From: Candidatus Limnocylindrales bacterium
GTDB lineage: Bacteria; Chloroflexota; Limnocylindria; Limnocylindrales; CSP1-4
Assembly (NCBI GenBank): GCA_036508755.1
Contig: DATCGV010000087.1
Coordinates: 1,677-65,676 of the forward strand
Length of the DNA stretch: 64,000 nucleotides
Direction: 5' to 3'
In this document: positions 1-64,000 of the stretch, piece after piece
Position numbering within the stretch: the stretch's first letter is position 1
Layout of the letters: each line of letters opens with the position of its first letter
The notes under the pieces: generated by a model
What the model was told of the DNA's origin: nothing
The model's input: only the letters and a program-made list of their open reading frames with translations
Database searches by the model: none
Translations under genes and position numbers: made by a program

Positions 1-17
1 GCCTTCTTGTGTGCCAT
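1..17 (-). CDS. rpmA: 50S ribosomal protein L27, first 5 codons only (gene runs off the left edge)
   Basis: Reverse complement of nt 1-17 reads ATG GCA CAC AAG AAG GC = MAHKK(G/A), the canonical L27 N-terminus. It lies 5 nt downstream of the rplU stop, and rplU-rpmA is the conserved gene order. Confidence 0.5.
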
Positions 18-22
18 GTCTG

Positions 23-727
23 CTAATCGTCCTTCTTGGTGCTTGAACGCGGGGCGCGTGCTCGGGTCGACTTGGGCTTGTCGGCCGTTGGCTCAGTCGT
101 CTTGGGCGCCGCCTTGGTCGACGAGCGCGTCGGCTTCGTCGCCGGCTTGTCCGCGGCAGCCTGTTTGGCTTCTGCCTTGCTATCGGGCGCCTTGGCCGCC
201 GCAGGCTTGCGCGTGGTCTTGCCCGCTTCCGCCTTGGCTTCGGCGGCGGACTTGGCTTCGGTCGCCTGCTCTTCCTTGGTTGCCGCTTCCGCGGCGAGCT
301 TGGCTGCCAGCGCCTGGTCGGCCGCCGCCTTGCGGTCGGCTTCTGCCTGCGCCTGCACGTGTGCTCGCGCCTGGCTCTTCTGCTCCTTGCCGGCTTCGTC
401 TGCGGCGGACCGGCCGTTGAAGCGGATGTCCGCGACGCGCAGCACGGTCTGCTCCTGGCGGTGACCCTTCTTGGAGCGGTGGCGGGCCTTGGGCCGGTAC
501 TTGAAGACGATCAGCTTCTCGCCGCGATCCTGGCGCAGCACGTCCGCGGTAACGAGCGCGTCAGCGACGGTCGGCGTGCCGATCTGCCGTGCGTCGCCGT
601 CGGCAACGAGCAGCACCCGATCGATGTTGATCGTTGCCCCGGGCGCGACATCAAGCCGCTCCACTGCGAGCTCGGTACCGAGCTCGACACGGTATTGCTT
701 GCCACCGGTCTCGATTACTGCGTACAT
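23..727 (-). CDS. rplU: 50S ribosomal protein L21 with a ~130-aa Ala/Lys/Glu/Pro-rich C-terminal extension
   Basis: ORF begins MYAVIETGGKQYRVELG..., a typical L21 core of about 103 aa. A low-complexity AKE/PT tail then extends it to 234 aa. rpmA follows. Confidence 0.9.
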   Translation of the reverse strand: MYAVIETGGKQYRVELGTELAVERLDVAPGATINIDRVLLVADGDARQIGTPTVADALVTADVLRQDRGEKLIVFKYRPKARHRSKKGHRQEQTVLRVADIRFNGRSAADEAGKEQKSQARAHVQAQAEADRKAAADQALAAKLAAEAATKEEQATEAKSAAEAKAEAGKTTRKPAAAKAPDSKAEAKQAAADKPATKPTRSSTKAAPKTTEPTADKPKSTRARAPRSSTKKDD

Positions 728-999
728 CGTTCTCCGCGGTCGCGTTGCTGGCGTCAGACGTCAGCGCCAGGCATTGTTTCGTTGCTTTTCAGATGAGGTC
801 GCTGCCAGCCGGGACGACGCGAAATGCGGCCGCCGGGCGCGAACAGGGAGAATACCACGAACCCCAGCGTGAGCTGCCCATCGACCCGAGCGGGGCCGCC
901 CAATAGGACGGGTTCCGAGGGGTCAAGGTACATCAAGTGGCTTCCGATGTGGCTGTTCACCCCTGACACTGTGCGTCGCAGCCACGTTAGCCGAGAGAT

Positions 1000-1458
1000 A
1001 TGCCTACCGATCCGCGCAATACCTTCTACAAGCAACTGATGCTCGCCGAGAATGCCGACCGCGAGATCATCAGCACGGTCTACCGAAAGCTCGCCCAGCG
1101 CTACCACCCTGACGTCGACAAGTCGCGCGAGGCGGCGGCCCGGATGGCCGAGATCAACGACGCGTACGCGACGCTGCGCGACCCGGAGAAGCGGCGAAAG
1201 TACGACGCGTGGCTTGCCAGCCGGCGTGACCGGCGCCGGTCGGACAGCCTGATTGTCCGCCCTGGGGACCTCGGCTACGGCGCCGCGGGCACACCCCAGG
1301 GACCGGCGATCGGCAGCGTCGTCGACTTCGGCCGCTACCAGGGCTGGACCCTGAATCAGATCAAGCGTCGCGACCCCGACTATCTCGAGTGGCTCGCGCG
1401 CTCTCCTGCCGGGCGCCGCTACAACTCCGAGATCGGCCTCCTGCTCGAACGTCGCTGA
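1000..1458 (+). CDS. J-domain (DnaJ-like) protein with a DUF3820-like C-terminal segment
   Basis: J-domain signature ...YRKLAQRYHPDVDKS...INDAYATLRDPEKRRKYD (HPD motif). The C-terminus FGRYQGWTLNQI..DPDYLEWL resembles the FGKYKG...YLxW motif. Confidence 0.8.
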   Translation: MPTDPRNTFYKQLMLAENADREIISTVYRKLAQRYHPDVDKSREAAARMAEINDAYATLRDPEKRRKYDAWLASRRDRRRSDSLIVRPGDLGYGAAGTPQGPAIGSVVDFGRYQGWTLNQIKRRDPDYLEWLARSPAGRRYNSEIGLLLERR

Positions 1459-1474
1459 GGCGCTCGCGCCGGGG

Positions 1475-2617
1475 TTAGCCAGGTGCTCTGGAGCGCCTGA
1501 TGTTGATGCTTTGGAGGAGGCCGAGCGCGATCGCGGTGCTCACCAGGGACGCGCCGCCGTGGGTGATGAACGGCAGCGGAATGCCCGTCACGGGCATCAG
1601 CCCGGCGACCATGCCGGCGTTGACCAGCACCTGGAAGATGATCATCGCCGCGGTGCCGCCGGCGAAGGCCACGTCGAACACGCTCTCCGAGCGCCAGCCG
1701 ATGATCAGGACACGCCAGATGAGGCCGATGAAGAGCAGGAAGACGACGATGCCACCGATGAAACCGAGCTCCTCGAGCAGCACGGCGAACGCGAAGTCAG
1801 TCGACTGAACGGGTAACAGCCCCGATGCCGCGCCGGCGGTAAGGCCGCGGCCGAATATCCCGCCCGAGCCCACGGCAATCTGCGCCTGCGCGAGCTGGAA
1901 ACCTGCGCCCTGGGGGTCCGATGACGGATCGAGGAATGACAGCAGGCGCTGCCTCTGGTAGACGAGCAGGAACGACCAGACAACCGGCAGGGCCGCGATG
2001 ACCGAGACAGCCGAGACGATCATCCAGCGCAGGCTCGCACCGCTCAGGAAGAGCGCGCCGAGCATGATCGCGACGAGAACGAGAGCGGTTCCCAGGTCCG
2101 GCTGGATCATGATCAGCACGAATGGCGGCGCGCTAAGCAGGCCGGCTCCGACTAAGGTGGACAGCCGATTGATGCGGTCCTTGCGGCCGGCGAGGAATGC
2201 CGCCAGGACCGCGATCATGAGCACCTTCGAGATCTCAGAGAACTGGAAGGTCAAGCCCGCGACCGACACCCACCGCTGGGCACCGTTGATCTCGACACCA
2301 ATGGCCATCGTGACCAGCAGAAGCCCGATGTTGACGAGATAGATCAGCCACGAGAAGGTGCGCAGCCAGCGATAGTCGAAGGCCGCAGCGAGCGTGAACG
2401 AGACGATCGCGATGGCGAACCACATCAGGCCGCGGGTGAACGTCGAACCGGCTGCGAGTGGGCCGCCGGTGGAGTTGGTCCACGCCATCAGCAGGCCGAT
2501 GATGCCCAGCGCCAGTGCGTAGAACGCGAGCTGGATGTCGAACGAGTGCCAGCTGCCCGATTCGGGGCGCGCGACGTATGAGCTCGATGGCGCGCGCTGA
2601 ATGCGCATTGCGGTCAT
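1475..2617 (-). CDS. rodA: SEDS-family peptidoglycan polymerase RodA
   Basis: 380-aa polytopic membrane ORF of the FtsW/RodA/SpoVE type, immediately downstream of the PBP2 gene. Confidence 0.85.
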   Translation of the reverse strand: MTAMRIQRAPSSSYVARPESGSWHSFDIQLAFYALALGIIGLLMAWTNSTGGPLAAGSTFTRGLMWFAIAIVSFTLAAAFDYRWLRTFSWLIYLVNIGLLLVTMAIGVEINGAQRWVSVAGLTFQFSEISKVLMIAVLAAFLAGRKDRINRLSTLVGAGLLSAPPFVLIMIQPDLGTALVLVAIMLGALFLSGASLRWMIVSAVSVIAALPVVWSFLLVYQRQRLLSFLDPSSDPQGAGFQLAQAQIAVGSGGIFGRGLTAGAASGLLPVQSTDFAFAVLLEELGFIGGIVVFLLFIGLIWRVLIIGWRSESVFDVAFAGGTAAMIIFQVLVNAGMVAGLMPVTGIPLPFITHGGASLVSTAIALGLLQSINIRRSRAPG

Positions 2618-2635
2618 TCGCTCAGACCTCTGCCA

Positions 2636-4540
2636 TCAGTTGCTGTAGTAGCCGTCCGACTGGAGCAGGGCGGGCAGCGTCAGGTCTACGCCCAGGTTGT
2701 AGTGCTCCTGCAGGAAGTATTTGACGATCTCAGTCGCAGCGTTGCCCTTCGTGTTCGCGTTGTAAGCGAAGGCAATGACCGCCAGCTGGGAGTCAGTCTT
2801 GGCAGGATCGCCGGGCTGCTGCGACGTGAAGTTCGGTATGAAGGCCACGAACCAGGTGTGGAAGGGCAGCTGTCCTTGTGCGTTACGGACGCCAAATTCA
2901 GCCGTGCCCGTTTTGCCCGCGATGACGAGCGGCTCGTCGACAAGGTTGAAGGTATGGCGGGTGGTTACGACATCGCGTGCCGCAATGCGCATCGTCTGAA
3001 GCACATCGGACGAGACGCCGACTTGCCGGATGAGCTGCGGTTGGAAGTCCTGGACAACGCTTCCGTCAGGCGCCAGGACGCGGCGCACGATCTGCGGCTG
3101 CCAGAGCGAGCCACCGTTGGCCAGCGCCGCGTAGGCATTGAGCACCTGGAGTGGCGTCGCCGCGTCATAGCCCTGGCCGATGCCGGCCTGGTAAACCTCG
3201 CCCGGGAACACGTCCTGGCCAAATACCTGTTGCTTCCAGTCGTTGGTGGGCACGATGCCGCGCGCCTCAGCAGGTAGGTCGATACCTGTCTGCTGCCCGA
3301 ACCCAAACTGGTTGGCCCAATAGGCCAGGCGGTCGGCGCCAAGGGCGCCGGCGAGCTGGTAGAAAAACGTGTCGCTCGAGTCCGCATAACCCTGGTAGAT
3401 GTCGAGCGGTCCGAAGCCATGGCGGTTCCAATCCCAGTACTTGTATGGCCCGATGGAGAGGTAAGCCGCCGTCGGAATCTGCGTATCTGGTGTGATGACG
3501 CCGTCCATCAGCGCACCCGACCCCGTGACGAGCTTGTACGTCGAGCCGGGCGGGAACTGCTCGCTTATGGCGGCGTTCACGAGCGGCGTGTTCGGGTCGT
3601 TGAGCAGCGCCTGGTAGTCCGTGTTCGAGATGCCCCTGGCGAACAGGTTGTCGTCGAACGAAGGGTTGGCAACCATGGCCAGGATCTCACCGTCCTGCGG
3701 GTTCATGACGATGACCACGCCGCGTTGCAGGTTGACCAGCTGCGTCGCCCAATCGAGGGCCTGCTGCGCCTCTTTTTGGATCTGGACGTCGATCGTCAGC
3801 TCGAGCGAATCGCCTGCTTGCGGTTGCTGGTCGATCGATACCGTGCGCAACACACGACCGGTGGAATCGCGCTCGACCTGCTCGCTTCCGTTGGTACCGC
3901 GGAGCTGGCTCTCGAACGTGTTCTCGACGCCGGACTTGCCGATCTGAGCGTCGGGCAGATACGTGTTGTTCGGCTGGGCCAGGTCGTCGGCCGTGACCGC
4001 ACCGGTGTAGCCGATGACATGCGAGAGCAACGGGCCGTACTCGTACTCGCGGCGCTCCTCGACGGTCACGTCGACTCCCGGCAGGTCGCGACTCTCCTCG
4101 TCGATCAGGTGCGCGACGTCCTCCGGCACATCCGATGCGATGTTGACGTACTCAAAGGCCTGGTCGGCGTTGCGGTCGAGCGCCTGGATGATGTCCGAGC
4201 TGGGCATGTTGAGCAGTGTCGAGAGCTGGCTGACGACAGCGTCGCGGTCGCTGAACGGCAGGTCTCCGGGACGTATGCGGACCACGTATGACGGCACATT
4301 GATCGCGACTGGCCGACCGGCTCGGTCGTAGATCAGTCCCCGGGCAGCCGCGATCGGCTGGTTGGTGCTGGCCTGGTCGTCGGCCAGACCGGCGTAGTAG
4401 CCGCCACTGACGACCTGCATGTAGAACAGCCGCGTGGTCAGCAGCCCGACTACGAGGACGATGATCAGTCCGAAGACAGCGAAGCGGGCGCCAAGTCGGG
4501 TCCGCGGTGGTTCGGGCTGGCCCAGGAGGTAGTCGCTCAC
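2636..4540 (-). CDS. mrdA: Penicillin-binding protein 2 (elongation transpeptidase)
   Basis: N-terminal TM anchor. Transpeptidase motifs STYK (SxxK) and KTGTAE (KTG). Located between mreD and rodA. Confidence 0.9.
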   Translation of the reverse strand: MSDYLLGQPEPPRTRLGARFAVFGLIIVLVVGLLTTRLFYMQVVSGGYYAGLADDQASTNQPIAAARGLIYDRAGRPVAINVPSYVVRIRPGDLPFSDRDAVVSQLSTLLNMPSSDIIQALDRNADQAFEYVNIASDVPEDVAHLIDEESRDLPGVDVTVEERREYEYGPLLSHVIGYTGAVTADDLAQPNNTYLPDAQIGKSGVENTFESQLRGTNGSEQVERDSTGRVLRTVSIDQQPQAGDSLELTIDVQIQKEAQQALDWATQLVNLQRGVVIVMNPQDGEILAMVANPSFDDNLFARGISNTDYQALLNDPNTPLVNAAISEQFPPGSTYKLVTGSGALMDGVITPDTQIPTAAYLSIGPYKYWDWNRHGFGPLDIYQGYADSSDTFFYQLAGALGADRLAYWANQFGFGQQTGIDLPAEARGIVPTNDWKQQVFGQDVFPGEVYQAGIGQGYDAATPLQVLNAYAALANGGSLWQPQIVRRVLAPDGSVVQDFQPQLIRQVGVSSDVLQTMRIAARDVVTTRHTFNLVDEPLVIAGKTGTAEFGVRNAQGQLPFHTWFVAFIPNFTSQQPGDPAKTDSQLAVIAFAYNANTKGNAATEIVKYFLQEHYNLGVDLTLPALLQSDGYYSN

Positions 4541-4553
4541 TGTCTGTTACCCG

Positions 4554-5054
4554 CTACCAATCCGCTCGCTCGGTGGTGCCGAAACGCTGTTCGATCGCGC
4601 CGAACAGCGTGGCGATGACAAAGGCGAGAACACCATTCATGAAGGCGGCCACGAGCATGGCCGTCAGATCGAACGCAAGCGGAGCACCCTCCGTCAGTAC
4701 GAGAACGAGGCTTAGAGCAACGTGAAGGACGGGTGTCAGCACGACCGTCAGAGCCACGGCCAGCCAACGACGGCTCGGGCCGGCCACGCGGGCCACGGCC
4801 GCCGCGATCCCCAAGACGAGGAGCAGTGAAAGGGTGCCTGCGCCGAGCGGCCGCTCAGGTATCAGCATGTCGGTCAGGAGTCCTCCGGCGAAAGCGGCCA
4901 CCAGGCCGTCTTCGATGCCCAGCATCAGCGTCGCGGTGACCGAGACGACGAGGACGAGGTCAGCCGTCGCACCAGCGATGGGGATCTCAGGCAGGACGGT
5001 GGTCTCGATCAGCGCCGCAAGGAGGGCCATAAGGGCCGCGAAGGGAATGGTCAA
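4554..5054 (-). CDS. mreD: Rod shape-determining protein MreD (start uncertain; TTG at 5054 preferred, ATG at 5030 possible)
   Basis: Small polytopic membrane protein with the MreD-like core ADLVLVVSVTATLMLGIEDGLVAAFAGGLLTDML, directly upstream of mrdA. The TTG at 5054 is preceded by GGAG at 6-nt spacing. The longer ORF to 5180 has an Arg-rich, non-protein-like N-terminus. Confidence 0.55.
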   Translation of the reverse strand: MTIPFAALMALLAALIETTVLPEIPIAGATADLVLVVSVTATLMLGIEDGLVAAFAGGLLTDMLIPERPLGAGTLSLLLVLGIAAAVARVAGPSRRWLAVALTVVLTPVLHVALSLVLVLTEGAPLAFDLTAMLVAAFMNGVLAFVIATLFGAIEQRFGTTERADW

Positions 5055-5185
5055 GCAGGACTCCGAAATGACGAGCTCGCGACCCCGCCGCCGCACAAGC
5101 CGCGCTCGGGGAGTATAGGCCCGGGTCCCGGTCCGACCTTTGCTGACAGCGGGCCGTGCACAGGCTGTGGACCATCCCACGTCTG

Positions 5186-5201
5186 CGTTTCACGTGGAAC
5201 A
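5186..5201. promoter_or_regulatory. parS: parS centromere-like site (14/16 match to TGTTTCACGTGAAACA)
   Basis: CGTTTCACGTGGAACA lies in the mreD/parA intergenic region, about 130 bp upstream of parA. Confidence 0.6.
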
Positions 5202-5333
5202 TCCGCAAGTCGTCGATAAGCGGGAAGTAATCGCTCAGCGCGAGAATCGCGCTCATAGGCCGCCAGTAACGGCCGGAATAGGCCCAGTCCGATAGAATCA
5301 AGGCTCGTGGATGCGTACCCCTTTGGCAGTTGA

Positions 5334-6139
5334 GTGGGCGACGTCATCGCTTGCGCGAACCAAAAGGGCGGCGTCGGCAAAACCACCACTGTCATTAACC
5401 TCGCGACCTACCTCGCGCTCCTTGGGCGCCGGGTGCTCGTTATTGACCTCGATCCGCAGGGCAACGCGACCAGCGGCCTTGGTTTTGATCGTGCAACGGC
5501 GCAAACGTCGGTATATCCAGCATTGGTCGAGGGAGTTTCAGCTCGCGCCCTCGTTCAACCGACGCAGGTCGATGGCCTGTGGCTGATCCCGTCCGGCCGC
5601 GACCTCGCCGGCGCCGAGGTGGAGCTGGTCCAAATGGCCGACCGCGAACGCAAGCTTCGTGATGCCCTCGACGACCTCCGAGCGTCGTTCGACTTCGTGC
5701 TCCTCGACTGCCCGCCCGCCGTGGGATTGCTCACGGTGAACGCCCTTACCGCAGCCGACGCGGTGCTCGTTCCGATCCAATGTGAGTACTACGCACTGGA
5801 GGGACTGAGCCAGTTGCTGTCGACGATCGACATGGTTCGCGACAACCTCAATCCACGCCTGCGCCTGGCGGGTGTGCTGCTGACGATGTTCGACGCGCGC
5901 ACGACCCTGTCGGCGGACGTCGCGAGCGAGGTCCGTCGACACCTCGGCCAGAGCGTCTTCCGGACTGTCGTGCCACGCAGCGTCCGCTTGGCGGAAGCGC
6001 CCAGCTACGGACGTCCGATAGCCCGCTACAGCCCTGAATCGCGCGGCGCGCATGCCTACCGAGCGTTGGCCGACGAGGTGCTCGAGCGTGAGGCCGGCGC
6101 GCCGCTCCACGTCCAGATCCAGCACGCGGCGATAAGCGC

Positions 6140-6143
<4 letters not shown>
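5334..6143 (+). CDS. parA: Chromosome partitioning ATPase ParA/Soj
   Basis: GTG start. Deviant Walker A motif NQKGGVGKTTT. ATGA overlap with parB. Confidence 0.92.
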
Positions 6144-8973
<2,830 letters not shown>

Positions 8974-8984
8974 GGCGCGCCGCC

Positions 8985-9998
8985 TTGCCCTCTGACGTTA
9001 CTGTCCGCGCGCAGGTGTTCGTCGTCGAGCGCCTCTCGCAAGCGCGCGGCGTGGGCGAGACGCTGGCCGAGCTGATCGACTATCCGGAGGAGTTCGTCAG
9101 CGCGCTGCGCGACGGCCTGAGCCAGCTCGCCGATCCCGTGTACGCAGCCGAGCAGGAGCGCGTGGCGCCCGGCTCGGGCGTCGTATTCGGCGTCCGGGCG
9201 CCGCTTCTTTCGGCCGTCATGCGCCAGCTACGTGCGTCGCTGCGCGCGACATCGCCGGCGCTCGCGCTCAACCTCGCGGAGCGCCTTGCGGTCGAGGATG
9301 AGCGCGAATTCGTCTTCTTTGCCCACCAGGCGCTGGAACGAGTCCTGCCCGCGGATCCGGAACGCGCCTGGCAGCTGATGCGCCGGCTGGGCCGCGCGGC
9401 GACGGACTGGATCTCGGTCGACTCGCTCGCCCACCTCTACGCGCAGGGCATCCTGCTCGAGCATGTTCGCTGGGCAGAGATCGAGCAGCTCGTTTTCTCC
9501 GCTAGCGAGTGGGAGCGCCGGCTGGTCGGTTCCACGATCGCGACGATCCCGTTCGAGCTGCCGCGTCAGCGGCGCGGCCAGCTGCTCGACTCGCCGGCCC
9601 TGGCAATGGTCAGGACGCTCATCGGCGATGCTTCGCAGATGGTGCGCAAGAGCCTGTCCTGGGCGCTCCGATCATGGCGCGAGGTCGATCCGCGCGGCGT
9701 CGACGAGCTGCTGCGCAGCGAGGCGCGCCGCGCGGCAGCCACGAACGATGGCAACCGGGCGTGGGTCATTCGCGACGCGGTCAAGGAACAGCGCGTGGCC
9801 GCTCCGGCGCCGCTCGTGGTCGAGCTGCGCGACGCGCTCGCCGGCGTGCGCCGTCGCGCCGGCGGGGCGTCAACGAGCGAGGCGGCACAGATCGCCCGTG
9901 GTTTCCTCGGCCTCGATGGCCTGGCCGACCGCGCGATCGAGCAACAGGGCGAGCGCCAGCGCTACTTCGGGGCGCGCTTCGGCGCGGTCAGCAGATAG
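8985..9998 (+). CDS. HEAT-repeat protein of the DNA alkylation repair (AlkC/AlkD-like) family
   Basis: TTG start. Helical repeat protein with EWERRLVGSTIA and VRKSLSWALRSWREVDP, which resemble the W-x-RR and GWaLRe motifs of the DNA_alkylation family. Confidence 0.5.
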   Translation: MPSDVTVRAQVFVVERLSQARGVGETLAELIDYPEEFVSALRDGLSQLADPVYAAEQERVAPGSGVVFGVRAPLLSAVMRQLRASLRATSPALALNLAERLAVEDEREFVFFAHQALERVLPADPERAWQLMRRLGRAATDWISVDSLAHLYAQGILLEHVRWAEIEQLVFSASEWERRLVGSTIATIPFELPRQRRGQLLDSPALAMVRTLIGDASQMVRKSLSWALRSWREVDPRGVDELLRSEARRAAATNDGNRAWVIRDAVKEQRVAAPAPLVVELRDALAGVRRRAGGASTSEAAQIARGFLGLDGLADRAIEQQGERQRYFGARFGAVSR

Positions 9999-10012
9999 CA
10001 CGGTAGGGATCG

Positions 10013-12574
10013 ATGACTGAAGAGGGCGGCCGCGTAATACCCATCCGCATCGAGGATGAGCTGAGGACCAGCTACCTCGACTACGCGATGAGCGTCATCG
10101 TCAGCCGTGCCCTGCCCGACGTCCGTGACGGCCTGAAGCCCGTTCATCGGCGAATCCTGTACGCGATGCACGAGATGGGGCTGACCTCGACGGCGAGCTA
10201 TCGCAAGTGCGCGGCGATCGTCGGCGACGTCATGGGCAAGTACCACCCGCACGGCGACGTCGCGCTCTATGACGCCCTGGTCCGATTAGCACAGCTGTTC
10301 TCTTTGCGCTACCCCTTGATCGACGGCCAGGGCAACTTCGGCTCCGTCGACGGCGACCCGCCCGCGGCCATGAGGTACACGGAAGCGCGCATGACGGCGA
10401 TCGCGGCCGAGGTGCTCGCGGACATCGATAAGCAGACCGTCGACTTCGTCGAGAACTACGACGGCACGCGCATGATGCCGCAGGTCCTGCCTGCGAAGCT
10501 GCCCAACCTGCTGGTCAACGGCTCGTCCGGCATCGCCGTGGGCATGGCGACCAACATTCCGCCGCACAACCTGGCCGAGGTGACCGAAGCCACGATCGCA
10601 CTGATCGAGAACTCGTCGCTGACCAACGACGAGCTGTGCAACATCGTCACGGGGCCTGACTTCCCGACGGGCGGCACGATCTTCCGCTTCGAAGAGCGGC
10701 GCAATTCGATGACGGGCCAACAGGAGCGCATCGACGCCATCCGCGAGATGTACGCCCACGGCCGCGGCCGGATCGTGATGCAAGCCGTGGTCTCCTTCGA
10801 GGAGACGCGCCAGCAGCGAACGGCGATCGTCGTTACCGAGCTGCCCTTCCAGGTCAACAAGGCCAGCCTGGCCGAGAAGATCGCCGACCTCGTCCAGCAG
10901 AAGAAGATCGAGGGCATCGCCGACATCCGCGACGAGTCGGATCGCGACGGAATGCGCCTGGTCATCGAATGCAAGCGCGACGCCGCGCCGCGCAAGGTGC
11001 TCAACAACCTCTTCAAGCACACCCCGTTGAAGCTCGCTTTCAACATGAACATGCTTGCGCTGGTCGACGGCCAGCCGCAGACGCTGACCCTCAAGCAGGT
11101 CATCCAGCACCACATCGACTGGCGGCGCGAGGTCGTCCGGCGTCGGACCGAGTTCGACCTGGGCAAGGCGCGTGACCGGGCGCACATCCTCGAGGGACTC
11201 AAGATCGCGCTCGACAACCTCGACGCGGTCATCCGCACCATCCGTGAGAGCGCCGACGTCGACACGGCGCGCACCAACCTGATGACGCGCTTCGAGCTGA
11301 CCGAGATCCAGGCCAACGCCATCCTCGAGATGCAGCTGCGCCGCCTGGCGGCGCTCGAGCGGAAGAAGATCGAGGACGAGTACCTGGCCACGATCAAGCT
11401 CATCGCCGAGCTCGAGGACATCCTGGGCAACCCGGCACGCGTCTTGGCGATCATCAAGGACGAGCTGCGCGAGATCTCGACCAAGTATTCCGGCGCACGC
11501 TTGACGAGGGTCGAGGGAGATTCCGACCGAGAGCTGACCGATGAGGACCTGATCGCCGACGAGGACGTCGTGGTCACCGTCTCGACCCGTGGCTACATCA
11601 AGCGCCAGCCGCTGGCAACTTACCGGCGCCAGATCCGCGGCGGCAAGGGCATCATCGGCGCGCGGACGGTGGAAGAGGACGCGGTCGAGCATCTGCTCGT
11701 TGCGGGAACGCACGACTGGGCACTCTTCTTCACCAACCGCGGCCGCGTCTTCAGCTCCAAGGTCCACGCCACCCCGGCCCCGACCGAGCGGACGAGCAAG
11801 GGCATACCGGTCATCAATCTCGAGGGCGTGCAGCTCGATCCGGGCGAGCTGGTGCTGGCCATCTTGACCGTGCCCAACTTCGAAAAGGGCCACAACATGG
11901 TCATGGCTACGCGCCAGGGGATCATCAAGAAGACGCCCATCGAGCAATTCGAACGCGTCCGCTCGACCGGCATCCGCGCGATCACCGTCGCCGAGACCGA
12001 CGAGCTTGCCTGGGCGGCCGTGTCGTCGGGCACTGACGACGTGGTCCTGGCCACGGCCCAGGGCCGCATCGCGCGCTTCAACGAGACGGAGGTCAGGCCC
12101 ATGGGCCGCGACGCTGCCGGGGTGATCGGCATCCGCCTGGCCAACAAGGCCGACCAGGTCGTGGGCATGCGCATCCTCCAGCCGACCAACGACATCCTCG
12201 TCCTGACCGAGACCGGCTACGGCAAGCGCGTGGCGCTGTCGGAGTTCCGGCGCATGCATCGCGGCAGCCAGGGAGTCCGGCTCATCTCGCTCGAGGGCTC
12301 GAAGACCGGGCGCGTGGCCGCGGTCGAGCTCGTCGACGAGCAGGACGAGGAGCTGCTCCTGATCAGCAAGAGCGGCCAGGTCGTGCGCACTGACGTCAAG
12401 AGCGTCAACCGCTACGGCTCGTCGGCGCGTGGCGTGATCGTGATGCGCCTGAACGACGGCGACGAGGTAGCTGGGATCGCCGTATTCCGTGCCGAGAATC
12501 GGGGCGATAACAAGGTGACAGATGACGACTCCATGCCCGACAATGACGACCCGTCGGGAGAGCCATCGTCGTGA
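10013..12574 (+). CDS. gyrA: DNA gyrase subunit A
   Basis: 853 aa. Active-site region [11 protein letters not shown], with a C-terminal beta-pinwheel repeat region. Confidence 0.97.
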
Positions 12575-13680
12575 CCGCTTTCGGCAGCCGTGCCCTGAAC
12601 CCGTACAGCGACCAGTTCGACCTGTATACGGGCAATGCCAATCCGCAGCTCGCGCGCAAGATCGCGCGCTACCTCGGCCGTGAGCTGGGCAATGTCGAGG
12701 TGTTCGAGTTCGCCAACGAGAACATCTTCGTAAAGATCGAGGACAACGCGCGCGATCGCGACGTGTTCCTGATCCAGCCCACGAATCGGCCCGTTCAGAA
12801 GTCGATCATGGAGCTACTGATCATGATCGACGCGTTCAAGCGCGCCAGCGCCGGCCGGATCACCGCGGTCATCCCGTACTACGCCTACGGCCGCTCGGAC
12901 AAGAAGGACCAGCCGCGCGTGCCGATCACCGCCCGCTTGGTTGCGGACATGATCAGCGTCGCCGGCGCGGATCGGCTGCTGACGATGGACCTTCACCAGG
13001 GCCAGATCCAGGGCTTTTTCAACATCCCGGTCGACGAGCTGACGGCCGTCCACATGCTCTCGAATTACTTCAAGCGACTCGAGCTGGACGACCTTGTGGT
13101 GGTCACGGACCTTGGCTTCGCCAAGCGTGCGCGGACCTTCGCGGAGATCCTCGAGGCGCCGTTGGCCGTGATCGAGAAGCGCCGCCAGGGCAATCGCGAC
13201 CTGGCCGAGGTGCTCAACGTCATCGGCGAGGTGCGCGGCAAGCGCGCGATCATCGTCGACGACGAGATCGACACGGCGAGCACCCTGATGGAGATCGAGC
13301 GCGCCCTGATCAGAGAAGGGGTGACCGAGATCTACGCCTGCGCGACGCACGGCGTGCTCTCCGACCCGGCGATCGACCGCCTGCGCAAGTCGGAAATCAC
13401 GGAGGTCGTGATCACCGACACCATCCCGCTGCCGCCGGCCAAGCACCTGCCGCGCATCAGGGTGCTGTCGGTCGCACCGCTGATCGGCGAGGCCATCCGG
13501 CGCATCCACCTCGGCGAGTCAGTCGGCGCGCTCTTCTCGAGCGACCTGCAGCTCGTCCAGGAGATGCTCCTCTGGGACGAGGAGGCGGCGCGCGACGACG
13601 AGGCGGATGATGGCCACCACCCAAAAGCGGAGACGACGACGACGCGCCAGGATGAGCGGGAAGTGAGCGCCCACCGATGA
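12571..13680 (+). CDS. prs: Ribose-phosphate pyrophosphokinase with an acidic/Thr-rich C-terminal extension
   Basis: Typical Prs sequence ([15 protein letters not shown]..., [23 protein letters not shown]). GTGA overlap with the gyrA stop. Confidence 0.93.
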
Positions 13681-13904
13681 GCCTCAAGCTCTACCGTCCA
13701 GGCCCGCACGGGCTCGAGCCGAATCCGGCCGCACAGCGCACGTGGCGCAGCCGGCTGGTGTCGCGCCGATGGCGCCCGGCGGCCCTCGAGAACCCGGAAA
13801 GCAACCCCACGAGCAGCCGCATGGCAGTGCTCTTCTGGGCCGTCCTCGCGACACTCACGTTCGTCCTGCTCGTCGTCGGCTACGGCACCCGGTTCTGGGC
13901 CTAG
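13677..13904 (+). CDS. Small hypothetical protein with one C-terminal TM helix
   Basis: 75-aa ORF with an ATGA overlap on the prs stop. High third-position GC. The C-terminus MAVLFWAVLATLTFVLLVVGY is hydrophobic. No recognisable family. Confidence 0.35.
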   Translation: MSLKLYRPGPHGLEPNPAAQRTWRSRLVSRRWRPAALENPESNPTSSRMAVLFWAVLATLTFVLLVVGYGTRFWA

Positions 13905-13955
13905 CAGGGTCACCGTGAGGGGCGAGCGGAGGCTCGCGCCTATACTTCCACGGCT

Positions 13956-16900
13956 GTGCTGAACCTCATTTCACGCTTCGTCGACTCCAACGAGCGCGTC
14001 GTCAAACGCATCCAGCCGCTCGTCGACGAGATCAACTCGCTCGAGTCAGAGTTCCAGGAGCTGACCGACGCCGAGATCCGCCAGCGCATGATCGAGCTGC
14101 GCGACGAGATCCGCGAGGACGCCGCGCCGACCGAGCCGTCCGAGGAAGAGCTCAGCAACGACAGCTCCGAGCGCCGCCGCGAACTCCGCCGGCAGCGCGA
14201 AAAGGAGGACATCAAGCATCTCCAGGGCGTCCTCGATGACGCACTGCCCGAGGTGTTCGCGGCGGCGCGCGAGATCAGCCGGCGCAAGCTGGGCATGCGC
14301 CACTTCGACGTCCAGCTGGTCGGTGGCGTCGTCCTCCACCAGGGCAAGATCGCCGAGATGAAGACCGGCGAGGGCAAGACCCTCGTCGCGCCGCTCGCCG
14401 CGGCACTCAACGCGATGTCCGGCCGTGGCGTCCACGTCGTCACCGTCAACGACTACCTGGCCAAGCGCGACCCGCAGTGGATGGGCCCGATCTTCGCCGG
14501 TATGAGCCTGACGGTCGGCATCATCCAGCACGAGAGCGCGTTCATCTACGACCCCGAACACCGCGGCACGGACGAGCGGCTGCTGAACCTGCGCCCCGTG
14601 CCGCGCGCCGAGGCATACGCAGCGGACGTGACTTACGGCACGAACAACGAGTTTGGCTTCGACTATCTGCGCGACAACATGGTCACGGAGCTGCCCGAGC
14701 GCGTCCAGCGCCAGCGTTACTTCGCGATCGTCGACGAGGTCGACAACATCCTCATCGACGAGGCGCGCACGCCGCTCATCATCAGCGGCCAGGCCGAGGA
14801 GTCGGAAGACCTGTATTACCAGTTCGCGCGCCTCGTGCCGCGCCTCAAGCCGCGCCCCGAAGGGGACGAAGAGGGCGGCGACTACTTCATCGACCTCAAG
14901 GAGCACGCCGTCGCGCCGACCGAGGAGGGCATCGACAAGATCGAGCACCTGCTCAAGGTCGACAACATGTTCGACGCCGACCCACGCCTCGCGCGCCATT
15001 TCGAACAGGCGCTGAAGGCGCACGCGCTCTACCAGCGCGACCGCGACTACATCGTCGAGAACGGCGAGATCGTCATCGTCGACGAGTTCACCGGGCGCAA
15101 GATGCCCGGCCGGCGCTGGTCGGAGGGTCTCCACCAGGCGATCGAGGCCAAGGAGGGCCTGCGCGTCCAGCGTGAGTCGGTGACGCTCGCGACGATCACC
15201 TTCCAGAACTACTTCCGCCTGTACGAGAAGCTGTCCGGCATGACCGGCACGGCGATGACCGAGCAGGAGGAGTTCTACAAGATCTACGGGCTCGAGGTCG
15301 TTTCCGTCCCGACCCACAGACCGATGATCCGTGACGACCAGGCCGACCTCGTCTTCCAGACCGAGAACGCGAAGTTCAACGCGCTGATCGACGAGATCGT
15401 CGAAATGACCGATGCCGGCCGGCCGGTGCTCGTTGGCACGACCAGCGTCGAGAAGAGCGAAGTGCTGTCCGAGATGCTCAATCGGCGCGGCATCAAGCAC
15501 GAGGTGCTCAACGCCAAGTTCCACGAGAAGGAGGCGCCGATCGTCGCCCAGGCTGGCCGCAGCGCATCGGTCACGATCGCAACCAACATGGCCGGCCGCG
15601 GCACGGACATCATCCTGGGCGGCAACCCGCAGGGTCTCGCCTCGATGGACATGCACCGGCGCGGCATCAACCCGGCCGAGGCGACCCAGGAAGAGCTCGA
15701 CGAGACGCTCGCCAAGGCCAAGGCTGAGGTCGACGTCGACCACGTTAAGGTCGTCGGCGCGGGCGGCCTGCACATCATCGGCACCGAGCGGCACGAGGCG
15801 CGCCGAATCGACAACCAGCTGCGCGGGCGCGCCGGACGCCAGGGCGATCCGGGTTCTTCGCGCTTCTACCTGTCGCTCGAGGACTCGCTCATGAAGCGCT
15901 TCGCGTCCGACCGCGTGGCCGGGCTGATGGAGCGCATGGGCCTCGAGGGCGACGTCGCGCTCGAATCACGCCTGGTGAGCAAGACGATCGAGAGCGCCCA
16001 GTCGCGCGTCGAGGGCTACAACTTCGACATCCGCAAGCGCGTCGTCGAGTACGACGACGTGATCAACAAGCAGCGCGAGACGATCTACGCCGAGCGCGAC
16101 AAGGTGCTGCGCAACGAGGATCTGACGGCGACTGTGAGCGATTTCGTCGACGACGAGATCGACCTGCTGGTCGACCAGCACCTCACCGGCGGAGTCACCG
16201 AGTGGGATCTCGACGGCCTGGCCCGCGAGCTGACTCAGATGGGCCTGCCCAACAAGGAGGTCAGCGCCGACGCGCTGGCCGAGATCGGCGTCCGCGAGGA
16301 CATCGCTGAGCACCTGCGGACGCTGGTCAACGAAGAGCTCGAACGGCGCGAAGAGGAGCTCGGAGCGGATGTCTGGGCGCAGGTCGAGCGCCTCGTCCTG
16401 CTGCGCACGATCGACACGCTGTGGGTCGACCACTTGACCGAGCTCGACGACATGCGCCGCGGCATCGGCCTGCGTGGCTATGGCGGCATCGACCCGCTCA
16501 ACGAGTTCAAGCGCGAGGCGTTCAAGCTATACGAGGAGCTGCGCGGCTTCATCAGCCGGCAGGTGGCCAACAACATCTTCCGCGTCCAGGTCCAGCAGGT
16601 TCCGCCGCCGCAGATGTCGATGACATCCGCCGCGCCGGTGACGGCAACCGCGAGCGACGGGGACGGCTCTTCAGCGACGAGTGCCACGAGCGCCGGCAAT
16701 GGCTCGGCGCCGGCGCCGGCACCGGCGCGACCCGCCCAGTCCGCGACGCGGGCAGCCACGCCGGCCGCGATCCCGCCTGCCCTGGCGGCAGTGGCGCGGC
16801 GCGGGATCCAGTACCAGGCCGGCGACGAGGCGCCCGCTGCGGCCGGCGCGAGTGCGGGCACGGGCACAGGCACCACTCCCGCTCGTACGGCACCCGCCAG

Positions 16901-16979
16901 CAGCGGCCCCAAGCTCGGCCGCAACGACCCGTGCTGGTGCGGCAGCGGCAAGAAGTTCAAGCGCTGCCACGGGAGTTGA
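13956..16979 (+). CDS. secA: Preprotein translocase ATPase SecA
   Basis: GTG start. 1007 aa with DEAD-like motor motifs. C-terminal zinc-binding tail CWCGSGKKFKRCHG, preceded by an Ala/Pro/Thr-rich linker. Confidence 0.97.
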   Translation: MLNLISRFVDSNERVVKRIQPLVDEINSLESEFQELTDAEIRQRMIELRDEIREDAAPTEPSEEELSNDSSERRRELRRQREKEDIKHLQGVLDDALPEVFAAAREISRRKLGMRHFDVQLVGGVVLHQGKIAEMKTGEGKTLVAPLAAALNAMSGRGVHVVTVNDYLAKRDPQWMGPIFAGMSLTVGIIQHESAFIYDPEHRGTDERLLNLRPVPRAEAYAADVTYGTNNEFGFDYLRDNMVTELPERVQRQRYFAIVDEVDNILIDEARTPLIISGQAEESEDLYYQFARLVPRLKPRPEGDEEGGDYFIDLKEHAVAPTEEGIDKIEHLLKVDNMFDADPRLARHFEQALKAHALYQRDRDYIVENGEIVIVDEFTGRKMPGRRWSEGLHQAIEAKEGLRVQRESVTLATITFQNYFRLYEKLSGMTGTAMTEQEEFYKIYGLEVVSVPTHRPMIRDDQADLVFQTENAKFNALIDEIVEMTDAGRPVLVGTTSVEKSEVLSEMLNRRGIKHEVLNAKFHEKEAPIVAQAGRSASVTIATNMAGRGTDIILGGNPQGLASMDMHRRGINPAEATQEELDETLAKAKAEVDVDHVKVVGAGGLHIIGTERHEARRIDNQLRGRAGRQGDPGSSRFYLSLEDSLMKRFASDRVAGLMERMGLEGDVALESRLVSKTIESAQSRVEGYNFDIRKRVVEYDDVINKQRETIYAERDKVLRNEDLTATVSDFVDDEIDLLVDQHLTGGVTEWDLDGLARELTQMGLPNKEVSADALAEIGVREDIAEHLRTLVNEELERREEELGADVWAQVERLVLLRTIDTLWVDHLTELDDMRRGIGLRGYGGIDPLNEFKREAFKLYEELRGFISRQVANNIFRVQVQQVPPPQMSMTSAAPVTATASDGDGSSATSATSAGNGSAPAPAPARPAQSATRAATPAAIPPALAAVARRGIQYQAGDEAPAAAGASAGTGTGTTPARTAPASSGPKLGRNDPCWCGSGKKFKRCHGS

Positions 16980-17725
16980 CCGACCGGTCGCTCGCGTGGG
17001 AGGGCGCGCTTAACGCCCGAGATGCGGGCGGGCTCGCGACCGGCGACGGTAAGGCTGTCCGTCGAGGTGCCCTGGTTCGCTCCGACATCCCGACTCGACT
17101 GACTGTCGCGGGCAGGCAGTCCCTCGCCGCCCACGGAATCAAGACCATCGTCGATGTGCGCACTACCGACGAGGTGGCAGACGACCGGGACAGCTACGCG
17201 TTCCGCGAAGGCACCATCACCTACCTCAATGTGCCATTTACGACGGGTCTCGACGACCGATACCAGACTGCGGCAAGTCGCGAGGAGCTCAACCGATTGG
17301 ACATCGACGTTCACAGGGAAGGCATCGCGGCGATTGTTCGTGCCGTGGCCGATGCTGGTCCGGGCGGAGTGCTGGTTCATTGCCATGCTGGCAAGGACCG
17401 GACCGGCATTTCCGTCGCCCTGACGCTGGCCGCAGTCGGGGTTGCTGACGAGGAGATCGCCGACGATTACGCGCTGAGCGAGACGAATCTGGCCGCGCTG
17501 ACGAGCGAATGGCTCGATGAGAACGCGCGCGATGATGACGATCGCCAACGGCTGCTCCGGCTGGCAATGCCCAGTCGTGAGGCGATGCTCGACACGCTGG
17601 CCTACGTGCTCGAAAGGTACGGAAGCGCGCAGAGTTATCTGCGCTCGGCCGGGGTGACAGACGAGCAGCTCGCAAGGCTGCGACAGCGCCTGCTGGAACC
17701 GACGCCAGCGGCCGTCGATGCCTGA
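16976..17725 (+). CDS. PtpB-like protein tyrosine/phosphoinositide phosphatase (Y_phosphatase3-type), paralogue 1
   Basis: P-loop HCHAGKDRTG (CX5R). The TTG start overlaps the secA stop (TTGA). The longer ORF from 16421 lies inside secA and is rejected. Confidence 0.75.
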   Translation: MTDRSLAWEGALNARDAGGLATGDGKAVRRGALVRSDIPTRLTVAGRQSLAAHGIKTIVDVRTTDEVADDRDSYAFREGTITYLNVPFTTGLDDRYQTAASREELNRLDIDVHREGIAAIVRAVADAGPGGVLVHCHAGKDRTGISVALTLAAVGVADEEIADDYALSETNLAALTSEWLDENARDDDDRQRLLRLAMPSREAMLDTLAYVLERYGSAQSYLRSAGVTDEQLARLRQRLLEPTPAAVDA

Positions 17726-18536
17726 ATTGAACGACATTCCGCGGTTCGCCGGGCAGGAGCGCATCCTCGATTGGGAGGGCGCGCTCAACGCGCGCGACAC
17801 AGGCGGGCTTCCGACGGCTGAGGGAAGGCGGATCAAGCCCGGCGCGCTGGTCCGCTCGGATGTCCTGACTCGCTTGACGCCGCCTGGCCGCGCGGCTCTC
17901 ATCGCCCACGGCGTACGCACCGTCGTCGACGTCCGGACAAGCGAAGAGATCGCGCGTGATGTCGACTACCCGTTCCGCGCGGCGCGTGCCGAGAATGATC
18001 CGAACTATGTGAACGTCTCGTTCGTGGTTGAACTTGACGAGGAAGAGGAGTTCGAGGTCCGCGCGCGCCGCGAATCGGCGACCGAGCTCAGCGAGCTCAA
18101 CCGGATGGACCTCGAGGTTCACAAGGCCGGTATCGGCGCCATCGTCAACGCCGTCGCGGATGCAGCGCCGGGTGGTGTGCTCATCCATTGCTACGCGGGC
18201 AAGGACCGAACGGGCATGTCAGTGGCCCTGTTGCTGTCCGTGGCAGGCGTCAGCGACGAGGACATCTCCGACGATTACGCGCTGACCACGCTGAATCTGG
18301 ACGGCCTCATCAGCGACTGGCTCGACACCATTGAGGACAAGTCCGAACGCGAACGAATGCGGATCCTGGCCACGCCGAGTCGCGAGGCAATGCTCGTTAC
18401 GCTGGCCTACGTGCACGACCGATACGGATCAGCCGAGCAATACCTCCTGTCTGCGGGCGTAGGCATTGATCACATCGCGCGCATCAAGGAACGCCTCGTC
18501 GAGCCGAACGGAGAAGGGGTGAAGCCCAATGGATGA
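17718..18536 (+). CDS. PtpB-like protein tyrosine/phosphoinositide phosphatase, paralogue 2
   Basis: P-loop HCYAGKDRTG. Roughly half of the positions are identical by eye to the upstream paralogue. 8-nt overlap with it. Confidence 0.8.
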   Translation: MPELNDIPRFAGQERILDWEGALNARDTGGLPTAEGRRIKPGALVRSDVLTRLTPPGRAALIAHGVRTVVDVRTSEEIARDVDYPFRAARAENDPNYVNVSFVVELDEEEEFEVRARRESATELSELNRMDLEVHKAGIGAIVNAVADAAPGGVLIHCYAGKDRTGMSVALLLSVAGVSDEDISDDYALTTLNLDGLISDWLDTIEDKSERERMRILATPSREAMLVTLAYVHDRYGSAEQYLLSAGVGIDHIARIKERLVEPNGEGVKPNG

Positions 18537-19743
18537 CATCGCTCGCGAGTACCTGCTCATCGCAATCGCGCTCGGAGAGCTCGAGGACGGCATCGTCGAC
18601 TCGTACTACGGTCCGGCCGAGATTCGCGACGAGGCACGCGCCGTCAAGTCCACGCCTGCAGAGTTGCGCACGCGCGCACACGAGCTGCGGGCGCGCCTCA
18701 GCGATATCACCGACGCGCAGCGCGCCCGCTGGCTAGATCGCCAGCTGCTCGCGCTCGAGACGCTCGCCGGACAGCTCGACGGCAAGCAGCTGCCCTACCG
18801 CGAGCTGGTCGAACGCTGCTTTGACGCCGCGCCGGAAGCAACGCCGGCTGATGAATACGAAAGAGTCCGAGCCGAGCTTGAGCGCCTCCTGCCCGGGGAT
18901 GGCAATGTCCGCGAGCGACTCGAAGCACACGACGCCGCGCTGACGGTGCCAGTCAGCCTGCTGGCAGGCATCGTCGAGTGGCTGACCGACGAGCTGCGCG
19001 CGGCTGCCGGCCAGGCGTTCTTCGTTCCCGCAGGCGAGGACCTGACGATCAGCCTGGTCAGAAACGAGCCGTGGGGTGCCTACAACTGGTACGACGGCGA
19101 CCTTCACTCACGCATCGAGGTCAACACGGATCTGCCGATGCGAGCGCCACGCTTGATGGACCTGCTCGCGCACGAGGGCTTCCCCGGCCATCACCTGGAA
19201 CATGCGACCAAAGAGGCCAGGCTGGTGCGCGAGCAGCGCCGCTTCGAATCGAGCGTCCAGCTGATCAACACGCCCGAGGCGTACATCAGCGAGGGATTGG
19301 CGGACACTGGCGTGCGCTTCGTGGCGCCCGAGGAGCGTTGGCAGGAGCTGCTGCTCGAAATCTGCGAACGCGCCGGCATCCCGATGACCCGAGACGAGGC
19401 GCGCCTCAACTGGCAGATCGGCAGGACGCTCCAGGGCCTGCATGGCGCCCAGGGCGATGCAGCTTTGCAGCTCCACGCCGATGGTCGTTCCGTGGCTGAG
19501 GTCGTCTCGTTCCTTGAGCGCAATGCGCTGGCCACGCCCGAGCGAGCTCACAAGATGCTCGAGTTCATCACCCATCCGTTGTGGCGCGCATATGTCTTCT
19601 GCTATGCCGGCGGGGAGCGCTTGCTCACGGCCTGGATCGAGCAGGCAGGCGATGCGGAGGGTGAGCGCGAGCGGTTCGGTCGACTGCTGAGCGAGCAGCT
19701 GACGCCGTCGGGGATTGCCCTCGAGATGGCCGTCGCGGGCTGA
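18529..19743 (+). CDS. DUF885-like putative metallo-hydrolase
   Basis: Motif LLAHEGFPGHHLEH plus a downstream SEGLADTG, resembling the HExxPGHH / EGWA signature of DUF885. 8-nt overlap with the upstream gene. Confidence 0.55.
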   Translation: MDDIAREYLLIAIALGELEDGIVDSYYGPAEIRDEARAVKSTPAELRTRAHELRARLSDITDAQRARWLDRQLLALETLAGQLDGKQLPYRELVERCFDAAPEATPADEYERVRAELERLLPGDGNVRERLEAHDAALTVPVSLLAGIVEWLTDELRAAAGQAFFVPAGEDLTISLVRNEPWGAYNWYDGDLHSRIEVNTDLPMRAPRLMDLLAHEGFPGHHLEHATKEARLVREQRRFESSVQLINTPEAYISEGLADTGVRFVAPEERWQELLLEICERAGIPMTRDEARLNWQIGRTLQGLHGAQGDAALQLHADGRSVAEVVSFLERNALATPERAHKMLEFITHPLWRAYVFCYAGGERLLTAWIEQAGDAEGERERFGRLLSEQLTPSGIALEMAVAG

Positions 19744-19802
19744 TCGGAGGCAATTCGGCTCAATTCGGGGTGAGTTCACGCTCAAAAAGACAATTTGCCC
19801 CC

Positions 19803-19831
19803 TTGAGCACGTTCGAATCGGCTGGCATACT
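19803..19831 (+). promoter_or_regulatory. Candidate sigma-70-type promoter (TTGAGC-17 nt-CATACT) for the Cys-rich ORF / prfB unit
   Basis: -35 TTGAGC at 19803-19808 and -10 CATACT at 19826-19831, in a lower-GC intergenic region. Three CAATT(C/T)G repeats lie just upstream, at 19751, 19761 and 19791. Confidence 0.3.
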
Positions 19832-19934
19832 CAAAAGCACCCGCTTCCGGAGGCCGTGCCTCCTCCGGTGAATGTGTAGTTACCACGTTCCCGGGGTCGA
19901 GGGTGGGCCCGGGCCAAGAAGGAGTTTGGCCGTC

Positions 19935-20189
19935 GTGAACTCCGAGCCCGCTGAGGAGGCACTCGCCGATCCGTTCGTCGACCTCATTGCGTGTGAGCGT
20001 GAATGCCGTTCGTGCAGTTACGCCATGACGCTCGACTGTGACGGAAACTGCGGAGTCTGCCAGCACAACGGATACTGTCCCTGTGTCAACCCCGTCGTCG
20101 CCCGGAGCAAGACCGCGCTGCGCATCATTGAGCTGCGCCCGATCATGCTCCAGGAATTGCGCGCCAGAGCAGAGGTAGTCGTCGGCTGA
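19935..20189 (+). CDS. Small Cys-rich hypothetical protein (84 aa from GTG 19935; alternative ATG at 19872)
   Basis: AAGGAG (19919-19924) lies 10 nt upstream of the GTG. Eight Cys are arranged CX3CX2C-X7-CX3CX2C-X5-CXC. The stop TGA shares one nt with the prfB ATG (TGATG at 20187-20191). No family recognised. Confidence 0.4.
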   Translation: MNSEPAEEALADPFVDLIACERECRSCSYAMTLDCDGNCGVCQHNGYCPCVNPVVARSKTALRIIELRPIMLQELRARAEVVVG

Positions 20190-21305
20190 TGGAGATCTCC
20201 AGCCTGCGCGACCTCGTGGAACGCATCCGCGCGACCTCGGGGCGTCTTTGACCTAGCCGCAAAGAAGGCACGCGTCGACGAGCTCGACGCGCTGACCGCC
20301 GCTCCAGACTTCTGGACCGACCAACGTGCGGCGCAGAAGGCGCTGCGCGAGGCCGAGGCCGTGCGCGACGAGCTGACCACTTGGCAGGGCGTCCTGCACC
20401 GCGCCGACGACCTGCTCGAGCTGGCGGAGCTCGCCCAGGAGTCAGGCGACGACGAGATGACCGCAGGCATCGACGCCGAGTACACGGCCCTCGACAAGGA
20501 CTACGAGCGTCTGCGGACCTCGCTCATGTTCTCCGGTGAGTACGACCAGAACGCCGCCATCCTGACGATCACAGCCGGGGCGGGCGGGACAGAGGCAACC
20601 GACTGGGCCGAGATGCTGCTGCGCATGTACCTGCGCTGGGCGCAACGCCATCGCTACGGGACCGAGATCATCGACCAGCTGGAAGGCGAGGAGGCGGGCC
20701 TGAAGAGCGCGACCGTGGCCATAGACGGTCATTGGGCGTATGGCCATCTGCGAGCGGAACGTGGCGTCCACAGGCTTGTGCGCATCTCGCCCTACGACTC
20801 TCAGAAGCGACGCCACACAACTTTCGCGTTGCTCGAGGTCCTGCCCGAGGTCGAGGACGACACGGAGGTCGGCGAGATCCCCGAGGACGAGCTCAAGATC
20901 GACACTTTCCGCTCGCAGGGCGCCGGCGGCCAGCACGTCAACAAGACCGACTCGGCCGTGCGCATCACGCATATCCCGACGGGCATAGTCGCCCAGAGCC
21001 AGAACGAGCGTTCGCAGCACCAGAACCGCGAGTTCGCGATGAAGGTGCTCCGCGCGCGGCTGCTCGAGCGCCGCCTACAGGAGCGCGAGCGGGAGCTGGC
21101 CCAGTTGCGTGGCGAACACGTCGAGGCCGGCTGGGGCAACCAGATCCGGTCGTATGTCCTGCACCCGTATCAGATGGTCAAGGACCACCGCACGAACTAC
21201 GAGACGAGCGCTACGACAGACGTCCTCGACGGCGACCTGGACGCGTTCATGCTCGCTGAGCTCGAGCGCGAGGCCACGACCGAGCCGGTGGTCGCCGGCT
21301 CGTGA
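20189..21305 (+). CDS. prfB: Peptide chain release factor 2, with programmed +1 frameshift (join 20189..20248, 20250..21305)
   Basis: Frame 0 reads MEISSLRDLVERIRATSGRL then TGA at 20249-20251. The site is GGGG-CGT-CTT-TGA-C, identical in architecture to the E. coli prfB shift site. The +1 frame continues DLAAKKARVDELD... into the long ORF containing GGQ (SQGAGGQHVNKTDSAVRITH). Confidence 0.93.
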
Positions 21306-22195
21306 GCACCGTCGCCCGGCCGGCTGCCGAGATCGGATATCGCCTGGCACTGCCCGCCGACCTCGAGGCGTGCGCCGACGTCCTCTATGCGGCCGACGAC
21401 GCGCTCTCGGCCAGCCGCGGCCTACCGGTCAGCCCGCGCAACCGAGAGGCGTTGGTTCGACTCTTCGCGCATATGCACAGGTACTCGCCTGATCGTTGGT
21501 GGGTGGCGGAAGACAGCGCGCGGATGATCGGCTTCGGCGGCTCCAGCACCTACCAGGAGATGGTCTACCTGGGCTTCCTCTTCGTTCTGCCAGAAACGCA
21601 GGCCGGTGGCGTCGGCCGGCGCCTGCTCGAGCTCTCGATGCATGACTCCTCTTATCGAGCCGTAGCCATCGCCTCGTACCAACCCATCTCCGCGGCGCTC
21701 TACTCCTGGTACGGCATGACGCCGCGAGTGCCGATCTACATGCTCAGCGGGAACCCGCGGACGGAGTTTCCGGCACTGCCTGCCGGACTTCGCGTGGGCA
21801 GGCTCAAAGCCGCTGCCGCCGAGCCGCTCGACTTGGAGGTGTGCGGCCTGACGCGCACCTGGGATCACGAATGGTGGGAGGCGCTCGGGCGCAACCGCTT
21901 CGGTCTGTTCGAGGGCAACGAGCTGGTCGGCTATGGCTACATCCAGGAAGTCGGCCGCCTCGGGCCACTTGTCGTGCGCTGCGAGGAGCACCTCCTGCCC
22001 TTCGCCGGCCGGCTCCTCGCGGAGATGCCTGACGTCGAAACGTGGCTGGTCAATGTGCCCGGCGTGGCCAACGAGACTTTCGTCGCGCTGCTTCGGGCTG
22101 GCATGCGCCTCGAAGGCCCGCCCGCGATCTATTGCGCGACCGAGCAGCGCATCGACCACCGGCGCTACCTGCCCGTGTCGTACGCGCTTCCCTGA
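21302..22195 (+). CDS. GNAT-family N-acetyltransferase (two-domain type)
   Basis: GTGA overlap with the prfB stop. Acetyl-CoA motif LPETQAGGVGRRLLE. Confidence 0.6.
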   Translation: MSTVARPAAEIGYRLALPADLEACADVLYAADDALSASRGLPVSPRNREALVRLFAHMHRYSPDRWWVAEDSARMIGFGGSSTYQEMVYLGFLFVLPETQAGGVGRRLLELSMHDSSYRAVAIASYQPISAALYSWYGMTPRVPIYMLSGNPRTEFPALPAGLRVGRLKAAAAEPLDLEVCGLTRTWDHEWWEALGRNRFGLFEGNELVGYGYIQEVGRLGPLVVRCEEHLLPFAGRLLAEMPDVETWLVNVPGVANETFVALLRAGMRLEGPPAIYCATEQRIDHRRYLPVSYALP

Positions 22196-22272
22196 CCTGC
22201 CCGGCGGCGCCTGAGCGAATCGGGCGGCACCCCTAGACTGCCCGCACTGTCAGTCGAGGTCCTGTTCTCCAG

Positions 22273-23697
22273 ATGTCCGATCCCTCCGCTTTGCCCGATT
22301 CGACCGTCGGAGCCGACGCCACCGACACACCCCGTCGGCGCGGCGGTCGGGCGGCAACTGTTCTCGCAGTCCTGCTCATCGTGGCCATCGGCGGCAGCGC
22401 CCTGTTCGTCTCCGGTTTCGCGCTCGGCCGGCTCGCCGGATCGACGCCCGGGACGTCGGTCGACAACCAGGAACTGTTCCAACCGTTCTGGGACGCGTAC
22501 GACGACATCGTCCAGAACTACGTGGGTCCGGTCGATCGGCATCTGCTCGTCGAGGGCGCCATCAGCGGCCTGTTCACCGCGCTCAACGACCCGTTTTCGC
22601 AGTACCTGACCCAGGAGCAGTACACCCAGACGCTGAGCGGGCTGTCCGGCGAGTTCACAGGAGTAGGCGTGCAGGTCGCGACGCAGGACGCTTCGGGCGC
22701 CTCGTGTGACACCGTCTCGGCCACCTGTCACCTGGTCCTCGTCCACGTCGTGCGTAACTCGCCGGCGCAAAAGGTCGGGATGCAGGACAACGACCAGATC
22801 GTCGCCATCGACAGCGCATCGACCGACGGTATGACCGTTGACGACGTGGCCAACAAGTTGCGCGGCGCCAAGGGCACGACCGTATCGATCACCGTCGACC
22901 GTGCCGGCACCACCCAGGATTTCACCATCACGCGCGACGTCATCCAGCGTGAGGACGTGACCACCCAGGTTCTGGCCAACGGCAAGGTCGGCTACCTCAA
23001 GCTGGCCGCGTTCAGCTCAGGTTCGTCGACGGACTTCCACGACCTCCTCGACCAGCTCGTCAACCAGAACAAAGTCCAGGGGCTGATCCTCGACCTGCGC
23101 GACGACCCTGGCGGCTACGTTGATGCCGCGCAGAAGATCGCGTCCGAGTTTGTCGCCGACAAGCCGCTCTACTACCAGCAGACAGCGACCGGCCAGCCCG
23201 ATCCCCAGCAGCCCATCCCGGGTGGCGTGGCCACCAATCCTGCAATTCCACTCGTCGTTCTTGTCAACGGCGGCACGGCGAGCGCATCTGAGATCGTCTC
23301 AGCCGCGATCCAGGGCGACGGCCGCGGCGAGCTCATCGGCTCAAAGACGTACGGCAAGGGCACGATCCAGGAGTTCAAGGAGCTATCCGGTGCCGGTGGC
23401 TACCGGCTGTCGGTCTACAAATGGCTGACGCCCGACCTGACCTGGATTCACGGCGTCGGCCTCTTCCCGAACGTTGAGGTCACACCGCCCGACAATCAGC
23501 CGGCCGGCCAGGACGCCGTCCTCGACAAGGGCGTCGAGGTGGTGCTCGACCAGTTGGCCAGCCCGTCGGCGACGTTCCCGCCACCGGTCACGCCCGAGCC
23601 GACACAGACCCCGGCGCCCTCCGCCTCGCCCGTAGCCGTCACCGACCAAACCAGTGGCCTGCAGCTGTCGCTTGCAGTGCCCATCGTGCTGGGTTAA
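22273..23697 (+). CDS. ctpA: Carboxy-terminal processing protease (S41 family) with PDZ domain
   Basis: N-terminal TM anchor and a PDZ region. S41 motifs LILDLRDDPGGY, VLVNGGTASASEI and GSKTYGKGTIQ. Pro/Thr-rich C-terminal tail. Confidence 0.88.
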   Translation: MSDPSALPDSTVGADATDTPRRRGGRAATVLAVLLIVAIGGSALFVSGFALGRLAGSTPGTSVDNQELFQPFWDAYDDIVQNYVGPVDRHLLVEGAISGLFTALNDPFSQYLTQEQYTQTLSGLSGEFTGVGVQVATQDASGASCDTVSATCHLVLVHVVRNSPAQKVGMQDNDQIVAIDSASTDGMTVDDVANKLRGAKGTTVSITVDRAGTTQDFTITRDVIQREDVTTQVLANGKVGYLKLAAFSSGSSTDFHDLLDQLVNQNKVQGLILDLRDDPGGYVDAAQKIASEFVADKPLYYQQTATGQPDPQQPIPGGVATNPAIPLVVLVNGGTASASEIVSAAIQGDGRGELIGSKTYGKGTIQEFKELSGAGGYRLSVYKWLTPDLTWIHGVGLFPNVEVTPPDNQPAGQDAVLDKGVEVVLDQLASPSATFPPPVTPEPTQTPAPSASPVAVTDQTSGLQLSLAVPIVLG

Positions 23698-23714
23698 TGT
23701 GATGGAGAACGAAA

Positions 23715-23758
23715 GGAGGTGATGTGCAGTGTTAGATAAGTCAAGCTGCACCACCTCC
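23715..23758 (+). other. Strong stem-loop pairing an extended Shine-Dalgarno-like sequence with an anti-SD-like sequence
   Basis: GGAGGTG-AT-GTGCAG (23715-23729) pairs with CTGCAC-CACCTCC (23746-23758) around a 16-nt loop. The local GC is far below the window average. Confidence 0.4.
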
Positions 23759-23812
23759 CGGGGGTCGCTTTAGTTAGCTGACACCCGGGTTGTGGTGTAA
23801 GCCGCCACGAAG

Positions 23813-23840
23813 CGCCGGCCCACCTTGGGCCGGCGTTCGT
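23813..23840 (+). terminator. Candidate intrinsic terminator downstream of ctpA
   Basis: 9-bp GC stem CGCCGGCCC / GGGCCGGCG with a 5-nt loop, followed by TTCGTGTGT (a weak U-tract). Confidence 0.35.
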
Positions 23841-23895
23841 GTGTCCGGCGACAATCACTACTCGTTCCCATGCGTAACTCAAGGAGCCTGGCCAG

Positions 23896-24360
23896 GTGGC
23901 CGAGACGATCGCGCTCAACCGCAAGGCGCGCCACAACTACTTCATCACCGATACCTTCGAGGCAGGCCTCGTCCTGACCGGCACGGAAATCAAGAGCATC
24001 CGTGCGCGCAAGGTCAACCTGTCCGACGCCTACGCTCGGGTCGAGCGGGGCGAGGCCTGGCTGATGTCTGCCCACATCGCGCCGTTCGAGCAGGGCAATC
24101 GCTACAACCATGAGCCGCGTCGCGACCGGAAGCTGCTCCTGCACCGCACGGAGATCGACCAGCTCATGGGCCGTGCCGCGGCCAAAGGCCTGACCATCGT
24201 GCCGCTGCGCCTGTACATCAACGACCGCGGCCGGGCCAAGGTGGAGCTCGGCCTGGCCAAGGGCAAGCAGCTCCATGACCGGCGGCGCGACATCGCCGAG
24301 CGCCAATCTCGCCGTGACATGGAACGCGAGCTGGCCGACGCCCAGCGCGGCCGCCGCTAG
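23896..24360 (+). CDS. smpB: SsrA-binding protein SmpB
   Basis: GTG start, with AAGGAG 9 nt upstream. Sequence (V)AETIALNRKARHNYFITDTFEAGLVLTGTEIKSIR is canonical SmpB. Confidence 0.95.
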   Translation: MAETIALNRKARHNYFITDTFEAGLVLTGTEIKSIRARKVNLSDAYARVERGEAWLMSAHIAPFEQGNRYNHEPRRDRKLLLHRTEIDQLMGRAAAKGLTIVPLRLYINDRGRAKVELGLAKGKQLHDRRRDIAERQSRRDMERELADAQRGRR

Positions 24361-25283
24361 CTTCGCGTCCGGAACGCCGCGGCCAGCGCGACTTCGAGAA
24401 CAGGCTGCTCGAACGCATAGCCCAAGGAGAGGGCTCGCGCCGGAGCTACGCGGCGACTGCCCAGGACGAGCGTCGCCTGCTTGCCGAGGGCAAGACGAAT
24501 CGGCGTGGCAGGCGTCGGCAGCCAGAACGGCCGGTGCACCACACGCGCGATCGAACGGCTGAAATCGACCTGTTGGCGAGCTTCGGGGGACGCGAAGTTG
24601 ATCGCGCCACTTGCGTCGTCGTGACGAAGCGCCAGGAGCATCAGGCCGACTACGTCCGTGGAATCTATCCAGCTGATCCACTGCCTGCCGCTGCCCAGCC
24701 TGCCGCCGCCGAACAACCTCACCGGCAACGCGAAGCGTTGGAGCGCCGGCGCTTCGCGGTCGACGACGAGACTCATGCGCGTGACGACGACGCGAACTCC
24801 GGCGTTCTGGGCGTGCAACGCGGCCGACTCCCAGTCGACGCAGAGACGCGCAAGGAATGTATCCGCTGGCGCTGATTCCTCGGTCGCCGGTTCTGCGTCA
24901 TTGCCTTCGTAGATGTCGACACCGGAGCCGCTGATGAAGACGGGCGGTCGATCGGAGCTTGGCATCCGCGCCATCGCGTCGACGAGGGCGGCGGTCGCCA
25001 CGAGTCGACTGTCCACCAGATCGCGCATCCGACGGGCTGTCCATGGCCACCTACCTACCGACGATCCGGCGAGATTGATTACAGCGTCAGCTGCTCGAAG
25101 ATCCTCGGTCCAGCTGCCCGAAGCGTCCCGCGGGTCCCATCCCTTTACCGTTATGCCTTCGCTGCCCAGCCGCTGCTGCGCCGCACGGCGGCTGAGGACG
25201 ATCGGCTCGTCGCCGCGGCCTTGAAGAGCCGAGGCAATCCTTCGACCAATGAGACCACTCCCCCCGGCAATGACGACTCTCAT
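24357..25283 (-). CDS. SDR/epimerase-family protein of the YfcH (TIGR01777, DUF1731 C-terminus) type
   Basis: N-terminal Rossmann motif MRVVIAGGSGLIGRR. C-terminal ...GSGRQWISWIDSTD... and ...GYAFEQP... typical of YfcH-like proteins. An upstream GTG at 25298 is possible. Confidence 0.75.
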   Translation of the reverse strand: MRVVIAGGSGLIGRRIASALQGRGDEPIVLSRRAAQQRLGSEGITVKGWDPRDASGSWTEDLRAADAVINLAGSSVGRWPWTARRMRDLVDSRLVATAALVDAMARMPSSDRPPVFISGSGVDIYEGNDAEPATEESAPADTFLARLCVDWESAALHAQNAGVRVVVTRMSLVVDREAPALQRFALPVRLFGGGRLGSGRQWISWIDSTDVVGLMLLALRHDDASGAINFASPEARQQVDFSRSIARVVHRPFWLPTPATPIRLALGKQATLVLGSRRVAPARALSLGYAFEQPVLEVALAAAFRTRS

Positions 25284-25419
25284 TTGACCGCGAAACACAC
25301 AACTTGCACGTACTGAGTATCGTGCCGATACGTACTAGTGTCAAGTAACGAGTTTTGCCTTGGTCAAGCGTCGAACGGCGGTCGCAAACCGTCGCCATGC
25401 CTGGGCCGGACGTCCGCCG

Positions 25420-25448
25420 TTGGCGAACGGGCGTTCTACTGGTAGACT
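25420..25448 (+). promoter_or_regulatory. Candidate promoter of the tmRNA gene (TTGGCG-17 nt-TAGACT)
   Basis: The -10 element ends 9 nt upstream of the mature tmRNA 5' end. Confidence 0.35.
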
Positions 25449-25457
25449 CACCGGTCT

Positions 25458-25830
25458 GGGGATGAGTGGTTTCGACAGGGCCGGATCCCCGGAGAACGCG
25501 AGCCGAGGTTGCCATCAGGCCTCGTTAATCAGGTGGCAAAACGAAGTAACTGGCAACCGCCAGCCTGCTCTCGCCCTCGCCGCTTAAGGCGGTAAGGTGA
25601 GCGTCGAAGCAGCCCCATCCCCGCGGGTTGTGGAAGCGTCATTCAGCGGGGATGCGCTATCGACCAGGTCACGTAGCCGGTAGCAAAGCCCGCAAGGGAA
25701 CGTGGATGGATCGATCAGTACGCTGTCGATGGCGGACCGGTAGATTGACGATAAATCATCGAACACGCTCGTAGCTGGTCTCCGGCTGATGGTTCTGGAC
25801 GAGGAGTTCGACTCTCCTCCATCTCCACCA
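25458..25830 (+). ncRNA. ssrA: tmRNA (SsrA), 373 nt including the encoded CCA
   Basis: The 5' GGGGAUGAGUGGUUUCGACAGGG pairs with the 3' ...CAUCUCCACCA, including the G3:U wobble. T-arm GAGGAGUUCGACUCUCCUC. Tag ORF GGC AAC CGC CAG CCT GCT CTC GCC CTC GCC GCT TAA (25552-25587) = GNRQPALALAA. Confidence 0.93.
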
Positions 25831-25905
25831 GATTCCCTGCCTCCTTCCCCGGCGCTCCTCGGATATTGTTCGCGCCTGTCCGTCACGACCCGAGGATGCT
25901 CACGC

Positions 25906-26313
25906 ATGGCAACCGGCACCGGCACGAAGCAAGACCCCTGGCAGCTCAAGACGCCGCCCGGCACGTCCGCGTACCAGATGTGGCTGGATGAGGCCTCCGA
26001 CCCGCCGGCAATCATCTGTCAGGTAGGCGGCACGCAGCTCAAGTACCAGAAGCGCGCTATCGACGACCTGCACGCGATGCTCAAGGCAAACGGCGGCTGG
26101 ATGGACCTGGGCGGCGCCGACGAGCAGAAGCCCGCGGCCGAAGGCACGGTCGAGGCGTGGGGACGCGCAGAGAACAACCCGGTCGGCGGCTGGTACGGGA
26201 TGAAGAAGGGCCTGCGCGGCCGCTTCGGTGTCTACATGCCGCCGCTGATGGAGGCGCTTGGCTTGGTAGAGCTCACTCACGACCCCAAGAGCAACAAGAT
26301 GCGGGCGATCTAG
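25906..26313 (+). CDS. Conserved hypothetical protein (135 aa)
   Basis: ATG at 25906. Sequence MATGTGTKQDPWQLKTPPGTSAYQMW...NPVGGWYGMKKGLRGRFGVYMPPLMEALGL. It is protein-like and I believe widely conserved, but I cannot name a characterised family. Confidence 0.55.
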   Translation: MATGTGTKQDPWQLKTPPGTSAYQMWLDEASDPPAIICQVGGTQLKYQKRAIDDLHAMLKANGGWMDLGGADEQKPAAEGTVEAWGRAENNPVGGWYGMKKGLRGRFGVYMPPLMEALGLVELTHDPKSNKMRAI

Positions 26314-28214
26314 GGGTGCGGGTGGTTCGCCCTCCAGACTGACGCGAGCACCTTCGTCCCTGACGCCGGGTCGCCGGGGAAGCGGCCGACCAGCACCAGG
26401 CCGGTGATCGTCTTGTAATTCGACGTGAACGTGTCCTGGTGCAGGACGTTGCCCGCCGCGTCCTTGACCGTGCGGACCACGACGGAGTCGAAACCGTTGA
26501 CGGCAAATTCGACTCGGTTCTGGACACCCGGCCCGAGCGCGTCGGTGTACTGGTACCAATCCTGGGCCGACTGGGCATTGGTGATCACCGGGTCGGAGAA
26601 GGTCGTCGACCGACCGTCGGGCACGCCGTACAGCTCGAACGTGACCGCACCCTGCGTGTTGATGCCACGGATGAGGATCGGGTACCCGGTGTCGTTTACG
26701 AACGACATCGTCTGCTTGCTGTTCGGCCCGGCGATCCAGACGGTCGCGTCGAGGCCGACCGGGTAACGGCTGATGTAGTAGGTGTGGTTGCGGCGTGCCC
26801 TGATGTCCAGCCCGGCGCGCGCAGCGGCGTTGAACATCGTCGTCGAGGATGAGCACATGCCGCCGCCCAGGACGCCGGCCTCGACGGTGTGGCCGTGAAT
26901 GATCGCCGCGCCGGCGGTGTACGGCGGCGACGTGATCGGGCCGATCACGGCGAGGTAGTCGAACAGCGCTCCGGGCTCAACGACAGTGCCGTTGATCTTG
27001 GCCGTCGGAACCTGGATGTTGACGCCGCCGCCGTTCAATGTGCTGGAGATGTAGTGCGTGGTCCACTCGCCGATCTTGGTCACCTTGGCCGAGATGGCGG
27101 TAGCGTCGTTGGTCGAGAACTTGGGCGCAACCGACGCCAGCGCGAGCTCGGCGCCGGACGGAGCTGAACCGCCCGTGGCGCGCGCCTGGAGCGCGGCCAT
27201 GATGTTGTCCGTGGTCGTGTCGACCTGCGTTGCGCGGCCGTCGGCGCTGGGCACGACCTTGACGTTAACGCCACTGCCGCCGTCAAACGTGAACGTCGCG
27301 TTGGTCGGCTGAACGTCGGTCTGGAGCGCGTAATTGCTGACGAACTGAGCGATCGGGTCGTGCTCGAGGACGATCTGCCAGTTGCCGTTGCCTGGTCCCG
27401 GCTGGAGGTGGACCCAACCACGCAGGACGTCCGACGTGATGGTCGTAGACAGGTCGGCACCGGCGACGGTCAGATCGCTGCCGACCACCCGCTCGTAGCT
27501 GTCAGCGGCCGCCTGGGCCTGCGCTATGGTGACGGCCGGCGGCACGACCGACGTGTGGACTGAAATCTGGGAGTTGGCCGCCGACGTGCCGTTGACGGCG
27601 TTCACGGCGTCCGTGACCGAGCCCTCGACATCGACCGACTGGCCGTCGCTCGCCGGGCTGACGACATAATGCCCGCCGACGAGACTGAGGCTGGCGCTGA
27701 CTGGGTCGCGCTGGGCCTGCTGAGCGATCTTGGCCACGGCGGCAACGAGCTGGTCGTTGCTCCAGGTGACTTGTGGCTGCACCGACACGCCGTTGAACAG
27801 GATGCGCAGCTGGTCCTGGATCTGCTGTACGAAGTTGGGCGCGCGGCCCAGGTCGAGCGCCTGGTCGAGCATCGCGTTGAGGTCGTAGTCGCGCCCGAAG
27901 GAGGAATAGGGAACCGACTCCTGGACGCCGTTGATGTTGACGACGAGGTTGCCGCTCGACAGGCTTGGCAGCGACTGCGTCAGCTTGGCCGCGGCCTGAT
28001 TGCGGTCAAGGCCAGCGACGGAGATGCCCGCGACGTCCACGCCGGGCAGGACCTTGCCCTGGTTGACGCGGGCGTAGCCCACCGCGAACGAGGCCATGAA
28101 CACGACGATCGCGATCAGGGTCAGGATGAACGTGAATATCCCGCGCCGCCAGCTGTGGCCGGGCGCAGAGGACTTGACGTATGGGATCGCGTAAGGGTCG
28201 GAACGAGTCGTCAT
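26310..28214 (-). CDS. VanW-family membrane-anchored cell-wall protein
   Basis: N-terminal TM helix and repeated peptidoglycan-binding-like segments. VanW core ...RRNHTYYISRYPVGLDATVW.... G5-like C-terminus. Confidence 0.75.
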   Translation of the reverse strand: MTTRSDPYAIPYVKSSAPGHSWRRGIFTFILTLIAIVVFMASFAVGYARVNQGKVLPGVDVAGISVAGLDRNQAAAKLTQSLPSLSSGNLVVNINGVQESVPYSSFGRDYDLNAMLDQALDLGRAPNFVQQIQDQLRILFNGVSVQPQVTWSNDQLVAAVAKIAQQAQRDPVSASLSLVGGHYVVSPASDGQSVDVEGSVTDAVNAVNGTSAANSQISVHTSVVPPAVTIAQAQAAADSYERVVGSDLTVAGADLSTTITSDVLRGWVHLQPGPGNGNWQIVLEHDPIAQFVSNYALQTDVQPTNATFTFDGGSGVNVKVVPSADGRATQVDTTTDNIMAALQARATGGSAPSGAELALASVAPKFSTNDATAISAKVTKIGEWTTHYISSTLNGGGVNIQVPTAKINGTVVEPGALFDYLAVIGPITSPPYTAGAAIIHGHTVEAGVLGGGMCSSSTTMFNAAARAGLDIRARRNHTYYISRYPVGLDATVWIAGPNSKQTMSFVNDTGYPILIRGINTQGAVTFELYGVPDGRSTTFSDPVITNAQSAQDWYQYTDALGPGVQNRVEFAVNGFDSVVVRTVKDAAGNVLHQDTFTSNYKTITGLVLVGRFPGDPASGTKVLASVWRANHPHP

Positions 28215-28406
28215 TGGTGCCGAATGCTAGCGGCGGTCTCTGCCGCCTGGTGTGAGTAGAAGGTCCCGGCCGCAACCAGCCCAAGTGGTGCATCCGCGCA
28301 CCGGCCCGAGGCTGCCCGGGAAAACTATGACGGACGCCTCTGACTCGCTGTTACGAGCCTTGGCGACCATTCCGTAATTGTCCTGCAGGCGCGCGGCGCT
28401 CGCTCG

Positions 28407-29459
28407 TTACTGGCGCTTGAGGACGACGACCCTGCGGTGCGGCTCTTCGCCGATCGACTGCGTCGCCACATCGGGATTGCCGCGCAGCGCGAGATGGATC
28501 CAGCGCCGCTCGAGGGCGGGCATGGGCTCGAGCTGGATCATCTTGCCGCTCTCGCGCACGTGCTCAGCGGCGCGCGTCGCGATCTCGCGCAGCTGCCGCT
28601 CGCGCCGGCCGCGATAGTCTTCGACGTCCACCAGCACGCGCGTCCACGCGCCAAGCTTGCGCGACAGCATCAGGTTGACAAGGTGCTGGAGTGCCGAAAG
28701 CCTCTCGCCCTTGCGCCCGATGAGCGCGCCGAGCGCCTCCTTGTCGTTCTCACTTCCGCGCACGTCGAGCTTCGACGTATCGCCTGTCTCGACGCTTACG
28801 GTGACGTCGAGGCCCATGTGCTTGAGCAGCTCATCGAGGATGTCGCGGCCGGCCGCGAGCGCCTCAGGGCTTGCCTCTGCCGCCTGGATCTCCTCGCGCT
28901 CCACGGACAGGTTGGCGCGATTGGCGCGCACCTCGGCCTGCTCGCTGTCTGAGAGCTGACCCGTGCGCTCTCGAACGAAGCCGGTGCGGCCGTGGGGCCG
29001 GTCGCTGGCAGGCCGGCGAGCGCCCTGCGTGTCGCGCGGCGGGCGCATCCCTGCCGGGGCGGCCGGCGCTTCGCTGCTCACCTGGCCTGTTTCAGCCCGG
29101 CGCTCGCCACGATCTCGGCCGAAGTCGCGCCGGCCGCGCTCGCGGTCGCCGCGCGGACCACGGCGGTCGAAGCCGCGCTCGCCCTCGCCACGATCCGCAT
29201 CCGGCTCGCGCGGCTCGCGCGGCGCGACGGGTGGCAGAGGCGCCTGTGCCGCGGCCTCGCGCCGCGGAGCGGCGCCACCGAGCGCTGAACGCGGCGCGGC
29301 AATGATTCGCGCCGGCTCGGCGCCCATGCCCAGCACGCCGCGGCTGCCGGGGGTGAGGATCTCGAAGTCGAGCTCGTCAAGGCTCGCGCCGAAGGCCTCA
29401 CGCGCAGCGCGCAGAGCCTCCTCGACGGTCTTGCCGGTGAACTCCTGGTATTCGCTCAT
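28407..29459 (-). CDS. jag: Jag/SpoIIIJ-associated RNA-binding protein (Jag_N-KH-R3H) with a long Arg/Gly/Asp/Glu-rich linker
   Basis: Jag_N start [25 protein letters not shown]-terminal R3H region LEPMPALERRWIHLAL. ATGA overlap with the yidC stop. Confidence 0.85.
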   Translation of the reverse strand: MSEYQEFTGKTVEEALRAAREAFGASLDELDFEILTPGSRGVLGMGAEPARIIAAPRSALGGAAPRREAAAQAPLPPVAPREPREPDADRGEGERGFDRRGPRGDRERGRRDFGRDRGERRAETGQVSSEAPAAPAGMRPPRDTQGARRPASDRPHGRTGFVRERTGQLSDSEQAEVRANRANLSVEREEIQAAEASPEALAAGRDILDELLKHMGLDVTVSVETGDTSKLDVRGSENDKEALGALIGRKGERLSALQHLVNLMLSRKLGAWTRVLVDVEDYRGRRERQLREIATRAAEHVRESGKMIQLEPMPALERRWIHLALRGNPDVATQSIGEEPHRRVVVLKRQ

Positions 29460-30862
29460 CGCCGTCTCCCTCGTCGGCTTGTGCGCCCTCGCTGACGCGC
29501 CGGCTTGATGGTGCCTGCCGCACGGTCTGTTGCTGTGCGGTTGTCTTCTTCGGCGCGGCGCGAATCCGCGCCGCTAGCTGAACTGGATGGTGGCGCGGGC
29601 TTCGGCGGCGGAACCGGGAAGCGCGGCTGATGGTTAACGGCAAAGCCCGGTGTCCAGCCAAAGAGCGGGAAGAGAGAACCCCAACCCGCGATCAGGTACT
29701 GCTGGACGACCGAGAAGAGGGTGAACACGATCCAGTAGATGAACAGCCCGCCCGGCAGGAACGACCCGTAGACGATCGAGAAGAGGGGCAGCAGCAGGAA
29801 GATGCGCTGTTGTGAAGCCTGCTGAGCGTCGCTCGTCCGCGGCTGGGCCATGCGCGTCTGGACCAACTGGAGCATGGCGGAGATGAGCGCCAGCCCACTC
29901 ACACCGAAGCCGAATACATGGAACAGCACCTGCGGAACGTGAGCGTCCATGTTGAACAGCCAGTGGATGGTCGGGTCGATGCACGGACCAATCGCCTGGC
30001 ACGGGAATGGTTGCAGGACCGGGATGCTGAAGACCTGGAGCGCCGAGGTGATGTTGGGCGATGCCAGGCCGGTGCTGATGACCGAATAGATCGGGATCAA
30101 CAGGAACAGCTGGAGAACAGATGGCAGGCAACCGGACGTGGGATTGACACCGCGCTCGCGGTACAAGCGCATCGTCTCTTCGTTGACCTTGGTCCGGTTG
30201 CCCTTGTATTTCTGCCCGAGCGTCCTGATCTCGGGCTGGATCATCTGCAGCCGACGCTGCGAGACGATCTGGGCGCGGAAGAGCGGGATCAGGATGGTCT
30301 TGATCAGCAGCGTCAGCACGATGATGGCGATACCGACGTCGCCTGTCAGCCGGTAGAAGAGGGCCAGAACCAGGAACAGGGTCTGGAAGATCGGATTGAA
30401 CAACCAGGCGAGCAGGTCGGTCGGGCTGCCTGACAGCTGCGCCGGGCAGAGCGGGTGAGCCGGACCGGGCGTCGGCGCCGGAGTTGGCGTCGCGTTTGGG
30501 TCGGGCGTCCCGACAGGGCTCGAGGTCTCAGCGGGTGTCGGCGTCGGTGTGACCGGTGGCAGAGGACACGGCGCCGCCTCCGATGCTGCTGACGCTTCGG
30601 CTGATGGAGCGGCCGATGCATCCGGCGCAACAGACGTGGCTGGGGTGACGATTGGCGCCGGCGTCGCCGCGATCGAGGCCGCGGGCGACTCCGCACCGAC
30701 GGGCACCACAGAGCCGAACAACGCCACGAACGTGAGTGCTGCAAGCAGACCGGCAAGCACGACACGCGCCGCGCGTCGCGAACGGATCAGGCGGCGGAGG
30801 TCAGCGGACAGGGTCGAAGCCCCCCGGATTCCAGGGATGGCAGCGCGCGATGCGCTTGGCAC
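29456..30862 (-). CDS. yidC: Membrane protein insertase YidC (start uncertain)
   Basis: YidC/Oxa1 core (…[28 protein letters not shown]...NPTSGCLP...) after a Pro/Ala/Thr-rich N-terminal region. The GTG at 30862 overlaps yidD by 62 nt. Confidence 0.85.
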
Positions 30863-31019
30863 CCATCCAGCTGCCCCTGAATAGCCCGTATTTGACGATT
30901 GCCTGCTCGGTGTAGTGCGAGCAGGTGGGCTCGAAGCGGCACGATGACGGCATCCATCCGAATGCGATGCGATAGAGGTGGATGAGACCGACCCCGATCG
31001 GCACGGTGATGCGCCTCAC
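30801..31019 (-). CDS. yidD: Membrane protein insertion efficiency factor YidD
   Basis: 72 aa, ...[26 protein letters not shown]...[17 protein letters not shown] overlap with the rnpA stop. Confidence 0.9.
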
Positions 31020-31381
31020 CGCGCTGCCTGCTCCACTCGGCCGCCAACGTCAAGCAGCTTTGCGCCATGCAACATCTGGCGCAGCGCGACCTCCAGCTCC
31101 GATTGCTTCACGGTCGACGACGCTGGGCGGGCAACGAGCAGGATGTCGAAGCCGGGCTCGAGCGCCGGCTCGAGCGCGCGCAGGATCGTGCGCAGCCGGC
31201 GGCGTACGCCATTACGGATGACTGCCGATCCCACCTTGCGGCTCGTTGAGATTCCGTAGCGCGTGCGTTCAAGCCCATTCCTGCGGTAGCGCAGCAGCAG
31301 CAGCGGATGCGCTCGACTGCGGCTCTGCGATTGGATGTGCTGAAAGTCGGCGACCGATCGAAGCATCTCGAGGACGGCCAC
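31016..31381 (-). CDS. rnpA: Ribonuclease P protein component
   Basis: Basic RnpA motif ...[22 protein letters not shown].... Lies between rpmH and yidD. GTG at 31381 or ATG at 31366. Confidence 0.85.
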
Positions 31382-31408
31382 CTCGATCCTCCTGAAGGTA
31401 CCCTCGCC

Positions 31409-31546
31409 CTAAGCGGTGAGCTGCTTCCGCCCCTTCGCCCGCCGCGACGCCAGCACCCGGCGACCCGCCTTGGTATTCATCCGGGCGCGAAAGCCGTGCT
31501 CTTTGGCGCGGTGCCGCTTCTTGGGCTGGTACGTCTGCTTGGTCAT
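31409..31546 (-). CDS. rpmH: 50S ribosomal protein L34
   Basis: [45 protein letters not shown] (45 aa), canonical L34. Confidence 0.95.
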
Positions 31547-31737
31547 GACTCCCCGAGACTTCTGGCGCCGGTGGGTCAGGACGGCCGGCAAACCAACCGA
31601 TCTGCTGAGTGTTGGCGACGCGCCCTCAAAGTTGGGCTGGCGCGCTTCGATCGACGTCCGGGCGCCACGGCGCGTCGACTTCGGGCGGGATTATATCCAC
31701 GCATGACACAACCGACCGATTTGCACTGAGGGGTTCG

Positions 31738-32133
31738 ATGAACAACAGCTCAGCAAGCCACCCCGGCGAAACGGCGATTCGCCCGTTCCGGCCCGCCGGT
31801 AGCGCGACGATGGACGACTTCCTGAAGATCGACATGCGCGTCGGCCGAATCGCCGCTGTCGAGTCGTTCCCCGCAGCGCGCAAGCAAGCTTATCGATTGA
31901 CGATTGATTTCGGACCCGGCGGCATGCGTCGCTCGTCGGCGCAGCTGCCGCTGACGTATCCCGACCCCAACGCACTTGTCGGCCGCCTGATCGTGGCCGT
32001 GGTCAACTTCCCGCCGCGCAACATCGCCGGCTTCCAGAGCGAGGTGCTCGTGCTCGGCGCGCTGCCGGCAGATGGTTCGATCCCGCTCCTGTGCGTCGAC
32101 GCGGGCGCCGCGCCGGGCGACCCGATAGGCTGA
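31738..32133 (+). CDS. tRNA-binding domain protein (CsaA-like)
   Basis: ...FLKIDMRVGRIAAVESFPAARKQAYRLTIDFGP...VVNFPPRNIAGFQSEVLVLG matches the CsaA / EMAP-II-like OB fold. Confidence 0.8.
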   Translation: MNNSSASHPGETAIRPFRPAGSATMDDFLKIDMRVGRIAAVESFPAARKQAYRLTIDFGPGGMRRSSAQLPLTYPDPNALVGRLIVAVVNFPPRNIAGFQSEVLVLGALPADGSIPLLCVDAGAAPGDPIG

Positions 32134-32397
32134 CTCGGCGGTCCTGGAGAGCGGTTGGTAGATACCCCTGGGGGGTATGCGGAATCGCCCTTGCGGGTGC
32201 CGCTCGGCCGGTGCTACTGTTGGCCGCCCAAGGCCTCGCGGGGCACTGGGTAGGGAGGAGAAGGACCGAAGGCGCGACCGCTGGCCGGAACCCAGCACCG
32301 CGTTCTCGGGCCATTGTCGAGGGTAAGGTCCGCTCAGCGCCGTGCGCTGTGAGTGGCTGCCCGTTGGACGTTGTGACTAGTCGGGACGGCTGTATTG

Positions 32398-33792
32398 ATG
32401 GACGCGAAGCAGGTCTGGCGCGCGGCCCTGGGCGAGCTTCAGGTTTCGCTCTCGCCCGCGAATTTCGAGACCTGGCTCAAGGAGACCGCGCTCGTCGCCG
32501 TCGATGACAACCGCTTCCGCGTCGCTGTTCCCAACGGCTTCGCCAAGGACTGGCTCGAGACTCGTTATCGCCCCTTGATCAGCCAGACGCTGGCCCGGGT
32601 CGTGGGCTACAGCGTTCAGGTCGATTTCGAGGTCCGCGAAGGACTGACTGGTGTGCTGACCGAGGACGCGCAACAGAAGGCCGCCATGGACGCAGCGCCG
32701 GCCCCGGCGGCAGTTGCGCAGCAGGTCCGGCTCGAGCCCGGCCGGGTCGGGGGCCCGGAAGGCGGCAGCCTCAACCTCAATCCGCGCTACACGTTTCGCA
32801 ACTTCATAGTCGGCTCGGCCAACCGGCTGGCCCACGCCGCCTCGCTCTCCGTCGCCGAGCGTCCCGGCCACGCGTACAACCCGCTCTTCCTGTACGGCGG
32901 CGTGGGCCTCGGTAAGACCCACCTGATGCACGCCATCGGCAACCAGGTCCTGGCGCGCTTCCCACGCAAGCGCGTCGTCTACGCCACGAGCGAGAAGTTC
33001 ACCAACGAGTTCATCACCAGCATCCAGCAGGGCAAGATCGACGACTTCCGGACGCGCTACCGGCGCATCGACCTGCTGCTCATCGACGACATCCAGTTCA
33101 TCGCCGACAAGGAACGGACCCAGGAAGAGTTCTTCCACACCTTCAATGCGATCCACGAAGACGGCAAGCAGATCGTCCTCTCGTCCGACCGACCGCCCAA
33201 GCTGATCACGACGCTCGAAGAGCGCCTGCGCAGCCGCTTCGAGTGGGGCTTGATCGCGGACCTGACCGCGCCGGATCTCGAGACGCGCATCGCGATCCTG
33301 CGTGCCAAGGCGGAGGAGCAGAGCGTCCGCATCGGCTCGGACGTCGTCGAGTTCATCGCGCGCAAGGTGATCAGCAACATCCGCGAGCTGGAAGGTGCGC
33401 TCAACCGCATCGAGGCCTACGCCAACATGGGCGGCATGCCGATCACGATCGAGCTCGCCCAGGCCGTGCTCTCGAACGTGCTCTACAACCCGAAGCGCCG
33501 GCTCGTCACGCCCGAGCGCATCGTTCATGCCGTGTCGGAGTACTACAGCGTCGAGCTCGAGCAGCTCAAAGGACAGAAGCGCGACCGGGCCATCGTCATG
33601 CCGCGCCAGATCGCGATGTACCTGATGCGCGCCGAAACGGACGTGTCGCTGCTGCGCATCGGCCAGGAGCTGGGCGGACGCGACCACTCGACGGTCCTCC
33701 ATGCGTGCGACAAGATCGACAAGGAAACGCAAGAGAACGAGGAGCTCAGGCGTGATCTCGCCGCGGTTCGGGAGCTCATCTACTCCGACTGA
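32398..33792 (+). CDS. dnaA: Chromosomal replication initiator protein DnaA
   Basis: AAA+ Walker A GGVGLGKTHL and the C-terminal DNA-binding signature ...GGRDHSTVLHACDKI. ATG at 32398, with an in-frame TTG one codon upstream at 32395. Confidence 0.97.
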   Translation: MDAKQVWRAALGELQVSLSPANFETWLKETALVAVDDNRFRVAVPNGFAKDWLETRYRPLISQTLARVVGYSVQVDFEVREGLTGVLTEDAQQKAAMDAAPAPAAVAQQVRLEPGRVGGPEGGSLNLNPRYTFRNFIVGSANRLAHAASLSVAERPGHAYNPLFLYGGVGLGKTHLMHAIGNQVLARFPRKRVVYATSEKFTNEFITSIQQGKIDDFRTRYRRIDLLLIDDIQFIADKERTQEEFFHTFNAIHEDGKQIVLSSDRPPKLITTLEERLRSRFEWGLIADLTAPDLETRIAILRAKAEEQSVRIGSDVVEFIARKVISNIRELEGALNRIEAYANMGGMPITIELAQAVLSNVLYNPKRRLVTPERIVHAVSEYYSVELEQLKGQKRDRAIVMPRQIAMYLMRAETDVSLLRIGQELGGRDHSTVLHACDKIDKETQENEELRRDLAAVRELIYSD

Positions 33793-34231
33793 GCGCCACG
33801 CGCCGTGCTCGCGCGATGTCCCGGTGCGCGGGTTTCACCTCAAGCGCATGTCAGAGTCGGAGCCCGGGTGGAAGAAAGCGCCTGTTTGTGTGGACCAGTC
33901 CGTCTCACAGTGGATATCGCCCAAAGGCAGCCTCGGCAAACGGAGTGCAGACGGTGCGGGTCCTGTGGAGCCTTGGAGCATCGTCCGGCGTCTATCCACA
34001 GTGGGGTCAAAAGAATGAACCGGGCGTCACCAGTGGAGGTCGATTCGGTCCACCGCTCCAGGTTGGCAAAATGCCCACTTTGAGCGTGAAACGGCGGTTT
34101 CCCACGTCGTCAACACCATGATGATGACTATGGAATGAGAAGATAAGAAAAGAGATTCACAATCACTCGTCGGCCCGCTCGCCGGCAAGACTGCCGCGAG
34201 TTGGCGCACCGTGAGAGGAGCTCTTAGGAAC
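33793..34231. other. oriC: Candidate oriC (dnaA-dnaN intergenic region: DnaA-box-like sites plus an AT-rich unwinding element)
   Basis: CTATCCACA (33992-34000, 8/9 to TTATCCACA). Inverted TGTGGACCA (33889-33897) and AGTGGATAT (33909-33917), both 7/9. The 34119-34168 stretch is about 34% GC against about 67% for the window. Confidence 0.5.
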
Positions 34232-35353
34232 GTGAAGCTTTCCGTGATGCAGGAGAACCTGGCGCGCGGCCTGCAGGTCGTCAGCCGTGCCGTCAGCAGC
34301 CGCAGCACGCTTCCCGTGCTGGCCAATGTCCTGCTGCGCACGGAGGATGCCGGACTGAAGCTGACCGCGACCAACCTCGAAATCGGGATCACCTCGTGGG
34401 TCGCGGGCCGGATCGACACCGAAGGCGCATTGACGGTGCCCGCCCGGCTCTTCAACGACCTCGTGGCCGGCCTGCCGAGCGGCGAAAGGATCGACCTCGA
34501 GAGCGACGGCGCAACCACGCTGCGTATCAAGGCCGGCCGTTACCAGACCCAGCTACGCGGCATCGAGGCGGATGAGTTCCCGGTCATTCCGTCACCCGGC
34601 GAGCGGCCGACGACGCGGGTCAGCCAGAAGGAGCTGCGCCGGGCGCTGTCGGAGGTCGTTTTTGCCGCGGCCACGGACGAGGCGCGGCCCATCCTGACCG
34701 GTGTCCTGACCCACCTTTCGGGCGACAAGCTGACGCTTGCCGCGGCAGACAACTACCGCATCGCGGTCTGCACCATCCCGATCCTGGACCCGGTCGAGGA
34801 CACGTCGCTGGTCGTGCCGGCGCGCTCGTACGCAGAGCTGATGCGCGTCCTGACCGACACGAACGACCCGGTCGACTTCATGCTCGCGAGCTCCAAGAGC
34901 CAGGTGCTCATGCACGTCGCTGACGTGGACATCGTCAGCCGCCTGATCGACGGCCAGTTCCCGAATTACCAGCAGGTGCTGCCGTCATCGCATTCGACGC
35001 GCGCCGTGGTCGAGCGCGACGAGCTGCTCAAGGCCGTGCGCATCTCGGCCCTCATCGCGTCCTCAGCGGCCAACGTTGTTCGGCTCAAGGTGGGCGAAGA
35101 AGGCACGGGCACGATCAACATCGCGGCCGCTGCTGACGTGGGCGAGGCGCAGACCGATGTCGAGGCGGCGATCGAGGGCGACGCCATGCAGATCTCGTTC
35201 AACGCCAAGTACCTCCAAGAGGCCCTGGCCAACCTCGACTACGACCAACTCGCGCTCGAGTTCTCCGGGCCGCTTTCGCCCGGCGTGATCAAGCCCACGG
35301 ACGCCGCCGCCGAGTACGTCCACGTGATCATGCCCGTGCGCACGCCGTCCTGA
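34232..35353 (+). CDS. dnaN: DNA polymerase III beta sliding clamp
   Basis: A GTG at 34232 gives (V)KLSVMQENLARGLQVVSRAVSSRSTLPVLANVLL, which aligns with the usual MKF(T/S)... N-terminus. GAGAGGAG lies 11 nt upstream. The listed ORF start at 34211 is probably too long. Confidence 0.95.
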   Translation: MKLSVMQENLARGLQVVSRAVSSRSTLPVLANVLLRTEDAGLKLTATNLEIGITSWVAGRIDTEGALTVPARLFNDLVAGLPSGERIDLESDGATTLRIKAGRYQTQLRGIEADEFPVIPSPGERPTTRVSQKELRRALSEVVFAAATDEARPILTGVLTHLSGDKLTLAAADNYRIAVCTIPILDPVEDTSLVVPARSYAELMRVLTDTNDPVDFMLASSKSQVLMHVADVDIVSRLIDGQFPNYQQVLPSSHSTRAVVERDELLKAVRISALIASSAANVVRLKVGEEGTGTINIAAAADVGEAQTDVEAAIEGDAMQISFNAKYLQEALANLDYDQLALEFSGPLSPGVIKPTDAAAEYVHVIMPVRTPS

Positions 35354-35386
35354 GCAGGGCCGCACATCGCGCGGCGTGCTGAAACG

Positions 35387-36511
35387 ATGCGCGTCGAGAG
35401 ACTGTCACTCACCACGTTCCGTTCGTACAGCGCCCTGGACGTGTCGTTCGCGGATGGACCGCAGGTCGTCGTTGGCCCCAACGCGACGGGCAAGACGAGC
35501 CTGCTTGAGTCGATCCTCGTGCTCGGGACGGCGCGGTCCCATCGTGCCGGCCAGGATGGCGAGCTGGTCAGCTGGGGTGCCGAGTTCGCCCGGCTCGAGG
35601 CGGAAGTTGTTGGGACCGCGCAGGGCAGCGACAAGGTCGAGCTGGTCATCGTCAGGACGGCCACGGGCGGCGGGCGGAAGCGGGTCCTGGTCAACGGGGT
35701 CGCCCGCCGCCCGGCGGCGCTTGCCGCGACGCTGCCGGTGGTCCTTTTCGCTCCGGAGGACATGCTCCTCGTCGTCGGCTCACCCGGCCTGCGCCGCAAC
35801 TCGCTCGATACGCTGATCGCCCAGACGGTCCCGGCATCGGCGACGACGATGTCGACCTACGCGCGAGCGCTGACGCAGCGCAACAACCTCCTCCGCCAGG
35901 TGCGCGAGGGAATGGCCGCGCCTGACGAGCTGCGCTATTGGGACGAGGTCGTGATCAACGATGGCGCGCAGATCGTCGACTGGCGGCGCGCGGCGCTCGC
36001 CCAGCTCAGCCGTCCGCTGTCGGCCGCGCACCAGGAGATCGCTCCCGGGGAGGAGCCGCTCGAGCTGCGCTACCTGACGAATGCCGAGCCGCAACCCGGG
36101 GAAACGACACGCGCCGCGCTGCGTCGCCGTCTGATCGATACGAGTGAGAAGGAGATGTGGAACGGGGCGACCTTGATCGGACCACACCGCGACGACATCG
36201 CGTTCGTCAGCGACGAGCGTGAGCTGGCATCGTCCGCGTCGCGCGGTCAGCAGCGGACGGCGATCCTCGCCTACAAGCTGGCGCAGCTCGACCTGCTCAC
36301 CGACAGCGTCGGCCAACCGCCACTGCTTCTGCTCGACGATGTCTTCTCGGAGCTCGATCCCGATCGCCGCGCCCACCTTGTGCGGCGCATCGGTGCCCTC
36401 CCGCAGGCGTTCGTGACCACGACCACGACTGACGACCTGGATCCGGCTCTGGTGGCCGCGTCGACGGTGTGGACCGTGTCTCCGGGCCAGCTGCGGCAGG
36501 GGAACCGATGA
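35387..36511 (+). CDS. recF: DNA replication and repair protein RecF
   Basis: Walker A GPNATGKTSLLE, signature and Walker B region LLLLDDVFSELD. Confidence 0.95.
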   Translation: MRVERLSLTTFRSYSALDVSFADGPQVVVGPNATGKTSLLESILVLGTARSHRAGQDGELVSWGAEFARLEAEVVGTAQGSDKVELVIVRTATGGGRKRVLVNGVARRPAALAATLPVVLFAPEDMLLVVGSPGLRRNSLDTLIAQTVPASATTMSTYARALTQRNNLLRQVREGMAAPDELRYWDEVVINDGAQIVDWRRAALAQLSRPLSAAHQEIAPGEEPLELRYLTNAEPQPGETTRAALRRRLIDTSEKEMWNGATLIGPHRDDIAFVSDERELASSASRGQQRTAILAYKLAQLDLLTDSVGQPPLLLLDDVFSELDPDRRAHLVRRIGALPQAFVTTTTTDDLDPALVAASTVWTVSPGQLRQGNR

Positions 36512-36843
36512 CAGCCAAGCGCCAGCCCACGCGTGTGGGCGACATGCTGCCGCGCATCGCCGCCGAGATCGGCATCGAGGACGAGCTGCGCCTGGCGCGG
36601 CGCATGATGGCCTGGCAGCGCCTCGTCGAGGAGCTGCTGCCCGCGGCCCGCGGCGCGTCAAAGCTGCTGGCCGTGCAGCCACCAGCGTTGATCGTCAGCG
36701 CCACGGACAGCCTCGTCGCCCAGGAGCTTCTCCTGCGTCAGGCTGAGCTTCTCGCCGCGTTCGGGGACATGGCCGACGGCGCCCATCTGCTCGAGCTGAG
36801 GGTCGTTATCCGGCCACCGGGCCGAGCCTTCTCCCCGCGCTAG
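36508..36843 (+). CDS. dciA: DUF721 / DciA-family protein (putative replicative helicase operator)
   Basis: 111 aa, with an ATGA overlap on the recF stop. This is the canonical post-recF position of DUF721. Sequence ...VGDMLPRIAAEIGIEDELRLARRMMAWQRLV... Confidence 0.7.
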   Translation: MTAKRQPTRVGDMLPRIAAEIGIEDELRLARRMMAWQRLVEELLPAARGASKLLAVQPPALIVSATDSLVAQELLLRQAELLAAFGDMADGAHLLELRVVIRPPGRAFSPR

Positions 36844-36854
36844 ACTGGCCTGCG

Positions 36855-39158
36855 ATGGCTTCCCGGCTCGCGCTCAAATATGGGCTCGTCTCTGAGGAAG
36901 AGCGGCTATCCAACTCCGCCGACGCGATCGTCGTCACCGAGCCGACGACCGGCTCGAAGGCGCGCACCAAGGGCAGCCTGTATCTCATCGTCTGCACCAA
37001 GCAGACCGGCGGCAAAACGCGCGACGCCTGTCGCCTCGTCGTCGACACGATCCGGCGCGAGTACTACTACGACGAGTCGGCGGGCATCTCGATCGTCCTC
37101 GAGAAGGCCGTCCGCGCCGCGAACCGCAAGCTGCGCCAGTCGCGTGAGGGCGGCGGGCTGTCGGCCTACTCGATCGGCATAACGCTTGCCGTCGTGCGCG
37201 GCAGCGAGCTCTACGTGGCCACTGCCGGCGATGCGAACGCGTACCTGATCAGATCGGCGCGGCTGCTCATGCCCGAACACCACTCGGGCGTGGGCCTGCC
37301 TGCCGCGGACAACCTGCGCCTTGGCGTGTGGCGCGGTGACTTCGCCGTCGGTGACTCGCTCGTCCTGTGCTCGCGCAACCTGGTCGAGGTCGTGGGCACG
37401 GAGGAGCTCAAGAACGCGGTCGTGACGCTCCATCCCCAGTCGGCGGTGGAGCACCTTCATCACCTCTTCGTGGCCGCCGCGGGCGAGGGCTCCGACGCGG
37501 TCATTGCCCTCGAGGCGACAGAGGTATCACTTTCGCGCGTCGAGCACCGCCTTGTGCCGGTGTCTGTGGCCGAGCCGCTCGCCGGCGCGCCCGAGCACTC
37601 GCCCATCCCGCTCGCGGACCAGGTCTCAGCCTTGGGTAGCGCCGTGCGCGACCGCGCCGGTGCGGCACGAACGGGCGTCCGCGACGGGATCTCCGGAACA
37701 GTCGGCCGGATCCTCGATCTGATGCCGCGCCGGCGCGCCGGCTACCGACGCATGCGCACGGCCGCCGAGTCGACCGAAAGCCGGCGCCGTGCCTCGATAG
37801 CGGCCATCGCGCTCGTCGCGGTCATCGTCGTGCTCGGCGCACTGGTCTGGTACCTCGGCCCGTTCCGGACCGAGAGCCCTGTCAACAACACACCCGACGC
37901 GGCCGCCGCGCTGGCCGACGCAACGAGCAAGGCGAACCAGGTCTTCGGGTCGGCCGACCTCCTTCACTCCGATCCGACGAGCGCGCAGCAGCTCCTCCAG
38001 ACAGCGTGGGACGACCTGGTGAGCGCCAAGAACGGCGTCGACGCAGCCACCTGGAACCGAGTCGAGGCACAGGTGGCCAACGGCCTCGACACGCTCTTCA
38101 ACACGACCGCGGTGAGCGGCTCACGCTTCTACAGCGCACCAGCCGGCGAGCTGATCACGGGCCTCGTCGTCGGCCCCGACGCCGCCGCCTACGCGATCGT
38201 CGGGACGGGCGTAGTCCGCGTCGACCCGACGAATGGCTCCGTGGCGACGATCGTCCAGACCGGCAGCGGGTCCGCCCAGGGCATGGCCCAACCGCGTCTT
38301 CTCGGTCTGGGCGGGCCGGACCTGCTCATCGTCGACACCAACGGCGGGCTGTGGCGCTGGCGGCCGTCGGGCACGCTCGGCCAGGTCCGGGTCGCGGGCG
38401 ACCAGGTCTGGGGCGCGGATGTAGTCGACATCGAGACCTTCGTCATCAACGCCGACCGGGGCCTGTATCGGATCTACGTGCCCTACCCAACGGCCCAGCA
38501 GATCCTGCGTTATGAGCCAACCGCCGACGGCAGCGGCTTCTCCGCCCCGGCGCCCTATTTCGTCGGCACGACCGAGAACGTCTCGGCGTTCAAGCAGCTG
38601 ATGATCGATGGCGATGTGTACGCCGTGACCGAGCCGGCGCTGACGCGTTACTTCAACGGCCGCGACTCGGGCTTCTCGCTCGACCCGGCGCCGGACGATA
38701 AGAATTTGCGTCCGGGCCACCTATACGAGATGCTCGCCGCGACAGGCACCAAGGGCAGCGGTGACCTCTACCTGTGGGACAAGCAGTGGTCGCGCATCCT
38801 GGTCTACGACAAGGACCAGGGCACGTACCAGCAGCAGTACATAGCCGCCAATGGTGCGCCGCCCTTCTCTGACCTGACCGGCATGTACATCGTCGACCGT
38901 GGCGTCACCCAGCCGCCGATCCTCGTCTGGGCCCGCCCGGACGGGCTCTACCAGGTCCCGCTGGTGGCACCCCAGACACCCATCGGCTCGCCGGCGCCGT
39001 CTGGATTGCAGACGGCCGTGCCGACTCTGCCGCCGCCGGCCAGCTTCATCCCGACTCCTTCGCCCACGGTGACGCAGATCCCGGCGAGCGTCGAGCCCAC
39101 GATCAGGCCGCGGCGAACTCCCCAGGGAGCGCCCGGCACACCCACCGCCGGGCCGTAG
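36855..39158 (+). CDS. Membrane protein: N-terminal PP2C-like (apparently degenerate) domain, one TM helix, large extracytoplasmic repeat domain, Pro/Thr-rich tail
   Basis: PP2C-like order of motifs with substitutions (CTKQTGG for DGMGG, GDANAYL for GDSRaYl, CSRNL for CSDGL). TM helix ASIAAIALVAVIVVLGALVWYL. The C-terminal half has repeated hydrophobic-aromatic beta-strand-like motifs. Confidence 0.55.
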   Translation: MASRLALKYGLVSEEERLSNSADAIVVTEPTTGSKARTKGSLYLIVCTKQTGGKTRDACRLVVDTIRREYYYDESAGISIVLEKAVRAANRKLRQSREGGGLSAYSIGITLAVVRGSELYVATAGDANAYLIRSARLLMPEHHSGVGLPAADNLRLGVWRGDFAVGDSLVLCSRNLVEVVGTEELKNAVVTLHPQSAVEHLHHLFVAAAGEGSDAVIALEATEVSLSRVEHRLVPVSVAEPLAGAPEHSPIPLADQVSALGSAVRDRAGAARTGVRDGISGTVGRILDLMPRRRAGYRRMRTAAESTESRRRASIAAIALVAVIVVLGALVWYLGPFRTESPVNNTPDAAAALADATSKANQVFGSADLLHSDPTSAQQLLQTAWDDLVSAKNGVDAATWNRVEAQVANGLDTLFNTTAVSGSRFYSAPAGELITGLVVGPDAAAYAIVGTGVVRVDPTNGSVATIVQTGSGSAQGMAQPRLLGLGGPDLLIVDTNGGLWRWRPSGTLGQVRVAGDQVWGADVVDIETFVINADRGLYRIYVPYPTAQQILRYEPTADGSGFSAPAPYFVGTTENVSAFKQLMIDGDVYAVTEPALTRYFNGRDSGFSLDPAPDDKNLRPGHLYEMLAATGTKGSGDLYLWDKQWSRILVYDKDQGTYQQQYIAANGAPPFSDLTGMYIVDRGVTQPPILVWARPDGLYQVPLVAPQTPIGSPAPSGLQTAVPTLPPPASFIPTPSPTVTQIPASVEPTIRPRRTPQGAPGTPTAGP

Positions 39159-39180
39159 GACCGGCAGTAGAATTCTCGCC

Positions 39181-39729
39181 ATGTCCGGCGGGGACGCCCT
39201 GAGCGAGGGCAATGGCGCTGCAAACGGTGCGCTCAACGAGATGGTCGTCGAGAGCGTCCGCGTTCACATGATGTCGTCGCAGCACGTGGTCATCCTGCGC
39301 GACACCGGGCACGACCGTTACCTGCCCATCTGGATCGGCCCGTGGGAGGCGAACGCGATCGCGATGCGCCTCCAGGGCGTGGTTCCGGAACGGCCGATGA
39401 CCCACGACCTCTTCTCGCAGACGCTCGCCGAATGCGGTGTCACGCTCAAGCGGATCATCGTTTCGGACCTCGCCGACGACACCTTTCGGGCGCGCATGCA
39501 GCTCCAGATCGACGGCCGCGAGGTCGACCTCGATGCCCGCCCGAGCGACGCGATCGCCCTCGCCGTGCGCGCCGGCGTGCCCATCTTCGCGACGGACTCC
39601 GTCCTCGACCGGGCCGGAGTCATTCCGGAAGGTGCCGCGGACGAGAAGCTCAACGTCTTCCGCGAGTTCGTGAACTCACTCAACGTCGACTTGCCCGACG
39701 AGTCGGGCGAGGGGCACAAGCCCGACTAA
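39181..39729 (+). CDS. Bifunctional nuclease family protein (BFN / DUF151)
   Basis: ...VVILRDTGHDRYLPIWIGPWEANAIAMRLQG...RPMTHDL...ARPSDAIALAVRAGVPIF, a typical DUF151 core. Confidence 0.8.
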   Translation: MSGGDALSEGNGAANGALNEMVVESVRVHMMSSQHVVILRDTGHDRYLPIWIGPWEANAIAMRLQGVVPERPMTHDLFSQTLAECGVTLKRIIVSDLADDTFRARMQLQIDGREVDLDARPSDAIALAVRAGVPIFATDSVLDRAGVIPEGAADEKLNVFREFVNSLNVDLPDESGEGHKPD

Positions 39730-40502
39730 TCTGCCGTCGCTGAGGCACCCGACAGCACGGGCTCGCCACGCTCGAGCGCCCCGGCGCGGTTGGTCCACAA
39801 CCGGATGCGCAGGCGCCAGAAATCGCGCACCGCGCGGAAGATGACCGATGGCTTGGCACCGGTGGGGCTGCCCGCCGTGCGCGGGTAGTGCGGCACGCCG
39901 ACCTCGGCGATCTTGCGGCCGCGCTGCTTGAGCTTGATGAGCAGCTCGGCCGACATGAACGCGCCGCCCGATTCGAGGCGGATGCCCTCGAGCGCTGAGC
40001 GCCGGAAAAGCTTGAAGGCACAGTCGACGTCGCGCACTCCGAGCCTGAAGAAGAGGTTCAGCGCGAGACGGTAGGCACGCGCGTATGCCGTGCGGATGAA
40101 CGGATCGGCGCGCTTGAGGCGGTAGCCGACAACGACGTCGGGCTGGTCCGGTTGGGCCAGCCGTGCGAGCAGCCGGCCCAGATCGGCAACCTTGAACTGG
40201 CGGTCACCGTCGGTGAACGCGACCAGGTCATAGCGCGCGGCGCCCAGGCCGCTGCGCACGGCCGCGCCGTAGCCCTTGTTGGTTTCGTGATGAACAACTC
40301 GGATGCGCGGGTCAGAGGCCGCCAGTCTGTCCGCGATCCGGGGCGTCGCGTCGCGGCTGCCGTCGTCGACGGCGATGATCTCGAACTGCTCGGCCAGCGT
40401 CGGCAGGACCTCGAGTGCTTCGGCGATGAGCGCCTCGATGTTGTCTGCCTCGTTGTGGGCCGGGAAGAAGAACGACAGCTGGCTGACGCGCGGCCCTGTC
40501 AC
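39726..40502 (-). CDS. GT2-family polyprenol-phosphate sugar (mannose/glucose) synthase
   Basis: GTG at 40502 (GTGA overlap with the upstream gene). GT-A motifs FPAHNEADNI, IIAVDDGSRD and FTDGDRQF. The listed 460-aa ORF is an out-of-frame N-terminal extension. Confidence 0.85.
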   Translation of the reverse strand: MTGPRVSQLSFFFPAHNEADNIEALIAEALEVLPTLAEQFEIIAVDDGSRDATPRIADRLAASDPRIRVVHHETNKGYGAAVRSGLGAARYDLVAFTDGDRQFKVADLGRLLARLAQPDQPDVVVGYRLKRADPFIRTAYARAYRLALNLFFRLGVRDVDCAFKLFRRSALEGIRLESGGAFMSAELLIKLKQRGRKIAEVGVPHYPRTAGSPTGAKPSVIFRAVRDFWRLRIRLWTNRAGALERGEPVLSGASATAD

Positions 40503-42142
40503 CGGTCGGCCCTTACGGCGGTCGCCTGGAATCCGGTCACCTGGTAGACGGCCACGCCACCAACGATGCCGGGCAGGTTGACCATCGTGTAGCGCTGCAT
40601 GTAGCTGGGATAGTCGCCGGGAACGCGGATCAGGTACACCGGCCGATTGCCGAGGTTGCTGTCGATGACCTGCATCGCGCTGCCCAGGTTCTGATCGAGG
40701 ATCGTCCGGTCGTCGATGATCGTCACGTCGGGCCGCCAGCCCTCGACGTACTGGCCGTACCACATCGGCGTCGAGTAACTCCACCAGCTGATGATGACCG
40801 CGTTCTGGCCCATCACGGCGCCGAGCGAATCGAGCCACGTTCGCGCCGCGTGATCGCTCGACTCGTCGAGGCTTCGGAAGCGGACCGGCACGGCCACGAG
40901 CGCGGGCACGACGAGGACGATGCCGATCAGCGCGGCCACGGCCCAGCGCATGAGCGACGGCCGGGCGGGCGCGACGCGGGCCCGGAGCGTTTTCGCCGCC
41001 TCGACGATCGCGCCCACGCCCAGACCGCCGAGGACCGCGACGCACATCAGCGGCACAAGGTAGTAACGGCCGATGTCGGCATTCTCGTAGCCCAGCGCGA
41101 AGTACCACGTCAGCGCGAACCAGGTGAGGAGCATCAGCACCAGTGCTGCGCGGCGGAGCAGGCCGGCGACCGTACCCAACAGGGCGAGGACCGCCAGCAG
41201 CCCAAGCTGATCCCAGTTGTAGCGCGCGATCTGAGTGATGGCGTCAAAGAGCGGCGGCCGTGCCTTGAACGTGCCGGTGAACTGCTGGCCGAAGACGAGG
41301 TAGCTGAAGTTGGCCCACGTCTGCGGGTTGGCGTAGTCGAGCGGCGGGTTCATCGCCGACCGTATCGGCAGGTAGGCGTAGAGCACGACGGTGGTCACGA
41401 CCAATGCCGCGCCACACGTCGCCACGAGCCGGAAACGGCGCACGATGCCTGGGTACGTGATGAGCACATAGAGCGCGATCCCAGGTGCCAGCAGCAGCGT
41501 CAGCGCATGGTTCGCGAGCGCGACACCGAACAGTGCCGCCGCGGCGATCAGCAGCCGGTCGGCGTGCAGGCCCGCACGCTGGCGCTGCGCCCAGACGACG
41601 AGCAACAGGACCATGGCCGCGACGAGGAAGAGGTGGAACGCGTGCGGGTCGGCGTGCAGGCCGATCGCCCACGTCTGCGCGGCCACGGCAAAGACGATAC
41701 CGGTGGCTATTCCGATCACGAAGCGGCGTGTCAGGTAGGCCACCGTGATGCCGACGAGGCCGCACGCCGCCGCGGTGAGCAGCGCCGACAGCAGGTTGGC
41801 GCGGTACGCCTCGTCGCCGAATGGCTGGAGGACGACGGAGCCCAGCCACAACAGGAGGGTGTAGGCGGGGTACCCGGTTGGATGGGCGATTCCCAACACG
41901 GGTCCAACAGCCTGGAACTCGCCCGTGTCCCAGAAGCCCATGTCGGGCATCAGCGTGCGCATGTACAGGAGCAGCGCCGGGACGGCGACGAGCAGGAAGC
42001 AGGCCGCGAAGCGGACGCGCGTCGAGACACGCGCCGCGGGCAGCGCCGTCATGCGCGGCGCGGACACGGGCTGAAGCACAGCCAGCGCGCCTGGATCGGC
42101 GGCCTGCTCTTGGTCGGTGGCCTCAACGACGTCCGGGCTCAC
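40499..42142 (-). CDS. GT-C fold membrane glycosyltransferase, DUF2723 / TMEM260-like
   Basis: Loop-1 motif PDMGFWDTGEFQAVGPVLGIAHPTGYPAY and more than 10 predicted TM segments. The GTG at 42142 forms a GTGA overlap with the upstream gene; ATG at 42052 is an alternative. Confidence 0.7.
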   Translation of the reverse strand: MSPDVVEATDQEQAADPGALAVLQPVSAPRMTALPAARVSTRVRFAACFLLVAVPALLLYMRTLMPDMGFWDTGEFQAVGPVLGIAHPTGYPAYTLLLWLGSVVLQPFGDEAYRANLLSALLTAAACGLVGITVAYLTRRFVIGIATGIVFAVAAQTWAIGLHADPHAFHLFLVAAMVLLLVVWAQRQRAGLHADRLLIAAAALFGVALANHALTLLLAPGIALYVLITYPGIVRRFRLVATCGAALVVTTVVLYAYLPIRSAMNPPLDYANPQTWANFSYLVFGQQFTGTFKARPPLFDAITQIARYNWDQLGLLAVLALLGTVAGLLRRAALVLMLLTWFALTWYFALGYENADIGRYYLVPLMCVAVLGGLGVGAIVEAAKTLRARVAPARPSLMRWAVAALIGIVLVVPALVAVPVRFRSLDESSDHAARTWLDSLGAVMGQNAVIISWWSYSTPMWYGQYVEGWRPDVTIIDDRTILDQNLGSAMQVIDSNLGNRPVYLIRVPGDYPSYMQRYTMVNLPGIVGGVAVYQVTGFQATAVRADR

Positions 42143-43614
42143 CAGCCCAGTGTGACTCCCCAGTAGACGCCCCACGCATTTATGAGCACCGACAGCGCGA
42201 CCAGGCCGACGGTCAGCTTGCGCACCCCGAGCCACGCGATGGCGAGAGTCACGAGAACGAGCGCGAAGGGCGCAAAGTCGTTGCTGAAGCGATAGCCGAA
42301 CTGAACCCAGCCCTGGCTGAAGTGCATCAAGTTGACGAAGGCCACGGCGACTACGGCCAGCGCCGAGCCAAGGACGATGCCGCGCCGCCAGTAGCGGATG
42401 ACGAGTGGCACCGCGAGCAGATAGGCCGGGCTGGTCAGGAGGACGCTCATGCCGATCTGGTCTGGTTTGATCGCGGCGCAGGACAGGATGGAGGCCAGGT
42501 TGCAGTCGGCCGGGATCGATGGCGGCCAGGCGAGCATGATCAGCGCGTTGAGCGGTACGTGGCCGATGTCCTCGATGCCCAGGCTGCGGTTGATCTCGAA
42601 GCCGGGCGGCATATACCCGACGAACTCGGTCTGGTAGAGGTAGTCGTAGGCCGGATTGAACAGATGACCGCTCGACAGCTGGTTGTAGATGAGCAGGAGC
42701 GCGACTGGGATGAGCGCGCCGAGCGCAGCCGAGGCGCCGCGCCGCCAGACGGACCCGCCCGCGCCCACGAACAGGAAGAACGGCGCGGCGAAGATCACGG
42801 TCAGTCGGGCCATCGCCGCGACGCCGAACACGAACCCCGCGGCAAACTGGATGGGCTCGAAATGGGGGCGCACGCGGCGGTACCAGCCAAGGAACAAGCT
42901 GTTCTCGGCGAACGTGGCTGCGACCTCGTTCGCCGGGCGCTGGCCGCCCATGGGTCGGAGGGCGCGCAACGCGGCCAGCGCCTGTTCGCGGCGCTCACCG
43001 TCGAGCGCGAGGGTGATACCCAGGACGGTGAACGTGATCGCCACGACATGGGCCAGGAACCACGTCGACGAGAGCATCGCCGCATACCAGTGAACCGTGC
43101 CGAAGGCGAAGAAGACGGTGGCCAGTACGGCCACTGCGCGACGCTCGGTCAGGCGTGTAGTCATGCGCCAGACGAAGCCGACGTTGATCGCGCCGAGCGC
43201 CACGCCGACCAACTGGGCGTTGGTGGCCAGGCCGAAGACAGCCACGAACGGCATGAGCACGACGGCCGGCAGTGGCGGGAACGGCAGCAGCGCGTAGCTC
43301 GGGCCCGAGGGCGGGCCCGGCAGCGGCATGACGTCCTGGAAGTAGCTGTTGACGAACGGCCCATCGGTGACCGGATAGGCGATCGCGAAGCGGCCGTGCA
43401 GGAACGCGTCGGCCTGCCAGACGAAGTGGTTGTACAGGCCGTTGCGCGATTGGTCGGAGAAGTAATAGACGGCCAGCGCGAGGACGACGAAGAGCAGCCC
43501 GATGAGCGCCGGGTCGACACGCTCGAGCGCCAACTCGAAGCGCTCGCCGATCGTTGGCCGGGTCGTCGCCGGCGGCCGGGGCCGATCGAATGTCGTTGCT
43601 ATACTGCGCTGCAC
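42139..43614 (-). CDS. GT-C fold membrane glycosyltransferase (ArnT/PMT_2- or GT87/DUF2029-like; subfamily unresolved)
   Basis: 491-aa polytopic membrane ORF with an acidic/aromatic first loop (NHFVWQADAFLHGRFAIAYP...SYALLPFPPLP). First gene of the three-gene minus-strand unit. Confidence 0.6.
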   Translation of the reverse strand: MQRSIATTFDRPRPPATTRPTIGERFELALERVDPALIGLLFVVLALAVYYFSDQSRNGLYNHFVWQADAFLHGRFAIAYPVTDGPFVNSYFQDVMPLPGPPSGPSYALLPFPPLPAVVLMPFVAVFGLATNAQLVGVALGAINVGFVWRMTTRLTERRAVAVLATVFFAFGTVHWYAAMLSSTWFLAHVVAITFTVLGITLALDGERREQALAALRALRPMGGQRPANEVAATFAENSLFLGWYRRVRPHFEPIQFAAGFVFGVAAMARLTVIFAAPFFLFVGAGGSVWRRGASAALGALIPVALLLIYNQLSSGHLFNPAYDYLYQTEFVGYMPPGFEINRSLGIEDIGHVPLNALIMLAWPPSIPADCNLASILSCAAIKPDQIGMSVLLTSPAYLLAVPLVIRYWRRGIVLGSALAVVAVAFVNLMHFSQGWVQFGYRFSNDFAPFALVLVTLAIAWLGVRKLTVGLVALSVLINAWGVYWGVTLGW

Positions 43615-43643
43615 CTCGTCACCCTCTGGAGGTTGGGTCGGTT

Positions 43644-46600
43644 GTGACAGCGCCCCGCCCGGATGGGGCCGACCGGATCTCCGGAGTCTCGCAGAGTCCG
43701 CGTGGTGCGGGTGCGGCCGTCTCCGGCATTGCGATCCTGCTCCTCGTCGGTCTTCTCCTTCGACTCGTACTCGCGTACGTCCTGCTGCCCGGCTCCGGTT
43801 TTGCTTCGGACATCGGCACTTTCACCGCCTGGGCTTCCCAGCTGGGCCAGAGTGGACCAGGCGATTTCTATGCCACGGCGGGATTTGCAGACTATCCGCC
43901 CGGCTACCTGTATGTCCTGTGGTTGCTCGGCGGGCTGGGCCACATTCTGGCGCCCCTGGCAGGCGGCGATGCCGGCTCGGTGATCGCAGCGCTGATCAAG
44001 ATCCCGCCCATCCTGTGCGACGTTGCCATCGGCTACGTCCTGTACCGGATCGTCAAGTCCTGGCGCGGCGAGCATCCCGACGCGCAGCGCCTGGCGCTGA
44101 TCGCCGCCGCGATCTACCTGTTCAACCCGGTCACCTGGTACGACTCGGCGATCTGGGGCCAGACCGACTCGGTCGGCACGCTGGTCACCCTGCTCGCTGT
44201 CCTCGCCCTTATCCGCGGCAACTCCGAGGGTGCCTCGGTGCTCGCCGTGCTCGCCGTGCTGGTCAAGCCGCAGTTCGGGGTCGTCGCGCTGCCCGTCGTC
44301 GGTATCGTGCTCCTGCGCCGTCACCTCTTCGCGCCGGAGACCATTCCGCACAACCCGGTCCTCCTCCCTGCTCGTCTGCGCGGCTGGTTCGAAGAGGAGG
44401 GCGGCTTCTGGCGGCTTGTCTCGTCGGCCGTCGCGGCGCTGCTCGTGCTCGTCGTGCTTCTCGTCCCGTTCTCGCTCGACATACCGGGCTTCGTGCAGCT
44501 CATCGTCAAGACCGCCGGCGGATACCAGTACCTGTCGGTCAATGCCTACAACCCGTGGGCGCTGATCGGCGCGGGGGGGCAGGCGCCGCTCGCCTTTGGT
44601 GGCGGCTGGTCGCCCGACACCGTGCCGCTCATCGGTCCGTTGCCCGGCGTGTTGATCGGTGGCCTACTCCTCGTCGCCGGCTTTGGCCTGGGCGCGCTGC
44701 GCCTGGCGTGGCGCGACGACAGGCGCAGCATCATCGTCGTCACGCTCCTCCTCGCGCTGGGCTTCTTCATCCTGCCCACGCGCGTCCACGAGCGTTACAT
44801 GTTCCCGATCTTCGCCTTGCTGCCGATCCTCGCGGTCGTCGACCGGCGCTGGCTGGCGGCGACGATCGTCCTCTCGATCGGCGCGTTCATCAACATGCAC
44901 GGCATCCTGACCACGCCGCTGTACGCGACACCGAACGTCGCCAACCTGCCCTTGGGCGAGCTGTTCCGCGACCCGATCGGCATCCTGACCAGCATCGTCC
45001 TGAACGTGGCCGGCTTCGTGTTCGTCGCCTGGATGCTCCTGCCCAGTGCGGCGAGCGAGCCGGACTCGTACGACGAGCCGGCGCCGGCCGAGGAGGCCGG
45101 GCTTGGGCCGGACGAGGAATACGGCACCGAGGGCTACGTCGGGCCGCCCACAGCGCCCTGGTACGCGCCCCTGGCCGCTCTCGTGCCGCGCTACTCGATC
45201 CGCCGCGACCGAAGCGCCGAGCTGGTCAATGAGCTGGGCGGGACGCTCGGCAGGCGCGATGCCGTGCTCTTCGTGGTCATCTTCTTCGCTGCGCTGCTGT
45301 TGCGCACCTACAACCTCCAGCAGCCCTTCGACATGCACTTCGACGAGGTCTACCACGCGCGGACGGCGATGGAGTTCCTCCAGGACTGGCGCTACGGCAT
45401 ACCCCACTCGATCTACGAGTTCACCCACCCGCATATCGCCAAGTACGGCATGGCGATCGGCATCGAGCTGCTCGGCGACGACAAGGTCATCTCGACCGCG
45501 GATCTTGGTGCGGCCGTCGATTCAGCGGTCATCGAACAACGCTGGGCGCCGACAGATGCGCCCGACGAACACCTCGGCGACCGGCTGTACATCGCCACGG
45601 GCAGCGACGTCAACGCGTACGACCTCGAGGGCGCCGGTCCCAGGTTGGTAGCGACGATCCCGGGCGACTACGTTGCCGTTACGGTCGATGAGGACTCCCA
45701 CATCCTGTACATGGCCTCGGCCGATGGCACGGTCAGCCAGCTGCCCACCTCGGGCCTCGATGCATTGCGCCAGACAGGCTCGACGGACACGTCGGGCGAC
45801 CTGAGCGCGGCGCCGTTCGGCGCGCTGACCGGGCTCAATGGCAGCCTCGAGCGGCTCCAGGTCATCGGCGGCAACCTTGTCGGGCTGTCGAGCGGCGGCA
45901 CGTTGGTCAGCGTCGACCCTAGTACCGGTGCCGAGACAGGGCGAACGCAGATCACGGGCGTCGCCGACTACACCAGCGCACCGGCCAACTCGGAGGTCAT
46001 GGTTGATCCAAGCCAGGTCACCGACCGAGCCGGCGAGGCCCAGAAGCTGGCCGACCTGCTGCACGACGACCAGACGCGCATCGAAGGTGTCATTGCCGCG
46101 GCCAAGGGCCCGGTGCCTATCGCGGGCTACATCGGCGACAAGAAGGGCGACGTCCAGAACGCAATCGACGGCGGCGACCTGACCGGCGTGAGCATGACCG
46201 ACGGCACCGCGGTTGCCGTCGCGACGCCGAGTGGCGTGACCCTGCTCGATTCGACGACGCTTTCGACGCTCAGGCAGGTCGACATATCGATCCCCGCCAC
46301 TGGACTGGCGTTTGCCGCACGCGGCCCGGACGTCCCGACGCTGTACGTCGCGACCGGTCGTACCTTGACCACGATCCGGCTGGCGACCGACTCAGCCGTG
46401 GGGGTGAGCCTCACGCTGCCCATGCCCAACGTCGTCACGAAGGTCTACTGGGACGAGGCGACGACCAACGTCCACGCTCTGGGTACGACACAGGACGGCA
46501 GCTCGCCGACGGTTTATGTCATCGAGCCGCGCGGCAACTCCGTGTTCGCCGATGCGCCACTGCCGTTCCAGCCACAGGTCGCGCTCATGGACGCCAACCA

Positions 46601-48815
46601 GCTGTATCCCTCCGAGGACCGCAACGACCTCCTGGCGCTCAGTCCGAGCGGCCAGCTGGCGACGATAGACACGGGCAACAACCAGTTCGCCTACCGCTTC
46701 CCGGGAGTGCTGCTCGGGGCGTTGACCGCCGCGCTCATCTTCCTGCTCGCGCGCTTCCTGTTCCGGCGCCGGACGGTCGCGGTCATCGTCGCGATCCTCG
46801 TCCTGGCCGACGGCATGTTCTTCGCCAACTCGCGCATCGCGATGAACGACACGTATGTGACGTTCTTCATCGTCGCCGCGCTTACCGTCTTCGTGCCACT
46901 GTGGATTGGCCGCTGGCGCGGCCGCTGGGTTACTGCGGGCGGCCTGCTCACCGTCGGCATCCTGCTCGGCCTCGCCCTGGCTTCCAAGTGGGTCGGCGCT
47001 TACGCAATGGGCGCAGTGGGCCTGCTCATCCTGCTCCGCTCGTCCCTCGGGCGCTGGGTCGCCCTGGCGGCGATGATCCTGTTGACCGGTTTGCTCGGGT
47101 ATCTCGCCATCACGCCGAATCCGACGGTCGCCAACCCGCAGATCAACTACGTCTTCTTGGGCATCATGGTCGTGCTGACCGTGCTGCTCGCGATCGGCAT
47201 GACGATCCGTCGCGTGCGCACGTCGCGCGACGAGTTCCGCTTCGCGGTCGGCTTTCCGCTGCTGCTCGGCGTACTCGGCGTGCTCTACGGCCTGTTCCGC
47301 ATCATCACCGGCCCGCCGCCCGCGGCGGGCGCTCTTCTGCCGCCCGTGCGCGTGCTGGAGCTCGGCATTGCCGGCGTCATCGTCGGGCTCGCGGTCCTGG
47401 GCGTGGGCTGGTACCGCGGCCGGCGCGGCCACGGCCCGTTGGCTAGCGCCGCGACCGTCGATCCGACGGCAGACCCAGGCTCGCCGCCGCCTGACCGTGG
47501 CTGGCTGAGGCCGGGCTCGGGCCTGCTCGGCCTTCCTTGGCTGCTGGCCCTGCTCGCGATCACGGTCGTGCCGCTCGTCGTCTATGTCATCAGCTACATC
47601 CCGTGGATCAACCTGGGCAACCAGTGGTTCACGGGCTACCCGGCGGGCCACACCGGGCAGACGTTCCTGGACCTCCAGGTGTCGATGTACGACTACCACA
47701 ACTACCTGCGCGCAACGCACCCGGCGTCTTCGCCGTGGTGGGCCTGGCCGCTCGACCTGAAGCCGGTCTGGTTCCAGCAGGAGGACTACGCCGGCGGCAC
47801 GACGTCGGTCATCTACGACACGGGCAACATCGTCATCTTCTGGCTGTCGATTCCGGCCGTCGCCTGGGCGTGCTGGCAGGCGTGGAAGCGCCGCAGCCTG
47901 GCACTCACGTTCATCGCCATCACGATCTTCGCAATGTGGCTGCCGTGGGCGCGCATCGACCGCGCGACGTTCCAGTACCACGTCTTCACGATCCTGCCGT
48001 TCTCCTTCATGGCCCTCGCGTACATGCTCGGCGAGCTGTGGCACGGCCCCTCACCACGGACATGGGCGCTAGCCAAGGCATCGGCCGCTCTGGCGATCAT
48101 CGGGGCACCCTTGTTATGGCTCTTCCGGCTGCCCCTGTGCGGCCTGGCCAACACCCAACAGGTCAACAAGGGCACCGAAGTGTGTGGCAGCCTGTCGCGT
48201 GACTTCCAGCTGACGAGCTTCCAGCTGATCGGCATCGTGCTCGTCCTCGGCGCGCTGATCGCAGCTGGCGTCATCGCCTACAGGGGCCTGCGCAACAGCT
48301 CGACGATCAACGGTGGCATGAGACCGTTGCTCCTGCCAATCTCGTTCTCGGTCGCCCTGTTCGGCGCGGTGATCGTCATCGTCGGTGCCGGACTGCCCGG
48401 CGATTCGGTTTTCCATGCGTCGGTGACGGCCGAGATGCCGGCTTTCATCGCCCTGCTCCTGCTGTGCGTGCCGGCCTACTTCGTGCTCCAGGGCAGGGAC
48501 CCCAAACGCTACGTCGTCGGCGTCCTGGTCGCGGCAGTGGTCTGGTTCGTCGCCTTCTACCCGAACTTCGCCGCGCTACCGGTGCCCACGCCGCTGTCGC
48601 AGGTCCATCTCGGCCTGCTGCCCACCTGGAACTGGGGCTTCCAGTTCGGGGTCAACCTCGACGAGCCCAATCGGAATCCGCTCGATTTCACATCGATCAG
48701 CCTGCTCGTGATAGCCACGACCGCCCTGTGTATCGCGGCGATGTACGCCGTCCGTAACTGGAACAGCGCCAGGTCGGACCCCGCCGAGGTCAGCCCTCCG
48801 CCCGAACCGAGCTGA
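43644..48815 (+). CDS. Giant (~1720 aa) polytopic protein: N-terminal ALG6/ALG8- or DUF2029-like GT-C module fused to a PMT (GT39)-like GT-C module that carries a ~400-aa soluble insert
   Basis: Module 1 has SDIGTFTAWASQL...FADYPPGYLYVLW and ...TRVHERYMFP. Module 2 has ...MHFDEVYHARTAMEF...YEFTHPHIAKYGMAIG (DE and HPP-x-x-K-like PMT loop 1). The insert spans about 45480-46680. A GTG at 43644 preceded by GGAGG is preferred over the ATG at 43554, which would overlap the divergent gene. Confidence 0.75.
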   Translation: MTAPRPDGADRISGVSQSPRGAGAAVSGIAILLLVGLLLRLVLAYVLLPGSGFASDIGTFTAWASQLGQSGPGDFYATAGFADYPPGYLYVLWLLGGLGHILAPLAGGDAGSVIAALIKIPPILCDVAIGYVLYRIVKSWRGEHPDAQRLALIAAAIYLFNPVTWYDSAIWGQTDSVGTLVTLLAVLALIRGNSEGASVLAVLAVLVKPQFGVVALPVVGIVLLRRHLFAPETIPHNPVLLPARLRGWFEEEGGFWRLVSSAVAALLVLVVLLVPFSLDIPGFVQLIVKTAGGYQYLSVNAYNPWALIGAGGQAPLAFGGGWSPDTVPLIGPLPGVLIGGLLLVAGFGLGALRLAWRDDRRSIIVVTLLLALGFFILPTRVHERYMFPIFALLPILAVVDRRWLAATIVLSIGAFINMHGILTTPLYATPNVANLPLGELFRDPIGILTSIVLNVAGFVFVAWMLLPSAASEPDSYDEPAPAEEAGLGPDEEYGTEGYVGPPTAPWYAPLAALVPRYSIRRDRSAELVNELGGTLGRRDAVLFVVIFFAALLLRTYNLQQPFDMHFDEVYHARTAMEFLQDWRYGIPHSIYEFTHPHIAKYGMAIGIELLGDDKVISTADLGAAVDSAVIEQRWAPTDAPDEHLGDRLYIATGSDVNAYDLEGAGPRLVATIPGDYVAVTVDEDSHILYMASADGTVSQLPTSGLDALRQTGSTDTSGDLSAAPFGALTGLNGSLERLQVIGGNLVGLSSGGTLVSVDPSTGAETGRTQITGVADYTSAPANSEVMVDPSQVTDRAGEAQKLADLLHDDQTRIEGVIAAAKGPVPIAGYIGDKKGDVQNAIDGGDLTGVSMTDGTAVAVATPSGVTLLDSTTLSTLRQVDISIPATGLAFAARGPDVPTLYVATGRTLTTIRLATDSAVGVSLTLPMPNVVTKVYWDEATTNVHALGTTQDGSSPTVYVIEPRGNSVFADAPLPFQPQVALMDANQLYPSEDRNDLLALSPSGQLATIDTGNNQFAYRFPGVLLGALTAALIFLLARFLFRRRTVAVIVAILVLADGMFFANSRIAMNDTYVTFFIVAALTVFVPLWIGRWRGRWVTAGGLLTVGILLGLALASKWVGAYAMGAVGLLILLRSSLGRWVALAAMILLTGLLGYLAITPNPTVANPQINYVFLGIMVVLTVLLAIGMTIRRVRTSRDEFRFAVGFPLLLGVLGVLYGLFRIITGPPPAAGALLPPVRVLELGIAGVIVGLAVLGVGWYRGRRGHGPLASAATVDPTADPGSPPPDRGWLRPGSGLLGLPWLLALLAITVVPLVVYVISYIPWINLGNQWFTGYPAGHTGQTFLDLQVSMYDYHNYLRATHPASSPWWAWPLDLKPVWFQQEDYAGGTTSVIYDTGNIVIFWLSIPAVAWACWQAWKRRSLALTFIAITIFAMWLPWARIDRATFQYHVFTILPFSFMALAYMLGELWHGPSPRTWALAKASAALAIIGAPLLWLFRLPLCGLANTQQVNKGTEVCGSLSRDFQLTSFQLIGIVLVLGALIAAGVIAYRGLRNSSTINGGMRPLLLPISFSVALFGAVIVIVGAGLPGDSVFHASVTAEMPAFIALLLLCVPAYFVLQGRDPKRYVVGVLVAAVVWFVAFYPNFAALPVPTPLSQVHLGLLPTWNWGFQFGVNLDEPNRNPLDFTSISLLVIATTALCIAAMYAVRNWNSARSDPAEVSPPPEPS

Positions 48816-49992
48816 TCGGCTGCGGGTCGCGCGTCCCGAATACGAGCGCCGGGTCCGTGTGCTCGGGCAGGATGCCCTGCGCAGCAGCGCGCCGCGCGAC
48901 GAAGAGGTAGTACTCCTCGACCTTGGCGGCGATGTTGTCCCAGCCGAACTGGACGGCGCGCTGCCGCGCCGAAGCGCTCATCCGAGCGCTCATCTCCGGG
49001 TTGGACAGCAGCTGGCCGATCGCGTCGGCCAGAGCCGTGACGTTGCGCGGTGGGACCAGCAACCCCTGCTCGCCGCGCCGGACCACGCTCCGGTAGCCGT
49101 GAATGTCGCTGCACACGATGGGCGTCCCCGACGCTAGCGCCTCGAGCAGCACGACGCCCATCGATTCCTGGCCCGTCGCGGGTGAGACGTAGACGTCGGC
49201 GGTCGCGAAGTAGCGGATCTTGTCCTCGTCGCTGATGCGGCCCAGGAGCTCGACGCCGCCAAGGCGCCGGGTCGCGATGTAGCGCCTGATCTCGCGTTCC
49301 TGTGGCCCGGCGCCCGCGAGCAACAAGCGGCAATCGTAGCCGCGCTGACGCAGCTGGCGGTACGCCTTGAGCGCGTACATCACGCCTTTGCGCGGCTCGA
49401 AGCGGCCCAGGAAGAAGATGTTGGCCGTGCCGTCCTTGTAGCGCGTGATCGCCCGGGCGTTCTTGAAGCGATCGAGATCGACGCCGTTGGGGATGACCTT
49501 GTAGTCGCCCGGGAAATAGCGGTCGGCGAAGTGGCGCGCCGCCGCGCTGACGGCTATCCGGCCGTGAAGGCGGCGCGCGAATCGGCCCAGCATGCGCTTG
49601 CCGAACTCAGCCGCCGGGCTCCAGCCGGCATAGGCGTGGAACGTGGCGATGTTGATGCTCTTCGACTCGCGCAGGAGCACGAGCGACAGGAAGGGCACGA
49701 ACGGCTCGTGGAAGTGCAGGATGTCGAAGCGTTCCTCGTCGAGCATTTTGGCGACGATGCTCGTGTAGCGCGGCGAGAAGGTAAGCGTGCCGACGGATCC
49801 GTTGGCCGGCACGGAGAAGCCATAGCCCAAGCGGATGATGTCGCCCTCGCTCTGGCGCTGCGGGCCATGGACGCTGCTGATGATGCGGACGTCATGACCG
49901 CGCGTGACGAGGTGCTCGTACAGGTCGTGGACGTGTGCGTTGACGCCACCGGGCAGGGGATAGATGTACGGCGTCACGAGGCCGATCTTCAT
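48790..49992 (-). CDS. pimA: GT4 glycosyltransferase, PimA-like phosphatidylinositol alpha-mannosyltransferase
   Basis: MKIGLVTPYIYPLPGGVNAHVHDLYEHL... and ...ESMGVVLLEALASGTPIV... closely parallel mycobacterial PimA. ATGA overlap with the PHP gene. Confidence 0.8.
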   Translation of the reverse strand: MKIGLVTPYIYPLPGGVNAHVHDLYEHLVTRGHDVRIISSVHGPQRQSEGDIIRLGYGFSVPANGSVGTLTFSPRYTSIVAKMLDEERFDILHFHEPFVPFLSLVLLRESKSINIATFHAYAGWSPAAEFGKRMLGRFARRLHGRIAVSAAARHFADRYFPGDYKVIPNGVDLDRFKNARAITRYKDGTANIFFLGRFEPRKGVMYALKAYRQLRQRGYDCRLLLAGAGPQEREIRRYIATRRLGGVELLGRISDEDKIRYFATADVYVSPATGQESMGVVLLEALASGTPIVCSDIHGYRSVVRRGEQGLLVPPRNVTALADAIGQLLSNPEMSARMSASARQRAVQFGWDNIAAKVEEYYLFVARRAAAQGILPEHTDPALVFGTRDPQPISSVRAEG

Positions 49993-50798
49993 TCGCCCCT
50001 CCGCCGCGCGCCCAGGCCAGATTCATCGAGCCGTGCCGGCCGCAACCTGCCGCCCGGATAGCCCAAATCCCGACCTGTTCCGTCGCGCAGCAGCTTGCCG
50101 CGCACTTCGTCACGGACGGCGAGCGCGTTCTTGCCCATCTGGCGCCGAAACGTGGATACCTGCGTCTTCCATTCGTGTGTCGATCCTTCCCAGCCGGTGG
50201 TCCGCTCCACAATCGCGCGTCTGACGTCCTCGGCCGAGCTGCCCGGGAAGGTCGTCAGCGCGTGACCGACGTGCTCCGCACGATGGGCGTCGCTCGCGCC
50301 AAGCGCCGCGACGCCCATCTCAGCGATGAACTCGGGCGCCCGTCTGGACCAGCGCATGCTGGCCGTGGTCGGGTTGAACGCTTCGATCCCGTCCGGGTGG
50401 AAGATCGGGTCGGGATCCGCCATCAGCTTGCGTATCGACCCGGCGCTCGCGCACAGCGGATATGGCACGAGCGGATGGGCGATGATCGCGAGGCCGCCTT
50501 GCTCGTGGATCTGCCTGACCGTCGAGCGGAGCGATCCCCACGGCCGAATGCGCTCGTTGATGTACAGCGCCACGACGTGGCCGCCGCGCGTGGTGACCTC
50601 TTCACCGACGACGACCTGGACATGCAGGCCGCGCGCCTCGGCCATCGCCTTGGCGGCGTGCGCCGCGTCCACACGCTCGTGGTCGGCAATCGCGATGACG
50701 TCGAGGTGGGCGCGGTTCTCGGCGTGGTCGAGGATCTCAGCCACGCTCGACACGCCGTCAGAGGCCAGGCTGTGGATGTGCAGATCGGCGCGGCCCAT
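49989..50798 (-). CDS. PHP-domain metal-dependent phosphoesterase (TrpH/YciV-like)
   Basis: ATG at 50798. N-terminal motif ADLHIHSLASDGVSS, then IAIADHE and IAHP. Overlaps the upstream stop by 1 nt and the downstream pimA start by 4 nt. Confidence 0.8.
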   Translation of the reverse strand: MGRADLHIHSLASDGVSSVAEILDHAENRAHLDVIAIADHERVDAAHAAKAMAEARGLHVQVVVGEEVTTRGGHVVALYINERIRPWGSLRSTVRQIHEQGGLAIIAHPLVPYPLCASAGSIRKLMADPDPIFHPDGIEAFNPTTASMRWSRRAPEFIAEMGVAALGASDAHRAEHVGHALTTFPGSSAEDVRRAIVERTTGWEGSTHEWKTQVSTFRRQMGKNALAVRDEVRGKLLRDGTGRDLGYPGGRLRPARLDESGLGARRRGE

Positions 50799-51844
50799 CA
50801 GTGGCTCGCTCCGCGGGCATCTGCCGCCAGGTCGTCCCAGATCGGAAAGAACATCGTCCACCACTGTTCAGGCGCGTCGGCGATGGCGCGCTCGAACGCT
50901 CGCGCCTGCGCGTCCATGAAGCCGGCCAGGCGCTCGCGGGTCGTCCCCGTCGCCGGCATCTCCAGGCGTTCGAGGCGCGTCGGGTAGCGGGCGCCGGCGC
51001 GCCGCGTGGCGACGAGCCATGTCGGCGCGCCCGTCTCGAGGGCGAGGACTGCCGGCCCCGCCGGCAGGCGCGCCGGCGCGCCAAAGAGATCGACACGAAC
51101 GCCTTTGCCGCCGATCTGTCGGTCAGCGACGAGGGCGACGGTCTCGCCCCGGTCGAGCGTGTCGCGCACGACGGTCGCGGCACCGGCGAGCGGGATGACG
51201 CGCAGTCCGGTCTGGCCGCGCGAGCGCTCGAAATAGGCCTGCAGGTCCGGATCAGCGATCGTCTCCATGGGTGCGGTGATGGGCACTCCCCGTGCGGTGG
51301 CCCACAGAGCGGGGATCTCGACCGCGCCGAAATGCAGACCGACGACGATCGTCGGGCCGCGCCGGCCGGCAGGAAACGCCTCGTCGGCCAGCGCAGGCAC
51401 GTCGGGCTGGACGCGCGCGAGCTCAGCCGGCAGCGCGAAGCGGCGCACGGTTGCGTTCTCGAGGTAGCTGCGCACCCAGTGTCCGAACGCATCACGCACG
51501 AGCCGGTCGAGCTCGCGGGCATCGCGCGCGGCGGCAGCTGTCCGTGGCCCGCCCATGTCGTGAGCGGCGAGATAGGTGCAGACGCGTTCGAGGTTGGCGC
51601 GCACCAGCCGCCGCCGCGCCGGCCGGGTTCGGTACAGCACGCCGCCCCACGCCCACGCGAGGCCCACGAGAGGGCGCTCGGGAAGCCGCGTCAGGAGACC
51701 GGAAAGCACGGACAGGCCGCGCACGACGAGCCTGCCGCGTAGCGACTGGCGACGCTTGGGTGCCGGCGGCCGGGTGGCGCGCGCCCCTGCGTCGTGTGAT
51801 TCGACGCCGGGTGACTGTGGCTTGGCCGCCACGACCGTCGTCAT
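50798..51844 (-). CDS. HtrB/LpxL-family lipid acyltransferase (PatA-like PIM acyltransferase candidate)
   Basis: ATG at 51844 (ATGA overlap). Motif VGLHFGAVE (HxxxxE) and C-terminal ...PEQWWTMFFPIW, typical of the Lip_A_acyltrans family. Confidence 0.75.
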   Translation of the reverse strand: MTTVVAAKPQSPGVESHDAGARATRPPAPKRRQSLRGRLVVRGLSVLSGLLTRLPERPLVGLAWAWGGVLYRTRPARRRLVRANLERVCTYLAAHDMGGPRTAAAARDARELDRLVRDAFGHWVRSYLENATVRRFALPAELARVQPDVPALADEAFPAGRRGPTIVVGLHFGAVEIPALWATARGVPITAPMETIADPDLQAYFERSRGQTGLRVIPLAGAATVVRDTLDRGETVALVADRQIGGKGVRVDLFGAPARLPAGPAVLALETGAPTWLVATRRAGARYPTRLERLEMPATGTTRERLAGFMDAQARAFERAIADAPEQWWTMFFPIWDDLAADARGASH

Positions 51845-52989
51845 GCGCCGGCCCCAGAGATGCTCAGCGCCCGCTCGGCGAGCGCCTGCTTCTCCTGCGC
51901 GGTCTGGGGCCAGATGGGCTTGAACGAGTACCACTGCTCTGGCGCGGTCGAGATCATGTCCTCGAGCGCGACCGCGATGAGTTGAGTTGCGCGTTGCATC
52001 TCAGCGTCGCTCGTATCGGCGACGTCGATCGGGTCGTAATGGCGGGCGAGGTACGTGCCGTCGTCGAGGCGGCGACAGACGACCGGCACGATCGCCGCCT
52101 TGGTCTTGGCCGCGAGCATCGCCGGCCCAGCCGGCAGCGTGGTCCACTCGCCGAAGAGTCGAACGGGAATGCCGTCGGGTCGGTAGCCCCAGTCAACGAC
52201 GAGGCCCAGGATGGCCGGTTCACGCAGTGCGCTGAAGACGCGGCGCAGGTTGCGCCAGGGAATGATCTCGATCTTCCAGCGTCGGCGCTGGGCGTTCATC
52301 TCCTCCAACAGCTCGGGGTACGCGGAATCATCGGCCAGCCCGTAGGTCGGCAGCCCGCGCAGCGCAAAAGCACCAGCCAGCAGGTCGATCGACCCGACGT
52401 GGCCCGAGACTGCGATCAGGCCGCGCTTCTGGGCGCGTAGTCGCTCGAACAGATCGATGAACGACTGCCCGCCGTGATCGCCGTCGAGTTGGGCGAGGAG
52501 CCGCGTTGGTTCATCGGCGGGCAGGTATGGCAGGCGCATCAGCTCGATCACGAACTGGGCATAGGTGGCGTAGATGCGCTGAGCCAGGCTGCGCACGCGC
52601 CGGTCGGCCGGCGGCAGGCCGAGCACGTGCGACGCGTTCGAGAGGATGATCCGGCGCTTGACCGGCCACGCGAAGTAGCTGCCGACGAACAGCGCCCGAC
52701 CGACGGGCAGACTGACCCGCGTCGGGACATGCGCGATCGCGGCCGAGGCAGCACGGTAGCCACGTACGGCGGAGCGCTCGCGCGCCCGCCGTACGGCTCT
52801 GCCGACCCGACTGCCGGCCTGTTCTCTACGGTGCGGCGCGTAGTTGATGCCGCTGTCTGTCTCGCTCAGCTGGTTGGGACCTCGCTTCAGAGGTGTAACG
52901 CTAGGCGACGGTTGCCTTGGCCGCCTGTGCGGCCTTTTTGCTCGCTGATGGCGAAGCGTGGCTGCCGAGTCGTCGTCGCTTGAGAGCAA
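51841..52989 (-). CDS. HtrB/LpxL-family lipid acyltransferase, second paralogue (start uncertain)
   Basis: Motif VSGHVGSID and C-terminal ...[11 protein letters not shown]. The only in-frame ATG/GTG/TTG start is at 52989, which overlaps the ino1 3' end by 89 nt. Confidence 0.7.
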
Positions 52990-54175
52990 GCGCCTTCTCG
53001 GTGCCGACGAGTGTCTCGTTGTCCTCGCCGCGGATGAACGCCTCGACGCGGTTGAACGCGATGTCGTCGTGGATCTGGATCGGCGGGCTCTTCATGAAGT
53101 AGCTCGAAGGAGCGACGAGTGTGCCCTTGAGGCCGCGATCGAGACCGAGCTTCAGGCAGCGCACGGAATCAGTGATCACGCCGGCGCTGTTGGGCGAGTC
53201 CCAGACCTCGAGCTTGAGCTCGGCGTTGAGTGGCACGTCGCCGTAGGTCGTGCCCTCCATCCGGATGTAGCACCACTTGCGGTCGAGCAGCCACGGCACG
53301 TGGTCGCTTGGGCCGACGTGGATGTTGTCCGGGTCGATCTCGTAGTCGAGCATGCTCGTGACGGCATTGGTCTTGCTGATCTTCTTCGACTCCAGGCGTT
53401 CGCGCTCGAGCATATTCAGGAAGTCGGTATTGCCACCGAAGTTGAGCTGGTAGGTGCGATCGAGACGGACGCCGCGGTCCATGAACAGGCGCGTCAGCAC
53501 GCGGTGCGTGATCGTCGCGCCGACCTGGCTCTTGATGTCATCGCCGATGATCGGCAGGCCTTCCTCGGCGAAGCGGCGCTGCCAGTAGGGCTCACGACCG
53601 ATGAACACCGGGATGGCGTTGACGAAGCCGACGCCGGCCTTGAGCGCCTGCTCGACGTACCACTTGGTCGCCTCTTCCGAGCCGACGGGCAGGTACGAGA
53701 CCATCACGTCGACCTGGCGCTCCTTGAGGATGCCGACGACGTCGACCGTGGGACCGGGCGCCTTCTCGATGATCTGGGAGAGGTACTTGCCCAGGCCGTC
53801 GTGGGTCATGCCGCGCTGCACTTCCACGCCCAGGTGCGGTACCTGCTGGAACACGTACGTGTTGTTCGGCTTGGTGTAGATCGCCTCGGACAGGTCCTTG
53901 CCGACCTTGTTCTTGTCGATGTCAAAGGCAGCCACGAAGTGGATATCGCGGATGTGGTAGCCGCCCAGGTTGACATGCATCAGACCCGGCACGAACTCGT
54001 CGTCGGCCGCATTCTCGTAGTAGTAGCGGCCCTGGACGAGGCTGCTGGCGCAGTTGCCGACGCCCACGATCGCGACGCGGATCTTGCCGTCGTTGCGCTT
54101 CGGGCCGCGCCCGTTGCCGTTCCCGTGGACCTTTGCGTCCGCGTGAGCCTTGCCGTTGCCACTGCCCTTGGCCAT
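52901..54175 (-). CDS. ino1: myo-Inositol-1-phosphate synthase
   Basis: ATG at 54175. [22 protein letters not shown]..., essentially the bacterial MIPS signature, with Lys/Gly-rich N- and Lys/Ala-rich C-terminal tails. The listed 602-aa ORF is an out-of-frame extension over pgsA. Confidence 0.9.
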
Positions 54176-54177
54176 GG

Positions 54178-54861
54178 TTACTTGTGAGCCTCCTGCCTTG
54201 TTGACTGTGACTGGCGATAGACGAAATAGATGCGTTGGATGGTCGTGATGGTTGCGAGGAGCACGATCAGGCCGAGGCTGCCGAACATGGCGATGTCTCC
54301 GGCTGTATTCGGCCAAAACATCTCGCCTGGGCCTCCGGCCAGCCCGGTAAGCACAAGTCCGACCACGAGGATGCCGAGTCGAACCTCGCGCGGCGCCAGC
54401 CCTACGTTCGCCATACCCGTTCCGGAGCTGAAGCCGAGGCTTTCTGACTTGGCGCGCGTGTAGCTGACCATGAACGATGCGGCGAGGGCTGCGATCGGAA
54501 ACATCTCGTGAAAGCCGATCGGGCCGCCTTCGACCGTCCAGCCGAGACCCCACGCGATCCCGATGTAGACGATCCCCTCGCCGGCGCGGTCCATCGTGCT
54601 GTCGAGGAAGGCGCCGAACTTGCTGGTCTTGCCCGTCGCCCTGGCCAGCGCCCCGTCGAAGAGATCGAAGACTGCCCCGAACGCGACAAGTAACCCGGCA
54701 ACGAGCCACGCGTGCTGGGCTGCTGCCACCGCGGCAACCACGGCGATGGCGAAGCCGATGAGCGTCAGCGCGTTGGGCGACAGGCCGGTGCGCACGAACA
54801 CGCGTGCCACGGGTGCCTCGATGGTTGCCCGGAAGCGCTGGCGGAACGACGCCGAGATCAC
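54178..54861 (-). CDS. pgsA: CDP-alcohol phosphatidyltransferase, PgsA1-like phosphatidylinositol-phosphate synthase
   Basis: Signature [30 protein letters not shown] (DG-x2-AR-x8-G-x3-D-x3-D). GTG at 54861, 6 nt after the ArsR stop. Adjacent to ino1. Confidence 0.78.
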
Positions 54862-54866
54862 GGCCG

Positions 54867-55199
54867 TCAGCTCGCGAGGCCGAGCATCTCGCGCTCGCGG
54901 GCGCGGAAATGGGTCAGGACATCCCTGCTCAGCGTGCAGATCACCTCGCGGCCGGCGCGGCGCGTCTCTACTACTCCGGCCGCCTTGAGCCGGTGCAGGT
55001 GCCACGAGACGAGTGGCTGGGACAGGTCGACGTGCGCGGTCAGCTCAGTGACCGTCGCCGGACTTTCTGCCAGGCGCTGCATCAGGCGCAGGCGGGTCGG
55101 GTCGGAAAGTGCCTTGTGATATGCCGCGACCAAGCGCAGCTCCTCGGGCGGAGCGGTCAGCGCGGCGAGAGTTGATCGAATGTGGGCGGGAGAGGGCAA
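54867..55199 (-). CDS. ArsR/SmtB-family transcriptional regulator
   Basis: wHTH region ...[51 protein letters not shown].... A TTG at 55199 preceded by AAGGA gives 110 aa. The longer ORF to 55280 would cover the operator-like palindrome. Confidence 0.8.
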
Positions 55200-55237
55200 G
55201 TGCGTCCTTCTGGGCTGCGTCGGGCTGGGACGACGAC

Positions 55238-55269
55238 GCCTAATACATAAAGCAGTGTTGATATTAGGC
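55238..55269. promoter_or_regulatory. AT-rich inverted repeat (GCCTAATA-N16-TATTAGGC), candidate operator in the ArsR / MFS divergent promoter region
   Basis: Perfect 8-bp arms in the only AT-rich stretch between the divergent ArsR operon and the MFS gene. Confidence 0.4.
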
Positions 55270-55314
55270 ACGGCCGTCACGACATGTCAACAGGCCGCGT
55301 TCCATACTCGGCGG

Positions 55315-56901
55315 ATGTCGCGCAGCGCCAGGCTCGTCGTCCTTGCTTCGCTGGGCCTGGGCGTATTCCTCGTTGGCGTCGAGCTCATGGTCACGGCCGT
55401 GGCACTGCCGCAGATCCTGAACAGCCTGACCGACTGGACCCAGCTCCGCCACGCGGCGTGGATCGTCAACGGCTACCTCGTCGCGTACGTGGCGGTCATG
55501 CCGCTCGCCGGCCGTGCCGCGGACAGGTTCAGCCTTGCCACGCTGTACGGCATCAGTCTCGCGACCTTTGCCGTTGGCTCGTTTGCCGCGGGCACGGCGC
55601 CGAGTCTCGACTGGCTGATCGCGGCGCGGGTCGTGCAGGGCGCGGGCGCGGGCGCTGTCTTTCCGCTCGCCACGGCCGCTGCGGGGCATCTCTTCGAAGG
55701 CCCGGCCCGCGCCCGCGCCATCGGAGTCGTGGGTGCGCTGTCCTTTCTGGGCATGGCGTGCGGGCCGTTCGTCGGTGCCACCATCCTGCAGACCTTTCAG
55801 CTCGCGGGAGGTGCGCTGGTCACGCCCAGCTGGCGCTGGGTGTTCTATCTCGGTGCCCCGTTCGCCCTCCTCGCCGGCGTCTACACCTGGGCGACCGCGC
55901 GCAACTGGCCCCGTCCGACCGGTGGCGGCTCGCTCGACATCGTCGGCGCCACGCTGTTCACAAGCGGCGTGTCTCTGGGCCTGATCGCGATTAGCACGGT
56001 CGGCGGCGACGATCAGACACTGCCGCTGGTGCTGGGCGCTGTCGGGCTCGGCGCCTTGATCGCGGCCTTGGCCTGGTTCCGACGCCGGCCCGATCCGTTC
56101 TTCGACCTCAACCACTTCCGCGATCGGACGTTCTCCGGGGCGGTGCTCATGAGCCTGCTGACCGGTTACGCGTTCGCGACCGCAATCATCGGCGCGGCCG
56201 TGTTCGTCGATCGCGTGCGCTATGCCGGACCCTCCGAGCAGCAGCTCGCGCTGGGCGCGCTGGCCGCGGCAACGGCCCTGGGTGCGCTGGCCTCGGGCTA
56301 CATCGTGCGGCCGATGGGAGTGATGCTGCCCAGCGTGTGTGGCCTAGTGGCCCAGGTTGCCGGCCTGCTCGTCGTGGCCACGGCCCGGCCCGAGACTGAC
56401 CTGGCCGTGCTGTGCGCCGGCCTCGCGCTGATCGGCGCCGGTTTCGGGGTGACCGTGACCGCGCGCACGTCGGGTGCCCTTGAGACGCTCGGCCGGCGCG
56501 CATTCGGCGTCGCCAGCGCGACCCTGACCGTCGGCCGCATGCTCGGCATGGCCATCGGCGTGAGCGCCCTGACCGTCCTGGGCTCCAACCGGATCGAGTC
56601 ACTTTCCGTGGTCCTGACCGACCAGGCGGCGCGCGACGCGGTCCTGCCGCCGGCACTCCAGGGCCGGCCACTGCAGGATTACCTGGTCGTCGACGCGCTC
56701 GAGCGCTGGGCCGCCGGCCAGGCCGCCGACATCCTGGGCACGGTATTCGTTGTCGCCGCGATCGTGACGGCTATCGCCATTCTGCCTACGCTGGCAATGC
56801 GCAACCGGCCGGGTGCGCGAGTCCGGCAGGAAGCAAAGCAGAGGTTCCAGGACGACCCAGATGGCACAGCGGACCAGCAGACGTCGGCGCTCGGCTTCTA
56901 G
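55315..56901 (+). CDS. MFS transporter, DHA2 (14-TMS EmrB/QacA-like) family
   Basis: ATG at 55315. MSRSARLVVLASLGLGVFLVGVELMVTAVALPQIL..., multiple TM segments, motif ...PLAGRAADRF.... Confidence 0.85.
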   Translation: MSRSARLVVLASLGLGVFLVGVELMVTAVALPQILNSLTDWTQLRHAAWIVNGYLVAYVAVMPLAGRAADRFSLATLYGISLATFAVGSFAAGTAPSLDWLIAARVVQGAGAGAVFPLATAAAGHLFEGPARARAIGVVGALSFLGMACGPFVGATILQTFQLAGGALVTPSWRWVFYLGAPFALLAGVYTWATARNWPRPTGGGSLDIVGATLFTSGVSLGLIAISTVGGDDQTLPLVLGAVGLGALIAALAWFRRRPDPFFDLNHFRDRTFSGAVLMSLLTGYAFATAIIGAAVFVDRVRYAGPSEQQLALGALAAATALGALASGYIVRPMGVMLPSVCGLVAQVAGLLVVATARPETDLAVLCAGLALIGAGFGVTVTARTSGALETLGRRAFGVASATLTVGRMLGMAIGVSALTVLGSNRIESLSVVLTDQAARDAVLPPALQGRPLQDYLVVDALERWAAGQAADILGTVFVVAAIVTAIAILPTLAMRNRPGARVRQEAKQRFQDDPDGTADQQTSALGF

Positions 56902-56935
56902 CGTTCATCAAACGCGATCAACGCCGCTGTGGGCG

Positions 56936-57886
56936 ATGGCCTGGAGCCCGACAGAGGAAACGCGGACGCTCGCGACGTTCGACGAGCTCGTGGCCGCATA
57001 TGCGAAGCCCGACACACGCCTGTGGATCGACCTCGAGAACCCCGACCGCGACCTGCTCGATGAACTTGCCAAGCTCTTGGGCCTGCATCCTCTGATCACG
57101 GAGGACATCCTCGAGAGCAACCAACGGGCGAAGGTCGAGGTCACAGGCGATGACCTTCACATCGTGATCTTCGCGCTGCACCACGACGACGATCGCATCG
57201 TCAACCACGAGATCGACATCGTCCTCGGCCAGCGCTTCCTGCTGACGGCGCACGACCCGTCGGTGAAGCCTCGCGAAGCGCCATTCATGCGACGCAATTC
57301 GGGCGCCCACCTTGAAGGGGGCGTCGACTACACGTTATGGGCGGTCTGCGATTGGATCGTCGACGACTACTTCCCGGTGTTCGACACGATTGGCGACGAG
57401 ATCGACGAGCTCGAGGACGCGGTTATGCGTGCGGCCAACCGATCCATCGTCGAGCGCCTGTTCGACCTGCGCAAGGATCTGCTCGTCATCCGCCATGCCG
57501 TTAATCCGGTACGCGAGATATTCAATCAGCTGACCAACCGCGATCTCGGCCTCGTCGAGGAAGAGCGCATCGTCTACTTCCGCGACATCTACGACCACCT
57601 GATCCGGCTGAACGATGAGCTCGACAGCTACCGCGAGCTGGTCAGCACGACGCTCGACATCTATCTGTCGCAGATCAACAACAACCTGTCCGAGATCATG
57701 AAGCGGCTCACCGGGGTGACCGTCGTGCTGGCAACGATCGGCGCGATCGGCGGCATCTTCGGCATGAGCGAGGCCGGCTCCGCGTTCAACTTCACCGAAT
57801 CGTGGGGCTTCTGGGCGGTCACGCTCGCGGCCATCGCGATCGCGATCGCGATCCTCCTGTTCTTCCGCCGGCGCGGCTGGATCTGA
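56936..57886 (+). CDS. corA: CorA-family divalent cation transporter (signature GMS instead of GMN)
   Basis: Cytoplasmic CorA domain plus two C-terminal TM helices. The loop is ...IGGIFGMSEAG... where GMN is expected. Confidence 0.78.
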   Translation: MAWSPTEETRTLATFDELVAAYAKPDTRLWIDLENPDRDLLDELAKLLGLHPLITEDILESNQRAKVEVTGDDLHIVIFALHHDDDRIVNHEIDIVLGQRFLLTAHDPSVKPREAPFMRRNSGAHLEGGVDYTLWAVCDWIVDDYFPVFDTIGDEIDELEDAVMRAANRSIVERLFDLRKDLLVIRHAVNPVREIFNQLTNRDLGLVEEERIVYFRDIYDHLIRLNDELDSYRELVSTTLDIYLSQINNNLSEIMKRLTGVTVVLATIGAIGGIFGMSEAGSAFNFTESWGFWAVTLAAIAIAIAILLFFRRRGWI

Positions 57887-57893
57887 TCGCCGC

Positions 57894-58670
57894 CTAAGGT
57901 TGTGCGCTCGGCGGCAGGCAAACACGCGGCGCGGCTGAAGGCATAGCTACGTCGCTCGCCGCCGGGACCGTCGAGACCGGCAAGGCCGCGACCTGGAGCT
58001 TGGGCACGGTTCCCGACGGACCCTCGCTGGTCTGAAGCACGAGCTGCTGCGTCGCGCCGTTGTGGGTCGCCAGCGTCAAATCGGTCGCGTGCTGTTTGAC
58101 GGTCGAGATCTGGTACAGGTGGAGCTCGTCGGTCGTCGTATAGACCTCTACGAGGGCTCCGATCATCGCCGCGCCGCTGTCGACGAGCGAGGCACGCAGG
58201 AGCGGCAGGAACATGCCTTTCTGGGCGTGGGCGTAGATGTAGGTCGTGCCCGGCTCGCCGGGCTGGACGAAGCCCGGCATGTACATCGCCACGTCGCACA
58301 GCGGATAACCGTCGGCGTTGCCTTGGATTTGGAGATCGCCCGCGACGATCGGCAGGTCGATGTCGAGCGAGGGGATGACGATGCGTGAAGCGTAGCCAAG
58401 CGGACCGGTGATGCTCGCCGAGGGCACCGGAGTCGGCGATGGCCCGATGGCGATGGGCGAGTCTGCGGCAGTTGGCTGCGGCCGCGTCGACTGCACGGCC
58501 GGCGACCCGGCGAAGAGCGGGTCGCCGGCCCCTCCGCCGGCGGGTGTCGCGGCCGTACCGTTGAGCGCCGACGGAGAGTAGGCGAGCGCGCCTGCGGCCA
58601 GGAGCATCACGCCACTCGCCATCAGCAGCGACGGCAGCAGGCGGTCGAGTAACACGATCAGGCGCGACAT
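57894..58670 (-). CDS. Sortase-like protein with Ser in place of the catalytic Cys
   Basis: N-terminal TM anchor. Sortase-like order RIVIPSLDIDLPIV ... PGEPGTTYIYAHAQ ... LVLQTSEGP, where sortases have (L)xTC. ATG at 58670. Confidence 0.5.
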   Translation of the reverse strand: MSRLIVLLDRLLPSLLMASGVMLLAAGALAYSPSALNGTAATPAGGGAGDPLFAGSPAVQSTRPQPTAADSPIAIGPSPTPVPSASITGPLGYASRIVIPSLDIDLPIVAGDLQIQGNADGYPLCDVAMYMPGFVQPGEPGTTYIYAHAQKGMFLPLLRASLVDSGAAMIGALVEVYTTTDELHLYQISTVKQHATDLTLATHNGATQQLVLQTSEGPSGTVPKLQVAALPVSTVPAASDVAMPSAAPRVCLPPSAQP

Positions 58671-58725
58671 GGCCCACCGATCGTAGATGCGCCCGCTTCG
58701 CGGCGCCGTAGTACATTCCCCGGAC

Positions 58726-59457
58726 ATGCGCCTCCCCGATCTTCTCGGCGTGCTTGGCGCGTTGGTCGTTGGGGCCGTGCTCGCGGTGTTCCTGATGGCG
58801 ACCGCGCTGGGCACGCAACCGCCGCTGCCTACGCCCCTGCGGCCGAGCATCCCGCCGCTGCCGACACTGGCCCAGGTCAGCCTGCCGCCGTCGACCATCC
58901 CGAGCGGTGCGCCGCTCGCGTCGGGCGCCGCGCAACCGCTGGCGATCGGCTCCACCGCACCCGGTCTTCAGCTGACGCTGCTCGACGGCAGTGTCATGAA
59001 CACGGGCGACTTCCAGGGCACGCCGCTGTGGGTCACGTTCATGACGACCTGGACGCCGCAGTCTGTGGCCGAGCTGGCCATGGAGACCGACTACGCCAAG
59101 CAGCTCGCGACCGAAATGAACGAAGTCGTGGTCGACGTGGGTGAAAACGCGCAGACGGTCAAGACGTTCATGGAGGCGCAGAACTTCAAGCTACCCGTCG
59201 CGCTCGACCAGGACGGCTCGGTGCAGGCCGCATGGGGCGCCTATGGACTTCCCGTGCACTACTTCCTCGATGCCAACGGCGTAGTCCAGCAGGTCGTCTA
59301 CGGCGGGGCGCCCGTCCAAGTGTTCATCACTGCGATCACAGCCGTTGTGCCCGACTTCTCCGCGGAGGCACCGACCACGAAGCCGACTCTGCCGCTGAAC
59401 CTCCCGACCGAGACGCCCGGCGGCAACCCCAGCCCGGAGGCTTCGGCCACTCCGTGA
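58726..59457 (+). CDS. TlpA/ResA-like thioredoxin-fold protein lacking the CxxC motif
   Basis: N-terminal TM or signal anchor. ...TAPGLQLTLLDGSVMNTGDFQGTPLWVTFMTTWTPQSVAEL...GLPVHYFLDANGVV.... WTPQS occupies the WCxxC position. Alternative ATG at 58687. Confidence 0.6.
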   Translation: MRLPDLLGVLGALVVGAVLAVFLMATALGTQPPLPTPLRPSIPPLPTLAQVSLPPSTIPSGAPLASGAAQPLAIGSTAPGLQLTLLDGSVMNTGDFQGTPLWVTFMTTWTPQSVAELAMETDYAKQLATEMNEVVVDVGENAQTVKTFMEAQNFKLPVALDQDGSVQAAWGAYGLPVHYFLDANGVVQQVVYGGAPVQVFITAITAVVPDFSAEAPTTKPTLPLNLPTETPGGNPSPEASATP

Positions 59458-60296
59458 CCGCGCCCGTCACTGTACGGGCGGCGGTCGAAATGGCCGCGCA
59501 CCACCTCGAACGGCGGCCGCTGCTCGTAGTCAGCGACTTCGACGGCACCCTGTCGCGCATCGTCGATGACCCTTGGGGCGCGCAGATCCTGCCCCTCGGC
59601 CGCCGCGCTCTGCGCGTCCTTGCCGGGCTGCCGGACGTGCATGTCGTCGTGCTATCCGGCCGGTCCGCACCGGACGTCGCCGCGCGCGTCCGTGTCGGTG
59701 GGGTGACGTATCTGGGCAATCACGGCATGGAGCGCGGCTTCGTCCCTCGCCACGGCCGGCCGGATCGGTTGCGGGCGAATGTGGACGAGTCGTCGCACGA
59801 GGCGGTCCACATGGCCGAGCGGCTCGCGGACGAGGTACCGCGGGTGGTCGGCTCGCCGTGGCTCGCCGTCGAACGCAAACCACCCGCGGTCGCGTTCCAC
59901 TACCGGACTGCGCCCGATATCGCCGCGGCCGCAGCTCGAGTGCGCGCCGCTGTCGATGGGTTGGATCCCGCCGGCGTCCTGGAGCGTTTCGCAGGCCGGC
60001 GCGTGCTCGAGCTGCGGCCGTTCGGGGCCGTGGCCAAGGGCGAGGCGCTCACGGCGCTCGTCGACGAGATCCGGCCGGGCAGTGTCTTTCTGCTCGGCGA
60101 CGACGTCAGTGACGCGATGGCCTTCCGTGCCCTGCGCTCGCTGCGTGCCGCAGGAACGACCGATGGAGTCGCAGTCGCGATCCAGGCCCGCACGGAGGTG
60201 CCGGCGGAGGTCCTTGCTTCGGCCGACATCGTCCTTGCCTCGCCAGTTGATGCGACGCGCTTCCTGTCCGCGCTCTATCGCCGGTTGAGCGCGTGA
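59454..60296 (+). CDS. otsB: Trehalose-6-phosphate phosphatase (HAD family)
   Basis: GTG at 59454 (GTGA overlap). HAD motif I LVVSDFDGTLS, then ...VLSGRS..., ...GDDVSD.... Confidence 0.8.
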   Translation: MTAPVTVRAAVEMAAHHLERRPLLVVSDFDGTLSRIVDDPWGAQILPLGRRALRVLAGLPDVHVVVLSGRSAPDVAARVRVGGVTYLGNHGMERGFVPRHGRPDRLRANVDESSHEAVHMAERLADEVPRVVGSPWLAVERKPPAVAFHYRTAPDIAAAAARVRAAVDGLDPAGVLERFAGRRVLELRPFGAVAKGEALTALVDEIRPGSVFLLGDDVSDAMAFRALRSLRAAGTTDGVAVAIQARTEVPAEVLASADIVLASPVDATRFLSALYRRLSA

Positions 60297-60748
60297 TCAG
60301 CCTGCGGGCGGTCGAGGAGGCAGACGTCGACATCTTCTACGAGCATCAGGCAGATGCGGGCGCCTCCGCAATGGCGGCCTTTGCTGCCCGCGACCGCGCC
60401 GCGCATTTCGATCACTGGTCGAGGAATGTCCTAAGCAACCGGGGCGGCGTCGTCCGCACCGTCCTCGTCGACGGCGTGGTCGCGGGCAACGTCGTCTCCT
60501 GGGTCGACGCTGACATCGGCCGGCTCCTGGGTTATTGGATCGGGCGCGAGTTCTGGGGCCGTGGCGTCGCCACGGAGGCTCTCCGGTTGTATCTCGCGGA
60601 GGCATCCGATCGGCCTATCCATGCTTTCGTCGCGTTGCACAACGTCGGCTCGCAGCGCGTGCTTGACAAGAACGGCTTCACCCGCGTCTCTGCCGAGCCG
60701 GAGATTGGTGCCGACGGAGTTGCGGAGCTCCTGTTCGTCCGTAACTGA
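60293..60748 (+). CDS. GNAT-family N-acetyltransferase (RimJ/RimL-like)
   Basis: GTGA overlap with the otsB stop. ...GYWIGREFWGRGVATEALRLYL...HNVGSQRVLDKNGF. Confidence 0.8.
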   Translation: MISLRAVEEADVDIFYEHQADAGASAMAAFAARDRAAHFDHWSRNVLSNRGGVVRTVLVDGVVAGNVVSWVDADIGRLLGYWIGREFWGRGVATEALRLYLAEASDRPIHAFVALHNVGSQRVLDKNGFTRVSAEPEIGADGVAELLFVRN

Positions 60749-61374
60749 GAACCTGCGAACGAAAGGTTCCCGATCGGAATGGACGGGCGCGGCACCCGTT
60801 CACGATGCGCGTGGCCCTGCCAGCCACCCGACGTCGCGCAATCAGGTGGACATCGGCCTGGTTCCCCTGAGGAAATAGGCAGGACGTAGGCTCCCATCGG
60901 GGATCGATAGCAGCCTTCGCCACATGGGCTATCCCAGATCGCAACGGTTACTGGAACATCGGGCGTGCTTCCACCGGACCACTCGACGCTCGCTCCTGGC
61001 GCAATTCGTCCGACAGACGAGTCATGCCCGATCACGCCTCTGCCGCAAACAAGGTCGTCGTCAGTCACCCAGGTCGTGACTCCACCGTAGTAGGACTGAG
61101 TCGTGCCATTCGTGATCACGAAGTGTCCTTTGTCGATCGCTCGGACCGAGACGCCAGGGACTGCTCGGAGCATGTCATACGGAGGCGAGGTGAAGAAGTC
61201 AGCGCATTGCTGTGGCGAAACGTCCGGAGTCTCGGAAGGTACTGTGGACGCACGCACTGAGGACGAGGCAGTCGGGCCAGGAGTGGGAGTTGGCTGTTCG
61301 CTGCCGGTCGGATGTGCCGCACACGCCGCGACCAATAAGGGTGCGGCGATCAAGAGCATTGCGGTACGCACCAT
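60532..61374 (-). CDS. Putative lipoprotein of unknown function (3' end questionable)
   Basis: Signal peptide with lipobox MVRTAMLLIAAPLLVAAC, then a Pro/Thr linker and a Cys-containing domain. The frame has no stop until 60532, so it runs 217 nt antisense into the GNAT gene with junk-like sequence. Local GC is lower than the window average. Confidence 0.4.
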   Translation of the reverse strand: MVRTAMLLIAAPLLVAACAAHPTGSEQPTPTPGPTASSSVRASTVPSETPDVSPQQCADFFTSPPYDMLRAVPGVSVRAIDKGHFVITNGTTQSYYGGVTTWVTDDDLVCGRGVIGHDSSVGRIAPGASVEWSGGSTPDVPVTVAIWDSPCGEGCYRSPMGAYVLPISSGEPGRCPPDCATSGGWQGHAHRERVPRPSIPIGNLSFAGSQLRTNRSSATPSAPISGSAETRVKPFLSSTRCEPTLCNATKAWIGRSDASARYNRRASVATPRPQNSRPIQ

Positions 61375-61404
61375 GTGGCTGTTCGAATTGTGCGCCAGCG
61401 GTGA

Positions 61405-63066
61405 CTAGTCGCGGAGGGCGGGCTCGAAGGTTCGGACCATGTCGCGCAGGGCGCGTGACGGCGGGCGGCCGCCCTTGGCCACGGCAGACAGGTCACGCAA
61501 CTGCCGTGCCAGCCACCAGGCGAGATCTTCGTTGCGCACCGACGCGCGCAGTCGGCGCAGCCGCTGCGCGCGCTCGTCGGCCGGCATGTCCAGCGCCCGT
61601 TCGAGCATCTCGCTCGTGCCCGCGACATCGGCTGCGGCGACCATCAGCGCGTCCGCGCCGAGCTGCTCGGCCGCACCGGCCGTCTCGGACAGCACGATCG
61701 CGCCGCGGCCGACGACGACGGCCTCCTTGGCGACGAGGTTCATGCCGTCGACGACCGGGTTGACCAGGGTCACGTCGGCAAGCGACAGCGCGGCGATGGC
61801 CAGCGCGTAGTCCTGGCCGTCGAGCAGCCAGATCGGCGCCTGGTCGGGATCGGTCAGACCGTTTATCCGTGCCACGACTTCGCGCACGGCCGCGGCGTAG
61901 CGCGCGTACTCGGGCACGCTCTCGCGCGAGATCGACTGGATGGCAAGGAAGCGCACGCGCTTGCGCAGCTCGGGCCGACGCTTGAGTAGCGCCTCGAAGG
62001 CGAGGAAGCCGCGCAGGACGTTCTTGGACGGCTCGAGCCGGTCGACACGCACGATCAGCTTTGGCTTGTCGGCGCGCTCGAGTCGGTCGGACAGCTCCTG
62101 TCGCCGGCGGGCGACCTCGGGTCCGCGCGCGAAGTCGGTCAGTGAATCGGGGTCGATCGAGATTGGATAGGCGCGCACCCAGATCGTCCGTCCGCGCCAG
62201 CGCACGTGGCGTCCCGCAGGGTCGACGCGCGCATCGCGCACGAACGCCTCGACCGTGTCGAGGAAGTTGCGCGCGTAGCGGTCGGTCTGAAGGCCGCAGA
62301 TGTCATTCGCCAGCAGGCCCTCGCAGATCGTCCGTCTCAGCGTCTGGGGGAGCACAAGCCACGAATCGACCGACGGCCACGGGATGTGGTTGAAATGGAG
62401 CAGCAGGCTCTCCGGGCGCCGCTCGCGGATGTATCGCCCAGCGAGGTAGAGGTGGTAGTCCTGGAGCATGACCACCGGGCGGCGATCGGCCGCGGTCTGC
62501 TCGAGGATCGAGTCGGCAAATGCGCGGTTGACCGTCCGATATCCGGTCTGCCAGGCGTGAACGAGGCTGTCGTCGATATTCGGCTCGTACGGCAGCGTGT
62601 ACAGCTGATGCTGCATGAACCACAGGAAGGGGTTCGCGACGACGCCGTAGTGAGAGCGCCACGCGTCGGCCGGGATGTCGCGCATCACCAGGCGCAGGTC
62701 CTGTCCGGGCAGCTGCTGATCAACGCGCGCGAGCAGCTCCTGGCGTTGCGCGCCATCCTCGCCGGCGAGCAGCTGCGCGGCGTCGCGATCGGGCTGATCC
62801 ATGGCCGCGCTTACCCACGTTATGGGCGCGAGCCGACCCAGCTCGGCGAGCGCCGTGACCAGACCGCCGGAGCCACGTTGCGCCTGCCACGCGCCGTCGC
62901 GCTTCCTGTCGAACGTGAGTGGGCCGCGATTCGAGGCGACGACCAGGCGCTGGTCAGCGGGCAGCAGCGTGTCCAGGTACGGCCCGAGGCGCGACGCGCC
63001 GCGCTCGTGAGCCGACCGACTGTCGGTCAATGGCGAAGGCCGGTGACCGTCCCTCGCCACCGCCAT
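61405..63066 (-). CDS. otsA: Alpha,alpha-trehalose-phosphate synthase (GT20)
   Basis: ATG at 63066. LVVASNRGPLTF...GSGGLVTAL...NPFLWFMQHQLY...LQDYHLYL... typical OtsA. The listed 648-aa ORF is an N-terminal over-extension. Confidence 0.88.
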   Translation of the reverse strand: MAVARDGHRPSPLTDSRSAHERGASRLGPYLDTLLPADQRLVVASNRGPLTFDRKRDGAWQAQRGSGGLVTALAELGRLAPITWVSAAMDQPDRDAAQLLAGEDGAQRQELLARVDQQLPGQDLRLVMRDIPADAWRSHYGVVANPFLWFMQHQLYTLPYEPNIDDSLVHAWQTGYRTVNRAFADSILEQTAADRRPVVMLQDYHLYLAGRYIRERRPESLLLHFNHIPWPSVDSWLVLPQTLRRTICEGLLANDICGLQTDRYARNFLDTVEAFVRDARVDPAGRHVRWRGRTIWVRAYPISIDPDSLTDFARGPEVARRRQELSDRLERADKPKLIVRVDRLEPSKNVLRGFLAFEALLKRRPELRKRVRFLAIQSISRESVPEYARYAAAVREVVARINGLTDPDQAPIWLLDGQDYALAIAALSLADVTLVNPVVDGMNLVAKEAVVVGRGAIVLSETAGAAEQLGADALMVAAADVAGTSEMLERALDMPADERAQRLRRLRASVRNEDLAWWLARQLRDLSAVAKGGRPPSRALRDMVRTFEPALRD

Positions 63067-63068
63067 TT

Positions 63069-64000
63069 CTAGAGCAGCGCCCGCGCCGCCTGTTCGGCCA
63101 TCGCGATCACGGCGATGGTCACCGGCGGCACAAGCCCGATGGCGATCGTGCCGATCGCCGCGATGCCCAGACCGGTCGACGTCTCGCGCCCGATCGTGAC
63201 GGCGCCGGCGTTTTCGGCCGGGTCGCGCATGTACATGTAGACCGCCACGCGCAGGTAGTAGAAAGCCGCAATCGCGGCATTGATGACGATCAGCACGGCA
63301 AGCAGCGTCAGCCAGCCGCCCACCTGGAGCGCGGCCTGGATCACGTACCACTTGGCCCAGAAGCCAGCCAGTGGCGGGATGCCCGTCAGCGACAACAGGA
63401 AGAGCAGCATCAGCGCCGAGAGCAGCGGCGCGCGCCGGCCCAGGCCGGCAAAGGTGGAGATCTGGCTGGTCACGCCCGGCCGGCGCTGGAGCGCGGCGAC
63501 GACGGCGAAGGCACCCAGGTTCATGAACGTGTACGCGACGCTGTAGAAGAGCACGGCCTGCAGTCCGGCTTCCTCTGCCGGCGAACCGACCACGGCCGCG
63601 CCGAACGTGGCGAGGCCGACCAGGATGTAGCCGGTGTGCGCGATCGAGCTGTAGGCAAGCATGCGCTTGATGTTGTCCTGGGTCAGCGCGACGAGATTGC
63701 CCATGGTCATGGTCAGCGCGGCGAGGATGACGATGAGCGGTGTCCAGTCGGCCTTGAGGGGGCCGAGCGCCTCGACGAACAGGCGCAGGATGAGCGCGAA
63801 GGCGGCCACCTTGGGACCGACGGACAGGTAGCCCGTGACCGGCGTCGGTGAGCCCTGGTATGCGTCGGGCGTCCAGTAGTGGAAAGGCACGGCCGCGATC
63901 TTGAACGCGGCACCGGTGGTCAGCAGGGCGAGGCCCATGAGCAGGCCCGGCGCGAGTGACAGCACGCCGCCCGAGCCGATCGTGGTCGTTATCTGCGCTG
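63069..64000 (-). CDS. nuoN: NADH-quinone oxidoreductase subunit N, C-terminal part (gene continues beyond the right edge)
   Basis: ...AAFKIAAVPFHYWTPDAYQGSPTPVTGYLSVGPKVAAF..., a typical NuoN/ND2 antiporter-like subunit. The stop TAG lies 2 nt before the otsA ATG. Confidence 0.85.
   Translation of the reverse strand, partial: AQITTTIGSGGVLSLAPGLLMGLALLTTGAAFKIAAVPFHYWTPDAYQGSPTPVTGYLSVGPKVAAFALILRLFVEALGPLKADWTPLIVILAALTMTMGNLVALTQDNIKRMLAYSSIAHTGYILVGLATFGAAVVGSPAEEAGLQAVLFYSVAYTFMNLGAFAVVAALQRRPGVTSQISTFAGLGRRAPLLSALMLLFLLSLTGIPPLAGFWAKWYVIQAALQVGGWLTLLAVLIVINAAIAAFYYLRVAVYMYMRDPAENAGAVTIGRETSTGLGIAAIGTIAIGLVPPVTIAVIAMAEQAARALL

Follow-up and report, generated by a model that had tools for sequence, protein, structure and literature searches.

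A conserved fusion gene of Limnocylindria-type Chloroflexota joins two different predicted GT-C modules and a predicted beta-propeller

The window, a stretch of 64,000 nt from a Candidatus Limnocylindrales bacterium, carries a gene for a 1,723-aa fusion protein (43644..48815, + strand; GTG start, TGA stop). Its product is best explained as a two-module, lipid-linked-sugar-dependent GT-C of the cytoplasmic membrane of Limnocylindria-type Chloroflexota. Structural models and profile comparisons support GT-C folds of different families for the two modules, the N-terminal one resembling ALG6 (Foldseek) and the C-terminal one PMT (Pfam, Pmt1 alignment, Pmt4 fold), which bears out the two different GT-C modules that a sequence-only reading of this DNA had proposed for one chain. 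We lean towards the view that the protein is a single-chain counterpart of the mycobacterial Pmt-Rv0051-Rv3212 complex, which would use a polyprenyl-phosphate sugar at the outer face of the membrane and most likely glycosylate Ser/Thr of exported proteins.

The gene lies within one open frame (43554-48815, + strand) in both the ORF list and its translation. The GTG at 43644 is preceded by GGAGG and is the likely start, and GC3 is 0.88. The homologues P0001 (91% identity), P0003 and P0023 have the same length (1,723 aa) and N-terminus as the window protein, full-length homologues form more than 120 clusters at 45-91% identity, and GTDB species genomes gave at least 488 matching stretches, the best 80 of which all came from Chloroflexota except for one bin labelled Methylomirabilota. 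The N and C modules share a reading frame and ORF in 60 of 68 complete related loci, so the fusion gene is real and conserved and not an assembly artefact. It is extremely improbable that an assembly error or a frameshift error has run two or three neighbouring genes together into the long ORF. The N and C parts do lie in different frames at 8 of the 68 loci, and L079 has a stop/GTG overlap that is compatible with two genes. However, three of the eight exceptions (L005, L054, L066) contain several intragenic frame changes, a pattern expected from indel errors, the frame change in three others (L015, L058, L063) is confined to the linker, and six of these eight loci come from MFD-labelled MAGs; the single frame recurs in independent assemblies, the protein clusters are full length, and GC3 is uniform from one end of the ORF to the other. 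On the question of split orthologues raised by the sequence-only reading, the fusion is conserved and a few relatives appear split.

Several candidate partners and variants of the gene were rejected. An upstream + strand ORF (41821-43647) has a stop overlapping the GTG start and looks like a coupled gene, but it is a shadow ORF, as the minus-strand genes there have a GC3 of 0.87-0.89 and conserved homologues. Among the candidate natural short forms, the gene call of P0086 (1,343 aa) begins inside the N module and P0023 (1,371 aa) has a C-terminal frameshift. P0129 (491 aa) is not a split orthologue; its next gene downstream is a second N-module paralogue and not a PMT part. Representative matches of 600-1,400 aa, which could have been intermediate architectures, were mostly contig-end fragments, and P0263 was the only clear fusion of N and PMT modules without a propeller among them. 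A GT2 gene adjoins a propeller-less fusion of this kind. A taxonomic look-up of the clusters contributed little on the variant architectures.

The N module (aa 1-466; 43644..45041, + strand) was assigned as an ALG6-like GT-C membrane domain from AlphaFold2 (AF2) modelling, Foldseek, Pfam and profile searches. In the AF2 model that covers it (pLDDT 85.3, pTM 0.85), the nearest solved structure was ALG6 (6snh_X; Foldseek E 6.3e-7, TMq 0.62, TMt 0.68), followed by ArnT, PIG-U, PimE (TMt 0.58) and ALG3, and the profile of the module matched ALG6 at E 1e-5. Pfam Alg6_Alg8 matched aa 83-428 with 25.4 bits in the whole protein (cutoff 25) and 34.2 bits in the module alone, equal to the 34.3 bits of PIG-U on the isolated module. 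Within the N-module family, Alg6_Alg8 was matched by 11 of 31 members and GT87 by five of 31 (best E 2e-7), with P0191 scoring 21.4 bits for GT87, under the cutoff; the window N module gave no match to Pfam GT87 (PF09594). The motifs quoted in the sequence-only reading are present at aa 55 (SDIGTF), aa 81 (FADYPPGY) and aa 379 (TRVHERY). The first contains D56 (codon 43809..43811, + strand), a putative catalytic base in extracytoplasmic loop 1 that is aligned with the Asp of YGD in yeast ALG6, and the third contains H382-E383-R384 (codons 44787..44795, + strand), which are aligned with 'QVHEK' of ALG6 and correspond to its HEK motif. None of these residues varies among 66 fused homologues or among a diverse set of 31 fused or stand-alone ones, which reach down to about 31% identity. 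Stand-alone homologues of the module are numerous (4,328 representative matches, many of 450-520 aa).

An acidic, disordered linker (aa 467-536; 45042..45251, + strand), predicted to be cytoplasmic, joins the two modules. It carries four K/R against 13 D/E, has pLDDT below 50 at aa 484-502 and 514-521 within a stretch given as disordered by AF2 (aa 484-530), and ends in a conserved RRDRS motif in which R520, D522 and R523 are conserved. The C module then begins with TM1 and the first part of loop 1, comprising the DE-motif helix and the HPHxAK helix (aa 537-614; 45252..45485, + strand), which are colinear with residues 55-115 of yeast Pmt1, R64 and D77/E78 included. It resumes after the insert as a PMT-type transmembrane core that runs from TM2 to the C-terminus (aa 1010-1723; 46671..48812, + strand) and was recognised by Pfam, Pmt1/Pmt4 alignment and Foldseek. 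With the insert deleted in silico, the module aligned colinearly with yeast Pmt1 (6p25_A) at E 1.7e-10. R554, D567/E568 (the PMT 'DE' catalytic motif aligned to FDEV of Pmt1; codons 45342..45347, + strand) and R1018 fall opposite R64, D77/E78 and R138 of Pmt1, which we take to be essential residues, and all are invariant in the 66 homologues, as is FDEVYHAR. The catalytic signatures anticipated for both modules are thus kept, as judged from invariance and from the ALG6 and Pmt1 alignments. The quoted motifs HFDEVYHAR, THPHIAKYG and FAYRFPGVL are likewise present, at aa 565, 594 and 1015, respectively. FAYRFPGVLLGAL, which had been read as TM3-like, aligns instead with TM2 of Pmt1 (R138 region).

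Pfam PMT (PF02366) matched aa 1012-1132 with 62.4 bits (cutoff 22.7), limited to profile positions 80-199 because of the insert. PMT_4TMC (PF16192) matched aa 1339-1492 (47658-48119) with 40.2 bits (cutoff 32.4), PMT_2 scored 42 bits, above its cutoff, and Foldseek matched the module to Pmt4 (9i5k, E 1.7e-7). The NCBIfam protein O-mannosyltransferase equivalog NF058602 gave 44 bits versus a cutoff of 800. To judge from these scores, the C module is a distant PMT-type module and not an orthologue of actinobacterial Pmt. The loop before PMT_4TMC is short, and no MIR domain was matched by Pfam in the fusion protein; to our knowledge, bacterial Pmt lacks the MIR domain as well.

The insert (aa 615-1009; 45486..46670, + strand) lies in loop 1, after the HPHxAK helix and before TM2, almost exactly where the sequence-only reading had put a soluble segment (about 45480-46680). 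It is confidently predicted to be a beta-propeller of about seven blades (7 or 8), a call based on the AF2 model, on Foldseek and profile searches, and on the orthologous inserts. AF2 placed about 28 strands in the region, mostly at pLDDT >90, and a second AF2 model gave pLDDT 86.3 and pTM 0.86. The top Foldseek matches were seven-bladed Gbeta/WD40 propellers (TMt 0.65-0.74), with BamB also among the matches, and a PDB profile search with the insert returned many propellers. Pfam propeller families matched 21 of 36 and 11 of 36 orthologous inserts; a Pfam scan of the window insert alone gave no match. The propeller-like nature and extracytoplasmic loop 1 position that had been suggested for the segment therefore agree with AF2, Foldseek, Pfam on orthologues and PDB profiles, and the five 'blade' motifs quoted at the time (aa 648, 687, 899, 956 and 996) each fall on propeller strand pairs in the AF2 model. 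The propeller itself contains a mainly helical sub-insert (aa ~777-864; 45972..46235, + strand), with helices at aa 795-842 in the model, that resembles the N-terminal pedestal region of class B PBPs; its profile matched 4ovd_A residues 75-163 (E 5.5e-7), SpoVD 7rcz (7e-5) and PBP3 4ye5.

From the helix list and the positive-inside rule, TM1 of the N module would lead outward to loop 1 with the invariant D56, and an even number of helices (12 or 14) would bring the chain back to the cytoplasm and the linker. TM1 of the C module would then exit again to a PMT-type loop 1 with D567/E568, widened by the propeller before TM2. The predicted topology therefore places both catalytic centres and the propeller outside. 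Exported proteins would receive a hexose, most likely mannose, on Ser/Thr from the C module, with a polyprenyl-phosphate-hexose supplied by the neighbouring GT2 as donor. The propeller may cap the active site and select or present the acceptor, by analogy with Rv3212 and with the MIR domains of eukaryotic PMTs, for which an acceptor-selecting cap role has been proposed. The N module may take the part of a second GT-C subunit, as do yeast Pmt2 and mycobacterial Rv0051. Since its ALG6-type Asp and its HE(K/R) motif are retained, this module is probably also an enzyme in its own right that transfers from a polyprenyl-phosphate sugar, either extending the O-glycan or serving a second acceptor.

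The flanks of the fusion gene are conserved across the class. A divergent 491-aa polytopic membrane protein (42139..43614, - strand; GC3 0.89) is present at 65 of 82 loci and had no Pfam or PDB match and a weak NCBIfam match to an LA_3751/3752 putative GT. The same divergent operon encodes a DUF2723/TMEM260-like GT-C (40499..42235, - strand; Pfam PF11028, 85 bits; 60/82 loci) and a GT2 glycosyltransferase (39729..40550, - strand; Pfam Glycos_transf_2, 106 bits; 62/82 loci). The latter is a candidate polyprenyl-phosphate-sugar synthase, and its best full-length-like NCBIfam matches were PpgS, dolichyl-P-hexose transferase, AglJ and ArnC, all below cutoff. On the other side lies a convergent PI/PIM operon (48790..55005, - strand), whose genes are present in 56-69 of 82 loci. 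It encodes, all on the - strand, PimA (48790-49992; PimA structure 2gej, E 1e-60), a PHP protein (49989-50864; Pfam), two PatA-like acyltransferases (50798-51934 and 51841-52989; NCBIfam PIM acyltransferase 115 and 102 bits, cutoff 209), Ino1 (52992-54250; NCBIfam inositol-3-P synthase 536 bits, cutoff 638) and PIP synthase (54178-55005; NCBIfam PIP synthase 132 bits, cutoff 170; 133 bits for archaetidylinositol-phosphate synthase). The four NCBIfam scores of the PI/PIM proteins fall below the curated cutoffs, but for each protein the family named is the best match or close to it. Among the neighbours scanned, there was no Pfam match to DivIVA, and no Rv1209-like counterpart was seen.

The sequence-only reading knew of no description of this architecture, but Chloroflexota MAGs contain it in abundance with generic names, and both GT87-GT39 fusions and a Pmt/GT-C/propeller complex appear in a July 2026 preprint (bioRxiv 10.64898/2026.07.15.738315, section 14). 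The processive or two-step machine that the same reading suggested is conjectural. As described there, mycobacterial Pmt/Rv1002c (GT39) co-purifies with Rv0051, a GT87-like GT-C, and with Rv3212, a separate periplasmic eight-bladed propeller modelled over the Pmt active site; the complex also contains Rv1209, a DivIVA-like bridging subunit, and GT39 enzymes of Paenibacillus are translationally fused to GT87 enzymes. A PMT with the DE motif, a second GT-C membrane protein and an extracytoplasmic propeller are thus common to the window protein and to the complex as presented in the preprint, with the N module and propeller likened to Rv0051 and Rv3212 by their description there. In the window, however, all parts belong to one polypeptide, the propeller sits inside PMT loop 1 and has about seven blades versus the eight given there for Rv3212, and the N module is nearer to ALG6/PIG-U than to GT87, the family of Rv0051. 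The ALG6-like module has catalytic residues and looks catalytically competent from its sequence, unlike Rv0051, which the preprint reports without them.

Other known systems resemble single parts of the protein. The C module aligns with the eukaryotic PMT1-PMT2/Pmt4 dimers (GT39; 6p25, 9i5k, 9e61) from TM1 to about TM5 and in the PMT_4TMC region, and those dimers likewise have two GT-C units side by side and a beta-rich lumenal domain over the active site. There, however, the domain is a MIR beta-trefoil in loop 5, whereas here a propeller in loop 1 takes its place, the partner is covalently fused and from a different GT-C family, extra TM helices follow at the C-terminus (aa ~1525-1710), and the lipid carrier would be a bacterial polyprenol instead of dolichol. 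By fold, the N module matches ALG6/ALG8 (GT57; 6snh) best, with the Asp and HEK/HER motif aligned, but identity is about 15%, the bacterial protein has no lipid-linked oligosaccharide pathway, and the N-module family, which has no Pfam model of its own, also resembles PIG-U, PIG-M, GT87 and ALG3. PimE and the GT87 polyprenyl-P-mannose mannosyltransferases (9dm5) share the GT-C fold, an early loop-1 Asp and a PimA/PatA/PIP-synthase neighbourhood, but PimE stands alone, has about 430 aa and carries neither PMT nor propeller, and Pfam GT87 did not match the window N module. In streptococci, the GT2 and GT-C pairs GtrB/PgtC2 and PgfS/PgfM1 glycosylate Ser/Thr-rich regions of exported proteins (bioRxiv 10.1101/2024.05.05.592596). 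In these systems, too, the gene for a polyprenyl-P-sugar GT2 adjoins those for GT-C enzymes acting outside the membrane, but their GT-C is of the YfhO type, single-module and without a propeller, and the sugars are Glc or GalNAc.

The presence of a GT2 in the divergent operon at 62 of 82 loci, as a supply of donor, counts for the mannosyltransferase reading, as do the precedents of the mycobacterial complex, the Paenibacillus fusions and the streptococcal pairs. Against it count the low similarity to characterised PMTs seen with NF058602, the differences from Rv0051 in family and from Rv3212 in blade number and separateness, and the adjacency of a complete PimA/PatA/Ino1/PIP-synthase operon, with which, for the N module, a glycolipid acceptor agrees no less naturally. 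The main rival is lipoglycan assembly, in which one or both GT-C modules would extend the PIMs of the adjacent operon outside the membrane from polyprenyl-P-mannose, with the propeller binding the growing glycan or the lipid carrier. PimE and MptA/B/C extend PIMs at the outer face of the membrane in mycobacteria. We consider this rival possible but rather unlikely. The close PimA homologue, the two PIM-acyltransferase-like proteins, the inositol-3-P synthase and the PIP synthase all speak for it, and at 56-69 of 82 loci the genes stay adjacent, including loci whose fusion protein has fallen to about 40% identity; yet the operon is convergent and so not co-transcribed with the fusion gene, the adjacency is lost in L002, L009, L018, L019 and L050, and the whole region is origin-proximal, with gene order conserved well past these genes. 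The N-module fold also matches PimE and PIG-M, Pfam GT87 is matched by some members of its family, and the GT2 with four GT-C-type modules at the locus (the family of the 491-aa protein being unsure) is reminiscent of LM/LAM pathways. Set against these points, the DE motif and PMT_4TMC of the C module are known only from protein O-mannosyltransferases, and a PMT with a second GT-C and a propeller is the composition of the mycobacterial protein-mannosylation complex described in the preprint.

It is equally doubtful that only the PMT module is catalytic, with the N module a non-enzymatic partner of GT-C fold that stabilises the enzyme or recruits substrates. Models for such a partner are PIG-U, which is non-catalytic and which the N module also matches by Pfam and fold, yeast Pmt2, with an acceptor-recruiting role, and Rv0051, stated in the preprint to lack catalytic residues and yet to be required for Pmt function (bioRxiv 10.64898/2026.07.15.738315). 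The invariance of D56 and H382-E383-R384 in fused and stand-alone relatives, their alignment with the catalytic Asp and HEK motif of ALG6, and the large number of stand-alone homologues argue against this. A machine with two active sites that makes two different transfers from a shared polyprenyl-phosphate sugar pool seems unlikely. In one version, exported proteins would first be O-mannosylated by the PMT module and the glycan then lengthened by the ALG6-like one; in another, the ALG6-like module would mannosylate PI-anchored glycolipids from the neighbouring PimA operon. In both, the propeller and the PBP-pedestal-like sub-domain may tether the protein to the cell-wall synthesis machinery or to substrates. 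Were it true, the fusion would be an ancestral, still fully catalytic Pmt-partner-propeller assembly, which in mycobacteria is a hetero-oligomer with a dead partner.

Returning to the single-chain counterpart of the mycobacterial complex, which we favour, GT-C-to-PMT fusions have already been noted, and a built-in propeller has not been. A literature search on tandem GT-C fusions, Limnocylindria glycosyltransferases and PIMs in Chloroflexi found nothing specific. A natural fusion shows that the fused parts work together, and this one argues independently that PMT-type enzymes are generally a GT-C pair capped by an extracytoplasmic beta-rich domain. This lends support to the recent proposal of a mycobacterial Pmt-Rv0051-Rv3212 complex and carries the principle over into a distant phylum of monoderms. 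With the catalytic residues of the partner module still in place, the fusion can reveal if the partner began as an enzyme, and a single polypeptide would be a convenient cryo-EM and biochemistry target for a whole bacterial PMT assembly. The neighbourhood, with its GT2, two membrane proteins of which at least one is GT-C-like, and the complete PimA/PatA/Ino1/PIP-synthase operon, points to an unexplored actinobacteria-like envelope of the PI-mannoside and mannoprotein type in Limnocylindria.

The frame encoding the target was one uninterrupted ORF (43554–48815, +). Translation likely starts at the GTG at 43644, which has GGAGG ahead of it and would yield a protein of 1,723 aa; the closest homologues had the same N-terminus and length. 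The GC3 of 0.88 was typical of genes across this 68% GC window. A plus-strand ORF ending at 43647 was rejected as a shadow ORF, and the real genes upstream of the target sit on the minus strand. A search of 5.8 billion proteins identified more than 120 full-length homologue clusters (1,640–1,850 aa, 45–91% identity), mostly from Chloroflexota/Candidatus Limnocylindria, under generic names only ("phospholipid carrier-dependent glycosyltransferase" or "Gpi18-like mannosyltransferase"). These clusters, together with the single ORF shared by the N and C modules in 60 of the 68 loci whose frame was complete, exclude an assembly artefact for practical purposes. In GTDB, scanned with one genome per species, at least 488 stretches matched the target, and the best 80 of these were Chloroflexota MAGs except for one bin labelled Methylomirabilota.

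Six of the eight loci where the modules did not share a frame were from MFD-labelled MAGs. Three of the eight (L005, L054, L066) showed multiple frame changes inside the gene, a pattern expected from indel errors. In three others (L015, L058, L063) the frame change was confined to the linker, and these were ambiguous. A probable natural two-gene version was found in L079 (525–6118; k141 contig of a SMAG-labelled MAG), where the ORF of the N module ends at 2243 and a GTG in the C-module frame lies at 2240, giving a GTGA overlap.

The motifs quoted by the sequence-only reading were all present where it had placed them, and its structural description, two GT-C modules plus a propeller, proved right by AF2, Foldseek, Pfam, and alignment to Pmt1. 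The N module (aa 1–466) was modelled confidently (pLDDT 85.3, pTM 0.85), and its nearest solved structure was yeast ALG6 (Foldseek E 6e-7, TM 0.62/0.68), followed by ArnT, PIG-U, PimE, and ALG3. In isolation it matched Pfam Alg6_Alg8 and PIG-U at 34 bits each, and a profile of 31 relatives, both fused and stand-alone, matched ALG6 (E 1e-5). In the profile alignment, the invariant D56 was opposite the Asp of the ALG6 "YGD" motif, which would be the catalytic base D69 provided the PDB chain has an 18-residue tag, and the invariant TRVHERY was opposite "QVHEK". By its helix list and positive-inside rule, the module is predicted to have an even number of TM helices, with D56, K208/Q210, and HER382-384 outside and the C-terminal linker inside. 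This linker (aa 467–536) was acidic and predicted to be disordered. The N-module family is large, with 4,328 representative matches, many at stand-alone size.

The C module (aa 537–1723) also gave a confident model (pLDDT 86.3, pTM 0.86), and Foldseek placed Pmt4 among its top matches beside propellers. Pfam PMT was matched over profile positions 80–199 only, from aa 1012, and PMT_4TMC at aa 1339–1492. Once aa 615–1009 had been deleted in silico, the module was colinear with yeast Pmt1 (6p25, E 1.7e-10), with R64, D77/E78, and R138 of Pmt1 facing R554, D567/E568, and R1018 of the target, residues that were invariant in 66 homologues. The deletion junction mapped to the short Pmt1 loop ahead of TM2; the helix following the insert, previously described as TM3-like, therefore corresponds to TM2.

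The insert itself (aa 615–1009) contained approximately 28 beta strands, most with pLDDT >90 in the C-module model. The top Foldseek matches of this model were the seven-bladed WD40 propellers Gbeta, WDR61, and ATG16L1 (TMt 0.65–0.74), and BamB was also among them. Orthologous inserts matched the Pfam propeller families Beta-prop_EML_2 (21/36) and PQQ_2/BamB (11/36), and an insert profile matched many solved propellers. The blade count of about seven and the propeller's position are derived from secondary structure and fold matches rather than from coordinates. Between the blades lies a mainly helical sub-insert (aa ~777–864; 45972–46235), whose profile matched the N-terminal pedestal region of class B PBPs (4ovd_A, E 5.5e-7; SpoVD, 7e-5; PBP3), a hint of a possible connection with the machinery of peptidoglycan synthesis.

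In a preprint of July 2026 (10.64898/2026.07.15.738315), three proteins are reported to co-purify with mycobacterial Pmt and to be linked to it by phenotype. Rv0051 is described as a GT87-like GT-C without catalytic residues, Rv3212 as a periplasmic propeller of eight blades that was modelled above the active site of Pmt in a MIR-like role, and Rv1209 as DivIVA-like. The preprint also describes some Paenibacillus GT39 enzymes as fused to a GT87 enzyme. A PMT, a second GT-C, and a propeller are all present in the one target chain, a likeness to Rv0051 and Rv3212 drawn from their published descriptions. The partner module of the target is ALG6-like with a catalytic signature, whereas Rv0051 is reported there without catalytic residues; likewise, the target propeller has about seven blades and is inserted in PMT loop 1, whereas Rv3212 has eight and is separate. 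That these parts are joined in a single chain is itself evidence that they work together, and on this three-part match we read the target as a putative single-chain, propeller-capped PMT-type holoenzyme.

Related architectures were observed in other loci. P0263 (932 aa; L085:1398–5110) is an N-module–PMT fusion without a propeller, since its PMT_2 match begins at profile position 2. It lies between an NAD-dependent epimerase and a GT2, and its contig carries the archaeal-type genes UPF0179, RACo, and NikR as well. The existence of this fusion suggests that GT-C and PMT were joined first, with the propeller inserted later. L083 (385–3074) contains tandem N-module paralogues with a 4-nt overlap, P0129 and a second copy with 55% identity to the N module of the target, showing that this module also undergoes duplication as a gene on its own. 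In L084 (6135–9398), the stand-alone homologue P0141 (465 aa) is divergent from a 510-aa protein whose N-terminus (…NPDEASIGYEAW…) resembles, by eye, an ArnT/PMT_2-type GT-C, and the two may be another pair of GT-C proteins. P0259 (836 aa, representative library) has N-module homology in its C-terminal half (aa 441–826) and a weak ALG3 match in its N-terminal half, and may represent another kind of double-GT-C fusion.

The window is origin-proximal, with a VanW/PG_binding_4 protein, jag/KhpB, yidC, dnaA, dnaN, recF, and a 124-aa ORF at 26313–36843. The 124-aa ORF (36469–36843) occupies the position of DciA in L001 and L002. Divergent from the target is a conserved operon (39729–43614, −) encoding a 491-aa polytopic protein, a DUF2723/TMEM260-like GT-C, and a GT2. 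The 491-aa protein had no Pfam or PDB match and only a weak match to the putative GT LA_3751/3752; the best full-length-like matches of the GT2 were polyprenyl/dolichyl-phosphate sugar synthases. Together, the target and this operon hold a GT2 and three or four modules of GT-C type. Convergent with the target (48790–55005, −) are PimA, a PHP phosphoesterase, two PIM-acyltransferase-like genes, inositol-3-phosphate synthase, and PIP synthase, by gene content a complete operon of the phosphatidylinositol-mannoside type in a genome of the Chloroflexota. Its PimA is a close homologue of M. smegmatis PimA (2gej, E 1e-60), and the PHP gene is placed where a PIP phosphatase is expected and is therefore a candidate for that missing step. 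In a tblastn survey, genes of both flanking operons were found in 56–69 of 82 related loci; they were absent mainly at short contigs and persisted where target identity was only ~40%. The PimA operon was absent at this position in a few relatives, such as L002. The conserved synteny may partly reflect a stable origin-proximal chromosomal region. A 767-aa protein (36855–39158, +), kept in 61 of the 82 loci, is weakly PP2C-like at the N-terminus and contains a TM segment. The remainder, judged by eye from the translation, comprises an extracellular beta-rich region and a C-terminal tail rich in Pro, Thr, and Ser, and the protein could plausibly be a substrate for O-glycosylation.

The conserved adjacency of the PimA operon and the similarity of the N module to PimE and PIG-M suggested, as the main rival, that the target may instead elongate a PI-glycolipid (PIM/LM-like), a possibility that applies especially to the N module. 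However, the PimA operon is convergent and hence not co-transcribed with the target, the PMT-specific signatures are known from protein mannosyltransferases only, and the three-part composition is that of a protein-mannosylation complex. The N module may instead be non-catalytic, although its invariant Asp and HER motif argue against this. For the target as a PMT-type holoenzyme, we infer the identity of both sugar and acceptor; the donor would be a polyprenyl-phosphate sugar from the adjacent GT2, used on the outside of the membrane.

The architecture had been proposed as undescribed. This was true only in part: GT-C-to-PMT fusions and an assembly of PMT, partner, and propeller are already in the literature, and MAG databases commonly contain the family. 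In the literature searched, we found no description of a propeller built into PMT loop 1, of an apparently catalytic ALG6-like partner of PMT, or of class-wide conservation of the target beside the PimA operon in Limnocylindria. The protein is useful both because it independently supports the model of a PMT complex and as a single-chain target for structural work.

What the first reader, a model, noticed from the sequence alone, without database searches (positions are those of the whole stretch)
49989..50798. PHP-domain phosphoesterase embedded in the PI/PIM operon: candidate for the PIP phosphatase step
In the bacterial and archaeal route, Ino1 makes inositol-1-phosphate and the PgsA1-type enzyme condenses it with CDP-DAG to phosphatidylinositol phosphate. 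That product must then be dephosphorylated to PI before PimA can act. To my knowledge the phosphatase for this step is not firmly assigned in actinobacteria-type systems. Here a 269-aa PHP-family metal-dependent phosphoesterase (ADLHIHSLASDG…, TrpH/YciV-like) is wedged between the acyltransferases and pimA, with overlapping stop and start codons on both sides. That placement strongly implies co-expression and a role in the same pathway. The PtpB-like pair at 16976-18536 are alternative candidates.
Basis: inference. Interest (0 to 1): 0.65.

Follow-up and report, generated by a model that had tools for sequence, protein, structure and literature searches.

The report
Candidate PIP phosphatase in Chloroflexota operon
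A small metal-dependent phosphatase gene sits inside the inositol-lipid operon of a Chloroflexota bacterium and stays beside the PIP synthase gene through many gene-order changes, which makes it the best candidate for the phosphatase that turns phosphatidylinositol phosphate into phosphatidylinositol, a step still unassigned in most bacteria.

Summary
Window 49989-50798 (-) encodes a 269-aa PHP-superfamily phosphoesterase. All nine residues that I align, from memory, to the tri-metal-site ligands of Cv1693 are conserved. Its start and stop codons overlap a PatA-like acyltransferase upstream and a clear PimA orthologue downstream. The operon reads ArsR, PIP synthase, Ino1, acyltransferase, acyltransferase, PHP, PimA. 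The organism is a Chloroflexota bacterium (Candidatus Limnocylindria), not an actinobacterium.

All 53 related genomes with enough flanking DNA keep the PHP gene in this operon. Homologues at 36-44% identity, some named Dormibacteraeota, keep it through several different gene orders. Six metagenome loci carry only ArsR-PHP-PIP synthase, with no PimA, acyltransferase or Ino1 detected nearby.

The protein lacks the roughly 80-residue insertion domain of TrpH/RNase AM. It scores far below the cut-offs of every named PHP subfamily.

The pathway has exactly one unassigned step, a phosphomonoester hydrolysis, and PHP is the only hydrolase in the operon. Papers from 2019 to 2026 still call this phosphatase unidentified outside Bacteroides, where it is an unrelated PgpA-type enzyme.

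It still rests on comparative genomics; no biochemistry exists.

The parts
49989..50798 (-). PHP-superfamily metal-dependent phosphoesterase, 269 aa; the candidate PIP 3-phosphatase. PHP barrel at residues 1-205, basic helix at 210-233, conserved disordered tail at 238-254.
48790..49992 (-). PimA orthologue (GT4, GDP-mannose:PI alpha-mannosyltransferase), 400 aa. Its start overlaps the PHP stop (ATGA).
   Evidence: M. smegmatis PimA (2gej/4n9w) 1e-60 over the full length, against PimB' 5e-19 and MshA 1.6e-17. Also.
50798..51844 (-). PatA-like acyltransferase 2. Probable start is the ATG at 51844 (348 aa); the longest ORF reaches 51934. Its stop overlaps the PHP start by 1 nt.
51841..52989 (-). 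PatA-like acyltransferase 1. The coordinates give the longest ORF; the true start is uncertain. Its stop overlaps the probable AT2 start (ATGA).
52901..54175 (-). myo-Inositol-1-phosphate synthase (Ino1), 424 aa from the ATG at 54175, with GGAGG upstream.
   Evidence: (TIGR03450, 534 bits)
54178..54861 (-). PIP synthase (PgsA1-type CDP-alcohol phosphatidyltransferase), about 227 aa from the GTG at 54861.
   Evidence: Best PDB match is Mtb PgsA1 (6e-21). R94 and Y133 are conserved and R137 is K.
54867..55280 (-). ArsR/SmtB-family regulator at the head of the operon (longest ORF given). It is found upstream of the cluster in most gene orders seen, including the minimal module.
43554..48815 (+). 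Neighbour, not part of the operon: a 1753-aa GT-C fusion (Alg6/Alg8-like domain plus PMT domains). It is convergent with pimA and overlaps the pimA 3' end.

Best explanation
The gene encodes a soluble or peripheral PHP-fold phosphomonoesterase with a three-metal active site. It most likely removes the 3-phosphate from phosphatidylinositol 3-phosphate (PIP).

Proposed pathway: Ino1 makes inositol phosphate. The PgsA1-type synthase joins it to CDP-diacylglycerol to give PIP. PHP hydrolyses PIP to phosphatidylinositol. PimA then mannosylates PI, and the two PatA-like enzymes acylate the product.

What is shown:
- the gene, its fold and the conserved residues at the expected metal-ligand positions;
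- the identities of its neighbours;
- the conserved linkage to the PIP synthase gene.

What is inferred:
- the substrate;
- membrane or partner association through the basic C-terminal extension.
For: 1. One gap in the pathway. The operon encodes PIP synthase, Ino1, two PatA-like acyltransferases and PimA. The synthase keeps the Ino-P phosphate-binding R94, keeps Y133, and has K at position 137. R137K behaves like wild type in Mtb PgsA1 (PMC6506517). PIP is therefore the expected product and a phosphatase is required. PHP is the only hydrolase in the operon.

2. Conserved linkage.
- 53 of 53 Limnocylindria-type genomes with long flanks keep AT-PHP-PimA together with the PIP synthase. PHP identity falls to 53% across them.
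- Homologues at 36-44% identity keep PHP in rearranged clusters. Examples are (ArsR-)MIPS-AT-AT-PHP-PimA-PIPS (ArsR present in some loci), MIPS-AT-PHP-PimA-PIPS, and PIPS-MIPS-AT-PimA-AT-PHP.
- In a sample of 80 distant metagenome loci, 51 have an acyltransferase or PimA adjacent to PHP.

3. Minimal module. Six loci are ArsR-PHP-PIP synthase(-NYN), with no Ino1, acyltransferase or PimA match found in the sequence available (up to 8 kb per side; 1.6-8 kb in practice). Two of their synthases were scanned and score as PIP/AIP synthases. This links PHP to the synthase step rather than to mannosylation or acylation.

4. Catalytic competence. H7, H9, D14, H40, E67, H74, H108, D170 and H172 are invariant in the close clade. 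They are 86-100% conserved across operon-linked homologues. From memory, this pattern matches the tri-metal ligand pattern of Cv1693. The AF2 core has pLDDT above 90.

5. Not a known PHP enzyme.
- The ~80-residue TrpH/RNase AM insertion is absent.
- NCBIfam scores are 51 against 375 for RNase RNM and 48 against 400 for pAp phosphatase.

6. No PgpA homologue appears in the window or in 2.1 Mb of related loci.

7. The C-terminal extension carries net charge +7, against -7 for the core. This would suit binding to an anionic membrane surface.
Against: - No biochemical data exist for any member of this clade.
- Every PHP enzyme I know of that has a characterised substrate acts on soluble substrates: nucleotides, histidinol phosphate, or protein phosphotyrosine (my own knowledge). 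A lipid head-group substrate would be new for the fold.
- The nearest characterised relatives by sequence are nucleotide-directed.
- The protein has no membrane segment, and the amphipathicity of the C-terminal helix is weak.
- All linkage evidence comes from one phylum in the broad sense (Chloroflexota, including Dormibacteraeota), so part of the synteny may be inherited rather than selected.
- A few members within the operon-linked part of the family tree lie outside inositol contexts (L083, L131).
- Whole genomes were not searched for other phosphatases. Two PtpB-like PF13350 phosphatases lie 32 kb away.
Confidence: 0.6

Rival explanations
1. PHP is an inositol-phosphate head-group phosphatase acting on a different substrate or at a different step. 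Candidates are soluble inositol-1-phosphate (an IMPase-like role), mannosylated or acylated PIP after PimA or PatA has acted, or a GlcNAc-inositol-phosphate type intermediate.
For: - PHP always lies next to the acyltransferases and PimA in the large operons.
- One homologue (L131) lies next to a PIG-L family deacetylase. That family acts on GlcNAc-inositol compounds.
- The order of dephosphorylation and mannosylation has not been tested in these organisms.
Against: - The minimal ArsR-PHP-PIP synthase loci have no detectable PimA or acyltransferase nearby. A post-mannosylation substrate cannot be the general one.
- An Ins-1-P phosphatase co-expressed with a synthase that consumes Ins-P (R94 conserved) would destroy that synthase's own substrate.
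Confidence: 0.15
2. PHP is a nucleotide-directed phosphoesterase (pAp phosphatase, nanoRNase, or CMP/GDP nucleotidase). On this view it is carried in the operon as a helper that removes nucleotide by-products. This would parallel the Nudix and HIT genes of the mycobacterial pgsA1-pimA operon (that parallel is from my own knowledge).
For: - The closest characterised relatives by sequence are RNase AM (2e-16) and the Cv1693 pAp phosphatase.
- A paralogous clade of the same family sits beside SurE and PhoU genes, which is a nucleotide and phosphate context.
- PIP synthase releases CMP and PimA releases GDP.
Against: - The insertion domain present in TrpH/RNase AM/Cv1693 is missing.
- Scores are 7-8 times below the family cut-offs.
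- The SurE-linked proteins form separate clades. They are less conserved at H74, H98, D136 and R193.
- Housekeeping nucleotidases are not expected to track one lipid synthase gene through six gene orders.
Confidence: 0.12
3. PHP is another lipid or regulatory phosphatase. It could be a general PGP or polyprenyl-phosphate phosphatase, or a CpsB-like protein phosphatase that regulates the pathway. On this view PIP is dephosphorylated by an enzyme encoded elsewhere, for example the PF13350 PtpB-like pair, a PgpB/PAP2 enzyme, or an EphE-like hydrolase.
For: - Two PtpB-family phosphatases are in the window. From my own knowledge, M. tuberculosis PtpB hydrolyses phosphoinositides.
- EphE was proposed for mycobacteria in 2026.
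- From my own knowledge, CpsB shows that the PHP fold can act on proteins.
- Whole genomes were not searched.
Against: - No kinase partner is present in the operon.
- The PtpB-like genes are 32 kb away and are not among the genes called in the flanks of the related loci whose gene tables I read.
- The linkage is specific to the PIP synthase, which a general lipid phosphatase role would not explain.
Confidence: 0.08

Closest known systems
BT_1525, the PgpA-family PIP phosphatase of Bacteroides thetaiotaomicron (Heaver et al. 2022, PMC9246714)
   Same: The proposed reaction is the same: PIP to PI, directly after a PIP synthase. It is also encoded in the same cluster as Ino1 and the PIP synthase.
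   Different: The fold and family are unrelated (PgpA against the PHP barrel with three metals). No PgpA homologue occurs in these operons. The downstream products also differ: sphingolipids in Bacteroides, PimA/PatA glycolipids here.
TrpH/YciV = RNase AM, and the Cv1693 3',5'-nucleotide bisphosphate phosphatase (PHP family, COG0613; PDB 9etk, 7ug9, 2yb1)
   Same: They share the PHP barrel, and the nine residues I align to the metal ligands follow the same pattern. They are the best sequence matches among solved structures (2e-16).
   Different: The ~80-residue insertion domain is absent here. NCBIfam scores are 51 and 48 bits against cut-offs of 375 and 400. Identity is 25% or less. The genomic context is entirely different.
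TM0559 (2anu) and BVU_3505 (3e38), 'minimal' PHP proteins of unknown function; NCBIfam CehA/McbA metallohydrolase domain
   Same: They are the best structural matches, compact PHP domains without the TrpH insertion. The best NCBIfam domain hit is 65.7 bits.
   Different: TM-scores are only about 0.6 with about 20% identity. The NCBIfam score is below the cut-off of 80. Those proteins have no assigned function or inositol context, and they lack the basic C-terminal extension.
Mycobacterial pgsA1-patA-pimA operon (Rv2612c-Rv2610c), whose PIP phosphatase is still missing; EphE was proposed in 2026
   Same: PIP synthase, PatA and PimA are homologous and clustered. The same missing step is under discussion.
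   Different: From my own knowledge, the mycobacterial operon has no PHP gene and carries HIT and Nudix genes instead. Here Ino1, a second acyltransferase and an ArsR regulator are also in the operon.

Membership tests
PHP superfamily (Pfam PF02811/PF13263; tri-metal phosphoesterases) | Significant match to the PHP/PHP_C profiles, and the PHP barrel fold | tested here: met
   PHP_C scores 42.9 bits against a cut-off of 21.3. PF02811 is precomputed on most homologues. Foldseek gives probability 1.0 to 3e38, 7ug9, 2anu and 2yb1.
PHP superfamily (Pfam PF02811/PF13263; tri-metal phosphoesterases) | A complete set of metal ligands (HxH, D, H, E, H, H, DxH) | tested here: met
   H7, H9, D14, H40, E67, H74, H108, D170 and H172 are invariant in the close clade. 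They are 86-100% conserved in 72 operon-linked sequences. The assignment of these residues to individual metals follows the Cv1693 pattern recalled from memory.
TrpH/YciV RNase AM and 3',5'-nucleoside bisphosphate phosphatase (NF047791, NF041577) | Score above the curated equivalog cut-off | tested here: not met
   51.2 bits against 375, and 47.8 bits against 400.
TrpH/YciV RNase AM and 3',5'-nucleoside bisphosphate phosphatase (NF047791, NF041577) | An insertion domain of about 80 residues between the two halves of the barrel | tested here: not met
   Query positions 7-90 align to chain residues 3-90. Query positions 89-129 align to chain residues 170-207 of 9etk.
Histidinol-phosphate phosphatase HisJ/HisK (TIGR01856) | Match to the HisJ family profile | tested here: not met
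   No TIGR01856 hit at E<=0.01. The only related hit is PRK06361 at 16 bits against 117. The Foldseek match to 2yxo is weak (E 1e-3).
PgpA-type PIP/PGP phosphatase (BT_1525, PF04608) | Homology to PgpA | tested here: not met
   No Pfam PgpA hit on the PHP protein. E. coli PgpA tblastn finds nothing better than E 0.12 in the window plus 2.1 Mb of related loci.
Functional class 'PIP phosphatase' | Hydrolysis of the PIP 3-phosphate to give PI, shown in vitro or in vivo | not testable with these tools
   This needs an enzyme assay or lipidomics of a reconstituted pathway.
Functional class 'PIP phosphatase' | Conserved genomic coupling with a PIP synthase that uses Ino-P | tested here: met
   53 of 53 genomes and 12 of 15 long-flank distant loci have the PIP synthase within 9 kb. 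Six loci have only ArsR-PHP-PIPS.

The most novel reading that the evidence does not exclude
This PHP clade is the genuine PIP 3-phosphatase of Chloroflexota. It would be a further, unrelated enzyme family for this step, alongside the Bacteroides PgpA type and whatever actinobacteria use, and the first PHP-fold enzyme I know of that acts on a membrane-lipid head group. In Limnocylindria, its invariant but disordered C-terminal tail (RDGTGRDLGYPGG) would dock it onto PIP synthase, PimA or PatA. The result would be a membrane-bound assembly line that passes PIP to PI to acylated PIM without releasing intermediates. PHP would also free inositol O-3 for the second PatA-like acyltransferase.
Probability: 0.2. 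Interest if true: 0.75.

Novelty: new variant of a known kind. Interest (0 to 1): 0.62.

Why it matters
The PIP-to-PI step is a recognised gap in bacterial and archaeal inositol-lipid synthesis. Papers describe the enzyme as 'yet-unidentified' in 2019, as not yet identified in 2022, and as 'long-sought' in mycobacteria in 2026. Only Bacteroides has an assigned enzyme, of the PgpA type.

A PHP-type PIP phosphatase would give a concrete candidate that can be cloned and tested with standard assays. It would be an example of non-orthologous gene displacement at this step. It would extend the substrate range of the PHP fold to a lipid head group.

The finding also indicates that PIM-like glycolipid synthesis (PimA plus PatA-like enzymes) is widespread in soil and freshwater Chloroflexota. 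From my own knowledge, that trait is usually associated with Actinobacteria.

It does not identify the mycobacterial enzyme. As far as I recall, that operon has no PHP gene.

Tried and rejected
A closer alignment (A4) worked, but the 80 loci returned were all Limnocylindria-type.

- Many 50%-cluster representatives (P0143, P0145, P0150, P0164, P0170, P0238, P0267) proved to be frameshifted gene calls and were useless for alignment. P0150 is a frameshift fusion of PHP with PimA, which incidentally shows adjacency.

- I considered that the GT4 might be MshA, which would make PHP the missing MshA2 phosphatase of mycothiol synthesis. I rejected this: PimA matches at 1e-60 over the full length, against 1.6e-17 for MshA.

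- I considered the CDP-inositol (Kennedy-type) route described for B. vulgatus. I rejected it because no nucleotidyltransferase is in the operon and the synthase is of the PgsA1 type.

- I looked for an amphipathic membrane helix in the C-terminal extension. It shows only weak amphipathicity (maximum hydrophobic moment 0.46), so membrane binding is not shown.

- Literature searches linking the PHP domain to phosphatidylinositol found nothing relevant.

Full report
**1. The observation**

The minus strand of the window carries a run of tightly packed genes:
- an ArsR-family regulator (54867-55280);
- a CDP-alcohol phosphatidyltransferase (54178 to about 54861);
- myo-inositol-1-phosphate synthase (52901-54175);
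- two lipid-A-type acyltransferases (51841-52989 and 50798 to about 51844);
- the PHP protein (49989-50798);
- a GT4 glycosyltransferase (48790-49992).

The PHP ATG shares one base with the upstream TGA (TGATG). The PHP TGA overlaps the downstream ATG (ATGA). If AT2 starts at the in-frame ATG at 51844, the two acyltransferases are joined by another ATGA. Four genes would then be coupled by overlapping stop and start codons.

Homologues start at or just before the MGRADLH position, so the 269-aa reading is the right one. The ORF is clearly a real gene: 3481 homologues at E<=1e-5 in one search and 5014 cluster representatives at E<=1e-3 in another.

**2. The organism**

Named homologues and the 80 best genome loci are Chloroflexota, mostly Candidatus Limnocylindria/Limnocylindrales metagenome-assembled genomes. 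The pathway is of the actinobacterial type, but the host is not an actinobacterium.

**3. What the neighbours are**

- The GT4 matches M. smegmatis PimA at 1e-60 over its whole length. PimB' scores 5e-19 and MshA 1.6e-17.
- Among solved structures, both acyltransferases match only PatA, the PIM acyltransferase. Their best NCBIfam model is 'phosphatidylinositol mannoside acyltransferase', although below its cut-off.
- The phosphatidyltransferase is closest to M. tuberculosis PgsA1 (6e-21) and to the PIP and archaetidylinositol-phosphate synthase models.
- In the alignment to PgsA1, R94 is conserved. The Mtb structural paper found R94 critical for binding the phosphate of inositol phosphate. Y133 is also conserved. 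R137 is K, and R137K was wild-type-like in that study.

The synthase is therefore expected to use inositol phosphate and make PIP. PIP must lose its 3-phosphate before or around the PimA step. PHP is the only hydrolase in the operon.

**4. What the PHP protein is**

- Profile matches: Pfam matches PHP_C above threshold.
- Known subfamilies: NCBIfam gives only sub-threshold similarity. CehA/McbA scores 65.7 against 80, RNase RNM 51 against 375, and pAp phosphatase 48 against 400.
- Structure: the AlphaFold2 model is confident for residues 1-205 (most blocks above 90). It predicts a helix at 210-233 and a disordered tail.
- Fold matches: Foldseek finds PHP structures only. These are BVU_3505, RNase AM, TM0559, PsfC and Cv1693, with TM-scores of about 0.55-0.6 and identity of 25% or less.
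- Missing domain: a profile search of PDB sequences aligns residues 7-90 to RNase AM 3-90 and residues 89-129 to RNase AM 170-207. The roughly 80-residue insertion of the TrpH/RNase AM group is therefore absent.
- Active site: H7, H9, D14, H40, E67, H74, H108, D170 and H172 are invariant in the close clade. They are 86-100% conserved across 72 operon-linked sequences. From memory, the pattern corresponds to the three-metal site of Cv1693.

The protein looks like an active metal-dependent phosphoesterase of a subfamily with no assigned function.

**5. Linkage to the pathway**

*Limnocylindria-type genomes.* Among the 80 genome loci, all 53 with enough flanking sequence carry PHP between an acyltransferase and PimA, with the PIP synthase upstream. 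In four of these, Ino1 has left the cluster while the rest stays. PHP identity falls to 53% and the neighbouring PMT protein to about 38%.

*Distant homologues.* These matter more. At 36-44% identity, some in a cluster named Dormibacteraeota, PHP is found in several gene orders with different flanking genes:
- ArsR-MIPS-AT-AT-PHP-PimA-PIPS;
- MIPS-AT-PHP-PimA-PIPS;
- ArsR-PIPS-x-MIPS-AT-AT-PHP-DUF2238-PimA;
- PIPS-MIPS-AT-PimA-AT-PHP.

*Metagenome sample.* In 80 loci fetched with a profile of the distant clade:
- 51 have an acyltransferase and/or PimA adjacent to PHP;
- 6 have only the PIP synthase adjacent;
- 3 have none of these despite at least 3 kb on both sides;
- 20 are too short to judge.

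**6. The minimal module**

L141, L142, L146, L148, L152 and L157 read ArsR-PHP-PIP synthase, followed by an NYN-domain protein in the two loci annotated (L142, L148). No Ino1, acyltransferase or PimA match was found in the flanking sequence available, which is up to 8 kb per side and 1.6-8 kb in practice. The synthases of the two loci I scanned score as PIP/AIP synthases.

In a quick neighbour-joining tree, this group is sister to full-operon loci that also end in PIPS-NYN. It therefore looks like a reduced form that kept exactly the two genes needed to make PI from inositol phosphate.

This is the strongest single argument that PHP belongs to the synthase step, not to mannosylation or acylation. 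It also argues against an inositol-monophosphatase role. Such an enzyme would consume the substrate of the synthase it is co-expressed with.

**7. Exceptions and paralogues**

- A separate set of clades lacks any inositol context. In L173 and L174 the PHP gene is followed by SurE, and in L174 also by PhoU. These proteins are less conserved at H74, H98, D136 and R193. They probably have another function, perhaps related to nucleotides.
- Within the operon-linked part of the tree there are isolated exceptions. L083 has no lipid genes adjacent. L131 lies next to a PIG-L deacetylase.

**8. Other candidates for the step**

- A tblastn search with E. coli PgpA found nothing better than E 0.12 in the window plus 2.1 Mb of related loci. 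The Bacteroides solution is therefore not present in these operons.
They are 32 kb away and are not among the genes called in the flanks of the related loci whose gene tables I read.
- Whole genomes could not be searched, so an unlinked phosphatase cannot be excluded.

**9. Literature**

- The Mtb PgsA1 structure paper calls the phosphatase 'yet-unidentified' (PMC6506517).
- Heaver et al. 2022 assigned the PgpA-family BT_1525 in Bacteroides and noted that the bacterial phosphatase had not previously been identified (PMC9246714).
- A July 2026 preprint still calls the mycobacterial enzyme 'long-sought'. It offers EphE only as a candidate without biochemical evidence.
- Searches that combined the PHP domain with phosphatidylinositol, or Chloroflexi with PimA, returned nothing relevant.

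**10. Verdict**

I estimate about 0.6 probability that this is the PIP phosphatase of these bacteria.

The main rivals are:
- a related head-group substrate or a different step in the pathway (0.15);
- a nucleotide-directed helper enzyme (0.12);
- another lipid or regulatory phosphatase role (0.08).

The protein is a member of the PHP superfamily but of none of its characterised subfamilies. The predicted function would be a new substrate class for the fold and a non-homologous replacement for the Bacteroides enzyme. The evidence is comparative only and comes from one phylum. A straightforward reconstitution experiment would settle it.

Noticed in passing
window 50037-50087 (-), PHP residues 238-254: The C-terminal tail motif RDGTGRDLGYPGG(R)RRP is invariant across Limnocylindria-type homologues, yet AF2 predicts it to be disordered. 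It is missing from the shorter distant homologues. Its presence tracks adjacency of the giant PMT gene (65 loci with both, 86 with neither). It may be a docking peptide, but this is unexplained.
   Followed up: partly
window 43554-48815 (+): A 1753-aa membrane protein fuses an Alg6/Alg8-like GT-C domain with PMT and PMT_4TMC domains. It is convergent with pimA, and the two ORFs overlap by 26 nt. It is conserved next to the operon in 50 of 53 related genomes. It may be a polyprenyl-phosphate-sugar-dependent glycosyltransferase that extends the PIM-like lipid or glycosylates proteins.
   Followed up: partly
window 50798-52989 (-): There are two tandem PatA-like acyltransferases instead of the single patA of mycobacteria. 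Some lineages (L094, L133) have only one. The second might perform the inositol O-3 acylation, whose enzyme is, as far as I know, unknown in mycobacteria. PHP would expose that same hydroxyl.
   Followed up: no
window 54867-55280 (-); also L141, L142, L146, L148, L152, L157: An ArsR/SmtB-type regulator heads the inositol-lipid cluster in most gene orders seen, including the minimal ArsR-PHP-PIPS module. This suggests a dedicated, conserved regulator whose signal is unknown.
   Followed up: partly
window 16421-18536 (+): Two tandem PF13350 (PtpB-like) phosphatases lie directly after SecA (13956-16979). The Pfam E-values are 1e-52 and 1e-55. The domain of the first starts near 16994, consistent with a start around 16976.
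   Followed up: partly
L131 6403-8184: A PHP homologue from the operon-linked part of the tree lies next to a PIG-L family deacetylase (GlcNAc-PI/MshB-like) instead of the PIM genes. This hints at another inositol-glycoside pathway that needs a phosphatase.
   Followed up: no
L173 8022-9569; L174 8001-10548: A paralogous PHP clade is followed by SurE (5'/3'-nucleotidase), and in L174 also by PhoU. It probably has a different function, related to nucleotides or phosphate.
   Followed up: partly
L088 11390-13366; L148 9842-12004; L142 10040-12460: A large protein of 650-800 aa with a C-terminal NYN (RNase-like) domain follows the PIP synthase gene in several lineages. Its role is unknown.
   Followed up: no
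L093 4033-4797 (-): A second PHP-domain gene sits divergently upstream of Ino1 in this locus, in addition to the PHP gene inside the operon.
   Followed up: no
window 25458-25830 (+): A full-length tmRNA gene (Rfam RF00023, 134 bits).
   Followed up: no
window 55180-56901 (+): An MFS transporter is divergently transcribed from the ArsR regulator. The same arrangement is seen in L001 and L002.
   Followed up: no
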